A DNA stretch of 60,000 nucleotides, from NCBI GenBank assembly GCA_051294905.1, contig CM119371.1:2916001-2976000 (forward strand). The letters run 5' to 3'. The stretch is from Botryllus schlosseri. Lineage: Eukaryota. Each line of letters starts with the position of its first letter. Position 1 is the first letter of the stretch. The notes below the pieces were generated by a model. That model ran no database searches, was not told the DNA's origin, and was given only the letters and a program-made list of their open reading frames with translations. This document shows, in pieces, positions 1-60,000 of this stretch. The position numbers and the translations under genes are program-made.

Positions 1-2584
1 ATTAACATTTACTGGCCCCAATTTACGGGGACCGAAAGCTTTCATCATCAAATATCCATTGCTCACCTCAGATAGGCTACCATTGCTTCATATTTTTCAG
101 CCCTTTGCTGTTTGTATGTTATACTTGTTTTCTCATGAGCAGAAATCGATAATTTCATTCTTCAAGAGCCCCAAATTTGCGATCTATGCCCATGCAAGTC
201 TGAAGTAGAATAGATAATATGTTTACCTTCCTACCATAACATAACATAATATATAATGTGTCTATAGCTCAGTGATGATGACAGGGTGATAGGCCTATAA
301 ACATAGCTCTGCATAGTCAGTGGTACGCTACCCTCTACACTTAAACAGGTCGTGATGTGCTTTGGTAATCAATACAACGACAATCGAGTCGATTTTTTTT
401 CAATGCACTTACAAACGATGTCGCTCAAACCCAAATTACCGTAGTTTATAATCATAGCTAATGCTGGACCTGTCAACAGTATCTCCATTAGAGCCATTGA
501 GCTACTGTGTCTTGGAGATTGGTATCGGTACTGGTGATACAACAATTTATGTGAATTCAATGTATCGTCACTACCGGTACGTTTAAAATTCCAACTTGCT
601 ACATATAATTCTGTTCAGTACAGCTGCGACACTGAGTAACAGGAATCGGATCTGTACTGGAAACGCCACGGAACAAATGTTCTTTACTACAATAGTACCG
701 ATACGAAATGTAACTCACCATCCAGATATTTTCAATCTCGAAAGAGGCTTTCTTCACAGATTCACGACAACTAATACGGTCAGTCGATAGCCAGTCTGGT
801 CTCTTAAGCGCGGAAATACGGCATATAACGAAACATTTTACATAGCTGTAGCGAAACATAGCAGCAGCTGTTCTGGTGACGACGGTTTGTATGTTCCATT
901 ATGATGTCACAATTGACTAACTGATGCAATAACTATATTGAAGTTAAGGATCTCCGGAATATTTGTATGTATACTATAATTGATTTATCAGAAATGTGGA
1001 TTTGATAGCTGTGAAGCTGCAGATTACATCATAATAAGCTTAAAAAAGTCTTGCAGTACTAGATTCATCTTCATAGATCGAACCATTGATACGATCCGAA
1101 AGCTGTATGCGAATTGTCGTTGTCGGTTAGGCTTAGTGTGCAATTCATAAAGCTACCAAATAGTGAATAACACAACAATATAGATATGAAAATAACCAGG
1201 AAACTACGCCCTAATTTAGTCCCTCTTTCGCCCACTTCAATGATTGTTCCGTGACGTAACCTCGTGTCCCATTTTAATTTGAATTCTTGCTACGCCCATA
1301 TTGCGTACTGCTCACGTAAGTTTGTGGCTAAAATCTGACTCCTTCTAGTATTCCCAGCTTTAAATACCCGTAACCTGCATTATACTGTAGTTATACACTA
1401 ATGCCGTGCGGCACAGGCCCGATATATTTTGTACATAGATATAGCCTACGTACATTCGTACAACTGTGCATTTGACGTTGGCATGAAAGAAATTATAAAC
1501 CAATATCGTGGCAACTTCATAATGTGTCGTATTTTTGCCACACACTTGAGATACATCGGTCACACTATAGTAGCCAGGGTGAAATTTCAGCCAAAGTACG
1601 GGTACCGCAGTGCACGATAAATGTAAATTACAATATGATATTATGGACATGGCTATTATTCATTCATGTCGATGTAGCACACCACGAACTAATACAACGA
1701 ATGCTTATTTGTCACTGAAGCTAAAGCTATATGCGTAGGCGAATTTACTTGATCGAACCGGGTTAAATCCATAAAAACTGAACAATGCAACATTGCCTAA
1801 GCCAACCCAAGAAGCCTTAAAGACACGGACAACAATAGAGTGGGCGAAAACACGCATTTTCGGTTGATAATCAAAACCCAAAGAGAATATGTCCTACACT
1901 ACCTACAATTAGACACAATAGGCTTAAGCAGGCTTCTGACCGACACAGACTTAAAACTTAAACAGTTTTGTGGAAGCTTGAGGAAGCGGTTAGCGCGGAT
2001 TGAATCCCAAACTTCATATTTGTCTGACAAAAGGTGTGATCTCTAACAATTCACCCCAAATGCCAATGCTTCGGGTGTATATTTTATGGTATGTGTGTAT
2101 AGGGGTGTGTTTGACTTATTTCCACCAATAGCTTAGGTGTAAATGACAAATTTAGTACCCAATGAGTGTGATTACTCAAAACACACCCTAGGCTAGGGTG
2201 TGAATTGCGAAAACACACCATTTTCGTTTACAGTGTGGTCTGATATGATATGAACTGGACTTTATTCCATGCCCAAGTTTTTGCAAATTGAGTAATTCTA
2301 ATTACAATCTAATTTGGTAAAACTGTGTAACTATGTAACTTGAAGTCTGGTCTAATTTGAAGAAAAAAACGGTCCAGTTATAATTCGAATTCTAGTCTAA
2401 TTTGGAGAAGAAAAAAAATGTGCAGCTATAACTCTAATTCTAATTTAATTTCGAAAACCTGAAAATCATGTAGTTGTCCACGTCTGACTTATAAAACCCC
2501 CGGGGTAATCGTATGAGCCCCGGTTAGTAGGCACCGCTCCAAGGTAAAATACAAAGCATGCTAACAGTTGTGATTCCGACACAC

Positions 2585-5500
2585 CTTCTACTTTTTACCG
2601 TTCACACTTCTAGGAAGATTGTCAAAATAAAGTCAAGTCGCAGAGAGACATTAGGATTTTTTCTGTTTGGCCCGTTTGGCATTGTTGATCTTTTCACGTT
2701 TCTTCCATTCTATTGCGTTTAGACCTTTCGCGGCTCGCGTTCCTACACAAAAAAACCACAGCCGGTCAGTGTAGTCAGCATTGCAATTTACTACAAGTGT
2801 TAATCGGATGTGGCTACTTTCGATGTAGATTCTCGATTAGAGCATATTGATTCACACAATACACAGGATGAATCTTGGAAACCATTTTCAACTATAACGA
2901 CACAGGGGACTGTAATTCAGTAAAATAAGTGTTGTCACTTAACTCAAAACTACTCTGTAGTTTTCAAAATCAAAATGCAATAGTAAGTGACGTAGTTTGG
3001 TCGTGAAGTAGAAATGGAAGTAGTCATAACATAACCAATTTAATTAGTTACCGGTATACTAAGCAAAACATACTAAAAAGTTTTAGGAATCAAAATGGAG
3101 TCAAATGCCATCCAAGCGGAAGCAGTAATCTTCACAGCAAACAAAAACTTCAGGTTGAGTGAAGATGAGCTTTCAAAGTTGGTATGTAATAGTTGCAAAA
3201 ATTAGCTAAAATAGTTGAGAATCACTGGGTGATACGAACTCAAACGGGAACTGTACCGCTCGGATACTATGATGATTAATTATGATGAAAATGTACGAGA
3301 ATGGGTCTTTGATAAAATGTGTTACATGATGCCATGACATAGACTGCAGGTCTGTCAGATATAATACAATTTTATACATCGATACGCTAGTGCAGTGCTT
3401 TCAAACCTTTCTGAACACCATCAGCACTTTTTCTGCAAGATAAATTTCATGGCAACAAACTGAACGAAAATTGTTATACAAAAAGAAAATGTAGATACTT
3501 AACAAGATTTTGTTTATATGTGCAAGTAGGTGACTGGTTCAATCTATTAAATGTCTCATTAAAAAGACCACTCTATCCCGTAGTTTTGATTTCAACTATA
3601 GTGCATTAAACCCTTTTCGGCGAAATAAGTGTTCGGTTTTGTACAAGAACTTCTAGTGCTTGGATATCCAGGTGTTTATAAGAACCATCCCGCACTCCTA
3701 TCCAGAATACAGCGTCTTTTCCTTGTGCAAAAAAAAAGGTGTCCGACAAAGGTCTCACAACCTCCAGTTCGTCGAATGGCTGCAAAACCCGCATGTCTGT
3801 TTCAATGAATCATATGACTTTGCCAGTAAGCACCAAAACTAACATGAAGAATAACCACATATGAGCTGGAGACCTTGCGATACGCTGATAAACAGTGACC
3901 TTGGATATATAGAAACAATCTGCAAGAAATTCCACAAATTTTACCTGCATATTATCAGACCACTTAGGTGGCGTGGAGACTCAAAATTATACCATTTGCA
4001 ACCCATACTTTGAGGAGCCGTGACCCGGACGGAATTTGCTTTACAGAAACTTGCAAGTGTGAGTCTGTGACGATGGTATATTACTATCTTCGTGCCTCGT
4101 GCTAATCGAACCATTTTTACGAAAATATGATGATTTTCCAGAGAAATAAAGCAGAAAGTCATTTTTAAGTCAATAATCCCGCGTCTCACAAGCTCAGACT
4201 CAGCTGATGTACTGTAGCCTATACATGCCACTACACCCGGTTTTGTACCAGACTTTTTAGTAGGTAATAAATACAGCGCACAAATAGTAATTCACTACAG
4301 CTAGCGCGAGACAAAGTTATTGTAAAAGATACGAATAGGTCAAACACGTTCATGCATTTACGCTTCAACGACCAAGGTTATGGAGCCACTACACTCGAAT
4401 TTCCTATCAGGTTTATTTGAATTATTCCACGCCAAAACAAGTACGGTGACAATTATTCACTATTTTCATCCGCATTCATCTGCACCACGTCTCTCATCCA
4501 CACTGCAAATTTTTCCATCCACACAAATGCGTACCATCCAACGCTAGTTCATTTAATGGAGAACATCAAACTTTTGAATCGATTTATAAATTCGTTATGT
4601 CTATATCTATCTACGTCTTGTCATATCAGAGTTCATGCCCTACTTTGGTCTTGGCATACATCACAATTCACAATAATGTAATTGCCTGACCAAACTTTTT
4701 AAAAGTAAACTACCTTTCAACTACTTGAATAATATTTATATGTGATTGTGTAACCGAAGAAGACTTGTAAACCAAATTCATTACATATTGACTCTACCTT
4801 TTGGAGAGATCTGTCAGTATAATGGAGTCTGGAGTCTAGCCCACACCAAAGTTGCTGCCTTTTGAAAAGAAATCCAAGAATCTGAATCAAGTTAGTGCTT
4901 TTTAATAGAGCCACATACAACGAGTGTGATATCAAAAAGGCACTAGCAAAGCAACTGTCTAATTAAAACGAGCCTCTGATATTTGCTATCAAGTTGCACA
5001 CTTGCCTTAAATATGTTTTAGGTTAATTTTGATTTTTGATGACTGGTCTAGAGTAGGGCAGAACCACAATACTGAAAAGCTTGTGTTGGATATTGGCCTC
5101 ATGTACCCGGTCGAACGAGACATTACCTACCGCGATACGAATTCCTCTTGTTCTAAATTTCATGATTTCGGTTCTTCTGTTGACTGGGAATCCTTTTCAT
5201 ATCAGTACTGCTCACTGCTTGATACGCTTGAATCTCTTTCGCGTTCAGGATCTTGCCTGAAATGGCAGCCATAGATTTATTGACAGACATACTTACGAAC
5301 TACCATTCTAGTTAGTTGGTGATCATTATTCAGTTAGCTCTAGTTGCAGATTTTGAAAAGCGAGTAGTTCTAGTTCTAGCTCATGTTGCGGATTTCATAA
5401 GGTTAGTAGTGATAGCAGGGTTCTAATGACTCGACTCGAGTCACGATTTTTGGTGAACCGACTGGACTCGAGTATTTTCTACAAATGCATAAAATGACTC

Positions 5501-8500
5501 AAATCGACTCGAGTTATTTTGTGCATTGACTCAACTTGTACCCGATTCATTATACATGACTCGAACCAAGTCATGTGACTCGAGACTAGGACGGCCAAGA
5601 CAGACATTTCATTGTAACTTTACAAAATAGTTATGTTCTCATATTATTGGTATTTCGGCTATCGGTACTGATACTTGTAAAATAGGGTCAGGAACTGTTA
5701 GAATTGAGAAAAATTACGATGTTATGAATGCGGGCAATTCTATATCACTAGAGCACAGTTGAAAAAGTGGGTTGAATCTGATTGAGATCAAAACTTAACA
5801 GTGAACACAATGACATGGACTCGGACTTGACTCGATGTTGTTTTGAAAATGACTCGACTTGACTCGTGTCAAAACTATAAAAGTGAAATTGACTTGTGAC
5901 TCGGATTCTTGTGACTTGGTCACAACCCTGAGTTCTAGTTGGACAATTATAAAATAAACAACTTGAAAACACACGTCTTCTTATGAAGTAAATCATGATT
6001 CCGGTGATCTGTCGCGATAGGTTCTTGGGGCCATCACTACTGATATTGGCATAGCCTGGGTTTGACGGTCGAAACCCGTTCCTATTGAAATGCAGTTTCT
6101 ATCTCATTTGCAATGCAAATTTTGTATTATAATCACAGTTAGATGTTTTATTTAGATAGTATGGGATTTAAAAAGGCCGTTAAATCTACATGTACTTGTA
6201 GTTGCGAGTCGTGCGATAGCCGCAATAGTGAATTAAAACTAAACACGGACACATCTACTTACATTTTCGTCTCAATTCAGCACGTCGACACAGTTTGTCG
6301 CTTCTTCCGAGGTCTTGAATTTGACGAGAGCACCATCTCTTGGTAATTTTTCTCCGATTCATCTGCCGAAATAACCGTCTCTTGTCGATTCGGTCCATAT
6401 TTCGCAAAATTCGTGGTCTTTTGGGGTATTTTAGTCTAAAAAAGGGACAAATTGCAAAAAACGTGGAATTTAGGGCTAAGGGAGAAGAGTTCTTGAAAAA
6501 GGAGGACAAATCCTCCTAAATGTGGACGCCGTCACGATTTATCATCACTAACCTTTCTCGCGTCCTTCGCCATAACAACTTTAGGTCGCCAAGGAGATTT
6601 TTCTACAACAACAGGGGTGGACAATTCTTTTCCTCCGCGGGCGGAAGGACAAAAATAAATACGTTGGTGGGCCGGGTGGAATTTTTTGCTATACACTCCA
6701 GCGTATTTTAATTTTAATTCTAACTGACATTCTTGATAAATGCTGCTCAGTGAATGTGTTGATATTAGGTCACGAGAAAGTGAAAATATCTGTTTGCTGT
6801 CATGATTCAAAACAATGTTAAACATGATGCATTTTTGCTCTCTTAAAACCCATATCCATGCTCTTCTATTATAACTCTAAAACAGTGGTTCTCAAACTTT
6901 TTTAGGCACGCCTCCTTTTATGATAGTGAACAATTTCGCGTAAAGCTTTATTTTCTTGGTCGCTGCTGACTACTTTGACCACCTCTGCATACCGTCCACT
7001 TTTCCACTTATTGTGACGTCAGGGTCAAAATATGAGTGCGTCACACATATATTCATCACCATGTTAATTATGAAAGCACACAACAATCTTCACCACCCAA
7101 GAAACGCGTACTGCAGTTTTATACGAACTACCAATCTAGTTAGTTGACAGTGAACCAACTACTGGTTTTTTTGAGTAGTTGTAGTTGTAAGTTTTGTAAA
7201 CTGAGCAGTGCTAGTTCTAGTTTCAAGTTTTGAATATCCAGTGGTTCGCACATGACTGGTGGACTACTGACTAGCAATACAATGAGACATGTAACATAAA
7301 TAGCTCTACCTTGGCATAGAAAATCCGAGAAAGCCTTGGCCAAACCGTCTTCCAAAACATCGAGACCGAATTTGAACAAATACAGTCCGTACTTTGCGAC
7401 CATCGTGAGACGTCTTGGAAGCATGTTTTTTCTTGGACTCGACATCTGAAAGCAAGCAAGCACTAAAACCAAGCACACATAGCATGCGCTTGATATTGCG
7501 TTTACTGGCCTCTCACGGGTGTATCTATTTAGCCAATATCGCCAAGTCTACTAATTCTGTAGCAATAATGCCGGCAACTCTACCAACGTGAGGGACACAT
7601 CTCATATTTTCGTTTGTATATTCATATTATGTTGAATTGCACAAAATCAGGGCAATTTCATTCTACCTGTAAGAATTGGTGAAGCAATATATATAGAGAG
7701 AGCAGACAACCAGATGGAGATAGAAGCCGTCATTGATGTAAATCGAGTAGAATAATGTAACGGTTTTTGGTGGAGTCGAGACAGTTGCTGACATTGATGC
7801 TACACAAGTAGAATAATAAAATATTTCCCTGGCAGAGTCGAGATGTTATCAAAATTTATGCTTCTCAAGTGTAGTTGACGATATTGACTACATATCTACG
7901 CCCACCTTTTAACGGGTCTCCTAATATACACTGTCACTTTAAAACTAGATTTTGTGGTATCGGATACATGGACTGTAAGACTAACACCATGATCACGAAG
8001 TACAAACAACTAGAAATAACATCACTAAGCCCCTGGAACATAGGAAATGATATTATTAAATGATATTTTCTGGAAAGCCAGGTGTTATTCACTTGATGTG
8101 GGGTTAGATGTTGAGCGAAGCGTTTTCGTTGGGGACAGTGTCGTATTGAAGTTGACACCTTCGTAGACACTCGATTCAGGAGCCGGTTGCCCGGATTTTG
8201 TCAATGCCTTTTCCTTTTTAACGCAAGCCGATTATTAACAAATGCTAGAAAATTTTCAGCTTTCCCAAATTAGATAAACCGACACCTACAGTGTTTTTCC
8301 AAATTATATTACAACTAGAATGACAGCACACTGGTTTTTCAGATTAGATTGAAATTAGAATTAGAATTGTTGAATTCGCAAAAATTTGTAAACTGAATTA
8401 AATTACGGATTAGAAAGAAGTTCAACAACAAAAGTAAGTTCATTTTCGTAAGCACTAAAATAGCGAATTTCTGTACAGCAAGCACGGCACGTCTCGCACT

Positions 8501-8947
8501 ATACAGTTCTCCTATAGAAGTGTTGTTCAACCTTTTTGTTTTCGCGGACCCCTTTTGGACCGTCAGTGACCCCCCGCGGATCCCGTATAGTTTTCGCTCA
8601 AAATGAGTTTTAAAAAAATAGGCCTAGAAACTGTACTTAATCTGTATTCATGAGCATGAACATTAGTAGTGAAGAGAACGAGTACATCATGGTTGTTACT
8701 GGTAGTGACGAGATCAGACAAATATTAGGATTTGAAAACATTGATTTGTCAAATAATGTAATTCATAATTTACTCACTTTGAACCGTATAAGTATGTCTG
8801 TCGGAGTTTGATGCTTGTAAGACTCCAACTGATCGGTTGAGATTGTCATGCAAATTCTTCGCGAAAGAAATTCTGATATTCTGATTCACCGGAAGAACAG
8901 CCTTTGAAATGAGATGCTATGTGTGATGATCTTGCGATTTCAATCCA
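2585..8947 (-). pseudogene. RBM28: Decayed RBM28/Nop4-like gene copy (exon relics)
   Basis: Colinear AG/GT-flanked relics: 8947-8778 (RKIITHSISF, tentatively RRM2), about 7666-7507 (FVQF), 7445-7309 (RTVFV..GLDVLEDGLAKAFSDF), 5256-5107 (LNAKEIQAYQAVS...KRNSYRGR*CLVRPG), 2742-2585 (GTRAAKGLNAIEWKKR...KRAKQK...LYFDNLPRSV). These resemble, from memory, the RBM28 RRM3-RRM4 region (RNLYLAREG.IRAGTKAAEG...RLCLHNLPKAVD). Stops and frameshifts are present. Confidence 0.72.
5416..5930 (+). mobile_element. hAT-type MITE (GACTCGAGTC family), older copy
   Basis: CAGGGTTCTAATGACTCG...CACAACCCTG; degenerate TSD AGTGATAG/AGTTCTAG. Confidence 0.85.
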
Positions 8948-9675
8948 CTGCAATAAAATCAGAAGTGGTTATATAAAGTAGAATCAGTAAACCTATATAT
9001 CTATATATAGCACAGCACCACCTATATTGATCTATTTCTATAGTTTACAGGCAGAAATGGTCAAGTTGTCCTCGGTGTTACTCGGGTAGAAGTAATGTTA
9101 TACATTTCTACTCGAGTTCAATTAGAAGTTGTGATTTACAAGTAAGTAAGTTAAATGGTAAATGCTAGGCTTGCCTAGAAAACTGAAAAAGGTTCAAGTA
9201 TACGTGCAAGTGGTCGAAAATCATAACCACTCGAGTAATTAGTGATAGTATGCAAAACCTATTTGGGGTTTGAGTATGAAAAATTAAAATAGCTTGATAC
9301 TGATCATCAGTGCTGGCAGAGGGGCAGATTCAGTTTTGGTTGTAGTTGCCTGTGCTTGAAGCGAGATGAAATATATTATGAATATCGACTGCTACATCGG
9401 CATGATCAGCGAAGGTGGGAGTCATCAGTTTGATCGGCAGATGATGAAATATCCGATAACGGTCAGGCTCTAGTTCAGTGGTTCTAAACCGAACGTCCGC
9501 GATAGCTACAAATTCGCAGAAAAGGTTCATGGCCTAATTTGTATTTTTTTAATTAGAGAAATCACGCAGCATCTTCACTTCAGAACCGTATTATTGCCAC
9601 GAATTCCCCGATTGTATACTAGGAGTTAGTTTAGTAAGCAGACGTGGTCGATGACAAAGTATTTCTACTTTTCGT

Positions 9676-10219
9676 CAGGGTTGTAACTAAGTCACATGGT
9701 TCCAGGTCAATCTCACTTTTATAGTTCTGACTCAAGTCAAGTCGAGTCATTTTGAATTCACCACCGACTCAAGTCCGAGTCATGTCAGCAAGCAGAGAAT
9801 CGAGTCTGAGTCTTGATATTATGACTCGAGTCAGGGTCCAAGTCATTGCGTCAATTGATCAGTTTTCCGTTACAGTATTGTTTAATTCAATTTTTATAAC
9901 TGTTTAGTGATATCGAATGGTTCGAATTTATAATACACTAATATATTTTCAACTTGTAAAAGTTTTTGGTATTATTTTCAAGTACGGCTACCAATAGATG
10001 AAATACCAATAGTGTGGCTACTTTACTATTTTTCGAAATTACAATGAGATGGCCGCCTTGGCCTACTGCGTCTCGAGTCATATGGCTTGGACTCAAGTCA
10101 TTACACAGATTGACTCGATTCCAGCCATTTCAGTACTTTGAGAAAATGACTCGAGTCAAGCTGAGTCATCAAAAAATCGTGAATCGAGTCGAGCCATGAC
10201 TCGAGTCATTACAACCCTG
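9676..10219 (-). mobile_element. hAT-type MITE (GACTCGAGTC family), reverse orientation
   Basis: CAGGGTTGTAACTAAGTCAC...GAGTCATTACAACCCTG; degenerate TSD CTTTTCGT/ATTTTGGT. Confidence 0.85.
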
Positions 10220-11317
10220 ATTTTGGTAATGCTCAAGTACTGGTAGGCTTGTCTAGTTAAACTATCAACTCAATTCGTTACGATTTTAGACTGCTTCTAC
10301 TTGTTCTTCACAGTTTCATGTAAAACCGGCCTACTTACTTCTCAACCACGATGATTTGTCAAGTGGAAGTAGTTTGGGGATGAGCTTGCGTGATTTTTTG
10401 AGCTACATTGGCATGACACGTGGGCGAAATATCCCTGCATCACAAACATAAAATATATTTCTGAAAATTGCACATAAGCCTAATGTCGCGTCATTTGTCA
10501 TGCTACGTCACTCACGGAGATGCACATGCAATTCCGGAAATATCAAACTTCGATTACTTGCTAAAAGCATGTAACACGCCCAACAAATTGACTTTTTCGG
10601 ACTACTTACTCGTTTACTTTTCAGACCCTTCGTTTCGTACGTACACTTGACGTAGACATTGAAAATCTATTTGAAATCGAGTACAAAGTTACGGCTATCT
10701 TTCACCTCAATTTGAGTTTCTTCATTGACTACTTGGATCACGTAGTAACATACCGTACAGTTTTCCAGTTGCATGTTCAAACTTGCGGACACTTATTTTT
10801 CGCATCAAGTTCAAGGACTGCGTGACGCACATTGCTCACCATGTTAGTCATAACAATAGACATCAGTCTACACCAAAGAAGAAGAGCGTACAATAGATTT
10901 CTACTGCCAATCTAGATTGTTGACGGTATACTAACTGCAGGCTTTTTATAGTAGGCCTAGTTTTAGTTCTAGTTGCAGGGATTAAAAAGTGGGTAGTCCT
11001 GGTTCTAGATTTTTGGTCTAAAAATCCAGTGGCTCACACAAGACTCGCGGACTGCCGACCAGTGATGCAACGAGACACAAGTTACTAAATAAGCTCTACC
11101 TTGGCATCGTAAATCTGACCATGCACCGAAAAAGCCTCGGCCAAAACGTTTTCCAAAAATTGACAGATTTCGAACGAACAATCCAGCCGTCCTTTGTGAA
11201 CATCATTAGACGTCTTGGGATCGCGTTTCGTCTTGGACTTAATAACTTAAAGCAAACAAGAACTAATACCAAGCACACGCAGCATGCGCTCGAAATGCCG
11301 TTTTGCTGATCTTTTAA

Positions 11318-11806
11318 AGGGGCACTGCACTCTAAAAATGATGTGGTCTCAAATTGAAGGGCAAAACGAAAGAAAAATTTTGGCAGCAGCCGTTTTCTTC
11401 AAATCGCCACCGTAATGGAGCTGTAATGAATTGAAATTTCCATAGTTGCAGCACGCTCCAGCAGTCACGCAGAGATTGAACTATATATAGTTGTCAGCCG
11501 ATGTTATGAAGGAAATAGAATACACTAGGCCCGATTTTGACATAAATCTCCTGACTGGACATCTTCCGTTGAACGCGGTATCTAAACCACCTTGGCGTGT
11601 ACGACATATTTCCTTCATAACATCGGCTGACAACTATATAAAGTTCGATCTCTGCGTGACTGCTGGAGCGTGCTGCAACTATGGAAATTTCAATTCATTA
11701 CAGTTCCATTACGGTGGCGTTCTGAAGAAAACGGCTGCTGCCAAAATTTTTCTTTCGTTTTGCCCTTCAATCTGAGACCACATCATTTTTAGAGTGCAGT
11801 GCCCCT
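11318..11806. mobile_element. Kolobok-type non-autonomous foldback element (about 200-bp TIRs, TTAA target duplication)
   Basis: TTAA at 11314-11317 and 11807-11810; termini AGGGGCACTGCACTCTAAAAATG / reverse complement; near-perfect inverted arms 11318-11517 and 11607-11806. TTAA TSD with purine-purine 5' ends is the Kolobok signature, unlike the CC ends of piggyBac. Confidence 0.85.
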
Positions 11807-12111
11807 TTAAGAGTGTAGCTATTTCGCTAATGTCGCCAATTACGGTATACTGCTTGAGTAGCAATATCTCGTGAACTATACTGAAGTGAGAGACATAGCG
11901 CTCATTTTCGTTGGTATATTCCTATAACGTTGAATTGCATAAAATCTCGATGCAGTTTCATGCTATCTTGAACAATGGGTATGATAATTGTGAGCGATAT
12001 ATACAGCAGACAACAAGATGGATAAAAAGAGCTGTTAAAAAATAACTGTATCTTTCAAATTTCACTGGCTACGTGATAACATTATTATGTTGGCTAAAAC
12101 AACGCGGCACA

Positions 12112-12567
12112 CCCAATTTGGCTCAATTCCAACCAGTACAAGCAAGATCCTTGCAGTAGAAAGTTTTGAATTTAACATATAAAAAATAAAATTTCAAATT
12201 ATTTCTGCCGACCCCATAAAATTTTTAGGCTGTCAGTAAAGATGATACACATCAAATTTGGCTCAATTCCAACCAGTACAAGCGAAGTCATTGCGGTAGA
12301 GAAATTTGGGTTTGAATAAAATAGTATTTACGGTCGCTAACTCTGGAATTATTATTTATTATAAAATCATGGAATTAGATATTTTTCTACTGCAATAAGT
12401 TTGCTTCTAGTGGTTGGAATCGAGCCAAATTTGGTGTGTATCATCTCTCTTGACAACTAACAATTTATGGGGAGGACAGAAAAAATTTGAAATTTATTTT
12501 TTATATGTATTCCAAATTTTCTACTGCAAGAATCTCGCTTCAACTGGTTGGAATTGAGTCAAATTTT
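12112..12567. repeat. Imperfect inverted-repeat (foldback) element remnant
   Basis: AATTTGGCTCAATTCCAACCAGT at about 12115 and 12256; reverse complements at about 12410 and 12545; arms otherwise colinear. The motif also occurs near 26740. Confidence 0.7.
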
Positions 12568-15500
12568 GTTGTAACAAGTCTTGTAATTGCTTAAAAATGA
12601 ACAGAAATACTTCTACTTCAATAGCCAGATAGTGTAAAGCTACAGTCCAACATAAATGACTCGATTCAAGTCAAGTCAAGACCCTTGTCTGTAATGACAA
12701 AGAAAAGATACGTCGATTCAAAATCGACTCAAATTCAAATTCAACAGTTAACGAATGTGTTGAGAATTTTTGTTACATACAGAAGTAATCATATCGGCAG
12801 TGATGTCACAGAATGAAAAACTCTCATATCCGAGATCATTGATTTAGGGATAAAACAAAATCTGAACTTACCCATATGGTGCCTTTCAGTCTTTCAGACA
12901 TTGATTTTCGTCAGATTACATCTGATCGGTTGCGATTGCCGTACGAATGTCTTTTTGATCCAACTGATGAAGCATCGGAGGAATAGGACTTAAAATGATA
13001 TGTCATATGATGATCTTCCATAGGCAAGGTCTCTATGAGAAGAGGGAAGACATGAAAATTTTACAAGGTCATTTCAATTCCCATACACATGATGTAGGTT
13101 AACATGCAAAAGGTATGACATAATTGCATATTGGAGGATGTGCATCTGACTTCCTACTGACCATGGTAGCGTACATTAGCACAGTGTATTCGAAGATTCA
13201 ACACACCATGAGCAGCATACATACAACACAATTTAATTACATATAGTAATTTCATACACGGAATGTTACTTAGAAGTATCCACTGAGAGAACAGACTAAC
13301 TAAATATGTGACTTTTTCATTAAGGAAGACACTGATTCTTCATTTGTAGGACGAGCTTACACTCATTGAGAACCATGAGATGCAGTTCCCCCATTTTTCA
13401 AGATTCATTCCAAGTTGAAGTTTTTCTTGACAGTTAAAGAGAGACATCTGAAAATAGTAGGTGCATTAAAGATGAATAGCTCTTTGCTGCTCTTATATAA
13501 ATGTGCTCCGATTAAGAGGAGAGCTGACTGCTTTCACTTAGCTATGTAATGCCTTATTAATACCGATTTGAAGTGGAGAAGAGAAATGATTCACATAACT
13601 GGAATTTTTTGTCAACTTGACTTGAGTCGAGCAATTTTCTTGAAAAAAGGAAATGGAAATGACTCGAGTCAACTTGGGACACTTTATGTGTGGTGTCAAC
13701 TTGTAGGCCTACTACAGTCATTGCGAAAGTCTCAATGAAGTCATATGACTCAAACATTCGATATACCTTGAGTAAAGTCTGGTATATCAAGATCAATACT
13801 TGACTCTGCGACTCGAGTAAAGACGAGTCAAGCCATGACTCGATTTATTACAAGCCGAATGTAGCCAACGTATTGTCATAAAAAGATATTGTTATGAAAA
13901 TCTTGCCTATCTGAGTTTCTTTTGTTCATTTATCAGTTAATCGAAAAGACGATTCTTGCCTTTTTAAAAGCTATTACTGGCAAATTATTACTAAAAGCCG
14001 GCGACTCATTCAGTCAATCCATTTAGTAAAACAAGTTATACTCGGGTACTTATCACACCTTCTGCTTTTGAATACCGGTATTATTTCAAGTAGTTGTAAC
14101 GAGTCTCAAATCGCTCATAATCGATTAGAAAATAAGGGGTCGCCTCCAGAATTCCTACCTATGTGTTTTAGATTTATGTAGGCTCCTCTTTGTCATGGTT
14201 TAAATGACCATGGTAGTCGACAAACACCATAACACCACAAACAACAACAGAATTACTTCTACTTCAATCTGAAGATAGTGTAAGGCTGGAGCCTGGGTTG
14301 TATTGACCCGACTTGGGTCAGACTCGAATCATTATCTTGAATATAGAAAATGACTCGATCCGTAGTCGAGGCAATGCTCGGAGAAAAGGGTACGAGTCAA
14401 TTTCAAGTCATCAAGTAACAGTATCGATATAAATGGCTGGTTTTGCATATATTTGAATAGTTCTCGATACCCTGATGTTACATGTAAAAGTGATCAATCA
14501 CTCAATGATTTTGCATTTTACCGAGCCTCTATTGTTCGATTCTAAATAAATCGACCGCAAAAAAGTGATTGTAGCTCGTAAACTAGTATTAAAGTAATGT
14601 AATGACAAAGTCTATATGTATTTTCTATATAATGCTCATTGTGGTCGGTACCCATCATCACCAACACTCTTGTATGATTTACATCGAATTTTAATGAATA
14701 TAATAAGTTTATATTACTCGTCAGCCATCGACGCAGGCTTAAATTGTGTCTCACGGATGTGTTCGTGGCTATGCATTGCATCATATCAGTTTGTTTTAAC
14801 TTTCTGAGGTTTCCTATTCTGTATTTTGTCTGATAAATATAGACTGAGGCTATACGGTTATTTGAGTAGTTCATCGGTTCTACATATAAGTTGGCGATAT
14901 GGACCGTTTTTTCCACGTATATTAAACTATATATTTTTCCCTTGATTCAAAATAAATGGCAATCTCCAAACAGCTATCAAGATGCAATGACGCAATTATG
15001 CCTCGTACTTAGAAAAATCAACTTGACTTGAATTATGACTTTACTTGACTCGAGTCACCTTTAAAAATAGAATGACTCGACTTGACTCGAGTCAAAATGC
15101 GCAATAACTCGAGATGACTCGTGACTCGAATGTAGCGACTTGATCCCAGCACTGCCGTCAACACGCCACTATTCAGATCTGAAATCATTGATTTGTCAAA
15201 AAAATGCAATTTACGATTTACTCACTTTGAACCTCCTCATATGTCAGTCGGACATTGATGTTTGTCAGATTCCGACTGATCGGTTGAGATCGTCATGCAA
15301 ACGTCTTTTAAGGAAGAAATCTTGATGCACCGGAGTAACAGCCTCTCAAATGAGATGTTGTGTATGATGATCATCTGACAGTCCACTGTCATAAAATCAA
15401 GAGTGGTTGTATAGAGTAAATTCAGTAAATCTATCTATCTATAGAAAGCACAGCACCCGACCACATTCATCTGTAGTGTACAGGCTGAAATGGTCAAATT

Positions 15501-15954
15501 TTCCTCGGTGTTACTCAGGTAGAAGTAACGTCATACATTTCTACTCAAGTACAATTAGGGGTAGCGATTTACAAGTAATTTAAAAGATGAATGCCAGTTT
15601 TGCCAAGAAACCTGATAACTGTTCATGTAGAAGAGTAAGTAGTTCAAATTAATAACAACTCGAGTAATTAGTACTAGTATTTAAAACTTATTTCGGATTT
15701 CAGTACTGCGAAAAATTAAAATGACTTCATTACTGAGCACCAGATTCAGTTTTCTAGTTTATTTCCCGTCCAAGCTAAGCATTGGTTGTGTGTGCTTGAA
15801 GCGAGATGAATATATTTTGAATATCGACTGCAACATCGGCATGATCGGCGAAGGTTTAGTTATCGGTTTGATCGCTAGCTGATGAAATATCCGGTAATGG
15901 TCAGGCTCTAGTTCAATACACCATGGCAGGGGACGGACTTGTCTACCCTACACA

Positions 15955-16715
15955 TTTTCAAAACTAGCATATATACCTACTTATTTTTCAAAACTAGCAA
16001 CGATACTTACTTATTCTTTCAAAACTAGCAACTAAAACTACTTATTTTTCAAAACTAGCAATTACTACTGGAACTACTTAATTTTCAAAACTAGTAACTA
16101 GACTTACTAATTTTTCAAAATTCGCCAATAGAAATAGAACTATAATTACTGAGTTTTTCAAAATTAGCAACTCGAGCTAAAACTGAAACTACGCTCTTTT
16201 CAAAATCAGGAACTAGAACTAGAACTACCCAGTTTTCAAATCTAGCAACTAAAAGTAGAACTACTTAATTTCTAAAACTAGTAACTAGAATTACTCATAT
16301 TCAAACATTCGCCACTAGAAATAGACTTATAATTACTCAATTTCTAAAAATTAACAACTCGAGCTAAAACTGTAACTACGCTCTTTTCAAAATCGGGAAC
16401 TAGAACTAGAACTACCCAGTTTTCAAATCTAGCCACTAGAAGTAGAACTACTTAATTTTTAAAACTAGTAACTAGAATTACTCATATTCAAACATTCGCC
16501 ACTAGAAATAGACTTATAATTACTCAATTTCTAAAAATTGGCAACTCGAGCTAAAACTGGAACTACGCTCTTTTCAAAATCCGCAAATAGAACAAGGACT
16601 GTCTACTAGAACTATCCCTACTGAATTTATTTTTCAAAATTAGCAACTTGAACTACAAGTAGAACTATTCTCTTTATAAATCCATAACTAGAATTATAAC
16701 TACTTTGTCAAAATT
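15955..16715. repeat. Degenerate minisatellite (TTTTCAAAACTAG(C/T)AACTAGAAC-like units) with an internal higher-order duplication of about 187 bp
   Basis: Repeated TTTTCAAAACTAG motifs; CATTCGCCACTAGAAATAGACTTATAATTACTC at 16306 and 16493, with a related copy near 16120. Confidence 0.85.
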
Positions 16716-17379
16716 TACACTAGGCTACCAGCATAAGTGGTTACGATTTTAGACTACTTCAAATTCGAATTAAGAGTTTTCAGTGTGATGCAAAGTATGA
16801 TCAGAATAATTTCTTGTTTACTGGGAAATCACTGTAGCCCACTTGTACTTGAGTATGAATTTACGACATTACTTCTACTTGTTTACCTACGGGCTGTGGC
16901 CTGCAGCTATCACAATACTATGTCCAAATGAACCATTTTGTCTACGAAAGAAGTAAAAGAAATATCAATTTGTTCAACCACTCTTAGAATCGAACAATCT
17001 CTCACCAATATGCTGTTCAGTGATTTCTTCAAAACTAACCAGACTGCGTTCTTGAAGATAATTCATCATCACTGTACGGATACTGTAAAGAAATGATTCA
17101 CTTCAATGGCAGGCAAATACACAAAGATCCTGCATAGTAGTTAACAGACCGAATTAGCTACTGAATTATATTCAGTTTATACGTAGTCTGGGAGTATAAT
17201 GTAATAGACAACATTGCGATAGGAATGTGACTTCCTGTTACAATTATTCCGAGTCTTTATAAGTGCATGTAACACGTGCTGGGAGACTCATTTGCTAAAC
17301 CTACTTGCATTACTGTTTGGTCATATCGATTACTATCGAATGGCTTGCATTTTAATGTAGGCTACTAATTTTCTTCGCT

Positions 17380-17800
17380 TTTAGCAGTTTCTGGTTGCAT
17401 TTTCAAGTACGAATAGTGTGGACACTTTACTATTCTTTGATATTACGATGAAATGTCGGTCTTGGCCATCTGAGTCACATGTCATATGACTTGGTTCGAG
17501 TCATGCCCAATGACTCAAGTCCAAGTCAACTCAATTCACAGATTGACTCGAGTCGAGAAGATTAATTTCTGTATTCTGATAAAATGACTCGAGTCAAGTC
17601 ATCAGAAAATCGTGACTCGATTCATTACAAACCTGTTGTTAGTTGTCGAGTCGGACTCAGTCATTATCTTAAAAATGGAAAATGACTCTACTCGAGTCAC
17701 TTTGTGTTTTGAATCGACATATGCTCGAGTCATTGAGCATGGCTCGGCCAACTCATGTGACTCAAGACATTCTTCTCGACTTGATCCAAGTCCCGCGTAT
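17380..17800. repeat. Two back-to-back partial GACTCGAGTC-family MITE fragments
   Basis: A reverse-orientation fragment ending TTCATTACAAACCTG (about 17635) is followed by a forward fragment with TGACTC motifs. Confidence 0.65.
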
Positions 17801-18547
17801 TAATACTTGAAAAACAGGCCCAGAACTGTGTTTTATCTAGTTTAATAAGCAATTTACGAGTGACCAACATGGGTATATTACGGTTGTTACTGGTGGTGGA
17901 GAGAATATACCAAATATTCAGCTCTGGAATCATTGATTTTTTTTTAAATTCAAATTCGTACATTACTCACTTTTAACCTACCCAGTATGTCTGTCAGACA
18001 TTGATGATGTTAGTCAGGCTGCAGCTGATCGGTTGAGGTTGAAACACAATTGGCTTTTATGATGAGCTTATGATGCATTGGAGGAGCACGCCTTTACATG
18101 ATATGTTATGTGCGATCATCTTCTGCTTGCAATCCACTGTAACAAAATCAAGAGTGTTGGTGTGAGGTAGAATCAATGAACCTATCAATCTAGAACAGGT
18201 TCTTCGACCCAGGTATTCCTACCAGCAGATGTCGTATATAGAGAGTTAGTCAGATCAGAGTACTCGAATGTGAATCAAGTATTAATTCTAATGAGAGTCG
18301 ACTAGTAAAATCATGCACGATAGTCGTTTAATCATGACTTCAGTAATAGGTCATTTCCACTAACATAGTTTTGAACAACTATATCTGTATACTCTTAACG
18401 AGCAATCAAGATTCAAATCTTCCGCAGTGCAAAAAAAAATTATTAAAACCATAATTTTTGTTGATAAATTAACTCCCAGTGGTAACTGGTTCAAGACTAG
18501 TATGAGTTAATTTATCAACAAAAAATATGGTTCTAATAATATTGTAC

Positions 18548-19072
18548 CTGGGCTGTGATGACTCGAGTCACGATTTTCTGATGACTCGTGTCATATCATC
18601 AAATTATGGAAATGAATCTGACAATCTGTGTATTGACTCGACATGGACTCGAGTCATTGCTCATGACTCGAGACACATACGGCCAAGACCGACATTTCAT
18701 TGTAATTTCGAAGAATAGTAAAGTATCCACACTATTGGGATTTCGTCTCTTGGTTCTGGTACTTGAAAATGTAACTAGTAACTGCTAAAAGTGAGGAAAA
18801 TGAGTATATTATAAATGCGAACCACTCGATATTACCAAACAGAGTTATAAATGTTGATTTAATCTGACTTTAACTGGAAACTCGAGCAGTCAACAACAGT
18901 GACTTGGATTCGAATCATAATACCATGACTCGGAGTCGACCCTCTGCTCGCTGACTTGGATACCGACATGACTCAGTGGTGAATTGAAAATGACTCGACT
19001 CGATACCAAATCAAAACTATAAAAATGAGATTGAATTGTGACTCAGAGCCTTATGACTTGGTTACAACTATG
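18548..19072 (+). mobile_element. hAT-type MITE (GACTCGAGTC family), degenerate termini
   Basis: Internal sequence colinear with 44618-45201 (GGCCAAGACCGACATTTCATTGTAATTTCGAAG etc.); TIRs mutated. Confidence 0.8.
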
Positions 19073-19272
19073 CCTCGCAAGGCATTTTGTTATTGAATAG
19101 TACACAGACTTGTACAAGCTTAGGCTATAATTAAGGTAGTTGCCGGAAACTAACCACCGGTGTTTGAGTAGTTTCAACTTCCAGTCGCGTATTTTAAAAA
19201 GCGAGTTGTTTTAGTTCGAATAGCGCATTTAAAATGAAAATAAAAATAAAAAAGGGAAAATACGTGTCATCG

Positions 19273-19357
19273 TTTGGCCCAAATCAATCTTTTGCATTTT
19301 CGTTCTTTTCCAATTTCTTCCATTCTATTGTGCCGAGACCTTCAGCGGCTTGCGTTC
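19273..19357 (-). pseudogene. Isolated partial copy of the RBM28-like GT.AAEG exon
   Basis: TTCTTCCATTCTATTG...CTTCAGCGGCTTGCGTTCCTACAC is shared with the copies near 2700, 23760 and 31640. Confidence 0.65.
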
Positions 19358-21206
19358 CTACACAGAAAACGAAAAAGGGTCAATGACGTCAGCATTGTAA
19401 TTTTGTAGAACTTTTGATAGGTCAATCGGAGGTGGGTTGGCTACTTACTAAGTTGCGTCAGGACTTGGACAAAAAGAAAATTTTGAGCTTTTCTGAATTA
19501 GATTATAATTAGAGCTACACAAATTTCTCCAAATTAGATTAGAATTAGAATTAGAGCTACACTGCTTTTCCAAATTAGATTAGAATTAGAATGACTGATT
19601 TTACAAAAATTGTCTATGGGCTTACACCATGCCTGGCTCGTTTTTTACTATACCAGGGGTCACCGCCATTGTCGTCGATCTGATTTGAGATTTTGGAAGT
19701 ACGCGAAATAAAGCATTTTAAAATGCTAAAATTGATTTCAGTTTCCAAATTATTATTGTTGTTGTTTCAAAATAAGCTATTCACATGTGCCCAACAACAC
19801 TATTCCACACTAACTGAAACAGCTTCTGCGATGGCAACAGAATACCATAGAGGGAGAGTCTGCTTATATCAATAAGCATATTGTCTTGACATGCAATGGC
19901 CCAGACACTGCCAAGACAAAGTGGCCCAGGACGTCCCCCCAAGATTGATCTTTAGGATGAGATAGTCTTTCAGAGTTGATTGAAATTAGCTCACTGGCAG
20001 TTCGCTCATTTCTGCCTTGAAGTGACATAATGAAATGTGTTGATAGAGAAAATCCATTACGATTTTTGTGGTTAGGCTTCTCTAATGCCACTTTGCTAAC
20101 ACACGTATCAAAATGACAAATCCTGTTACCAGAGCTTCATTTTATATGTCACACCACATTTGCAGGATGTTGTGGAAGTAAGATCTTTTTGAATCGGGTA
20201 AAGTTCAGAGAATGCTTGACGTAAAATGTCCGTTTAAACTGGATGTCACATATCTTATTACCTTGTAAGGTATTCTGAGAAAACTGAACTCCAGCAAACC
20301 TGTCAGGTATCGTTCTGGTGGCCTGATTTGGGCACACTAGCCGGCATTTGCTGTTCCGTCTTTTTTCTTGAGTGGCCGAATCTTCCGACGAATATTATCT
20401 TGAAACGATGTCGGTTGGGATTCTATTGAGTATCGGAATCATTTGAGAAGTCAATTCGTTTTCTAGCTTCCGTTCTGTGAGAAATTCTGATGTACGCTGT
20501 TCTTTGATTTCAGGAGCTATCCTAGAATGTAGGAATCGGTTCATAAGGCCGAGAAATACAGCCCTCGTAGCCGATATCCTAATATGTTTTCAGAAATAGC
20601 ACCATGGCTATTAGAGATGTCAATAGTTTGTAGCAGAGGTTCTCGCAGTTTTTAGAGCGCGACCAAATTTTGTGTTACTTTACATTTCGCAACACAAGAC
20701 TCGCAAACAGTAAAAATGCATTTCTGACGCAAGTAAGTCCATGCAACTATTTTACGAGCATGTATGAATCAGACAAGGTGCAGACAAAAAGACGGTCGAT
20801 ATCAAAGTAGGCTACCTATACTTTTCCGGAGTACTCAAGTAGATTTGATTAGATCTGCTAACCCTATTTAGGCAGAACCACTTACTTTTTCGACTTTGGA
20901 TTTTGCAAACAAGAAGTTGGTTTTGGGTTAGTTTCCGAGCACTTTTACGTATAAATTTCCATAACGGTGAAGTAGCGTCTGTATCATGGTCATTCAATTA
21001 ATTTTCAAAAATGACACCAATTTTCAATTCAATATTTTGCATTATCAATCAGTGCTGCCAATTAGCCACAATCGACAACACACGGTATGCGATTTAATTA
21101 GTTAGTTGCAGATCTTCAAATGTCGTGGTTCGAGTTCTAGTTGCACATCTCAAAAATCCAGTGGTTTAAACAAGTTTGCTGATTTACATTATTTTAGGCC
21201 TATACC

Positions 21207-22564
21207 CAGGGTTGCCATACCGTCCTTATTTCTAAGATTTGTCCTTATTTTGAAGGGTCACGTCTTAGAAAACTCAACTGTCCTTATTTCTAAGAAATGT
21301 CCTTATTTTTGACTTGCGTCCTTATTTTGTCTTATTTTCAACCACTACAGAACTTCGACCGTTTTCCTCTGGTATCTGTGCTGCATAATATTCATAAATT
21401 ATGCTTTTGCGTCGAGATTTCATGACATCATAAAGGAAAGGAACTCTCGTGACGTACACACCATAAGATTTGACTTCTAAGTGGTGATAGCTCGGGCCGT
21501 GAGTGGTTTCGTCTGTACCAAGCTACCATGGCGGAGGTCATTTTATCAGTAAACAGCAGTACCAGGTTCCTGCTGTTTGGTCTACAGCAGAATAAGCTCA
21601 AGCTGTGGGGAAGGCAGCATTTATTGCGTAGTGAAAAAAGGCGCAGTGCAGTCGACACAGTGGTTAAAAAGTAGTAAAACTATTGGTCATTGATAAATTG
21701 TTCTAAATTATATTGCACTTGCGCACATAGTTTTAGCCACTAACAAGGCTAAATCGGATTAGTTAAAATGAGCAGGCGTAAAAACGTTTTTCGTGACGAT
21801 TATGAGAGATAATTCAAAGGTATCTAACGAAGTTTTAAGGACGAGTGTTTCGCACATTGCAATATCTGCCATTGTGACATTAACCTTGAGGCCATAGGAA
21901 AGACCGCCATTTAAACTCACATTGATACCCCAAACACAAGAAGTGTGTCATAATGATTAATTAGAGCCAGTCGATGAATAATTTTTCTACAAGTCAATGG
22001 GCACCAACGACCACAGACGACAAGGCTGCTGCTGCAGACGGTACCTGGGCATTCCATACTGTCAAACGCCAGCAATCATTCCTCACCAACGATTGCACAT
22101 TGCAATTGTTCAAAGCAATATTCCCCGATTTCAACATCACAAATAAGTTTTATTCGGTCAGGACCAAGACTACAAGCATTGTTATTGGAGTTCTTGCTCC
22201 ATACGCTCAAAAATGATTTTGTCTAAACATGGTGTATGGTCTTTTTCCATCTTGGTTGACGCCTCTAATCGCAATGAGGTGAAGAAGTTTGGTTTATCAC
22301 CTTATGGCGGGGGGGAGTCCAACGTTTATTTTTTGGGTGGAGGGCTGACGAAGTGCTGTTTCGGCCTTGAGTAAAGGTAAACCTAGACCTGAGCTGTCGT
22401 GAGCACTTTCTAATAACAAGGAGTTGCTGGAGCAGATTGTTTCTGGCGAAAAGTATGGAATGTGATATACCACGGCTTTTATAAATATAGATTTAAATAG
22501 ATAGATATAAATATCTAATTTTTCGGCTGTCCTTATTTTTGGGTCTATGTCGATGGCAACCCTG
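21207..22564 (+). mobile_element. Internally deleted hAT transposon
   Basis: TIR CAGGGTTGCCAT...ATGGCAACCCTG; perfect 8-bp TSD CCTATACC; subterminal GTCCTTATTT repeats; contains a transposase 5' remnant. Confidence 0.9.
21768..22290 (+). pseudogene. hAT transposase N-terminal remnant (BED zinc finger and start of core)
   Basis: Translates MSRRKNVFRDDYER*FKGI*...AHCNICHCDINLEAIGKTAI*THIDTPKHK (BED-type C2H2 with stops), then ADGTWAFHTVKRQQSF..NDC..LFKAIFPD...RTKTTSIVIGVLAPY; truncated thereafter. Confidence 0.82.
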
Positions 22565-23660
22565 CCTATACCAGTGATTCTCATTGGCTGAAAGATGATC
22601 AAGTGTTGTCAAGCAGGAATGACGGCAGAAAATAAAGCAGATAACGATCAAATTTAATGTCGAATATAATATCGCAAATATCATCACCGATAGGAATTTT
22701 ACCAGTTTTCCAATGAAAATTCAACTCTTGGCCTGTGACTGGTCCAAAAATTAACCGGAAAATCAATTGCCCTCTTATGGCAGCCTGGTGAACCCTTACA
22801 CTAATCCGAAAGCCTTTCGTGAACCCCATATTTTTGTCAAGTCACAAAAACCTATCACAATACACATCTAATACATTACTATAGAACTCCAGTGCGCGGA
22901 ATGACTTATGCATCAAGCGTCGGTGTTAAGAAAAACAAAACCGTTAAAACATGATCATCACACAAAATACACGACTGTAAATCAGTGCGACTTCTGTTGT
23001 GTCAGGTGTGTGTTTACTTCCCGTGAAACTCAAGACTGGCTCAGAGCAAACTTGTCAACTAGATAATTGTAGGTATCCAATTACACAAATTAGAGGAAAT
23101 TACGGTAATCTGATTATAATATACTTTGTAAAGTGTTTCTTTGCTCGAATTTTAATTCTAATCGAACTCGTGGAATGTTTCAAACCTCTAGTTTAAATTC
23201 TGATCAAATTTCTGGTTTTCCCAAAAATGCTACAGGGGAACTGTGTCGTACAAATCGAGTCAAGCTTGCTGTACAGACCGTTGTCGTTCTCATGCTTATA
23301 AGACTGAGGTCTGATTTAATATGAACTTGACTTCATTCCATGTCCAAGTTTTCACGAATCAAGTGATTCTAATTCCAATCTAATTTTGGAAAATTGTGTA
23401 GATTTAACTCTGATTCTAATCTTAATTTGAAAAAAAGTCTACTAATAATTATAATTCTAAATCAAGTATAGTTTGTAAATAAACTGTGGCTTTAAGCCAT
23501 CATTCTATTTCCAATGTAATTTTGAAAAGTTGAATATGATCTAGTTGTTCAAATCTGGCTCATAGAACCCCTGGAGTTATCGTGTGAAATCCCGGTTAGG
23601 AATCATTGCTTCAAGATAGCCTAATTAGAAAGTACGTTAATAGTTGTGATGCTGACATGC

Positions 23661-26600
23661 CTACAATTTTTTGACACATCTAGGAAGATTGCGAGTCTAA
23701 TTGTGTGTTGCATTGTTCAGTTTGGCCCACTTTGCATTTTCAATCTTCACAAGTTTCTTCCATTCGATTGCCTTGAGACCTTCAGCGGCTTGCCTTCCTA
23801 CACAAAAAATCACAGGTGATCATGAAGTCAGCATTGTACTTTTCTACTAGTGGAAACCATAGATGGCTGTATTTTCTAAGTAGCTTCACGCAGGGTTGTT
23901 GACTCGACTTGAGTCATTTCTTGAAATGACTCGACTCAAGTCAATTTTTGTATTGACTCGACTTGAACTCGAGTCATTGCGTATGACTCTAACCATGTCA
24001 CATGACTCAAGACTGGGACGGCCAAGACAGACACTTTGTTGTAACTTCGAAGAATAGTGAAGCCACCACATCATTAGTATGTCGTCCATCAGTCCTGATA
24101 CTTGGAAAATACGGTCAGGAGCTGTTAGGATTATGGAAAAGTACGACATTCTATATCACTCGAGTAGAGATGAAAAAAGTGGGTTGAATCGGATTGAACT
24201 TAAAACTGAACAGTGAACACAATTACTGTGTTTCCATGCAGAGCCGACGGACGACCAAAAGGCCATGAAGCATGCATTGAACATTACAGCCGTGTTTCCG
24301 TGACCAGACCTAATCCAACCCCGTCTTGGCCGAACAAGACTGAAATGTACGTTTCTATCTCACTTATTCACTATGAATTTTCACCACATCACAAGATTGC
24401 GATAAAATGACTCGGTAATAAGGAGCCGATACGACTAGAATCGACCATTCAATCAAACTACCCACTTCGACCTGGAACATGCAGGTAGGCTGAAATTAAA
24501 CATATAAAAATAGTCCCGGGAATGAATTTTTGGGGTTGCAACGCCTTGCATTTCAAGCTCAAAATGCCGATTCTACCTCCAATATTACTTAGCTCATTTG
24601 CAATTCAGTAGTTTGAATTACAGTATTATCAGTTGTTAGTTCGTTGTGTTTGAGTTAGTACGGCATCAGATTTTCGAAGGTCGTTAGTTTTAGATGAGAG
24701 GTTCTAAAACTGGGAACGTGAAACCATCTGAAGGGAGGCGCGAAGCTGTGATCAAATAAATAAAAAAATTCCACTTTGCGCAGTTTACATCCAATTCCAT
24801 ATTAGAGGATTCTCACATCCACAGTCATAACTAGGGCGATTCATGTTGCATGTCAAAAAATGTCAAAATTGTTTACAAAGTTATATACAACTTTTTTGCA
24901 GTGTACTTTTGCAGTGTCAGTGCACTTATCATCTGACATTTACCGCTCGCAACCTACTTTATAGGCCTACTGCTGTAGACGGCCCATTGTGTGCTCATTG
25001 TGAATCATAAACATTCAAATGAAACAAATAGGTTGGCATGATGATATGCTCAACGTACCGCAATAACCTAGCTGAAGCAACACTGCGTGGGCAATGCATG
25101 GTACTTATATCAAGAAGCGTTGTACTTCTAAACATTTCAATTATTTCTACCTTAATACGTAATGTTACTACTGCAATGCTTCATAGGGCCAGATTTCGTT
25201 AAAATAAGTTTTTTCATGTAAAATCTTTTCAGTTATATCGGCAAAATAAAATTTTCAGTATAAACTACTTCGTAAGAACAAACCGTTCCAATCAGAGGTG
25301 AAGATAAGTAGTACAATTCTAACGTTATGTGGGAATAAAACTAATTTATATACATTAGATCAAATTTGGTCAGATTTTTTAGGTGGAAAATGTCAAAATT
25401 TTGATTTTTAGGTCAAAATCCTTCGATTTTAGGTAAAAAAACCCTGATCAATACCATCCATGCCATCAAACTGTCCGTTGGGATTGGCTGCGTTCTGATT
25501 GCGTTTGTGATATTGACGATAGGGGGCGCGAAATTTTTCAATATCAAAATGGGGACGAATCAAAGATCGAATTTAAATTGCAAGTTTCGCGAAGCGAGTA
25601 CAGATTTTGGAAATCCAGTAGTTTATTCAAGTCTGGTTACAGTACGGTACTGTACGGTAAGTATAAACGAGTCTACTCACGTTTTCATTACCATTTCAAC
25701 GAGTTGATACAATTTGCCACTTTGTCAGAGGTGAAGTCATGAATTGAACGTGAGTACATCCCTTGGACATGCCAATGGCGATCTGAATAGAAGATGTCAA
25801 ACATGTGACAGAACGGTATTGAATTTGAAATATATGAATACATGCAGGAAAATAATGTGACCATAATGATGACCATACGTACAACGCACTTGATATCAAA
25901 AAGAAACCAGTAAGTTTCTCATTTAATTCTAACTTTTTGATATTTGCTTTGCGACTTACACACACTTGCCACAAACAAATTTTGAGTTCAAGCGGGTGTA
26001 TTTGTGTCTGACGCTAGCTCAAAATTGCATTCACTTTATCATATTTGTCAGTTGATGAGACAGATACCAACGGTTCTATACCGAGGCAATGGTATTGTTA
26101 ACGGCAAGTTTCAAGATGAGATACGCACGCGTGTTTGCGAAAGCACAGCCTGTTGAAGTGGTCTGGCGGACAGTTTTGAGATGAACCGAGTCACTTTGCA
26201 AAAATGACTTGACTCGGTGTTCAGAAATGTGTATTGACTCGTGACTCGAAGCAAAATCAAGTCAAGTCATCAAGAAATCGGTGTCTCTATAAATCGCTGT
26301 ATGCTTTACAAAATGTTCGGATTGATCTCGATACGCTGGTGTGACTTGTGAGAGCGACGAATCTCATTCATTCAATGATCTTGCGTTTTACTGAACTAGA
26401 GTAGGTGAGCACCATAATACTGACGAGTTTGTGCTGAATATTAGCCTGCACATACCTGGTTGAACAAAAACTTTTCTGCCGAGATACAAATTCCTCTTGC
26501 CATCCTTCTTAATCCATTACTTCTTCTGTTGATTTATCATCCTTTCACGTCTGCTCACAACTTGATTAACTCGAGTCTCATTCCCGTCTAGGTTGTTGCC

Positions 26601-27583
26601 CTGCAATGGTAGTCACAAAGTCACAAATATGTTTACAGACAGACTTGCGCAACAGGTGTTAAAAACAAAACTTTTTTTCAAATTTTCATCGCTTCAATTG
26701 ACAAATCGTCAGGTTATCTTGAAAAAACGTTGCGCACCAAATTTGACTCAATTCCAACCAGCACATGCCGAGGTCATTCAAATTGAAATTATGCTCATTT
26801 TTAAATAATAGCATTCACGGTGACCAATTTCGTCACACTGACATGACCAAAAATCGTGTTCCAGGTATTTCTTGGTGGCCATGACAAGGGCCTATGGTAG
26901 AGTTTGTATGAAGACATCGCCAGTAAACGAAAAAAAGATATGACATGGATTAGCTGGAAATTAGTCCACTTCATTGAAATAGACATGGTAAAACGATGGT
27001 GAGATTATTTTCATATATAGTAGGCCTACTTTATGCTCAGAAATTACATAACCTGACAATTGGACAACCAAGTCGATGAAATTTGAAAAAATAAAGTCAT
27101 TTTGAACAATCCTATCTTGCAGGTATTGCAAGCTCAAAATCATGACTACTGACTGACAGCCTGAGGATGGGTTTTGAGCGTCACAACTCCCGCTATTTCA
27201 AGCTCGAAACCGCGTCCTTTCGAAAGTCGATTCTATCTCCAATACTTCTTAGTTCATTTGTAATTCAGTAGTTTGTATTATTATCAGTTATTACTTCGTT
27301 GTATTTTAGTTAGTACGGCATCAGATTTTCAAAGGTTGTTAGTTCTAGATCTGACTGAAGTTGCAAGTTTTGCAAAGCGAGTACAGATTTTGGAAATCCA
27401 GTAGTTTGTACGAGTCTGGTTACGGCGCCGGAATGGTGGTTTAAAATTAAGCATGAACGTATCTACACACGTTTTCCTTGCCATTCAGCGAGTCGATACA
27501 ATTTGTCACTTCTTCGGAAGTGAGGTCTTGAATTGGACGAGACCACATCCCTTGCATATGCCAATGGTGGAATGGATGGAGAT
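23661..27583 (-). pseudogene. RBM28: Third partial RBM28-like exon relic set
   Basis: 27583-27482 (IGICKGCGLVQFKT, RNP1-like); 26600-26456 (LDGNETRVNQVVSR...*..DGKRNLYLGRKVFVQPG); duplicate RNP1 exon 25782-25692 (GMSKGCTHVQFMT); 23797-23661 (start of RRM4 region). Confidence 0.72.
23891..24225 (+). repeat. Partial GACTCGAGTC-family MITE (left part)
   Basis: Starts CAGGGTTGTTGACTCGAC and matches the family internal sequence; right TIR absent. Confidence 0.75.
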
Positions 27584-27981
27584 CTGAATACAAGATGTCA
27601 AAGTGAAAGCAACATATTGAAATATCTGAAAACGTGCTGGAAAACAATGAACATGCATCTGATGACCAGACGCACAATGCATTTAATATCAAAAAGGAAG
27701 CATCAACTTTCTCACTAAATCTGACTTTTTATATTTGCTTTCGACTTCCATGCACTTGCCGTTTACACAGATTGAGTTCATTTTGATTTTTGGATGACGG
27801 ATATTGATCAGTGATCGGCAAATTGTGGGTCGTGACCCCAAGCGGGGTGACCAAAACTATTTAAGGGGTCGCAATGACTCAATGACGTTCAACCCATGTG
27901 GATTTGTGTCTTAAACTGTCTTAAACTTTCATTCACTTTATCATATTCCTTAGTTGGTCGGACTGATACTGAGATGCCAAC

Positions 27982-29998
27982 CAGACATGGGGTGATTACT
28001 TCATGAATGTAATCGATTGCGATTACGATTACTTCGGAATCACGCGATTACGATTACGATTACAGCAAAATCAGGAAGTAGTCGATTACGATTACGATTA
28101 CATTGGAAAAGTAATCACGATTACTCACGATTACATTTATTTTGCATCTTGGTAGTTATATTGGAAGACAATATATGGATTGCGCTGAAAAGGCCTAATG
28201 AGATGACATATTTCTTTAAAACAGATGCGAAATTTGCTTGTTACGTCACAATGCACATATTGCCCATTTAATAAAGGACAATTTATCGCGCCCAATGATT
28301 TGCATTATTGCCAGGTCCATAGCTGCTGCACCCCGCATGCTCCAATAGGGTGTGCAGCGTGCTCGGAGGGGACTCAAAAGTATTTCGTGAACCAACATAA
28401 ATTATAGCGTATTCTCGACAGATTTCATTAACTTGAAAATTCTCTTTGAGCTTTGCCATTTAAATGTCTCTAGATAGCTTGATTTCGAAGTGCAAACGTC
28501 TCCCCTCAAGAAATAAAGGATGCATAACTCATAGTAATAGGCATTATGGTGCCAGTCAATACCGCGCCCCGACACACCAAAAGACATATGCAGTTTAGGC
28601 CAACATGCGACTCTACGAAGTGTGCTATCAAAGAAAGACGTTGGCCGAAATTTGGGGTATGTGTCCATTGTCAATAGCCGCGCTAGGTGGGCGTGACTAA
28701 CAGTCCGGTCCTTCCAATCTGAGCCCACGATGCAAATGCCACGCAGGTACCCACAGAGCATTAGACATGAAAATTTGTGTGTGCGTCTCACGAAAGTTTT
28801 TCTTTTAGTCTGCTAAGTTTGGGCCACTACAATATCTTTTGACTATATAACAGACCGGAGGTCACGAATTAACAACATGCACTACAGCAATTATTGCAAA
28901 ATACCAGATGTTATAATTATGGATTACGCGCCCCCTGCTCTTCAGGTAAGTCTGACCATCGGAGGCTGAGATAGGATTAAAAATGCAATATAATGCAATT
29001 AACAATGTTATTGACGAAATTAAATCTTCAAGTTAAAAATTGACTACCCTTTGGGGGCCCAAGACCAACGTTTGGAGTGGAGGACGATTTTGCTGTTTTG
29101 ATCCAGATTCTAGCTACAACCGACGCTAACATGGTATATACTATAAGCCGGTGGCTATGGCGGCAGGTCCAAATCTTCAGTAAAGAATTGTGAAATAGCA
29201 ATTGACGCCCGTTTGGAGTAGAATAATATGAGAATAAGAGAAGGTGAAAATAAAATTCTGCCTTCAACTTAATACAGATAATGTAATGCAAGCTGCCATT
29301 ACGAGAAACGGCAAAAACGGCGCGGTTATGATATATATCAGCAGCTGTTGATTTTTAATGCTTTGTTGTGGAAACCGTAATATTTTATTTGATGAGTACA
29401 AAATTTCAAATCTTTGTCTGGAGTACGTTCGTACCAGCACATAGGCTTACTGCTCGCCAAGCAGCAACTGTCAAATTGCGTCTAACTAAGCATAACCAAA
29501 CATCAATACAAAAGTTGCTATTCTAAACTAGGCAGAGAGGGGATTAATTATCCTGCAGCGAGGTAGTGGCGTCTGAAATATTTTGATAACCCGATATACT
29601 GAACGGTGGGTGTTTTACAATCACACTAATGTACATCGACTATCTATTTACTATAAGTGTGGAATGTGGATACTTCATACGCAAAGACGAGCACAGCTAA
29701 TAGGCTACTTCTGACGTAATAATGAGCAATGGCATTTAAAAATCAGACGTTTGTGACTCAATAACCGGTATAATATATCTTGCTTGTTAACGAATGTTCA
29801 GTTTATGTCACAGTCGTCGTACAAATAAAAAGTAATCGTTCTTTCACAAAGAAATCGATTAAATATGCGAAGTAGTCGATTACGATTACGATTACTTCGG
29901 AATTTTTTCGAATGTAATCGATTGCGATTACGATTACTTGAAAATGCTGTAATCGTCGTAATCGATTACGATTACTAATCGCGATTACCCCATGTCTG
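27982..29998. mobile_element. Non-autonomous hAT-type element, 2.0 kb, with (GATTAC)n subterminal arrays
   Basis: TIR CAGACATGGGGT...ACCCCATGTCTG; perfect 8-bp TSD ATGCCAAC; GATTAC repeats at 28015-28135 and 29875-29990. Confidence 0.88.
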
Positions 29999-30003
29999 AT
30001 GCC

Positions 30004-30308
30004 AACGTTTGTATATTAAGGCATAGCCATCCATAGAGGCAATTTTCAAGCTTGGGCTATTGTAATGGTTTTGCGCAGAAGACAGAGTATTTGGAATATT
30101 TTGCATCATTCACTCATGGCTCATGAACTAGAGTTGTTCAAGACACAGATTAATAACGTTTGTATAGTAAGGCATAGCCATCCATAGAGGCAATTTTCAA
30201 GCATGGGCTATTGTAATGGTTTTGCGCAGAAGACAGAGTATTTGGAATATTTTGCATCATTCACTCATGGCTCATGAACTAGAGTTGTTCAAGACACAGA
30301 TTAATAAC
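30004..30308 (+). repeat. Near-perfect 151-bp direct tandem duplication
   Basis: AACGTTTGTATA(T/G)TAAGGCATAGCCATCC... starts at 30004 and 30155; very few mismatches. Confidence 0.92.
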
Positions 30309-31519
30309 TTCGCAAAGAGGCAACTGGAGTGGAACATGGCGTTATTGAAAAATCATTATGGTAGTGTTCTGGAAAAAAATACTATGGCGGAAAATAGTTA
30401 GAGGATAATCTTGCATGGCTGCTATGAGGGAAATTGGCATGACACCAAGGAAAAAACACTGCATCATCGATACCAACTTTATTTTTGAAAATTGCAGATT
30501 CTGTCATTTCATTTCACGTTTCTCGCGGAAATGTATCTGAAATTGCGAAAATTACTTCTACATATTATAAGTGACACCTCTATTAGATCAACTTTTTTAA
30601 ACTACTCAATCAAGTAAGTTTAAGACGTTTCCATTTCTACTTCCACTCCACAATGACTACTACGGCTTTACGGTGTAAGTAAGGCGACAGCGGCTTGGCA
30701 CTCGATTTCCCTGCGCGAGAGGGATATTCTTGTTAACTCGTCGCAAAATGCCTCAGATGAAGAGGCATTTTCAGGAGAACAATAAATTAGATTAGAATTA
30801 AAATTAAATCATATGAACATTTCATAAATTAGATTATAATTAGAACTGAAGGTAACTTCACAAATTAGATCAGAATTAGATTACTGGCATTTCACTCTAG
30901 TTTACTGGCACTGTAAATCATAATGACATCTGTTGTATGAGTCGGGTGTGTTTTGACTCAGCATGGCTTGGACAGCTAGATAATTCTAGTTGTCTAATTA
31001 CACTGATTACAGCAAAATGTCTGAAATTTCATTCTAATATAGTTTGTGAAATGTTTCATTGCTCTAACTATAATTCTGATCTAATTTTTGGTTTTCCGGA
31101 AAATGCTACAAGAGAATTGTATCGTGCGAAATGATTCAACTTGGTTTTCAGACATTTGTCGTTCTCATGCTTATCAGAATGAGGTCTAATCTGATATGAA
31201 TTGAACTTACTTACATGCACAAGTTTTTGCGAACTCAGTAATTCTGATTTCAATCTAATTTGTTCAAACTGTGTAGCTTTTACTTTAATTCTAATCTAAT
31301 TTAAAAAAAATTGTACAGTTATAATTCTAATTGTAGCATGATTTGTCAAATACTGTTCAGCTAGCATATCAATTCCAATCTGATTTGAAAAGGCTGCAAA
31401 TGATCTAGTTGTCCAAGTCTGGCTCATAGCAACCCGTGTGGTAGTCGTGTGAAGACCGGTTAGGAACAACTGCTCCAAGGTCATGACAAAAAATGCTAAC
31501 AGTTGTGATGTTGACATAC

Positions 31520-34500
31520 CTCCAACTTTTATCGACGACACTTCTAGGAAGTCGCGAACACAAAGTCCAGTTGTAGAGAAAGAGACGTTTGGATTTTTCA
31601 GTTTGGCCCGTTTTGCCTCTTCAATCGATCCACATTTCTTCCATGCTATTGTGCTGAGAGCTTCAGCGGCTTGCGTTCCTACACATAAAGACACAGTTGG
31701 TCAATATAGTGAGCATTGCAATTTTCTACTGGTGTTAATTGGTTAATAGAAGGTTGATAATTTCGACGTAGCTTCAGGACCAAGGCAAAATGATTCATGA
31801 CACTAACACACAATACACAGGTAGCATCTTCAAAACTATTTTCAAATACTGTGACACAGGGGGCAGTCATTCACTAAAATAAATGATGCAACTTATCCTA
31901 AAACCAATTAAAACTTTTCAAAATTCAAACAATGAGAGAAGTAGTTTGATCTCAAATTTGGCTTGTGTGTTGTCTAAAAACATAACAAGAAGTTCATCAT
32001 GCAGTTCAAGTATTGTACCGTACTGAAAATTTTCAGGAATTAAAATGTAGTCAGATGCTACTCAAGTAATAATTTTCCCAGTAAACTTCAAGTTGTAACA
32101 TTGAATGCAAACTTTACAAGTTGATGGATGATAGCCATTAAAATAGCTAAAAATCTTGAGAACCACTGGTCGATTAGGGGTCATACGGGAACATAACGCT
32201 TAGAAATTATGATGATTCAACAAGATACAAATGTATCGGAAGCTGAATGTTGTAATTGTTGAACAATTGTTGAACAAATATCAAACAATTTAAAAGTAGT
32301 CTATACCCTACAACTCGTTCAAGAGGATTTATTTGTGAAGTCAAAGAAGACTTGCTAGAAAAAATTGTTAAATTTCAACCGCACATTTTGGAGACATCTG
32401 AAAGTGAAATAGAGGTTAACCCACGCCAATGTAGCAACCCTTTGAAAAAAAATTTACGAATCTAAATCAAGTTGGTGGTTCTTAACGGGACTTCGTCTCG
32501 CGGAAAATTCAAACAGTTGGTTTTGTGTCTGAAGCTTGTTGAAAATTGTATTGATTCTGTCATATTTGGCAGGGTGTCGCACTGAGACCGAGATGCCAGT
32601 GGCCCAATATGGAGGCGAAGCTATTCATACAGCTAGGTGATAGGTTAGTGTATTTATGACCTCACAGCATGTCGTAGTGGTCTGGTAGAGAGAGACATGA
32701 GATATTTGGCATTGGCATCATTTACCCATGGCTCAACAGCATGAAGATAGGCCTGTAGAGTTGCTCAACACAGAGATGAATGGATTTGCGAAACTGTGCC
32801 AGCATGGTCACAACTCGAATGGAACAGGGTGTGGAACGGTTGGTTTTTGAAGAAAATATCAGACGTAAAAAATTGTTTCCTGATTATATTGGTAATTCAA
32901 AGCTATGTCATATTTAGAGCGCAATACCACTGAAAACAATCATTTTATAATACTATCGTGATTTCACATTTCCCTGTAATTGCAGCTTCAACATTATTTG
33001 TTACGTTTTTTTAAATATCAGAAAACAATATGGGGTCGAATGTAAATGCTGGTTTGATTTCCATTTATTTTATATTAAAAAAAAATGCCGACCACTGGTC
33101 AAGAGCACGTCACGGCCACTATGGCAATAAATTTGTGCTGTGTATTGGCCCCTTAAGTAGCCTACCTGGTTTTGCAATCCTTGATCTGCCTAGATACAAA
33201 TTCCTCCTGTCCCCTTCTAATACTTTTCTTCTTCTGCTGGTTGAGGAACCTTTACACTTCGGTTTTGCTCACAGCTTAATATACTCGATGCTCATTCCCG
33301 TCCAGGGTCTCACTCTGAAATGACAGTCATCCACAAGCTTACAGTCAGACCAATTAAGATAGTTTAAAGGCAACTAACTAGTGGTTATTCAGTAGTTCTA
33401 GTTGTTTTTGGCAAAAGTAATTTTAAGTCCAGTTGAGGAATTTATGCGATACGGTAAAGTGAGTAATTGTAATAATGCTTTGTAAAAAAATCGTTTGTGA
33501 ATTAGAAAACATGTTTCGTCATTTGGTGCAGATCCGGGTTGTCAAATATACGCCCCGTCAGACGATTTAATCCGGCCCATGAAGCCAGCATGAGTAGATT
33601 GAAAAATGCCCATAAAGTATCCAGCACATTTCAAACAAACGTCGAGCTACTTTATAGGAAACATTTCCTTTAAATATTCCCTCAAGGCAGTAGATGTTCA
33701 CAGGCCACAATATAGTCCTTCGACTGTGCTGTCACAGTTTCCTTCTAGTCACCGTTAGGAACAAGTCAGTGACATTGACACCCAATTTGGAGAAGGAAAA
33801 ACGGTGCACACCGAGTTTCATGAAAAATGGACCCAAAGGTAGTTTTTTACATCCGTACCGGTATCAATATTCATATCCGTGGTTTCATTGCTGTGCCACT
33901 TCAGATTATAAAGTTCCCTCGCACATGTCGATGGCAGAATGATTGATGGTGATCTGAATAGAAGATTTCGAAAACGTTACCAGAATGTATTCAAATACAT
34001 GAATACAAGCCGGCAAGCAAAGTCGTAATGCGTATAACGGCTATACAGACAGTGTGGGCGGCAAAGAAATAGAGACACTAGAGTAGGGGTTCTTAAATAG
34101 GAAAGATGGATTCCTTAGAGGTGCGCAGACTAGTTAACGGGTTCATGAAATGCCAATGTTGAAACTAAAACAACGTTAACACTCACTCTGTCCCTGTTTC
34201 TTGGTATAGTCGAGATTTTAACCGAAATTGATGCTACTCCAGTATAGTTGGCGACATCGACAATATAGCTAAAGCCAGTCTCTAAACAGGGTCTATCAAT
34301 ATAAACTGTCACTTCAGAATTATAGTTTGTGGTTTTCATACAGGGACTGTAAAATTAACGTCAGGAACACAAAATAAAATCAATCCAGAAGTGAATCACA
34401 AATCATCTGTAATAGAGGAAATCCATTTTGTAGAAGATTCATTGTCACATGACTAGATTTGATACCGGTATATCATTTATGCAATCCTCGAATTTCGACA

Positions 34501-37250
34501 TATCTTCAGTTGACATTATCCTTGAATCTCAACTCTAAATCAAGAATAGTATTAGAGTTTAAAATTATGTTTGATATGGTATTTATCAACCATCATAATA
34601 CCGGTAGCCTATATCCATTAACGTAATTTTCCAAGTATAGTACGCCCCCCCCCCCCCCCACGTATAATACGCATTTTAAAATGGCATGCAAATTCTGGGG
34701 AAAAAAACAGTACCAATGTATAGTACGCACCAGGGTTGTAATGACTCGAGTCACGATTTTCTAATGACTTGACTTGACTCGAGTCACGAATTTCTAATGA
34801 CTCAACTTGAATCGAGTCATTTTTTCAAAATGCGAAAATGACTCGACTGTGTATTGACTCGACTTGGACTCGAGTCATAGCGCATGACTCGAACCAAGTC
34901 ATTAACTCGAGACTCAGACGGCCAAGACCGAGATTTCATTGTAATTCCGAAGCCAACACACTATTGGGATTTCGTCTGTTGGTACTGGTTTTTGAAAATG
35001 CGATCAGAAACTGTTAAGAGTGGGAAAATTGGCATATTTTAAAAGCGAACCGTTCGATATCACCAAACAGAGTTATAATAGGTGGGTTTACCAAGACTTT
35101 ATCTGAAAGCTGAGCAGTGAACACGATGACTTGGACTCGGACTCGAGTCATAATTCCAGGACTCGGACTCGGTGGTGAATTGGGATGACTCGACTTGGCT
35201 CGAGTCAAAACTATAAAAGGGAGATTGACTTGTGACTCGGAGCCTTGTGACTTGGCTACAACCCTGGTACGCACCATGCATTCGCAGAGCATGAATAGCT
35301 GTGTTCAAGTATACGGTGTAATTCTTTTTTGCGATGTCACTGTTGAACAATCATGACATAACGATCGTTAATCATTATACAATTAATGGCATAGTATCTA
35401 AAAAATAATAGATTACAGTCAAAGATTGCGAGGCCGGCGCCGCGATAGTTCAGGCCAGCGACATAACATCTTGCGCAGGAGGCCAGATGCGATTGCTCAG
35501 GTTAACGATCATGTCGTGCGTACCAGGCCTGTTGTATATGCGACTGATTACGCAAGTGATTACATCTTGCGCACATGGCCTGTTGTATATGAGATTGTTC
35601 AGGCCTATCGTTGATGGGATGAATTAGCGAGGATTAGCGCGCGCGTGCAGCAATCAATGACCTAATTTTGCTCGCGTACAAACGTCAAACTAACTCAACA
35701 TTAGACTAACTCAACATTAGGTCACGTACTGTGCAGTTATAGTTCCTCAGGAGACTGAGGAGAGTATGAATTGTACTAACCATATGGATGTGATGACTAT
35801 ATTGATTGTGAGGGCAATTTAAAGACACTAGACCAGGATTTCCTAACCTGGGGATAACGGAACCATTGGGAGTGTGCTTATAGTTTAAGATCCATGAGGG
35901 GATACTGTTGAAAACACAACTATGAACCTACACCGTCCCTTATAACATTTGTCCTTAGTTTTGTCTTAAATCCCAATTCTGTCTTATTTTCAGAGCTCAC
36001 AACACCACAAAGTGATGACCATCTATTACTCATAAGGTAGCTTTACAGTTAACAAATAAAGCAAATAACAGCATGAGATGCCATGATCAGGACTGGGCGG
36101 ATATGATAAAGTTTTTTTAATCAGGTTTCCAATTTTGTGTTCAGGGATCCTCGCAACGACCCAAGAAGATTTTGGGGACAAGGCTACATAGGAGGTGAAA
36201 ACACGCTGCACTTGACTCTGGAATAAATTCATTATGATTCAACACACTATTGAGTAGCAACATCGCCAGTTTGGCGAGACCACGGCTGATATGAGGCAGT
36301 ACAAAAAATGATTGAAACCACTACAAATTTATGTAGCCGAATTCCACAGCTATCTTAAAACATATGTAGCGTACTCCAATGGTTACATACACATTTTTAA
36401 GTCGATCAACTAAAAAAATGATGAGAATCCGTCAAATATTGTGACATAAACAAATAGTAATACTTTTACTGGTCAAATTGTTACATAATTTTGAAGCAAA
36501 ACGTGTGTTACCAGGAAAACACTACCTCACAATTCTGTAAATTTTGTGACTACTTCTTTTATCAAGCGACAAGCCTTCAATATCTTGCATTTTGCAATTA
36601 AGGTATAAAACTATAAAATATCTGTCGGATATGGCAGAAAAGTCGTCGCGGAACGGCAATTTGGAACCATCACAAAAGAACCAGGGACTGTAGATTTGTG
36701 CAAACTGCAAACCTAGATAGTTGACGATATACCAACTGGGCCTACTAGCTGCTGGCTTTTAGAGTACCGTAGTTCTAGTTCCAGTTTCGGGGTTTAAAAA
36801 GTGAGTAGTTCTAGGCGGGCAATTCAAAAATCCGGCTGACTGTCAACCACTGTTGCAGTGAGTCTTATGTTACAAACTTATTTGTACCTTGGCATAGCAG
36901 ATCTGTCCATACTCATAAAAAGCCTTGACCAAACCGTCTTCCGTAACATCCAATGACAAATTTGAATAAACACCAGCCGCTCTTCGATAACAGTAGGAAC
37001 TGTCTTGATGCCGCGTTTCTTTCTGGACTTGACACCTGAAAGAAACCAAGCATTAAGACCAAGCATACGCAGTATGCGCCTGAAATATAGTTTTACTGGC
37101 CTCTTATGAATGTATCTATTTTTCCAATGTCGCCAACTATACTACGAGAGTAGCCATAATCAGCAACTTTATCAATGAGAGAGACACGGTGCTAATTTTT
37201 GTTTAATTAACATCGAATTGCATAAAATTACGAGGCAGTTCCATGCTATC
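31520..37250 (-). pseudogene. RBM28: Fourth partial RBM28-like exon relic set
   Basis: 37035-36888 (EERLVFI/SNLSLDVTEDGLVKAFYEYGQICYAK, frameshifted); 33953-33850 (decayed RNP1 exon); 33314-33166 (LDGNEHRVY*AVS...DRRNLYLGR); 31678-31520 (GTQAAEALSTIAWKK...AKRAKLKNPNVSFSTTGLCV). Correct exon order on the minus strand. Confidence 0.74.
34731..35266 (+). mobile_element. hAT-type MITE (GACTCGAGTC family)
   Basis: TIR CAGGGTTGTA...TACAACCCTG; perfect 8-bp TSD GTACGCAC; colinear with 44618-45201. Confidence 0.92.
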
Positions 37251-37646
37251 TATAAGAAAGGGCATAATAATTGTAAGCTATATATACAGTAGACACCCAT
37301 GTTGAGATGGATGCCGACATTAATGCCCCTCAAGTAGAATAATGAAATATTTTCAGGCAAAATCAAGGTGGTAGAAAACATTGTTGCTACTCAAGAACAA
37401 TACCGTAATGAAATATTAGCTGAGAGAGTCCTGAGATAGCTCATAACATAGATGCTAATCAGTATAGTTGGCGAATTCTTCAATTTTTGGCAAAAATTTC
37501 AAATTAGACAGAAATGAGAGGGAGAATCCTATATTATTGTTACACTCGACTGATTTCTATAGACAATGACCCCAACTCGAGCTACATTTAGGGCCAAGCA
37601 TCTAAAATCATTAGGCCTAATCTCTTACTTACATAACAGAATAGAC

Positions 37647-38957
37647 TAGGGTTACCATATCATTGTGAAGCAAATTCCGGACACTCTTTAGTGCCCACTA
37701 GCGGATTTCAAAATGAGGTTTTACACATTGTCCGTCAATATGACGTCACACCAGCAAAGCATTGCTCATCGAGTGTATACACCAGGGGTGTCAAACTCAA
37801 CTTGCGTCGCGGGCCAGATCGAAACCTTCAGAGCACTCGCGCGCGGGTCGGACCAGTCAAATGGTTCCAAAATGTTACCTCAAAATCCATGCCCTTGTTT
37901 TTAACTTGAATCATAGTCGTTTACAGCACTGAATCGCCATTTGTTAGAAATGTGCTGAAAATGCGTGCGTCACGGGTCGGATGAAACTGTCTGGCCGGCG
38001 GGATGCAGCTGGTATACACTATACAGGACCGAAGTGGAGTATACGTCATGAATTGGGACATCTGTAATGTGAGCTCTGGTGATTTCTACTTGCTAGGGTC
38101 TGCAATAAATTCCTATATGGGCTGGATGAAACCGTCTGGCGGGCCGTGTCTGGCCTGTCAGGATTGTGTTTGTTAGGTCAGTGCAGCTATCTGGTTATGT
38201 GTATCAGGTCCGAAACAACATATTTTCTGCCCCCTTTCCCTAAAAAAGCACTGATTTTGGGCCCACCATAGGGTGGTCGATGTAACTTGTTGGACACTGA
38301 CTATATGCATTTACCTGTTAAATTTTATGTATGAATTCCGTCAATATTATTGATTCTTCCATATATTAGGCTCATACAATGCACCAGAGGTCGCACATCC
38401 GGTGATTTCCAACCTTTTATGGTTGCAACCTCATTTCCAACTTGAAAATGTTCGTGGCAAAGTTCAAAACTTGATAAGCTGATTACTAAAAACCTTCAGC
38501 TTGCCTAAACTCACTCACGGCCTAGGAAGCTGATTACGTCCAAAGTCTTCGCGATCCCCAGATAAAGGCAAACGAGCTCAAGATTTGGAACCACTGTCTG
38601 TGACTGAAGCATCCAATCGGCCTTAACCAACTCTAGGAATATACCGTTAGCTTATAATTACGATTACGATCGGACATATTTCAGTGAATGATGGTCATTT
38701 ATATTTATTTTGATCGCATTTTTGATGAGGGTGGTGCCTGGTGCCCATACTAATATCATTAGGCCTATACGTTGCAACGACGCGAAGAAGAATTTTGAAT
38801 AGCATAAATACGCTTGAAAATAATATTGTTTATGTGGATTTACAAAAAACTTCTGAGCCTGCTTCAAGCCTTCAAAATTCCGGACATTTAGGCATATTTT
38901 AGAAATTCCTCCCGGACGCAGTTTTTTCAGTGAAATTCCGGACGTATGGCAACCCTA
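37647..38957. mobile_element. Non-autonomous hAT-type element with nested insertions
   Basis: TIR TAGGGTTACCATA...TATGGCAACCCTA; perfect 8-bp TSD GAATAGAC; subterminal TTCCGGAC motifs at both ends. Confidence 0.85.
37783..38011 (+). mobile_element. Small hAT-type MITE nested in the 37647-38957 element
   Basis: Left end CAGGGGTGTCAAACTC...CGCGGGCC; flanking direct repeat GTATACAC (37775-37782, 38012-38019); right TIR decayed. A related end occurs inverted at about 49490-49560. Confidence 0.7.
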
Positions 38958-39115
38958 GAATAGACCATAACAAAGTGAACAGGATTTCATCGTCAAAATA
39001 GCTCAATTACAGACAAAATTTCAAATCTGCCTTGAAAAAGCCTTTCAATTCCACAGTTGAATGACCAATGATCATTAAAAGCATATTTTCATCATGCTAT
39101 AACTTGGAAACTATA

Positions 39116-39246
39116 GGGGAGAGTGGGTAGGTATGGGCCACTGGGTCACTAATGACAGTCTATACCGAAATTTAGGAATATTAGACAAAGTTTGGCCAAG
39201 TTATAGCTTTGTAAGATTTAGTGGCCCATACCTACCCACTCTCCCC
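39116..39246. mobile_element. 131-bp MITE with 25-bp perfect TIRs and TA flanks (Tc1/mariner-pogo type)
   Basis: TA|GGGGAGAGTGGGTAGGTATGGGCCACT ... AGTGGCCCATACCTACCCACTCTCCCC|TA. Confidence 0.8.
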
Positions 39247-39963
39247 TACTTATGGTATGTAGGCCAATTCATTCAAAATAAATTGATATTTACCAAGATA
39301 TATTCCACTCGTTATGAGAGAAATTTCTGAAAAATATGAAACTAGATGGAGTCCAGATCTATTATCATGGCACAAGCAATCCATTACGCTGGATTGATCA
39401 CAACTCAAGGTCAAACTTGATCAGACTCGCAGCATTGTTTTACATAGAGGTAGGCTACATATTATCTATAGGATTGTGACACAATGATTTGCGTACCAGT
39501 ACTCGAATATGATTCAAGTATCATCAACTCTACTGATTCGAGTCAAATAGTGAAATCTGATTTTTTGGACTAATGAAGCTTTACGCCCAGTTTTATCAAA
39601 AAATTAATAATTGCAAACATTTTCTGAAACTTTGATTGGACATATCGCAACATACAAAATATGTTGTACAAAGCTATGAACGTTAGCGGAAATGACATTT
39701 CTGTGTAACTGTGATCAACTTACAACATTGTCACAGAGACAAATAAAGTATTTTCAAAAAATTCCAAATTATTATTATGTGGTGAAGAGCCGGCCTTATG
39801 TTACGTAGTTACATGAAAAGTAGGGTACATACTCAAGCTTTTGGGACTCCCATATACTTATATCGTCATCATGATTGATTATCAAATACTCGGCGTGAAG
39901 TCAAATACTCATTCAGAATAGAATCACTCAGGTACCGGTATTCGATTTGCCCAGATGTAGAGT

Positions 39964-40250
39964 AGGGGTTAAACTCGCTCAGAGGCCAAACGCCAGACGC
40001 CAAACGCCGAGCGGCGGCCAAATGTCTGTACGGCGTTTGGCGTCTGTTATGGTGAGACGCCGAGTAGCTATACGGCGTTTGGCGTCTGTTATGTTCAGAC
40101 GCCGAGTAGCTATACGGCGTTTGGCGTCTGTGATGTTCAGACGCCGAGTAGCTATACGGCGTTTGGCGTCTGTTATGGTGAGACGCCGAGTAGCTATATG
40201 GCGTTTGGCCTCTGTTATGTTCAGACGCCGAGTAGCTATACGGCGTTTGC
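39964..40250 (+). repeat. Left inverted terminus plus about five tandem 42-bp subterminal repeats of the Zisupton element
   Basis: Unit CGGCGTTTGGCGTCTGTTATG(G/T)T(G/C)AGACGCCGAGTAGCTATA starts at 40031 and 40073 and continues with period 42. Confidence 0.9.
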
Positions 40251-40432
40251 CCCCGATTGGTGTCTCGGTAAACTGAGCAGAGGCCTAATCATTTCATGGT
40301 GCGACTATCAAGTTCTCGCAACTATGTGATATCTAAGATTGCAAGTTGTAAAATTTTTGTCATAATAAGCGGTGGCAGAATCCCAAATGATCTATTGCAT
40401 GTTCAGCTGTATCAAATTATTGTATCACCGCC

Positions 40433-40805
40433 CACGGTTGCAATGAATCGAGTCATGACTCGACTCACTTTCTTAAAAATGGATTTACTCATTGTATGAC
40501 TTTTTAAGAATGGTATATCGGGACTGATAAATAGGCTCAAACCTGCCTTTTATCTGTTACAATAACCATGTTTAGAATGGAAAAAATGAAGATAAAAATT
40601 ATCCGAGACCTTCGATATCACCCCCGCGAGTTCCACAGAAGTGATCTGAAGCTGAACTCTATGGGGAACAGTAAACACCATGACTTGGACTCGACCCATT
40701 GCTCTCAGGTTTGACTCGTTGGGGATTGCTCGGACTTGACTCGCCGGTGAATTGAAAACGACTCGACTTGACTTCTTGAAACCTAGTGAATCGGTTGCAA
40801 CCCGG
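40433..40805 (+). mobile_element. Degenerate, internally deleted GACTCGAGTC-family MITE inside the Zisupton 3' region
   Basis: CACGGTTGCAATGAATCGAGTC...TTGCAACCCGG; 8-bp TSD TCACCGCC/TCACCACC. Confidence 0.75.
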
Positions 40806-40874
40806 TCACCACCCCATATTTGTACACTCGCAATGAATTTCAGACCCAAGTCTGCAGATACAGCATGTAATGAA

Positions 40875-41416
40875 ACCACAATATGAAATGGGCAACGAAA
40901 CCACAGCAGAAGGCAATGAAACCACGGTAAAAGTCATCGAGAAATAAGAAGTGGAACCACAGTAAAAATGACTGAGAAATATGCATTGCAACCATAGTAA
41001 AAGTCACAACGAAATAAGCAGTGGAAACACAGTAAAAGTCAGAGAAATATGCAATCAAACCACAGTAAACGTCACTGAGGAATCAGCAGTGGAACCACAG
41101 TAAAAATGACTGAGAAATATGCATTGCAACCATAGTAAAAGTCACAACGAAATAAGCAGTGGAAACACAGTAAAAGTCAGAGAAATATGCAATCAAACCA
41201 CAGTAAACGTCACTGAGGAATCAGCAGTGGAACCACAGTAAAAATGACTGAGAAATATGCATTGCAACCATAGTAAAAGTCACAATGAAATAAGCAGTGG
41301 AAACACAGTAAAAGTCAGAGAAATATGCAATCAAACCACAGTAAACGTCAATAAGAAATCAGCAGTGGAACCACAGTAAAATTGACTGAGAAACAGGCAA
41401 CGAAACCACAGTAAAA
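40875..41416. repeat. 138-bp higher-order tandem repeat (about 3.3 copies, built from four roughly 34-bp subunits) downstream of the transposase stop codon
   Basis: GTGGAACCACAGTAAAA recurs at 40951, 41089, 41227 and 41365. Subunits share (A)ACCACAGTAAA. Confidence 0.9.
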
Positions 41417-41433
41417 TATAGAAGCATCAGAAT

Positions 41434-44400
41434 TCACACCACAGTACATAGCATGCAATAAAAATCATCATCAGGATCAGGTATCCGCTGTCCCGGGCAA
41501 CAGTCCTCGTGTGTCCATCGACCACAGCCGTCACACGCAACCTGGAAACAAGTTAGAATCAATATACCCGACGAATGTAATCTCGTAATTGCATACCCAT
41601 TTCATGTCTTTTTTTGGGGGGTCTTGACTACCGCATTTAATGCAATAATCTTCCAATTCTTTCTCATCTGCGGGAGAAACATGCAACGTATTTAATATGG
41701 TTTTAACCTGACATGGACCAGCATACCCGTCGCATCAAGCAAAATTTGACCAAACTGCTGGCGGTAGCTTTCGCAAGCTTGTTGAGAATGATCAAAATCC
41801 AGGTTTGCATCGGGGATTGATAATCCAGTGGTTAAGTAGAGTTTGGCAGCCTATTAAGTGTCAGTTGATTGCAAATTAATTTTCTCAAATCTCAATACAT
41901 GAACGCATCACAAACCTTCAAAGCAAGGACTCCACAATTAAATCCGTCATTTTGAACACCGGTCCTTATTAATCCTGTATATCTCGCAACTGATTCTCTT
42001 CTTGAGTACGTTCGTATAAATTCGCTGGATTAATACAGAAATGAAATATGTCTCTTGAATACGACCTCATCAACTTACTCAAACTGTTGCAAGACATTCC
42101 CATAGCGATCCTCGTGGCCCATTGGATCGTATAGTAGAACCATATTTGATTCAACGTCAGATACCTGAAAGAGTATATACATACATTACACTAATACAGA
42201 ATATATTGACGAGACAGAACATGGGTGGAAGGGGTGAGAAGCAATGAGTTTCACAAACTTACAATATCAAGGTAGAATCTGACAGGTATGGAACATGCTT
42301 ACCAAAAGAATCCAATGGTTGCCCCTGCCCACACCAGTTCCGCCACAACGAACATTAAGTGGCGCTACAAAAGATTTTGTAGCTGCTTCTTTCTAGAGTG
42401 AATCACTAAATTAGAGAATATTCAAAAGTCTTGTTACTATTACACATACTGTTTTCTTTTTGCCAGAGGCAAATTTCCCAGCAACAAACCAATTAGTAGC
42501 TAGCAGACAGGAAACAACCATTGTATGACCTTCCGACTGAAATTACAAGCTTTAAATAGCTTTCAGCAACAAAAAACTTGAGCAAGGCAATGACTTACTT
42601 TTTCATTGAGAGCAAAAAGAATACAATCCATCAACTGAAATTTATGAGATAACAAGATCAATAAGTCGTCATGAAAATGACAGCAGAGCAAATGACCGTA
42701 TCATTTAGCCAGCCACATCCATTCAAAAGCAGCATGTCTTGTGTGGATACAGGTAGCCGATTCACGACAGCTTCAATCCTATTTGCTTTATGCGCCGACG
42801 TAAAAAGTGAATTTATTTCTAAAAAGAGTATTATCATCAGTACGATAAAATTACCAACATGAAATATAAAGAAACATACCTGTGAATTTGAATGGAAGTA
42901 TCTGGATATCTTTGCATTTTGTGGCATTTTTGTCCACAGAATTTTCAAATGCATCTCTTGCAACAATGGAGCAAGATTCCGTTTTCGGCTGAGACAATTT
43001 GTCATAGCATGAATCAACAGATATGGAATTGGTAACAGAAGCAACATGCGACGGAACAGTCACAGTAGCAATAGTGAGACGAGCGGGAACATTACTACCA
43101 CTTGATGCTTGTACAGGGTTGGTGACAGTGGGAGGAATAGTGGCTTTTTTATCAGTTCGTGACACCGTTGCAGAATTGGCCGACCGGTCGTAGAAGGAGC
43201 AAGTAGCTACATTGCCGGGCAGTTTTCCAACTGGTCCATCATCTGTGGGTAACAAGTCCATATTAAATACACTGGAAAATCAAAATTTGACTTAATGATG
43301 AAACAAAGTCACAGATGGAATTTGCAGCTACTACCTTTCATAGCCAGTGTCGCACGGCCATCATCTGCGAGGACAACAGGCTTGGAGAAATGTCTCTTGG
43401 TCTTTTTCATATATCTTTCGTTAATCTTCATATTTTGAAGATGCAGGGAAACTCTCGACAGAAATATGAAATTTACTGGATCCATATTGCAAAGAAAATG
43501 CCTGAAATACCCATGTTTTAGCTAGTGCTATTCTATATGTGGCACACACACAATTCACTGACCGGTCTCGTGCCATGATAGCATTTTGCTGCTCAGCAAT
43601 ACTTGTGTTAACAAGAGCCAGGTCTTTACAGTATTTCATATCTCTGAATGACTTCTCAGCAGACTTTTTCTTTGATTTTTGATGGAAACGATCACCGAGA
43701 GAGTAGAAAGTCCCAGGAGTTTCGTCCAAGCGTATTGAAATTGGATCAAGATGACCCTCTGACTCCTTCTTGATGTTATCTGGAGTGCATTCAAATAGCA
43801 TTCCTCTGAATGGCGAGAACATGCCCGGAGAGCGATTTTCCCCATGGTGGGCAATCTAGAGAACGGCAAATGATTGTGACGCACATAAGAATGACTGATG
43901 ATTTATGAGATTTCCACTTACCTGAGAGGCAATGTCCGAAATTATGACTCGGGGTTGATGTTTGAATGACAACAAAGCATCAACATAATCTCGTGCACTT
44001 TCTTGACGTAATACATATTTAAAATAAACACATATGCCACATGGACATCGGAGATGGACTATTCCCCCTGCCAAGTTAATAGAATATAAAAAGTCGAGTT
44101 ACTCCAGTCGCCTGTGGAGTCTAGTATGGTATAGAAAGTTTACCACCACATTTGGTAATGCTCTTGAACATTTTCGGGGTGATCGTTTTGAACAGTAGTA
44201 GTTCATTAATTTTATTAATCAAATCTCCTTTGCTTCCCGTGTCATTCATTCCCACTTTTTGACAGATGTCACGCAAGTCACCAAGTGTGTTCTGAATATG
44301 CAAATGAAGTGTATCATACAATTGCTACTAGGATTTCGATCATACCGAAGGATTGTTTAAAGTCAGAAGTATCTCGTCCTCTGTTGTTGGAGCTGCATTC

Positions 44401-47400
44401 AGTTTGGACTTTTCCAAGGGTCTTTTAATAAGAGTGCCTTTCCGGTGTTCCGTATTCAAAAGAAGATCTGATGACCTGCAGCTTTTTGCCATCCAAGGTG
44501 CGACACTGTCGTGGCTTATTTTCACCTTCCACGGATTGGCGGACGTTCCTATAAAACAATACAGTCACTAATCTGTTGTTGAATGATATGTCTGAACTTA
44601 AAGTCATCTGTGTCGATCAGGGTTGTAATGACTCGAGTCATGACTCGACTCGAGTCAGACTCGAGTCACGATTTTCGGATGACTCGACTCGACTCGAGTC
44701 ATTTTCTCAAAATACGGAAATGACTCGACTCGACTCGAGTCAATCTGTGTATTGACTCGACTTGAACTCGAGTCATTGCGCATGACTCGAAGCAAGTCAT
44801 TGACTCGAAATTCAGACGGCGAAGACCGACATTTCATTGTAATTTCGAAGCAAACACACTATTGGGATTTCGTTTATTGGTACTGGTGCTTGAGAATGCG
44901 ACCAGAAACTGCTAAAAGTGAGGAAAATTGATATATTATAAATGCGAACCATTCAATATCACCAAACAGAGTTAAAAAAGTGGGTTTAGGAAGACTTTAA
45001 CTGGAAACTGAGCAGTCAACACGATGACTTGGACTCGGACTCGAGTCATAATACCACGACTCGGACTCGATCCTCTGTTCGCTGACTTGCACTCGGACTT
45101 GACTCGGTGGGAATTGAAAATGACTCGACTTGACTCGAGTCAAAAATATAAAAGTGAGATTGACTTGTGACTCGGAGCCTTGTGACTTGGTTACAACCCT
45201 GGTGTTGATCTAGAATGGATCCTCTGTTATCAGCTCCGAAAAATTTAATTACCACAGAATCCTCGGCCAATAATTTCTTTTCGATATGCCATCCAAGAAT
45301 CCTCAATATTTACAGTGTCTTCAAATTGCACATCTCTCTTGGTAGCATCCACTGTAATAAAATTCATACAGGAAATTCAATGAGTGATGCAGAACCATTG
45401 AAATTCAAACATACCGTCAATAGCACATGTATTCTTCCAATTGCCATCCCCTACGACTATGGATGGGGAATTGCCACATTTTAGACAGGCGAAACTATCA
45501 CTCATGTCCTGCAGAGCCAAAAAATGGAGAAATGCATTTCTTAATTTGTTTGTCGGAATTTCATCAGAAAACAGGGATGCAAGATTGGCTCCCACTGAAA
45601 TGTGATTCTGGAAGACAGTAAACACATGCATGGAATGGCAAGAACTAGATATGGAATTAAGATACCTGAATCCCATTCTTCAAGTGCATACATAGTCGCA
45701 GCGTCAGTAATATATGACCATCAAAATTATGCACACCAGACTTGTAATTCTGGAATCGAACCTGCCAGCCACACGAATTGCAAGACTTTTCCTTGATACA
45801 GACTCCTAAAATTTATCGGATTGAGAACAGAATGAAATAACCTCATTTGATGAACTTGAGCTATATTGCACTACAGCAATGTTTAAAGAGCTTCTTGGAG
45901 CTTCAATATACAATTGAATAGCATATAGAATTACAGCAATGAAAAATAAAATCAATTACCTTTCCACATACAACCCACTCCATAAATCTGAGCTTTTCGC
46001 ATTCCGCTCACTTCAAGAACTCCAGCACACCTTGCACAAACAGTTTCTTCTGGCGTTAATTCTGAAATTATTCCTTCCTTCAAATATTCATTAGGTATCT
46101 TTTCCGGGATCAGTTTATGCTCGAGATAATACTTCATATTCAACTGCATGTCATCAGTAGGAGGTTGAGTACTGTAAATCAAATATTAGGAAATTAATTA
46201 TGGAATCTTCGAAAGTCATGCGATGAAGATTACCTCGACATACATGATATGAGATCTGGTTCAGTCTGGAACACATACCATTTTGCCAGTGTGATGTGCA
46301 AGCTTGTTCCAGTTTTCCATGAGCACAGACATGACCATGAGCCTCCGTCAACGTCAAATGTCACCCGCACTCTTTCACTAGGACTATAGTATGTCGTCTC
46401 GCCAGTGAAGATGGAATAATACTTGTATTTCTTCGAAATATTGAATGCTTCAAAATTCGCATGCACCACGAGTGGAGCATTGCATTGCACACTCCTCATT
46501 CTTTCACTGCTGCATTTTTCACTAGTTGCGGTTGATATTAGCTTCATTTCAACGAGGGTGTTCAAAACCTTTTCATCTAAATCAATGTTTGCACATGGGC
46601 GTGCATTTTCTACAGCATCTAAATGATCACATTGGACCCCGGGATTTTTGTCCTTGAGGGTCCCAAAAATTGATATACAGTCTTTGTCTTCACACCCAAT
46701 CAGGCTTCGTAATAAATGCTTCGTAACGTGCAAAGGAGCAGCTTGGCCTGATGATCCTTGCGAGACCATAAACACACCATTTTTCGGATCAATACAAACT
46801 GCAGGAAGGGTTGATGGATGGCCGTGGGCATCTCGTTCATGTCTTGTCAAGCCATGAGACCTTGCATATGACTTGTCGCATTTGGTGCATTGCTTTTTAC
46901 TTTTGCTATCTGCTGGTTGATTTAAACGACGAGTCTTGCTTTCCTTGTTTGGTGGCGGATTGCCACATACTTTCTGTAAATGACTTTGAAATGTACCACG
47001 TCGACCAAGAACTTTAGTGCAGGTATGGCAGTGGTAGTGACTCCTGCCTCTGGCCTGACCAATACGTTCCATACACTTCAAACGGCATGGTACGATATAG
47101 CCTGGAATATGTGAATACAATTAGATACACAAGGGTAAATCCATGTCAAATCAACCACACTCCTATCCACTCTCCACTCCTATCCAAGTAGTTGAGAGTG
47201 GATTATAGTGTATAATGATAGAATATATTGAAGGAAAAATTTCTCCCAATCAAATTGATCATGCATAACATGAACTAGCGCAATTATGTCTACACAAAAA
47301 TTGGAAATTAACATGTCATAATTATGAGAGCTGGTTCAGAGAGAAACATGGCTGACTCCGCTGACATGTCTTGCTAACTAATATTTGATGGGTATAAGTA

Positions 47401-47868
47401 GCCTACCTCAAAATTAATCAACTTTACATAAATACTTCTGAATCCATTGGGTAGGCCTACCGGTTACAATGCAATTTGAGATTAACCACAGCAGAGATTG
47501 GTTCACTCTCAAGTCTCAGATTTTTCTGAAAATTGCCTCAAAACATGAATTCCAGTTTTCAAGTAATCGCAAGCCATGATAATATCAAGCTTTTTAACAC
47601 TCAGTCTATTACCCATAAATCACAATCGAGTAGAGATTCTTCACTAAGGAATGCGACATGGCTATATACTCGGGTAAGATATTTACAGACCTTGCACTTC
47701 GTTGTCGATATAGTGAGGTACACGATGAGCCCAGTGTACCGCCTCGATATGCTCATTTAGCTTTTCTGACGTTTTGAACGTGTAGATTTCGCAGAGACCG
47801 CAATTAAGTTCTTCTGTTATGATTCTAATGAGGTGTGTCAAATCCTCAGTTAGAGCAATCGCTGTCAT
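41434..47868 (-). CDS. Zisupton/KDZ transposase (HMGXB3-related) with C2H2, SWIM-like, CxC, SAP, Ulp1/C48 protease and PHD domains; 21 exons, about 1280 aa
   Basis: Manual GT-AG splice model with all phases compatible and no internal stop: 47868-47691, 47101-46234, 46171-45960, 45805-45666, 45607-45415, 45351-45253, 44548-44346, 44291-44144, 44067-43922, 43855-43563, 43501-43335, 43242-42880, 42818-42697, 42634-42599, 42536-42450, 42392-42303, 42164-42079, 42024-41916, 41850-41727, 41667-41597, 41541-41434 (3843 nt). Motifs: CGLC..HIEAVH and CTKC..HERDAH (C2H2); CLKCGNSPSIVVGDGN, ESARDYVD, IISD, DRFH, NTSIAEQ (KDZ core); LGDLRDICQKVGMNDTGSKGDLINKI (SAP); WLND, NHW, YDPM, QNDGFNCG (Ulp1); CIKC..W VACDGCGRWTHEDC..FYCMLC (PHD). 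The start codon and first intron are the least certain parts. Confidence 0.88.
44618..45201 (+). mobile_element. hAT-type MITE (GACTCGAGTC family) nested in intron 6 of the Zisupton gene
   Basis: TIR CAGGGTTGTAA...TTACAACCCTG; 8-bp TSD GTGTCGAT/GTGTTGAT; arrays of GACTC/GAGTC motifs. Confidence 0.92.
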
Positions 47869-48033
47869 TGCTGCAAGAAAACTCGATAATCATAAGCATC
47901 TAAAGACGTCTACCATAGTGTTCTATGTAGCAGACATCCTTTGTCTGTCGGCGTTAAAGCTCCCAACTTCGACTCTCTAGCAATCCCTGAGAGTGACTAC
48001 CCTCATATAAGATCCTATACGCTAGACAAATTC

Positions 48034-48204
48034 AGACGCCAAGTAGCTATACGGCGTCTCACTTTTCGGACGCCAAACGCCGTATAGCTACTCGGCGTCT
48101 ACGCCATCTAGCGTCTCCGTTCAGCCGCCAAACGCCGTGTAGACATTCGGCCGCCGCCCGGCGTCTGGCGTCTGGCGTTTGGCCTCTGAGCGGGTTTAAC
48201 CCCT
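48034..48204 (-). repeat. Right inverted terminus with subterminal repeats of the Zisupton element
   Basis: Reverse complement of 39964-40090 with a few mismatches. It includes ACGCCGTATAGCTACTCGGCGTCT and a further copy in the opposite orientation at 48034-48058. Confidence 0.9.
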
Positions 48205-51200
48205 GTTGCAGATGTAAGCCTAGTACATACCAGCAAATCTTTTTCCTGCATGATTTCGTCTCCTGCATCGTCGTCCATCGATAATTCCATTTCAAGTCAA
48301 CAACACAGTAACCCACTAGGTCTTAGATTTTTATGTCATTGTAGGAATGCATCTGGTATCTAGCACCGAGTGTGGAAAACATTATTTTTTCAATATTCAG
48401 ACACTGAAACCATCGCATCCGCATCCGGCCCGCCAGGCGATTCTAAAAAAAGGCTGCATTATCCGGCACATTTCTAACAAATGTTCAGATTTTAGTAGGA
48501 AACACTTCCATTCTCTCAAGTCAGAAAATGTCGAGCATGTTCATAGGCCACATTATAACCATTAGACAGTGGTGTTGAGGTTACACTGTAGTCACCATTA
48601 GCAACAAGTCACTGCCATTGACACTAGTGTAACCATACGTTCTGTTTTTTTGACGTTGTCGAAAGTGTTCTCAGTGCACGCTCAAATGGCCTCTTTTTGA
48701 GATTATGTCTTGTTTTTTGAAAATTTTGGTTAAATGTATGTGAAATTCCACTGAAAAATTTGAAATAAGTACTGAAGTAACGGTTGGGCGGGTCTTTCGG
48801 GAGTTGAGCCAGAAATATGAACTTTTTTTATTCAACCAACTACAAACTTGTTTTCTCGGATTTTACCGCCGTATTGTAAGTCTGAAAATTTTATAAAAGG
48901 AGTCCTCTTTTAGATTTCTAAAATATGGTAACCCTAATTGACACTCACTTCCGAGAAGGCAAAAAAGTGCTCAGTGTGTTCACAGTTTTATGGAAAAATG
49001 GACCACAAAGTAGTTATCTGCAGTAGTGGTTAATATAATTATGACAACAAAATATAATTTAAATATCTGTAGTCGCACTCCGTCTGCGCTTATAACTCAA
49101 CATCTCCTTGTCTGCTGTAGAAACTCGAATCACGATGTAAAAATGTTGAAACAACTTTCAACGGCTACGTTTACGGTTGAATCGCTTGTATTTCTCACAA
49201 CGCATATACAGGACTATATTGTCAGATTACGACTAAAACAAAGCTATCATAGCAATATGCCAACAAATATCGTCCGTAAAACAGCTGTTTTAGCAATTTA
49301 TGAAACTATTTAACCGGCCAATCATCGTAATTTCGCCCATTCGGTTGATTGCGAATAAAGGTATTGATGTAATAGAACCGGATAGCCCGTGATACAATGT
49401 AATTATTATAATGCATATAAGCTTTATAATTGAGTAGTAGAGTGGAAAACGAGGGCATGGATTTTGAGGAAATATATTGAAATCATTTGTCTGGTCCGAC
49501 CTGCGAGTTTTGTGAAGGTTTGAATCCGACCCGCGACGCCAGTGGAGTTTGACACCCCTGCTTCAGATGAACAAATTACCAGGAACCACGAATTCCGCAG
49601 CTGCGGTGAATATCTCGTGCATGGAATATAAGTTAATTCATGTGGAGGGGACTCGTACTCTGCGGCAGGACTCAATGATAAACGTGTGATGGTGGGAAAG
49701 AACGTTCCATATATCCAATGCAACTAATACTGGATGATAAGTACTACCTTCTTTCGCTTACAATCTTCTAACGTCTTCCTGAATTCATCTTCTTTCTCAA
49801 CGTAAAGGACATGGACATGGACATGAAGGGGAACGGAAATTGCTCTCCCGCGCTCCAAAATTAGTTTGTAATCGTCGACGGGTATCTGGCCATTCACGGC
49901 AATATCCAGGAGATCCAACTAAAATGCGGAAATTTTTTTTTTCAGACTTGAAGATAGCCACGGAAGAGATCATTGGGTCCGAAGTCACATAAAATGATAG
50001 GTAAATATAAATGCGGTTGGCAATACTTTATGAATCGAATCAGGAATCATACTTGATACTTTTTCCAGCAAGTCTCAATCATCGACCAGTCGATGTTTTC
50101 TTCAACTATGCAATCGAGCACGATCTTGCTTATCTGAACACAATATTGGTTTCATTAGGTAAGATTACTTGATTGTTACGATGTATTCCCATTTGAATAT
50201 TTATTTATATAGTTTCAGTACAATAGTGATTAGTATGAATTCTTCGATTCTCCATAATGCATATACTACATCGGTTTTAGTCACATCCAAGAACATGTTT
50301 TTTTATAAATCTACTTATGAATATGATATGCATTGTACAAACGGATGATATAGAAGATGATGATCAAAGTAGTCATCGTCAGTGGTCAAGTAGAAGTAAC
50401 ACTTTCAATTTCTACTCAGGTAGAGGTATAAGAATCAATATGCAGGTAGTAAAAAAGTGAGTACTCAAAGCCTAGTTTTGTCTGAAAAATGAAAACCGCA
50501 AATAGAATTGAAAGTATTCTAAAATCATAACCACTTGAGTAAGTAGTTAAGTAGGAATAATCTACTTAATTACTACGACAAGTAGAAGTACTTTGTTACT
50601 GATCAACGCTGGACATAGGATATAGGTAGGAACTCTTGCTATGTAACGAGGTCACTCATATTTACCCGAACTTACCTATATACTTGACACGGAGAAACAT
50701 ACCTTATTTTAATTGTTAACTGCCAGCTTTCCAAAACCCTTATTTGTAGCATGCATTGTTGATTTTCACCTCGGACAACGTCAATGCTTGAGCGTACAAT
50801 TTTACTTATAAAATGGATGAAAATTTATCCGTGAAGTACTGTACTTTATATTTTCCAAAATCAAAATTTATGGAAACTTAACACGAACTACTTTCTCCGT
50901 ATCAGAATACAAAATACAACAAGCGATTAGTCTCGTAAAATAGGGTTTTCATGTTCTGGAATCGGGTAAAGATGGTAAACTTTTTCCACTTCGTAGTCGG
51001 CTGACTATAAAAAAGGTCAACTTTCGCTCAGCTCACGAAACACCCGCCTAACAGTTAGTTCAATGTCATTTTATGGTATCTCAGTCGAATTTTGCCCTGT
51101 GTTTCAGCAAAATTCTGAAAAAAGAGGACAAAATCTCAAAAATGACATTACCAATACCCCGAAAAAGGAGGATAAGTCCTCCTAAAGAGGACGTATGGTA

Positions 51201-51739
51201 ACCTTATGTAAAAGAACTGCCCAAGTAGATTAGGAAGTAGTCAAAAACATTACCGCTTGAGTAAGTAGCGAAGTAGGCAAACTTCATTTGAGTATTCTGG
51301 AGAAGGACAAGTACTGGTTTGCTAACCACATCTATTAACGAGACACTTACATGTTTGTATAGTACGTGGTTATTATGACAATTTCACTCATAATTTTAAT
51401 GGAAACTTACGAACTGCTTAATACTTTTCAGAATGCAAATTGTAACCAGTAAGTAGACTTGCCGAAAAATTGCTCAAGTCGAAACGAAATGGTGACCACT
51501 TGCGTACGTACTTGAAGTATGAAAACTGTATTAACCCCATCCCAATCAATCCACGCATTATCCAGTAATATAAGTGAATCAGCCTGTACTCTGAAACATA
51601 TTAGTTATATCTCCAACGTCCGATCGAATTAAAACTGATATTAGAACACTCAGTCAGCTGATTTCATTCCATGTTTTGACTCCGAGCCATTCATGCACGT
51701 GAGACATTAGCTCCACCACGCGGAAGAACGAAAGGCGTT

Positions 51740-52905
51740 AGAGAGAGAGAGATAGTCTTTATTTTTTCATCGAACCAAAATACATAACAAACGGCAGTGA
51801 TGGTGGTACAGAAAATATGCGTGCACAGTATTCGGTATTAGATAGGAATGATCGATAAGACCATGAAGGTCATCTAGTCTGATCACACCAGCATCAAACA
51901 GGTACACTTGACTCAGAACAGTCTGGCTGTAAGAAATGTTTAGTTAGGAAAGGAAAATAGAAAAAAAATTAAACAATGGTAGCAAATGATCAATGAAGCA
52001 ATGTCTGGGCGAGGTAGGGCAACAGTGTTAGTGTAACGACAAGAGGTGATCAAGTAGGGCTTTTTTGAATCTATTATAAGGCAATTCACGGATATGTGAT
52101 GGTAATGCATTCCAGATGATAGGTCCCGAGTAGTCGATAGATCTCTTAGTTAGGTTGCTATTGGGTTGGGGTAAGTAGACGTTTCCTTTAGACGAAGATC
52201 TCGTGTAATGGGAATGGACATGTTTAGCAGGTATGAAAAAGTCATCAAACACAGGAGGCAGACTATTGGAAAAATACTTGTGAACAACTTTTGATACTTC
52301 GAAGCGATACAGTTCATCAACTCGCAAAATTCGATGCTTACGGTAGTAAGGCGATAAATTGGTACGTAAAGGTACAGATGATATCAGCCGTATCGCACGG
52401 TTTTGCAGGGTTCGAATTCTGCACAAAAATGTTGTACATGCATTTCCCCATACTACGATTCCATACTGCAGATGCGAGTGGAAAAGAGAGAAGTAGATGG
52501 TTCGTAGTATTGATCTGGAAACCAAAGATTGGAGACGGGTCATTATTCCCACACACCGAGCTAGTTTTGATATTGTGCATTCAATATGCTGCTTCCAAGA
52601 CAATTTCGAATCAATGGTGACGCCGAGATATTTTGCTGAGTCACATATTGAGATTTGTTTATGATTGATGTTCACAGTGAAATTATGACTGGCATTATTT
52701 AAAACGAGCATCTCGGTCTTATCTGCATTCAAACTTAGTTTGTTTGCTTGCAGCCATCTCGACACTTTTGGGAGTTCCCTATTCACAGATGCATGCAGAT
52801 CATCGAAAGTGTTGGAGGTTATGAAGAGGTGAGTATCATCAGCAAATAGCGTTGTGCGGAATAAAGATGCATTAACAATGTCGTTAATATAAATGAGGAA
52901 AAAAG
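51740..52905 (-). mobile_element. 5'-truncated LINE (CR1/L2 group): C-terminal part of ORF2, 3' UTR and (TC)n tail
   Basis: Open frame 52028-52918 with FLIYINDI...LFADDT (RT catalytic motif), WLQANKLSLNADKT, KYLGVTIDSKLSW, YGIVVWG, LQNRAIRLI. AATAAA followed by a TC microsatellite tail at about 51740-51765 on the minus strand. No endonuclease or RT N-terminus. Confidence 0.9.
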
Positions 52906-55900
52906 TCAAGTAATACAAGTTAAATCGATAACATCATGCAGTTCGATATTACATTTCCTTCATAACCTATTTGGTTTGTCATCTCTCCTAATTTTATTCT
53001 CTTGTACATATCGTTATCATCGGATAGGTCGATAAGCGCACACTCGAATAGGGTACGTATTATAAGCATTTAAAAGAACGATACTGCCAGAAAGGTGAGG
53101 AGCCATCGATGCATGACGTCCTTGGAAGCCAAGGAGACCGCTTGCCTAGTAACCACTGTGACTGTATATATCGTTTTGCACAATTTGCCCTATGCCAGGG
53201 CGCGCAACTTATTGTCCGGTCAGTGAGCCGCATATGGGAAAATTAGGCACTTGGCGGGCCAGATTACAGAATATGTACAATTATACATTATACCTTAATC
53301 GCGTATTTATCCACCGCTACAAGGAATTAATTGTGTTTAATGCCAGCTATCCGACAGTCGTCGAGCATGTCCGCATTCAAGTCGAAATACAAGCAATTTC
53401 TCCTAAGTCAATACTAGCCAGTCTTCGGGATTACCGGACCACGACCTAACATCGACCTCGCCCTTCGCCACATGCCACCTCATTTTGTCGCTAGCGTCTT
53501 ATATTCTCTGCATCACTTTTCATTCAGTGTCCATGCCTCTTATTTACTTCGCCTAGGCTAAGGTTGGTGTCTGATCTTAATGGCTGCTCCAAGTTGTTTT
53601 GACACCTTCCTATCTTCTCATTCTATCGCAGTCTTGTGATGTTTTGAAACGATGAAAATATTAATAAACCTGATTGATTGATGTAAACTTAAAGTTTAAA
53701 GCAAAGAGATCAACAAGAGTATTTAATGAATTTATTTACAACAGCTATTGAAGTCAATTAGACATCTATGGTCGCTCAATACTGTCAACTAGTTTTTTGA
53801 ACTCTGATTGCATGTCATATGCAAACACCCTTAGTGAAGACTGCTAATGTTCGTGGCAGTGATGGGATTACGTCACTGCCTTCGAATCACAAGTCATCTC
53901 GAATCATTGCACATTTTGACTCGAGTCAAGTCAATTCACTTGATTTTCATAAGTGATAAGGGTCAAGTCAAGTCACTCGATTTTTGGAGGTGACCCGAGT
54001 CAAGTCAAGTCAAGTCAAGAGTCAAGTAACTAGTCAAGTCAAGTTGAAATTTCAAAGTACTAGACATGATTCAAATTCATTACTAGGGCGATTTTTATTT
54101 GACACTTCAAAAGAAGTCAAATTTTGTTTTACATGGTGAGTTTGATTTATTAAGCTGTTCTTGTGTAAATCACACCAACATGTAACTCAGTTACTCCCGC
54201 CATTTACCGGCTTCAAAAATCTAGTATTTTTCAGCTGTTACTCGTTTTGTGTTCACAATAGACAAAACTTGCTTCTAAGACAGAGAGAAACATGATGTTT
54301 TTGCAGTTTTCATGACCCTACGACCAGTGGTTGTCGAGATGAGCAATTTCACCCCCTCTCGCGCAGAAATTGGGGGGATGCTGGCTGAAAATGGAGGCAA
54401 TCCCCTAAATCCAATTTTTATTGAAGTTTCAAGTCATTTTTCGGGACCTAAGAATCCCCTTTTTTTCGATTTGAAAAAAAGTCATTTTCACTCCACCCTA
54501 CAACATTTCAGCATTTAACGACAAATGACGATACATATCCTCGCATCTTCACCAAGTCTACCTACCTCTAATTTGAATTAAGTTCTGACACATGAAACAA
54601 TTGTCTGGCATTTATCCTGATTGCTACACAACCTTTGTCAAATTGTACGCATTCGCGTAAAAACATTGTCTCTCCATATTCTGATAACCCAAATAAAATG
54701 CAAGGCTCAAATAACTAATTATTATATATTTCAAATCAATTCCATACATTTCATGACATGAAAACGCAGCCCAATACAACATAAAATCACGGAAATTCCA
54801 GCCACTACTCTTTAAGTCTAAGATGCAGATACTCATTAGGAGTCATTAACAGTAATCTCGAGTTATAATGAGTTTTGGATAATGTCATAATAATTGCAAA
54901 TTAGTCACAATGGTCAGTAAGAGTAATTTATAGAATGTCATAATATCTCAGTAAAAAGGGAATATTGAATCACATCCATGAGATTATCTGAAATTTCGAT
55001 TGTTATGGATTAACAATTTGCCTCTTTTTCGGACAGTCATTTAAAATCAATTAATCACATGTCAATGATAAACGAGGTCATCAAGAGAAATGAGCCAATT
55101 ATATTATGCTCGAAGTAATTAGAAACACCGAGGTAGCAGAAAACTTGGTCATTGGTCAAAGAAGCAAGAAAAATCGTTGGCTCGAAGTACATCGACCGTC
55201 ATTCTACAGAATAATATCAAGGTCTGGAAATATCTTGGTAATGAAAGTTTTAAAATCGACAAGTATACCTTTCAAAACTCTCCTGAAGTCAAGTGTACTA
55301 AAGATATAGAGAAAGATCACACGATCATGATGGAATACGGATGATCCTACATAATTGACATTACAATGGATTTCATATACTACACTACATTCATTTTCAA
55401 CAAAATTTTTAATTTTGTATTTTTTTTGGTTTTTTGAAGTATTTAATTTCTATCATAATTCATCACACAAAACGGAAAGACAGTACACACTGCACATCTA
55501 AGAGTATAACACTTTTTTTTCATTTTTCCATATTTATGATTTTTATGTAATTTTTATTATAATCAATTATTTTATAGGTGTAGTACGATGGTATATATTT
55601 ATTTTATCCCGCGAGTCGATCCCAAATTGTGAGTAAATCCTTATAATAGCAAACAATCAACAGGATTACGGCTTGAACTCTACTGTAGTCAAAGAACCTT
55701 CGCATTCAAATCCATTCAACCAGTAATTTGTGCCGTAAAACATTCGGAAATATGTAGGTTCGAAGTGACATTTATGGCATTACCATTGTTTTCGTCGATT
55801 TGTGAAGCTTTATGCAACTGTTTTGATTACTTAATTGTAAAATGCATATTAGAAATAGTTTCGTGAACTTGCTTCGATTGAACATGAAATAGTCAGTTTG

Positions 55901-58013
55901 AATTCTAAAACGAATAGCAGTAATTCTGCTCTGCACGTCTCAATTTTGTTGATGACGATTGGCTCTTGTACACGAGTAACAATGTTGCATCTACAACTAC
56001 GGCATTTTCCAATACTCCCTGAAAAACAATTACCGCTGAATAAATCACTATCCCAGTTAATCAATTACGTCAACAAACTATTTGGACTATGAGTAGAAAA
56101 TTAACTGTTCGCACGGGTATTTCATAACAATGCACAAATAGAATTCGACTTGCTGTAGAGAACCTGGGATTAGAGTCGGATGAAGCGTAGGGATTGAATC
56201 TACAGGACGGTTTATATCAATGACACTCGAAAAGTTAGCTCATCGGCTTGTTTTATGGAAAGCCTAAAATATTGGTGACGATAAGCGTACTTCTGTCAGA
56301 ATTGGATAATTAGATAATTCTAGTTGTCTAATTAGACTAATTAGAGCAAATGCCGGTAATGTATCTTGAATCTATTTTGTGAAATGATTCTCTGCACTAA
56401 TTCTAATTTAATTGGTAAATAATTTATATTTTCTCATTTTAATTCAAACCCTATCTCTGGTTTTCCTGTAAATGCTCCTGAGAGAACTGTATAGTGCCAA
56501 ACGAGCCAAGCTTGTTGGACAGACATTTGCTATTATCATGCTGATTTGATGACAACGGAACTGGATTCAATGACCTAGTTTTTTGCGGACTCAGTACAAC
56601 TACAGTTTTAATCTATTTTGAAAAAAAGTAACGCAATAATTATAATTCTACCATAAGTTGGAAATAACTGTGTAGCGTCAATTCAAATTCTACTGTATGT
56701 TGAAAGAAAATTTACCTGTAATTATAATACTAATCAATTTCGCAAAAGCAGTAAAAAGTAAAAAATGAATGGGATCACTGCAACTTCTGTTCGAGTTTGA
56801 TCAATGACTATTTCGAGAGTCTCTTTAAAAATTATGCGACAACATATTACGACCAAAAACTATATTTATTTCACCCCCAGCAGCTAAATAATCCGGACGC
56901 AATAAATCTCGATCTACGCCGTATTGTCATATAAATTCTTCGAGGATCTCATCAAATCTCAGTTTCATAATGCAACAAATATTTCTCCCAATAAAATGAA
57001 ATCTGTGTGGTCTGAATGCAGCAAGTAATCATGAATTGAAGTGACGCATTACTGCCGAAGATCAACTTCAGTATATATTGACAGAGGTGGTCAGTAACCA
57101 ACTAAATCCACTTTTTCAAAGTATAAAAGTACGTTTTGCCCATTTACACTACTTAAGTAGTTATTAGTTCAGACTACTTCTACTTCTGTTTGACAACTTG
57201 CATTTTTTCAGCAAAACTAGGAGTGATGCGATCAGTATGTTGCGACTTGATCTGAAATGATGCATGACAGCGCTATTATATTCTTGCAGAATAAACAATG
57301 TCTTTTCTCCACAACGCTACGTGTGATGCACCCCGTGTCAACGTTATGACGTCACTATCCGACATCACATCAGTTAATATTGTATATTAATTTATATAAT
57401 ACACAGTTCGTGTCACAATATTTCTAAGCTGTTGTTTGAAACTGAATGTGCATGAAAATGGATCGACGATGTAATGGAAAAATATATCTCAATTCTCATT
57501 TTAGAACGGTCAGATTTCGCAACATCTACTCACCTATAATAAAAATCTACGTCGAGTTGCTTCGAGGCATCCATTTCTCGGAACACTGAAATAAGAAATA
57601 AGTTATATAGCTTAAATGCTTGTTAGCAAAATATGTATGCATTCTATGAATTGTGCTCTGTTGCTGAGCCTATTGCGTGATATCTGAAACAGTCATCAGG
57701 CTCAAAGAGAGTTGAAATAATCAAAATTATAAATGACTTGTATCCTACGATACACGGTGGATTAGTTATAGTAGGTAGGCGTACTGAACCTGCGTTTATC
57801 TACTATTTTAAATCCGAATCATGTTCCGGATGATACATTCAAATCCAAGTACAAATCCATATTTTAGTTTGTCTCGCGCCCATATCCACGTCCAATCCGG
57901 TAATGGCCAAAATTTGATCAAAAAGTCGCATGAAAATGAAAGTCACGTGAAATTCTACGTCAAAGTACGGATGAAAATCCATCTTCGAATGAATCATAAA
58001 CCATTATCTAAAG

Positions 58014-58407
58014 CAGTGGTTCCCAACGTCCGCGATATCCCCTCAAGGGTGGGTTGATTTTGCGGTCTAGGGGGCGAAAATGACGAATGGGGGCGATAGG
58101 GGGGCGAAAATGGACAAAGGGGGCGACAGGGGACGAAAATAGCTTAGGGGACGATAGGGGGCAATGAAGCGTTAAAACAGCTATATTGCAGTCAAGTCAG
58201 AGAATTGACCTTTTTTTAGTCAACCCACGAAAATTTAGCTGCAAAAGTGTAAAACTTCGATATTAAGACGAAAATTTCATTTTTTTTATTCAACCCGCCG
58301 GCGATTACAGTTTGTATGGCCATTTTTCGGTTCACAATTTTTGGGGGGCGATGATCGGTGTGGTGCTTGAAAAGGCGGCGTTTAGTCGAAAAAGGTAGGA
58401 ACCACCG
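58014..58407. mobile_element. hAT-type MITE
   Basis: CAGTGGTTCCCAAC...GGTAGGAACCACCG; perfect 8-bp TSD ATCTAAAG; internal GGGGCGA repeats. Confidence 0.85.
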
Positions 58408-60000
58408 ATCTAAAGCCAGGCCAAAGAGATGACGCGTGACCTCAATGCCATAGAGATGCATAGAGTCGATTCGTAAAATCTTGAAATTATTTGTTATAGT
58501 TTCCGTTCAAAAGCGGTGGCTTTCAAAGGGAAGATTGTTGCGGCCAAAATGTTTTTCACACTCTCCACTTTCATTTCTGACAACATTATATTTAGAGCGC
58601 AGTGTCGTTTTAATGTGTTATAGTTATGTCAGTGGGCAGTGAAATGAGAAATCACACACAATATGATGCCCCGGCAGTAGAATGTATATTGCGTATATCT
58701 AATCCAATTAGATATGGGAATGAGTGAAAGTAACTCTAATCCATTTGTAAAGCATTCCCTGCAATATGCAGCTAGTTATTTACGTATTGTCAATCGATTC
58801 AAATCACTACATTTATATTCGATTTATATTCGCACCGGTTCCACGTTCTGTGAGATACTTTCACAGAACGAATATGAACTTGCATATTCGTTTTCGTATC
58901 AAAGGTAAATCGAAAGTAATCCCGAATACCATTTTAAGATTTATAGTACTTGATTAGGTTGGACAAAACGATTTCGGATTTAATGGAATGTTATTGATTA
59001 TAATTCAGTTCTACCTAAAAGAATGCACAATGCACATGAATGATGATATGATTCGTATCAACGCCAATATAAAAAGTGGGATGATGTATGAAACAAAACC
59101 ACGAATCCTGCGGAGAGGTGCTCAGTAATGGAGTTACTCTACTTTATCAGACTACTTAAATATTGCTGTCAACTTGCATCACTTAATCAAGGGGTTGTCA
59201 TTTTAGACTACTTCTGTTTCTACTTCTTGTCACATAGTCAAAACTACTTACTTTATACAGTATTGATTTTGAAAAGTATCAAGCTGTTCCTAGCTGCGTA
59301 TTCGTCATCGTTTTCAATGAAATTCTTAAGGGAGGCGCCTTAAATAGCCCATGTATCACGGTGACTGCATGAGCATATTTTCAAAGATTCCACTCACTTC
59401 AGTGTCATTAGTCATTTTGCATTCGCCGCGAAGATATATCTTGCAATTTCGGAAGTAGATATCTCCTATAAACTGCTAAAAGTATGCGGCCCTTTGACCA
59501 AATCTACTTTTTGAAACTACTCATTTCACTGCATTTCAGACATTTCGGACTAATACATTTTTTACTTCCACCTCAAGTCAATTTGTTATTTCTTGGAAAT
59601 TGCTACTTCTACTTGTATATCAGGAGCAGCTTATGGCGCTATTTAACGTTCTACATGAGTCTTAACTCTGACTACTTTGACTACCTCTAATCATTCATGA
59701 ACGCGTGTTAGCAACTCTCAGAACCAATCGGAGTCCGCTTGGTCAACAGATGTCGCAAATAAGCTACATGAAGTATTAAATCTGTTCGATAGTTACATAA
59801 GTTTATGAAAGTGGTTTACAAGTTTTTTTGACTCATCGTCCCCTTATCAAGCTCGATATATCTTTATCACGCCCCATAAAGGTAGAAGTACTATCTGCAC
59901 CGAAGTAGTTGTGCTTTACTGTAGTACTTATTATTATATACTTGTTTCGCTTACTCAATTAGTTTTGTTCGTATACTACCTCTACGTAAACAATTTTTAT

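Follow-up and report, generated by a model that had tools for sequence, protein, structure and literature searches.

A probable full-length Zisupton-type DNA transposon with a 21-exon gene in a tunicate genome

What is the ∼8.2 kb segment in which the open reading frames are short fragments but the ends look like those of a mobile element? The segment lies in the window analyzed here, a 60,000-nucleotide stretch from Botryllus schlosseri, an invertebrate chordate, which agrees with the host type proposed in the initial annotation. We regard it as probably a cut-and-paste DNA transposon, a Zisupton-type element of the KDZ group that is present as a single full-length copy in this tunicate sequence.

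The full element is 8249 bp (39960-48208) and is bordered by a perfect 8-bp target-site duplication; for one fixed pair of 8-mers, the chance of a perfect match is 4^-8, or ∼1.5e-5. Its inverted arms (39964-40046 and 48122-48204) are 83 nt each with 92% complementarity; when one end is aligned to the other, the arms are identical starting at AGGGGTTAAAC and going inward. At the extreme tips, the last 4 nt (GAGT versus CAAC on the reverse complement) match at just one of four positions. Across the 60-kb window, a 31-nt end pattern has two sites, solely these ends, and none of 100 shuffles reached two matches. The duplication and inverted ends on which the element was first called a DNA transposon are thus upheld. 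Every copy of the 42-bp subterminal repeat contains a short palindrome, ACGCCG..CGGCGT, and these repeats are candidate transposase binding sites. The 138-bp unit of the array beyond the stop codon is built from 35-bp sub-units (14.6 copies).

39952..39959, no strand: target-site duplication, left copy CAGATGTA, identical to 48209-48216
39960..40046, plus: left terminal inverted repeat, 3' end relative to the gene; outer GAGT non-complementary to the other end
40029..40249, plus: subterminal 42-bp tandem repeat, 5.3 copies
40913..41416, no strand: tandem array just beyond the stop codon, 138-bp unit, 3.7 copies
48034..48100, no strand: two subterminal repeat cores facing each other at the gene 5' end, 48034-48057 (plus) and 48077-48100 (minus)
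48122..48208, minus: right terminal inverted repeat, outer 4 nt GTTG
48209..48216, no strand: target-site duplication, right copy CAGATGTA

The element also carries sequences of a miniature element (MITE). The copy in intron 6 has ends CAGGGTTGTAA..TTACAACCCTG and is flanked by a separate 8-bp duplication, GTGTCGAT / GTGTTGAT, which matches at seven of eight positions (44610-44617 and 45202-45209). In four of four runs, contigs have loose ends at 44618 and 45201-45203, the borders of this MITE. Positions 40433-40466 are 91% alike to its left end (44618-44651), and by this likeness the stretch that they begin is probably a MITE fragment.

40433..40781, no strand: stretch like the left end of the intron-6 MITE, GACTCGAGTC-rich, in the 3' non-coding part
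44618..45201, no strand: nested high-copy MITE in intron 6, with further matching stretches in the window

An exon model built independently of the first exon list also has 21 exons, which lie on the minus strand and encode 1280 aa; all 20 introns are GT..AG, and the coding length of 3843 nt (1280 codons plus TGA) has no internal stop. The observation that the ORF track shows fragments only is likewise borne out, the longest stop-to-stop ORF being 296 aa among 112 ORFs of at least 40 aa across the region.

41434..47868, minus: transposase gene, ATG to TGA, 21 exons, 1280 aa
47691..47868, minus: exon 1, aa 1-60; start codon, C2H2-like CxxC..HxxxxH (zf-C2H2_ZN142, E 0.0023, under the Pfam cut-off); contig X9 record 28 spans 47713-47877 in this region
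46234..47101, minus: exon 2, aa 60-349; C2H2 fingers, SWIM-like WSCLC..SLH with Ser326; 32% identity to Ciona P0033 (E 1e-41)
45960..46171, minus: exon 3, aa 349-420; X9 record 25 piece begins exactly at 46171
45666..45805, minus: exon 4, aa 420-466; CxC4 cysteine cluster; tblastn HSP 45666-45806
45415..45607, minus: exon 5, aa 467-531; GDGNW, candidate first catalytic Asp D520
45253..45351, minus: exon 6, aa 531-564
44346..44548, minus: exon 7, aa 564-631; X9 record 24 and X5 record 11 pieces end at its borders
44144..44291, minus: exon 8, aa 632-681; SAP-like motif
43922..44067, minus: exon 9, aa 681-729; IISD, candidate second catalytic Asp D725
43563..43855, minus: exon 10, aa 730-827; DRFH, NTSIAEQQN, candidate catalytic Glu E817
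43335..43501, minus: exon 11, aa 827-883; contigs of two runs link it to exons 10 and 12
42880..43242, minus: exon 12, aa 883-1004; poorly conserved linker; exact match to X9 record 23 piece
42697..42818, minus: exon 13, aa 1004-1044; Ulp1-like domain start (WLND)
42599..42634, minus: exon 14, aa 1045-1056
42450..42536, minus: exon 15, aa 1057-1085
42303..42392, minus: exon 16, aa 1086-1115; GNHW, candidate protease His1111
42079..42164, minus: exon 17, aa 1116-1144; YDPMG, candidate protease Asp1128
41916..42024, minus: exon 18, aa 1144-1180; QNDGFNCGV, candidate protease Cys1174
41727..41850, minus: exon 19, aa 1181-1222
41597..41667, minus: exon 20, aa 1222-1245; PHD finger, first half
41434..41541, minus: exon 21, aa 1246-1280 plus TGA; PHD finger, second half

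RNA-like runs contain contigs of this family that are spliced. In contigs from two separate studies (X9 record 23 and X5 record 10), exons 10, 11, and 12 are joined as modelled (about 43562-43855, 43335-43500, and 42880-43242). Pieces of X9 records 24 and 25 and of X5 record 11 end exactly at the exon 7 and exon 3 borders, and the lengths of the remainders equal those of neighbouring exons. X5 record 10 is unspliced through introns 12-16, and X5 record 14 has an alternative acceptor at 47171. Among the 20 junctions initially predicted, contigs of RNA-like runs support the joining of exons 10, 11, and 12. Wherever the spliced contigs can be distinguished from the window copy, they show the letters of other copies.

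The protein comprises, in order, C2H2 fingers, a SWIM-like motif, CxC4, a core block with GDGNW, a SAP-like motif, a second core block (SD, DxFH, NxSxxEQxN), a linker, a Ulp1-like cysteine protease, and a PHD finger, so that the zinc-chelating modules, SAP, protease, and PHD finger proposed earlier are present. Window pieces match Pfam CxC4 (PF18717; E 3.2e-5, 24.2 bits, cut-off 26.9), SAP (E 4e-5, 23.6 bits, cut-off 23.9), PHD (E 1.2e-4, 22.5 bits, cut-off 24), and, in exon 2, zf-C2H2 (E 1.1e-5). In alignment A2, 7 of 20 members exceed the Pfam cut-off for CxC4, the best with E 2.5e-14. The relative Ciona P0033 likewise exceeds the cut-offs for CxC4 (E 5e-13), Peptidase_C48 (E 9.5e-13), and PHD (E 7.7e-10), and it matches yeast Ulp1 (1euv; E 1.1e-4) as well as SENP5/SENP2. 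The window's own SAP, PHD, and CxC4 scores all fall just under their cut-offs. The motifs first singled out as candidate catalytic sites (DGN, IISD, DRFH, and EQ) are found in GDGNW (519-523), IISD (722-725), DRFH (784-787), and AEQQN (816-820), which are conserved against seven tunicate relatives; aligned to relatives, the protein also retains the protease His, Asp, and Cys.

No window piece and no relative was matched by PF18758, the Pfam profile of the KDZ core, in any scan, including one that allowed E up to 10. The Pfam SWIM profile gave no match, nor did MULE, Transposase_mut, hAT, P, or other transposase families in the same scans, and a PDB profile search was also negative. The KDZ/HMGXB3 profile match called for in the initial annotation was not obtained by HMMER, and the likeness to HMGXB3 derives solely from a protein-language-model look-alike score of 0.96. 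Because PF18758 matched nothing, KDZ core membership rests on CxC4, architecture, and protein-language-model look-alikes, the last of which serve only as leads. When CxC4 is part of the query, 10 of the 10 named-cluster rows shown carry KDZ-linked families (best 0.92). For the core alone (Ciona P0040, residues 475-880), the top look-alikes are HMGXB3 clusters (0.96 with 207 shared features for 'HMG domain-containing protein 3', and 0.91), which likewise have no common Pfam family. Given no matches to PF18758, outside tunicates, or to PDB profiles, an RNase-H fold and the roles of D520, D725, and E817 are candidates.

Relatives are found in Ciona intestinalis and Styela clava. By blastp, the model has 33.7% identity to Ciona P0033 over 1310 columns (666 bits), with residues 13-1278 collinear, end to end, with 30-1283; identity is 41.6% to P0040 and 44.5% to P0002. 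All tblastn HSPs with E<1e-3 are on the minus strand in the gene span, cover exons 2-11, and have limits at or near modelled exon borders (e.g., 45666-45806, 44142, and 43562), and the C-terminal 277 aa match P0032 (E 8.9e-17). A phmmer search of 1.84 billion representatives with exon 10 found 31 proteins at E<=1e-3; none of the named matches lies beyond tunicates, bar two low-complexity chance matches, and there was no sequence-level match to fish proteins. A profile search gained five close relatives only. P0033 is isoform X1 of C. intestinalis LOC104265342 (XP_078495125.1, 1283 aa), annotated as 'uncharacterized protein'; its paralogues are LOC113474030, LOC113474284, and LOC101242620, and the S. 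clava relative is LOC120344994. The Ciona relatives, annotated by NCBI as host genes and compared here as proteins, share the part order (C2H2, SWIM-like motif, CxC4, core, Ulp1-like protease, and PHD) and have 52-57% identity to the window protein in the core but just 34-45% overall. Ciona alone holds several deep paralogous lineages, and in a core tree the window protein stands alone at an unresolved fork.

The name Zisupton joins zinc finger and SUMO protease, a pairing also seen in the window protein, and the platyfish element was reportedly described by Bohne et al. in 2012. In published accounts, Zisupton elements have inverted ends and 8-bp duplications (PMC12730594), and their genes have 18-31 exons and encode proteins of up to 1400 aa; a multi-exon gene for a protein of ∼1200-1400 aa is common to the superfamily and the window element (PMC9297572). 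The canonical structure is a KDZ domain with CxC4 and SWIM (preprint 10.1101/2024.08.15.608186), and the order of CxC4 and SWIM-like motif upstream of the core here bears out the Zisupton layout initially proposed. The platyfish protein has a CxC7 cluster at residues 1333-1393 and, in one isoform, an F-box (PMC12062965); neither is seen in the window protein, which, unlike platyfish Zisupton, ends in a PHD finger. KDZx1 of the fungus Cryptococcus deneoformans also has CxC4 and SWIM upstream of the core, an 8-bp duplication, and observed mobility, but it is 6.4 kb with two ORFs, a PF18758 match, and no detectable inverted ends (10.1101/2024.08.15.608186). The window element instead combines inverted ends of 83 nt with one gene of 21 exons and additional SAP, Ulp1, and PHD parts, and it has no PF18758 match. 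Zisupton elements of Pristionchus pacificus have 18-31 exons, proteins of 1166-1367 aa, inverted ends, and recent bursts of activity, and are annotated as ordinary genes; PF18758 does match them, and they are reported to show no target-site duplication, opposite to the window element on both counts (PMC9297572). A vertebrate gene is stated to derive from Zisupton (PMC3424704). Overall, the domain layout and 8-bp duplication agree with published Zisupton.

The family is multi-copy, as initially suggested. Run X1 contigs carry another letter at 41780 (24 contigs), 46304 (6), 46988 (7), and 40010-40028 (9-11), and summed depth over 45820-47865 is 390-1040 versus 16-48 for single contigs. Each run has several sequence variants, element ends outnumber the middle, and the family is also present under a second species label at ∼99.6% identity. 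The anticipated further copies are therefore found in the runs but not elsewhere in the 60-kb window, which has a single copy; neither a second insertion with a different duplication nor an empty site was seen there or among the contig matches listed.

An open frame does not equal autonomy, and the suggestion that this copy is potentially autonomous is weakened. At 46304, the window has T (AGC, Ser, on the gene strand) and every contig counted has A (TGC, Cys; six in X1 and one each in X8, X9, and X5); residue 326 is also Cys in four of four Ciona paralogues aligned there. Because this private Ser replaces a SWIM zinc-ligand Cys, the copy may depend on sister-copy transposase. We hold as a tentative possibility that the family is mobile and this copy crippled, with private substitutions, above all Cys326 to Ser, disabling its own transposase so that it could move only with that of a sister copy. 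This would rival solely the autonomous part of the preferred reading. Other window-only residues are Q1203 and Q1204 (R in four of four runs), Y29 (N in three runs, as in Ciona P0033), and M646 (I in three runs), and 9 of 16 coding differences change a residue, with 7 silent, among the 40 of 266 window-contig differences listed. But the 3843 nt contain no stop or frameshift, the other motif residues checked are all retained, and one Cys to Ser change may be tolerated, or the window may be misassembled at this site.

Membership in another or unnamed superfamily, with accessory domains shared with Zisupton by convergence, is unlikely. Mutator-like elements (MULEs) are an example, having long inverted ends, 8-10 bp duplications, SWIM fingers, and, in some plant members, Ulp1 domains. 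The failure of PF18758 in window and relatives and the confinement of phmmer matches to tunicates are compatible with such an origin, but the same scans found no MULE or other transposase family, the KDZ-associated CxC4 exceeds its cut-off in relatives, and the look-alikes belong to KDZ and HMGXB3 clusters. Furthermore, the SWIM-like motif precedes the core, as it does in Zisupton, and that of MULEs is downstream. It is more doubtful still, indeed very improbable, that the locus is a fixed host gene domesticated from Zisupton and no longer a transposon, as with HMGXB3, presumably the vertebrate gene of Zisupton descent. The long open frame, spliced contigs, NCBI's listing of Ciona relatives as ordinary genes, and HMGXB3 as the core's top look-alike would fit. 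However, HMGXB3, a fixed gene of its host, lacks transposon ends and its likeness, having no alignment-based match, is a lead, whereas this locus retains intact inverted ends together with subterminal repeats, and its duplication is perfect. Variants per run, the excess of ends over middle, the deep paralogous lineages within Ciona, and mobile-element-rich surroundings with no clear host gene also argue against domestication.

If the locus is a Zisupton-type transposon, its zinc modules and SAP would bind the inverted ends and subterminal repeats, and an RNase-H-like core (D520, D725, and E817) would excise the element and reinsert it at a target cut with an 8-bp stagger. Target choice or escape from silencing may involve action of the Ulp1-like protease and PHD finger on host SUMO and chromatin. 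The element is a well-preserved member of a known, little-studied type of mobile DNA rather than a new kind.

The element at 39960–48208 has the anatomy of a cut-and-paste transposon with a conserved, spliced, multidomain gene, and it is probably a full-length copy of a Zisupton-type (KDZ group) transposon in a tunicate genome. It adds to a known kind of transposon and involves no new mechanism. The octamer CAGATGTA lies at 39952–39959 and again at 48209–48216, identical at eight of eight positions with 8249 bp between the copies, which bears out the perfect 8-bp flanking duplication claimed in the initial annotation, as judged from this single insertion. The claimed inverted ends are likewise present (arms at 39964–40046 and 48122–48204; 83 nt, 92% complementary), though the outermost 4 nt (GAGT vs. 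CAAC, reverse complement) are noncomplementary, matching at one of four positions. Inverted ends and 8-bp duplications are attributed to Zisupton in excerpts of PMC12730594, and duplications of 4–8 or 8 bp to fungal KDZ1 to KDZ3 in excerpts of 10.1101/2025.05.19.654958.

Repeats accompany both ends. A 31-nt end pattern has two sites in the 60-kb window, which are the two ends of the element; two matches were obtained in 0 of 100 shuffles. Inside the left end, a 42-bp unit is repeated in tandem (5.3 copies, 40029–40249). Its 24-nt core is found at seven sites with up to three mismatches, five in the left end and two, oriented toward each other, in the right end, a number reached in 0 of 100 shuffles. 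When folded as single-stranded DNA, the 42-bp unit has a weak tendency to form a hairpin (z of −2.2 and −1.2). Another tandem array lies directly 3' of the stop codon:

40913–41416: tandem array of a 138-bp unit composed of 35-bp subunits

In four of four public sequencing runs, summed contig depth in the bin 40705–41045, which overlaps the start of this array, is far above that of neighboring bins, and the array repeat is therefore probably also present elsewhere in the genome.

Open reading frames of at least 40 aa number 112 in the element region and the longest is 296 aa; the ORF track shows fragments alone, as had been claimed. A gene model made by reading the minus strand, blind to the exon list of the initial annotation, likewise has 21 exons, from 47868 to 41434, with GT..AG borders at 20 of 20 introns and a coding length of 3843 nt (1280 codons plus TGA) with no internal stop. 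Its protein aligns over residues 13–1278 with P0033 (XP_078495125.1, Ciona intestinalis, 1283 aa) at 33.7% identity (blastp, 1310 columns, 666 bits), and identity is 41.6% and 44.5% to two other Ciona relatives, P0040 and P0002, respectively. The last 277 residues (1004–1280) match a further relative, P0032, with an E of 8.9e-17. In tblastn searches with seven relatives, all HSPs with E<1e-3 are on the minus strand within the gene span; they cover exons 2 to 11 and end at or near model borders. Judged by these comparisons, the exon model is no artefact of splice-site choice because it is collinear with relatives and HSP ends fall at or near exon borders. According to excerpts of PMC9297572, Zisupton genes are multiexonic, with 18–31 exons and proteins of ∼1100–1400 aa, a range that includes the 21 exons and 1280 aa found here.

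Eighteen introns measure 54–154 nt; intron 1 has 589 nt, and intron 6 has 704 nt because a MITE is nested inside it. The MITE and at least six further copies in the window (69–80% identity) are as follows:

44618–45201: MITE of ∼584 bp nested in intron 6, ends CAGGGTTGTAA..TTACAACCCTG
5433–5930: other copy of the MITE
9676–10221: other copy of the MITE
17334–17623: other copy of the MITE
18560–19068: other copy of the MITE
23901–24227: other copy of the MITE
34731–35268: other copy of the MITE

The intron-6 MITE, which from its ends we take to be hAT-like, has its own 8-bp duplication (GTGTCGAT/GTGTTGAT at 44610–44617 and 45202–45209). It is very abundant: in four of four runs its borders are where many contigs with differing flanks break off, and summed depth there is ∼10^5 in run X1. 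The neighborhood of the element has no clear host gene, and no Rfam family matched in the window. Beyond the element lies one other coding remnant, probably derived from a non-LTR retrotransposon:

52028–52933, minus strand: open frame of 301 aa, C-terminal part of a reverse transcriptase (RVT_1, E 2.9e-6, under cut-off; FADD motif)

Four Pfam families were matched in exons of the gene, one of them above cut-off:

Exon 2: zf-C2H2 (E 1.1e-5, the sole match of the four above cut-off)
Exon 4: CxC4 (PF18717, "associated with KDZ transposases"; E 3.2e-5, 24.2 bits vs. a cut-off of 26.9)
Exon 8: SAP (E 4e-5, just under cut-off)
Exon 21: PHD (E 1.2e-4, just under cut-off)

The CxC4 match falls under cut-off because the exon is only part of the CxC4 model, and the window protein aligns with relatives across this stretch. 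In P0033, Pfam matches are CxC4 (5e-13), Peptidase_C48 (9.5e-13), and PHD (7.7e-10), and CxC4 is above cut-off in 7 of the 20 members of A2, an alignment of relatives (best E 2.5e-14). A CxC4 domain upstream of the core is described as canonical for Zisupton in excerpts of 10.1101/2024.08.15.608186, and it has this position in the protein of the element and in its relatives. No Peptidase_C48 match was obtained from the window's own short exons. P0033 matches yeast Ulp1 (1euv, E 1.1e-4) as well as SENP5/SENP2, and the window protein retains the candidate protease residues His1111, Asp1128, and Cys1174. On the basis of the C48 and Ulp1 matches of P0033 and the C-terminal alignment to P0032, a predicted Ulp1-like protease domain (Peptidase_C48) is present in the window protein. 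The core keeps the candidate catalytic acidic motifs, as stated in the initial annotation, and GDGNW (519–523), IISD (722–725), DRFH (784–787), and AEQQN (816–820) are all conserved in relatives. A SWIM-like WSCxC..CxH pattern is visible in four aligned Ciona paralogues; the Pfam SWIM profile matched neither window pieces nor relatives.

Assignment to Zisupton was examined from several directions. The KDZ or HMGXB3 profile match proposed in the initial annotation as a check did not appear: PF18758, the Pfam profile of the KDZ transposase core, matched nothing in 16 window pieces, 12 relatives, 3 relatives, and the 20 A2 members, nor in seven queries with E up to 10. The MULE/Transposase_mut Pfam family was also absent from the same scans of window pieces and relatives. 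Searched by phmmer with exon 10 (97 aa), a set of 1.84 billion representatives yielded 31 proteins at E<=1e-3, with 19 at E<=1e-10. Among the 18 matches examined, five clusters are from C. intestinalis and one is from Styela clava, all "uncharacterized proteins"; the other 12 comprise two low-complexity chance matches, nine nameless proteins, and one "hypothetical protein." The two chance matches, P0027 (Solenopsis) and P0028 (Acanthopagrus), are weak and were discarded because their Pfam families are unrelated and blastp with the model does not recover them. A word-based homologue search with ORF pieces of 144 and 296 aa returned no relatives, and with a profile (A1) it returned five close relatives alone and no distant ones; a PDB profile search with A2 had no match.

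The one link from the core of this branch to KDZ and HMGXB3 comes, as a lead, from language-model look-alikes. On their score, roughly one shuffled protein in 100 attains 0.95, a figure that holds for whole proteins rather than parts; all 10 named-cluster rows listed for the query with CxC4 included are KDZ-linked (best 0.92), and the core alone (P0040 475–880) is closest to "HMG domain-containing protein 3" (0.96 with 207 shared features; also 0.91), with KDZ clusters next at 0.89 and 0.84. The HMG domain-containing protein 3 clusters have no Pfam family in common and lack PF18758 as well; the tunicate branch may thus be out of range for this profile. As a lead, the branch looks like HMGXB3/Zisupton, beyond the reach of PF18758. 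Excerpts of the full-text literature naming both Zisupton and Ciona report no Zisupton element in Ciona, and nothing relevant was found in full-text literature on Zisupton with "tunicate" or "ascidian."

Expression was assessed in Logan contigs of four public sequencing runs (X1, X5, X8, and X9); overall, 20 run rows from nine studies contain part of the stretch, 19 with the same species label and one, X8, with another. Runs X9 ("RNA?") and X5 ("?") were taken as RNA-like, a guess from their intron-less contigs, as their records carry no RNA label. X9 record 23 (1092 nt, gene sense) consists of 43562–43855, 43335–43500, and 42880–43242, which joins exons 10, 11, and 12 exactly, and its outer unlisted ends (147 and 122 nt) agree in length with exons 9 and 13. 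X5 record 10, from a different study, joins the same three exons in the same way and retains introns 12–16 beyond exon 12. Pieces of X9 record 24 and X5 record 11 terminate at exon 7 borders, and one piece of X9 record 25 begins exactly where exon 3 does. Thus, of the 20 junctions for which RNA support had been sought, at least two are joined in two runs and at least five more are compatible with the contig pieces listed. X9 record 27 is located within intron 1. Contigs of X1 and X8 cross introns, for example, X8 record 22, which covers 45452–48098 in one piece; X8 has no cover over 42410–43773. Wherever they are distinguishable from the window copy, spliced contigs carry the letters of sister copies; as probable transcripts, they speak for the family and not for the window copy.

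One contig suggests a further transcript form at the 5' end. X5 record 14 passes the exon-2 acceptor by 70 nt (47102–47173) to an AG at 47173–47172 and continues with 138 nt that come from another place, as would be seen with an alternative 5' exon. Such a form would not be in frame with exon 1; Met70 could serve as its start.

The element occurs once in the window, and contigs indicate that there are others in the genome. In X1, single contigs have depths of 16–48; summed depth is 40–130 over 42751–44455, 390–1040 over 45820–47865, and several thousand close to the ends. Summed contig depth is not copy number, and the flanks of the element are repeated too. X1 contigs with another letter number 24 at 41780, 6 at 46304, 7 at 46988, and 9–11 at 40010–40028, and 1–2 in the middle of the element. 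These patterns fit a family with few full-length copies and more end-only copies. In the flanks (39187–39846 and 48889–49200), 11–26 X1 contigs have other letters, with summed depth reaching thousands; these flanks are themselves repeated and the element therefore sits within repeat-rich DNA. The expectation of several copies agrees with the several variants in each run. Its other part, different duplications or an empty site, found no counterpart: no other insertion site, other duplication, or empty site was seen among the window searches and contig joints listed, the flanks and an artificial joined junction revealed no paralogous empty site within the window, and the end pattern had no matches in metagenome contigs.

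Two alternative histories bear on these copies. A fixed single locus, as in a domesticated Zisupton gene of the HMGXB3 kind, is contradicted by intact ends, an intact duplication, and several variants. The second concerns X8 record 22 (2642 nt, unspliced), which differs from the window copy by six letters and five gaps; identity under this second species label is ∼99.6%, introns included. The near-identity could mean that the two species are very close, that the run is mislabelled, or that the element passed by introgression or by horizontal transfer in recent time.

A transposon from a family with several variants remains the preferred reading, and this copy differs from its sisters in ways that may bear on its activity. 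At 46304, the window has T (AGC on the gene strand, Ser326), whereas all contigs counted in four runs have A (TGC, Cys). The site is the third ligand of the SWIM-like WSCxC..CxH pattern and is Cys in four of four aligned Ciona paralogues; the window motif reads WSCLC..SLH and this ligand is lost. The Ser326 letter could be a genuine mutation private to this copy or an error of the assembly. Other private residues are Q1203 and Q1204 (letters 41783 and 41780; R in four of four runs), Y29 (47784; N in three runs and in P0033), and M646 (44247; I in three runs). Among 40 listed of 266 differences, 16 are coding, of which 7 are silent and 9 change a residue. The window copy has an intact frame and is slightly worn, because it has private residue changes despite the open frame. 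The initial annotation called it potentially autonomous; the intact frame agrees with this, and the private Ser326 in place of a SWIM zinc-ligand Cys speaks against it. That the copy is unable to move by its own protein is conceivable, and we regard it as somewhat doubtful.

We suggest a mechanism in which the parts of the protein have separate tasks. The zinc modules (C2H2, SWIM-like, and CxC4) and SAP would bind the 42-bp repeats along with the ends of the element, cutting and rejoining of DNA with an 8-bp stagger would fall to a DDE-type core (D520, D725, and E817), and the Ulp1-like protease and PHD finger may act on host SUMO and chromatin. To our knowledge, few superfamilies of eukaryotic DNA transposons have been studied less than Zisupton; no structure of its catalytic fold has been solved, and no role of its accessory SUMO protease has been tested. 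Of tentative interest are the likeness to HMGXB3, the additional PHD finger, and the nearly identical copy in the run with a second species label. A wider proposal draws on all three: the tunicate elements would form a chordate branch of Zisupton that still moves and is the nearest living relative of the transposon whose domestication gave rise to vertebrate HMGXB3, too diverged for the Pfam KDZ profile, with a PHD finger next to the Ulp1 protease as an addition, active now, and recently passed between two ascidian species, the last because of the ∼99.6% identity that extends to introns. Taken whole, we consider this proposal unlikely.

Screens based on ORFs overlook a transposon gene split into 21 exons, and the Pfam KDZ profile appears to miss the tunicate branch. 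As a complete element from the vertebrate sister group, with both ends, the duplication, and the gene modeled in full, this copy offers a base for activity assays, for testing whether HMGXB3 descends from the tunicate branch, and for reannotating the "uncharacterized proteins" of Ciona and Styela as transposases.

Follow-up and report, generated by a model that had tools for sequence, protein, structure and literature searches.

The window analysed here, that is, a 60,000-nucleotide stretch of the Botryllus schlosseri genome (assembly GCA_051294905.1, contig CM119371.1, forward-strand positions 2,916,001 to 2,976,000), contains a DNA transposon with a single minus-strand gene, which encodes a transposase joined to a C-terminal Ulp1-type (C48) protease domain and a PHD finger. 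Positions below are those of the window. The features of the element outside its exons are as follows.

39960..48208, minus strand: whole transposon, 8249 bp, gene on minus strand; from copy homology and inverted repeats
39952..39959: target-site duplication, left copy, CAGATGTA; same 8-mer at 48209-48216
48209..48216: target-site duplication, right copy, CAGATGTA; same 8-mer at 39952-39959
39960..40249: 3' terminal inverted repeat and subterminal repeat; about 83 nt with a 92% match to 48122-48204
48069..48208: 5' terminal inverted repeat and single copy of the subterminal repeat; from the inverted-repeat search
40913..41416: 138-bp tandem repeat, 3.7 copies, directly past the stop codon, in the 3' untranslated zone
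44618..45201: nested small element within an intron, outside the gene; imperfect 8-bp duplication on both sides

The element is a young, multi-copy DNA transposon

Homology starts and stops within one base of positions 39960 and 48208 in five of the six other copies that were fetched; the sixth, L014, reaches the 39960 end but falls a few bases short at the 48208 end. Perfect 8-bp target-site duplications, with a sequence that differs from copy to copy, flank all five copies that have clear ends (the window copy and four others); for a sixth copy, L013, the ends of which have diverged, no 8-bp duplication was found. The 3' end region holds 5.3 copies of a 42-bp subterminal repeat (40029-40249), and alignments to other copies shift by one 138-bp unit at 40913..41416, which fits differing unit numbers. 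The nested element at 44618..45201 is missing in L011 and L012, is present in L009, and has very high depth in all four sequencing runs.

DNA matches to the Ulp1-PHD tail comprise five places at 99-100% identity, which lie on different contigs, about a dozen places at 91-94% identity, and an older, decayed family at 75-82% identity; deletion derivatives exist. The full open reading frame is intact in two of the four copies checked, namely the window copy and copy C11. We conclude that the element is a young, multi-copy DNA transposon of the cut-and-paste kind, autonomous and recently active.

The transposase and the tail are one gene

The gene comprises 21 exons, including a 5' untranslated exon, and encodes one protein. 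The 20 coding exons (11 upstream and nine in the tail), which have GT..AG borders throughout, give a 1211-residue open reading frame with a single stop. The upstream part is as follows.

42880..47072, minus strand: transposase part of the coding sequence, with the ATG at 47072; gene model
47101-46234, 46171-45960, 45805-45666, 45607-45415, 45351-45253, 44548-44346, minus strand: first six transposase exons
44291-44144, 44067-43922, 43855-43563, 43501-43335, 43242-42880, minus strand: last five transposase exons
47698..47962, minus strand: 5' untranslated exon, start approximate; from record 8 of run X3

The intron at 47697-47102 has GT..AG borders, and an in-frame stop lies upstream of the ATG. 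The transposase part holds a C2H2 finger, a CxC4 cluster and a SAP motif, for which Pfam searches on exon pieces gave 26.1 bits (zf-C2H2), 24.2 bits (CxC4) and 23.6 bits (SAP). The order of domains is N-terminal C2H2, CxC4, core with SAP, a linker of about 120 residues, C48 (residues about 935-1152) and PHD (about 1160-1208). Residues 1-976 align to ascidian proteins; word-based protein searches with the 296-residue first coding exon and with a 142-residue linker piece returned no match.

The tail consists of nine small minus-strand exons, 42818-41434, with AG/GT borders and in one frame.

42697..42818, minus strand: Ulp1 exon 1, with the WLND motif (W971) at its end; in phase with exon 43242-42880
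42635..42696, minus strand: 62-nt intron, retained in one contig (X3 record 6, unbroken over 42599-42818)
42599..42634, minus strand: Ulp1 exon 2, 12 residues; gene model
42450..42536, minus strand: Ulp1 exon 3; joint 42536/42599 in runs X1 and X3
42303..42392, minus strand: Ulp1 exon 4, with catalytic His1042 (NHW); joint 42392/42450 in X1 and X3
42079..42164, minus strand: Ulp1 exon 5, with catalytic Asp1059 (YDPM); gene model and profile alignment
41916..42024, minus strand: Ulp1 exon 6, with oxyanion Gln1099 and catalytic Cys1105 (QNDGFNCG); profile alignment
41727..41850, minus strand: Ulp1 exon 7, C-terminal protease helices; joint 41849/41915 in X1
41597..41667, minus strand: PHD exon with the first Cys pair (C1161, C1164); joint 41667/41727 in X1 and X3
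41434..41541, minus strand: last exon, encoding the PHD finger from C1179 to C1208 (its second half) and closing with the stop (41436-41434); PF00628 match below the cut-off

Evidence for splicing comes from run X22, which holds true RNA reads, and from runs X1 and X3, for which an RNA origin is a guess. The contigs of these two runs contain nine GT..AG joints, from 43562 to 41539, and join 43855-43562, 43500-43335, 43242-42880 and 42818-42697; the joint between the upstream exon and Ulp1 exon 1 (42818/42880) occurs in both runs, and a single 1092-nt contig runs from transposase exons into Ulp1 exon 1. In X22, true RNA reads cover two of the nine joints, 42024/42079 (X1, X3 and two X22 reads) and 41539/41595 (X1 and X3 contigs and six X22 reads); the X22 reads carry other letters and thus derive from other copies. 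The joint of Ulp1 exons 1 and 2 is absent among the joints listed in the run contigs, and we infer that splice from its GT..AG borders, phase and homology; for the joint of Ulp1 exons 4 and 5, likewise absent from those listed, the evidence is depth arithmetic. An intron-less processed DNA copy could mimic spliced contigs, and intron-precise loss was seen in none of 59 DNA matches in a search that was not exhaustive. Fusion of the tail to the transposase, as the original prediction proposed, is thus upheld: there is one 1211-residue frame, and contigs splice transposase exons to Ulp1 exon 1.

For X3 record 6, the depth in bins is as expected if the 62-nt intron is retained, and every other intron spanned by the contig is spliced, as judged in part from depth. 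With the 62-nt intron retained, the frame stops 12 codons past WLNDT. Retention of this intron probably gives a second, transposase-only product, and the tail may be regulated; since one contig retains the intron, the tail may come from only a subset of transcripts.

The protease domain has a complete set of catalytic residues

The seven Ulp1 exons bear out the predicted WLND, NHW, YDPM and QNDGFNCG motifs, with His1042, Asp1059, Gln1099 and Cys1105 as triad and oxyanion residues. The catalytic spacing is His-17-Asp-40-Gln-6-Cys, and all four residues align to invariant columns of the profile, the invariant columns of the C48 alignment (A2) being W, H, W, D, Q, C and G. The profile was home-made from 15 sequences, that is, 14 open reading frame segments from the same genome and the relative P0003, all with source open reading frames or protein that pass the Pfam PF02902 cut-off. 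Against the spliced window protein it scores 50.0 bits (E 6e-15), and none of 500 shuffled tails exceeds 3.6 bits, so that the profile search suggested for the C-terminal region supports a C48 domain. PF02902 itself, run on single exon pieces of the window gene, gave no match at E up to 1.

Fold prediction was made on the tail of P0032, a 34% identical homologue from Clavelina, as a stand-in for the window protein. The best PDB matches of this model are SENP2, SENP1 and Ulp1 (Foldseek E 1.7e-9 to 5e-9), with a target-normalised TM of 0.62-0.76 and a core pLDDT of about 67-89. The structural check that had been proposed returned a SENP/Ulp1 fold for the protease of this homologue; the PHD part of the same model reached a pLDDT of only 40-64. 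SENP1, SENP2 and yeast Ulp1 (PDB 2g4d, 1tgz and 1euv) have in common with the window domain the triad and oxyanion Gln, in the same order and with near-identical spacing, and the Trp of WLND, and the likeness in fold is seen on the P0032 tail, to which they are only 14-19% identical. Unlike these enzymes, the window domain is joined to a transposase and a PHD finger. We conclude that the C48 domain, complete in its catalytic residues, is a predicted isopeptidase of the Ulp1/SENP type.

The last two exons encode the zinc-ligand pattern of a PHD finger

The C4HC3 pattern that had been noted in the last two exons is present with all eight ligands (C1161, C1164, C1179, C1182, H1187, C1190, C1205 and C1208), spaced C-x2-C-x14-C-x2-C-x4-H-x2-C-x14-C-x2-C, and with W1185 two residues ahead of H1187. 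The last exon alone matches Pfam PF00628 over profile positions 12-47 of 47 at 22.5 bits (E 1.2e-4), below the 24-bit cut-off, and matches PHD_2 at E 1.3e-3. Against two home-made PHD profiles (the first from nine tails, the second from six, with the same outcome), the 71-residue tail scores 13.5 and 14.6 bits and ranks first of 503 sequences, 500 of which are its own composition-matched shuffles; the full-length protein, at 1.6 and 0.4 bits, does not rise above the shuffles. Without composition correction the full protein reaches 20.0 and 18.9 bits, and the 71-residue tail 23.6 and 22.4 bits. The profile check thus came out divided for the PHD finger: the tail ranks first, but PF00628 stays under its cut-off and the full-length protein does not stand out. 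Statistical support is weaker for the PHD finger than for the protease.

When a profile built from related tails is compared with the PDB, its PHD part matches EBS, PHF2, Spp1, SHL, BPTF and TAF3 best; we take the PHD fingers of these proteins to be H3K4me3 readers.

The element is probably Zisupton-like

The element is probably Zisupton-like and associated with the KDZ (Kyakuja-Dileera-Zisupton) group. PF18758, the KDZ transposase profile, finds no member of the clade, so that support for the label comes from the CxC4 cluster, the 8-bp duplication, the gene structure and the domain order. PF18758 matched none of 16 representative-library proteins at E up to 0.01, none of seven scanned relatives at E up to 0.1, nothing in the B. 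schlosseri genome at E up to 1 (and likewise nothing in control genomes), and none of the single exon pieces of the window gene. ESM Atlas neighbours that carry PF18758, with scores of 0.88, 0.84 and 0.82, are leads only. The CxC4 cluster (PF18717), which Pfam describes as KDZ-associated, is present in the window element, with 24.2 bits (E 3.2e-5) for the exon alone, below the 26.9 cut-off, and scores 33-46 bits, above the cut-off, in P0002, P0009, P0032 to P0036 and L025.

Zisupton shares terminal inverted repeats with the window element and is present in urochordates, and its name reportedly refers to the Ulp1 fusion. Zisupton is said to have zinc fingers at the N-terminus and a Ulp1 protease at the C-terminus; in platyfish it is reportedly one long gene of 24 exons, compared with 21 in the window element, with the Ulp1 form reportedly a testis-specific splice isoform. 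We know of no description of a PHD finger after Ulp1 in Zisupton. Zisupton DNA transposons are reportedly treated in Bohne et al., 2012 (Mol Biol Evol 29:631). The titles and abstracts searched, and PMC9977147, PMC9446614 and PMC9179492, contain no account of such a finger in Zisupton. Extracts of PMC12730594 state that Zisupton makes 8-bp duplications, as does the window element in all five copies with clear ends.

The Ulp1-PHD tail is conserved and occurs in several transposon families

The closest relatives of the window protein are ascidian proteins. P0032 of Clavelina carries CxC4, C48 and a PHD-like finger in the same order as the window protein, and L025, an intronless 1355-residue open reading frame of the B. 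schlosseri genome that is 25% identical over residues 144-1113, carries CxC4, C48 and PHD; in the predicted proteins P0003 and P0034 no PHD finger was seen. In the C48 tree the window domain groups with the Clavelina transposon protein (98/97 support), apart from a SENP-like host open reading frame.

The domain-architecture survey that had been suggested was run within the B. schlosseri genome, where Pfam places a PHD finger beside C48 in nine of the 16 other Ulp1-bearing open reading frames sampled, with both MULE and KDZ-like transposases. The 16 are a sample from the 53 C48 matches of this genome. A simple C4HC3 pattern scan found none of these PHD fingers among the 16 and was dropped as too narrow.

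Between copies, identity is higher in exons than in introns (0.990 vs. 0.981 and 0.967 vs. 0.944). Compared with the C11 copy, dN/dS is 0.33 overall and 0.21 for the tail, the tail value being a thin signal from four synonymous and three non-synonymous changes. The young copies L002 to L005 keep the tail in frame, with splice sites and catalytic residues intact. L006 to L008, of the 91-94% group, have frameshifts, stops or a lost last Cys and for that reason were left out of the dN/dS comparison. L015-L020, six places of the 75-82% family, are decayed, with stops, without the His and Asp exons, and with about 1 kb inserted between the PHD exons, and so carry no selection signal on the tail.

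Ulp1-PHD tails have been published. Extracts of Bao, Kapitonov and Jurka, 2010 (PMC2836005) list a C-terminal tail of Ulp1 followed by PHD, as in the window protein, for the Hydra transposase Ginger1-9_HM; the legend of Figure 1e in that source describes an alignment of Ulp1 and PHD domains of Ginger1 and Mutator transposases, and Ulp1-bearing Mutator-like elements are cited there to Hoen, 2006, and van Leeuwen, 2007. As described in the same extracts, Ginger1 resembles the window element in its intron-interrupted gene and marine invertebrate host, and differs in superfamily, ends and duplications, with a Gypsy-integrase-like DDE transposase. Closer to hand, the B. schlosseri open reading frames L021 and L030 have transposase, C48 and PHD in one frame and in the same order as the window protein; they differ in that the transposase is MULE-type, the C48 domain belongs to a separate, well-supported clade, and the first half of the PHD finger is different. 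RAG1/RAG2 likewise couples a transposase-derived enzyme to an H3K4me3-reading PHD finger, which ties DNA cleavage to active chromatin; unlike the window protein, RAG has its PHD finger on a subunit of its own and lacks a protease, so that the analogy is one of logic only.

We conclude that the Ulp1-PHD tail is an old accessory cassette, common to the clade in at least one other ascidian and to other transposon families. The original prediction was thus right in placing transposase, Ulp1 and PHD on one polypeptide; as a new arrangement the tail finds no support. The tail is real but is not a new kind of system: Ulp1-PHD tails are published for Ginger1, with Mutator tails in the alignment of the same source (extracts of PMC2836005), and nine of the 16 other Ulp1-bearing open reading frames sampled in this genome have a PHD finger beside the protease.

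Proposed action of the tail and alternative explanations

The explanation that we favour, and consider likely as a whole, is a Zisupton-like transposon that makes one 1211-residue protein with a Ulp1-PHD tail, possibly under splice regulation. As the most likely mode of action, the PHD finger would dock the transposase on histone H3 tails, with H3K4me3 as the likely mark, since an aromatic residue precedes the first Cys and the W-x-H Trp is present; the protease would strip SUMO from nearby chromatin or repair proteins; and removal of SUMO would keep the chromatin of the element permissive in the face of SUMO-dependent silencing, or would aid cut-and-paste. Taken alone, this mode of action (PHD docking with SUMO removal) is tentative, and we place it somewhat below even. 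An anti-silencing or targeting role of the tail is a plausible proposal.

The alternative that survives best, and that we place only a little short of even, is that the tail is mostly untranslated, with the transposase-only product prevailing and the Ulp1-PHD form minor or tissue-limited; this is compatible with the favoured explanation. It draws on X3 record 6, which is spliced elsewhere and unbroken over 42599-42818, and on P0033, a protein named 'isoform X3' by its source, which ends a few residues past an LDD motif (the counterpart of WLND) and for which the alignment to the model stops at residue 976, that is, at the same exon border; the platyfish Ulp1 form is, as said, reportedly testis-specific. 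However, the tail is intact in L002 to L005 and is conserved at 34% identity in another genus, neither of which is expected of an untranslated region.

It is also conceivable, if somewhat unlikely, that the tail serves transposition itself by removing SUMO or another ubiquitin-like modifier from transposase or DNA-repair factors at excision and insertion sites, with the PHD finger acting only as a tether. A role in the transposition reaction was proposed by Bao et al. for the Ulp1 and OTU tails of Ginger1 (extracts of PMC2836005), and L025, L026, L031 and L032 pair C48 or PHD with a UCH deubiquitinase or SprT-like domain, pairings that point to protein-modifier and repair themes beyond silencing alone; yet a histone-reading finger would be unneeded for acting on repair factors.

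A bolder proposal, which we regard as distinctly unlikely, is that the tail is a portable chromatin counter-defence cassette, kept or exchanged by unrelated superfamilies, that strips SUMO at H3K4me3 chromatin and has the 62-nt intron as its switch. In the B. schlosseri genome the Ulp1-PHD tail occurs on Zisupton-like, MULE and other elements. Under this proposal, the PHD finger would carry the protease to chromatin that bears H3K4me3, the loss of SUMO there would prevent heterochromatin from forming on the element by SUMO-dependent routes (piRNA-guided ones, for example), and regulated retention of the 62-nt intron would limit the tail to where it is needed, for example, the germ line.

That the protease acts on NEDD8 or ubiquitin instead of SUMO appears quite improbable: structures of NEDD8-specific and bacterial CE-clan deubiquitinases do match the model of the homologue (E 1e-6 to 1e-4) and the profile, but the SUMO-specific SENP1, SENP2 and Ulp1 are the best matches by fold and by profile, the profile scores of these three being inflated by the inclusion of one SENP-like host open reading frame in the profile.

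Transposons capture host fragments, and decayed relatives in the same genome retain pieces of the tail. Passive carriage of the Ulp1-PHD exons as a host gene fragment with no function for the element is nonetheless very improbable, given a tail that is in frame, spliced to the transposase and intact in its catalytic residues, a domain order kept in the 34%-identical Clavelina protein and in the 25%-identical intronless open reading frame, and a C48 tree that joins the window domain to the Clavelina transposon protein (98/97) and not to the SENP-like host open reading frame. A domesticated, non-mobile host gene derived from a transposase is close to negligible as an explanation: Zisupton-derived genes are reported in vertebrates (extracts of PMC3424704) and the ESM Atlas clusters that lie nearest (score 0.94) bear the name 'HMG domain-containing protein 3', but the element has terminal inverted repeats, an 8-bp duplication of its own for each copy, five 99-100% identical places on different contigs, and deletion derivatives.

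Why many transposases carry ubiquitin-like-specific proteases is an old and unanswered question, and to our knowledge no Ulp1 tail of an animal transposon has been tested biochemically. The finding adds a member and detail, and not a new principle. The family is a clean test case, with at least two copies that have an intact open reading frame, transcripts, a complete catalytic set, a finger that resembles histone readers and a possible splice switch, and the several independent transposon families with a Ulp1-PHD tail in the same genome are open to comparison.

The transposase gene ends in C48 protease and PHD-finger exons

Read in its three frames, the minus strand of 43100-41200 contains nine short open segments bordered by AG/GT, which together encode a C48 protease and, after it, a zinc finger.

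Tail exons, called from open frames and AG/GT borders
42818-42697, minus strand, tail exon 1
42634-42599, minus strand, tail exon 2
42536-42450, minus strand, tail exon 3
42392-42303, minus strand, tail exon 4
42164-42079, minus strand, tail exon 5
42024-41916, minus strand, tail exon 6
41850-41727, minus strand, tail exon 7
41667-41597, minus strand, tail exon 8
41541-41434, minus strand, tail exon 9

All motifs named in the original prediction are present in the joined nine-exon reading: the catalytic-region motifs WLND (W971), NHW (H1042), YDPM (D1059), and QNDGFNCG (Q1099, C1105), and a C4HC3 pattern with ligands at 1161, 1164, 1179, 1182, H1187, 1190, 1205, and 1208 and with Trp two residues ahead of the His. 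Ulp1 exon 1 shares phase with the upstream exon, 43242-42880. A gene model built by taking exon borders from sequencing contigs as the start, and by an exon-chain search of the two remaining gaps, comprises 20 coding exons plus a 5' untranslated exon and encodes an ORF of 1211 aa with a single stop; the start codon, ATG at 47072, is the first in-frame start past an in-frame stop of the 5' exon. Pfam searches with single exon pieces detect zf-C2H2 (26.1 bits), SAP (23.6 bits), and CxC4 'associated with KDZ transposases' (24.2 bits, E 3.2e-5), and, with the last exon alone, PHD (22.5 bits, E 1.2e-4).

To test the C48 assignment we used the 53 PF02902 matches in the Botryllus genome, around which we fetched 16 long ORFs, 15 of them with C48 over the Pfam cut-off. 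A home-made C48 profile comprising 14 domains from these ORFs and the domain of the protein relative P0003 matches residues 962-1123 of the spliced protein (50.0 bits, E 6e-15), with His, Asp, Gln, and Cys all aligned; the best of 500 shuffled tails in the control scores 3.6 bits. Fold prediction used a 10-row alignment and, as the folded chain, not this tail itself but that of the Clavelina relative P0032, which is 34% identical over residues 927-1193. The protease fold expected in the original prediction is recovered in this homologue, the best PDB matches of the model in Foldseek being SENP2, Ulp1, SENP1, and SENP5 (E 1.7e-9 to about 1e-7), with NEDD8 proteases and bacterial CE-clan enzymes placed below them; the mean pLDDT is 66.7, with about 67-89 for the protease core and 40-64 for the finger. 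A profile of the same alignment, searched against PDB sequences, matches SENP1, SENP2, and Ulp1 with its protease part, with scores inflated by one SENP-like host ORF in the alignment, and EBS, PHF2, Spp1, SHL, BPTF, TAF3, PHF8, CFP1, and PHF13 with its finger part. All nine of the latter are described as H3K4me2/3 readers. The finger of the transposase, whose own statistics are modest, has an aromatic residue, Y1160, directly ahead of the first Cys and W1185 in W-x-H, positions that we take to be the core of the methyl-lysine cage in the H3K4me2/3-reader class; as a lead, these cage residues would place the finger with that class. We conclude that the tail contains a complete C48 catalytic set and a PHD-patterned finger, in an arrangement that is conserved.

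Tail exons are spliced to transposase exons

No sequencing run is catalogued as RNA for this stretch; the data used comprised the raw RNA-seq runs X22 and X24 and the contig runs X1 and X3, the RNA nature of which is only guessed. The joints listed for the contigs, GT..AG in the gene's orientation and CT..AC on the plus strand, are 43500/43562, 43242/43335, 42818/42880, 42536/42599, 42392/42450, 42024/42079, 41849/41915, 41667/41727, and 41539/41595. A 1092-nt X1 contig runs through 43855-43562, 43500-43335, 43242-42880, and 42818-42697, with 0-2 mismatches in each piece, and thus ties transposase exons to Ulp1 exon 1. The results indicate that the tail is joined to the transposase in transcripts, and the fusion claimed in the original prediction stands. 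The joint 41539/41595 is present in 6 X22 RNA reads and the joint 42024/42079 in 2; fixed differences indicate that these reads derive from other copies. X22 reads that stop at 41814 suggest transcription and splicing of a further diverged relative.

Neither the exon 1/2 joint nor the exon 4/5 joint of the tail is among the contig joints listed, depth arithmetic being the sole support for the latter. Across 42599-42818 a 1546-nt X3 contig is unbroken, indicating retention of the 62-nt intron between exons 1 and 2. The depth of the exon 1/2 bin, 15.0, fits retention (14.9 expected if retained; 9.1 expected if spliced). With the intron retained, the frame stops 12 codons past WLNDT, and the relative P0033, named 'isoform X3' by its source, stops at the exon border at which the intron is retained. 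A transposase-only form probably exists besides the tail-bearing form.

The gene is located within a recently mobile element

The element has 83-nt inverted repeats at 39964-40046 and 48122-48204 (92% match) and the 8-mer CAGATGTA at both ends, at 39952-39959 and 48209-48216. Tail DNA gives 59 scored matches in the 495.5 Mb Botryllus genome. Identity is 99-100% at five places and 91-94% at about a dozen, and an older group stands at 75-82%. Homology starts and stops within 1 base of 48208 and 39960 in five of six fetched copies; in the sixth, L014, homology reaches the 39960 end and the alignment starts a few bases inside the 48208 end. Perfect, copy-specific 8-bp duplications flank the window's element and the four fetched copies with clear ends (5/5), and none was found for L013, a copy with diverged ends. 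We conclude that the family is recently mobile; its copies, ends, and 8-bp duplications lead us to reject the reading of the locus as a host gene. Among four copies checked, the whole ORF is intact in the window and in the C11 copy; in the other two it is disrupted, by a frameshift in the C7 copy and by the loss of 53 nt from the first coding exon in the C14 copy. The gene is intact, transcribed, and spliced, inside a mobile element.

Exons are more conserved than introns, with identities of 0.990 vs. 0.981 (C11 copy) and 0.967 vs. 0.944 (C7 copy). Against the C11 copy, the overall dN/dS is 0.33 (17 synonymous and 20 non-synonymous changes), with values of 0.21 for the tail (4 synonymous and 3 non-synonymous changes) and 0.99 for the linker, a direction that, with small counts, fits constraint on the tail. 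Older copies, which are decayed, were left out.

Other features of the locus and its copies were observed. A 42-bp subterminal repeat, a candidate transposase binding site, is present in 5.3 copies at the 3' end (40029-40249) and in one or two at the 5' end (48069-48151). Directly past the stop codon lies a 138-bp tandem repeat (3.7 copies, 40913-41416) built of ~35-bp sub-repeats, where alignments to other copies slip by one 138-bp unit, consistent with differing unit numbers. A 584-bp small element at 44618-45201, in an intron of the transposase gene, has short terminal inverted repeats and an imperfect 8-bp duplication (44610-44617, 45202-45209), and reaches depths of thousands in X1 and X3; in the RNA runs as well, it is the most deeply covered part of the stretch. 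It is missing from the C11 and C7 copies and present in the C14 copy, a copy of the transposon inserted at a different site, indicating that the host element moved after gaining it. At ~2 kb and 1.2 kb beyond the element ends, 37783-37906 and 49441-49560 form an outer inverted-repeat pair (58 and 65 nt, 84-85% match), which may represent a different small element present twice. The segment 39114-39248, just beyond the element, holds a 29-nt perfect inverted repeat around a 77-nt spacer. The C3 copy (L010, G000:C3:38081100-38090100) is a 3.8-kb deletion derivative that has lost the transposase core and retains ~1 kb of the 5' end and complete, open Ulp1-PHD exons. The older family (75-82% identity, at least 20 places) consists of decayed relics with stops; the six fetched (L015-L020) have lost the His- and Asp-carrying exons and have ~1 kb inserted between the two PHD exons.

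Ulp1-PHD tails are present in relatives and in other Botryllus ORFs

With the 98-aa exon 43855-43562 as query, a full HMMER scan identified 31 proteins; a word search that started from the best long HMMER match identified 7, whose names assign them to the ascidians Clavelina, Styela, and Ciona. Identities to the gene model are 40% for P0033 (residues 1-976), 33% for P0034 (residues 3-1150), and 40% and 34% for P0032 (residues 10-841 and 927-1193). P0032 contains CxC4, C48, and a PHD-like finger at the matching place, the last Cys pair being absent from the predicted protein; in the predicted proteins P0034 and P0003, C48 is present and no finger was seen. For P0009, a relative of the transposase core, the nearest ESM Atlas clusters to residues 440-812 are named 'HMG domain-containing protein 3' (score 0.94, chordates), a hint that a host gene family arose from transposases of this type.

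In nine of the 16 sampled Botryllus ORFs, PHD directly follows C48 (Pfam, E up to 1e-3), three of the nine being over the Pfam cut-off. The Pfam architectures are MULE-C48-PHD (L021, L030), C48-PHD (L023, L024, L028, L035, L036), CxC4-C48-PHD-SprT-like (L025), and C48-PHD-SprT-like (L031). L025, an intronless 1355-aa ORF with 25% identity over residues 144-1113, is by identity and layout a distant relative that keeps the domain order of the transposase. Among the sampled ORFs, L032 (G000:C16:18453500-18462500) has C48 and a UCH deubiquitinase in 790 aa, and L026 (G000:C14:4971000-4980000) has an N-terminal PHD and UCH in 1678 aa.

In a tree of 18 C48 domains, the transposase groups with Clavelina P0032 (support 98/97), and PHD-bearing tails form three separate well-supported clades; resolution is confined to the shallower branches, and the Ulp1-PHD pairing may be ancestral or recurrent.

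Discussion

The structural observation in the original prediction was correct and carefully made, and nothing found here contradicts it. Our call, from duplication length, gene structure, CxC4 cluster, and domain order, is that the element would best be labelled Zisupton-like. The Pfam KDZ transposase model, PF18758, has no match in the full-length relatives or the Botryllus genome, and ESM Atlas neighbours carrying it score below 0.9. The name Zisupton reportedly denotes a zinc finger/SUMO protease transposon, and the Ulp1 part of platyfish Zisupton is said to be a testis-specific isoform (both attributed to Bohne et al. 2012). In published accounts, Zisupton makes duplications of 8 bp, no other KDZ member being well characterised as a transposon (PMC12730594), and its genes have several exons and encode proteins as long as about 1400 aa (PMC9297572); the element here shares the duplication length and the multi-exon gene. 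The C-terminal Ulp1 and PHD are shared with Ginger1-9_HM, for which Bao et al. 2010 give the C-terminal domains as 'Ulp1, PHD', the legend of Figure 1e describing a Ulp1 and PHD domain alignment of Ginger1 and Mutator transposases (PMC2836005). The Ulp1-PHD arrangement on a transposase is thus already known as a kind, to which this gene adds a member. We found no description of a PHD in Zisupton in PMC9977147, PMC9446614, or PMC9179492, or in the titles and abstracts of the open-access papers listed by literature searches.

According to the mechanism we propose, the PHD finger would anchor the transposase on histone H3, with H3K4me3 as the probable mark, and the C48 protease would remove SUMO locally, which would either counter SUMO-dependent silencing or help transposition and repair steps. 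Aid to transposition and repair steps is suggested for such tails by Bao et al. (PMC2836005). Production of the tail would depend on whether the 62-nt intron is retained. What is new is the documentation of a PHD on a Zisupton-like element, the retained-intron form, and the abundance of the same Ulp1-PHD tail on other transposon families in the Botryllus genome.
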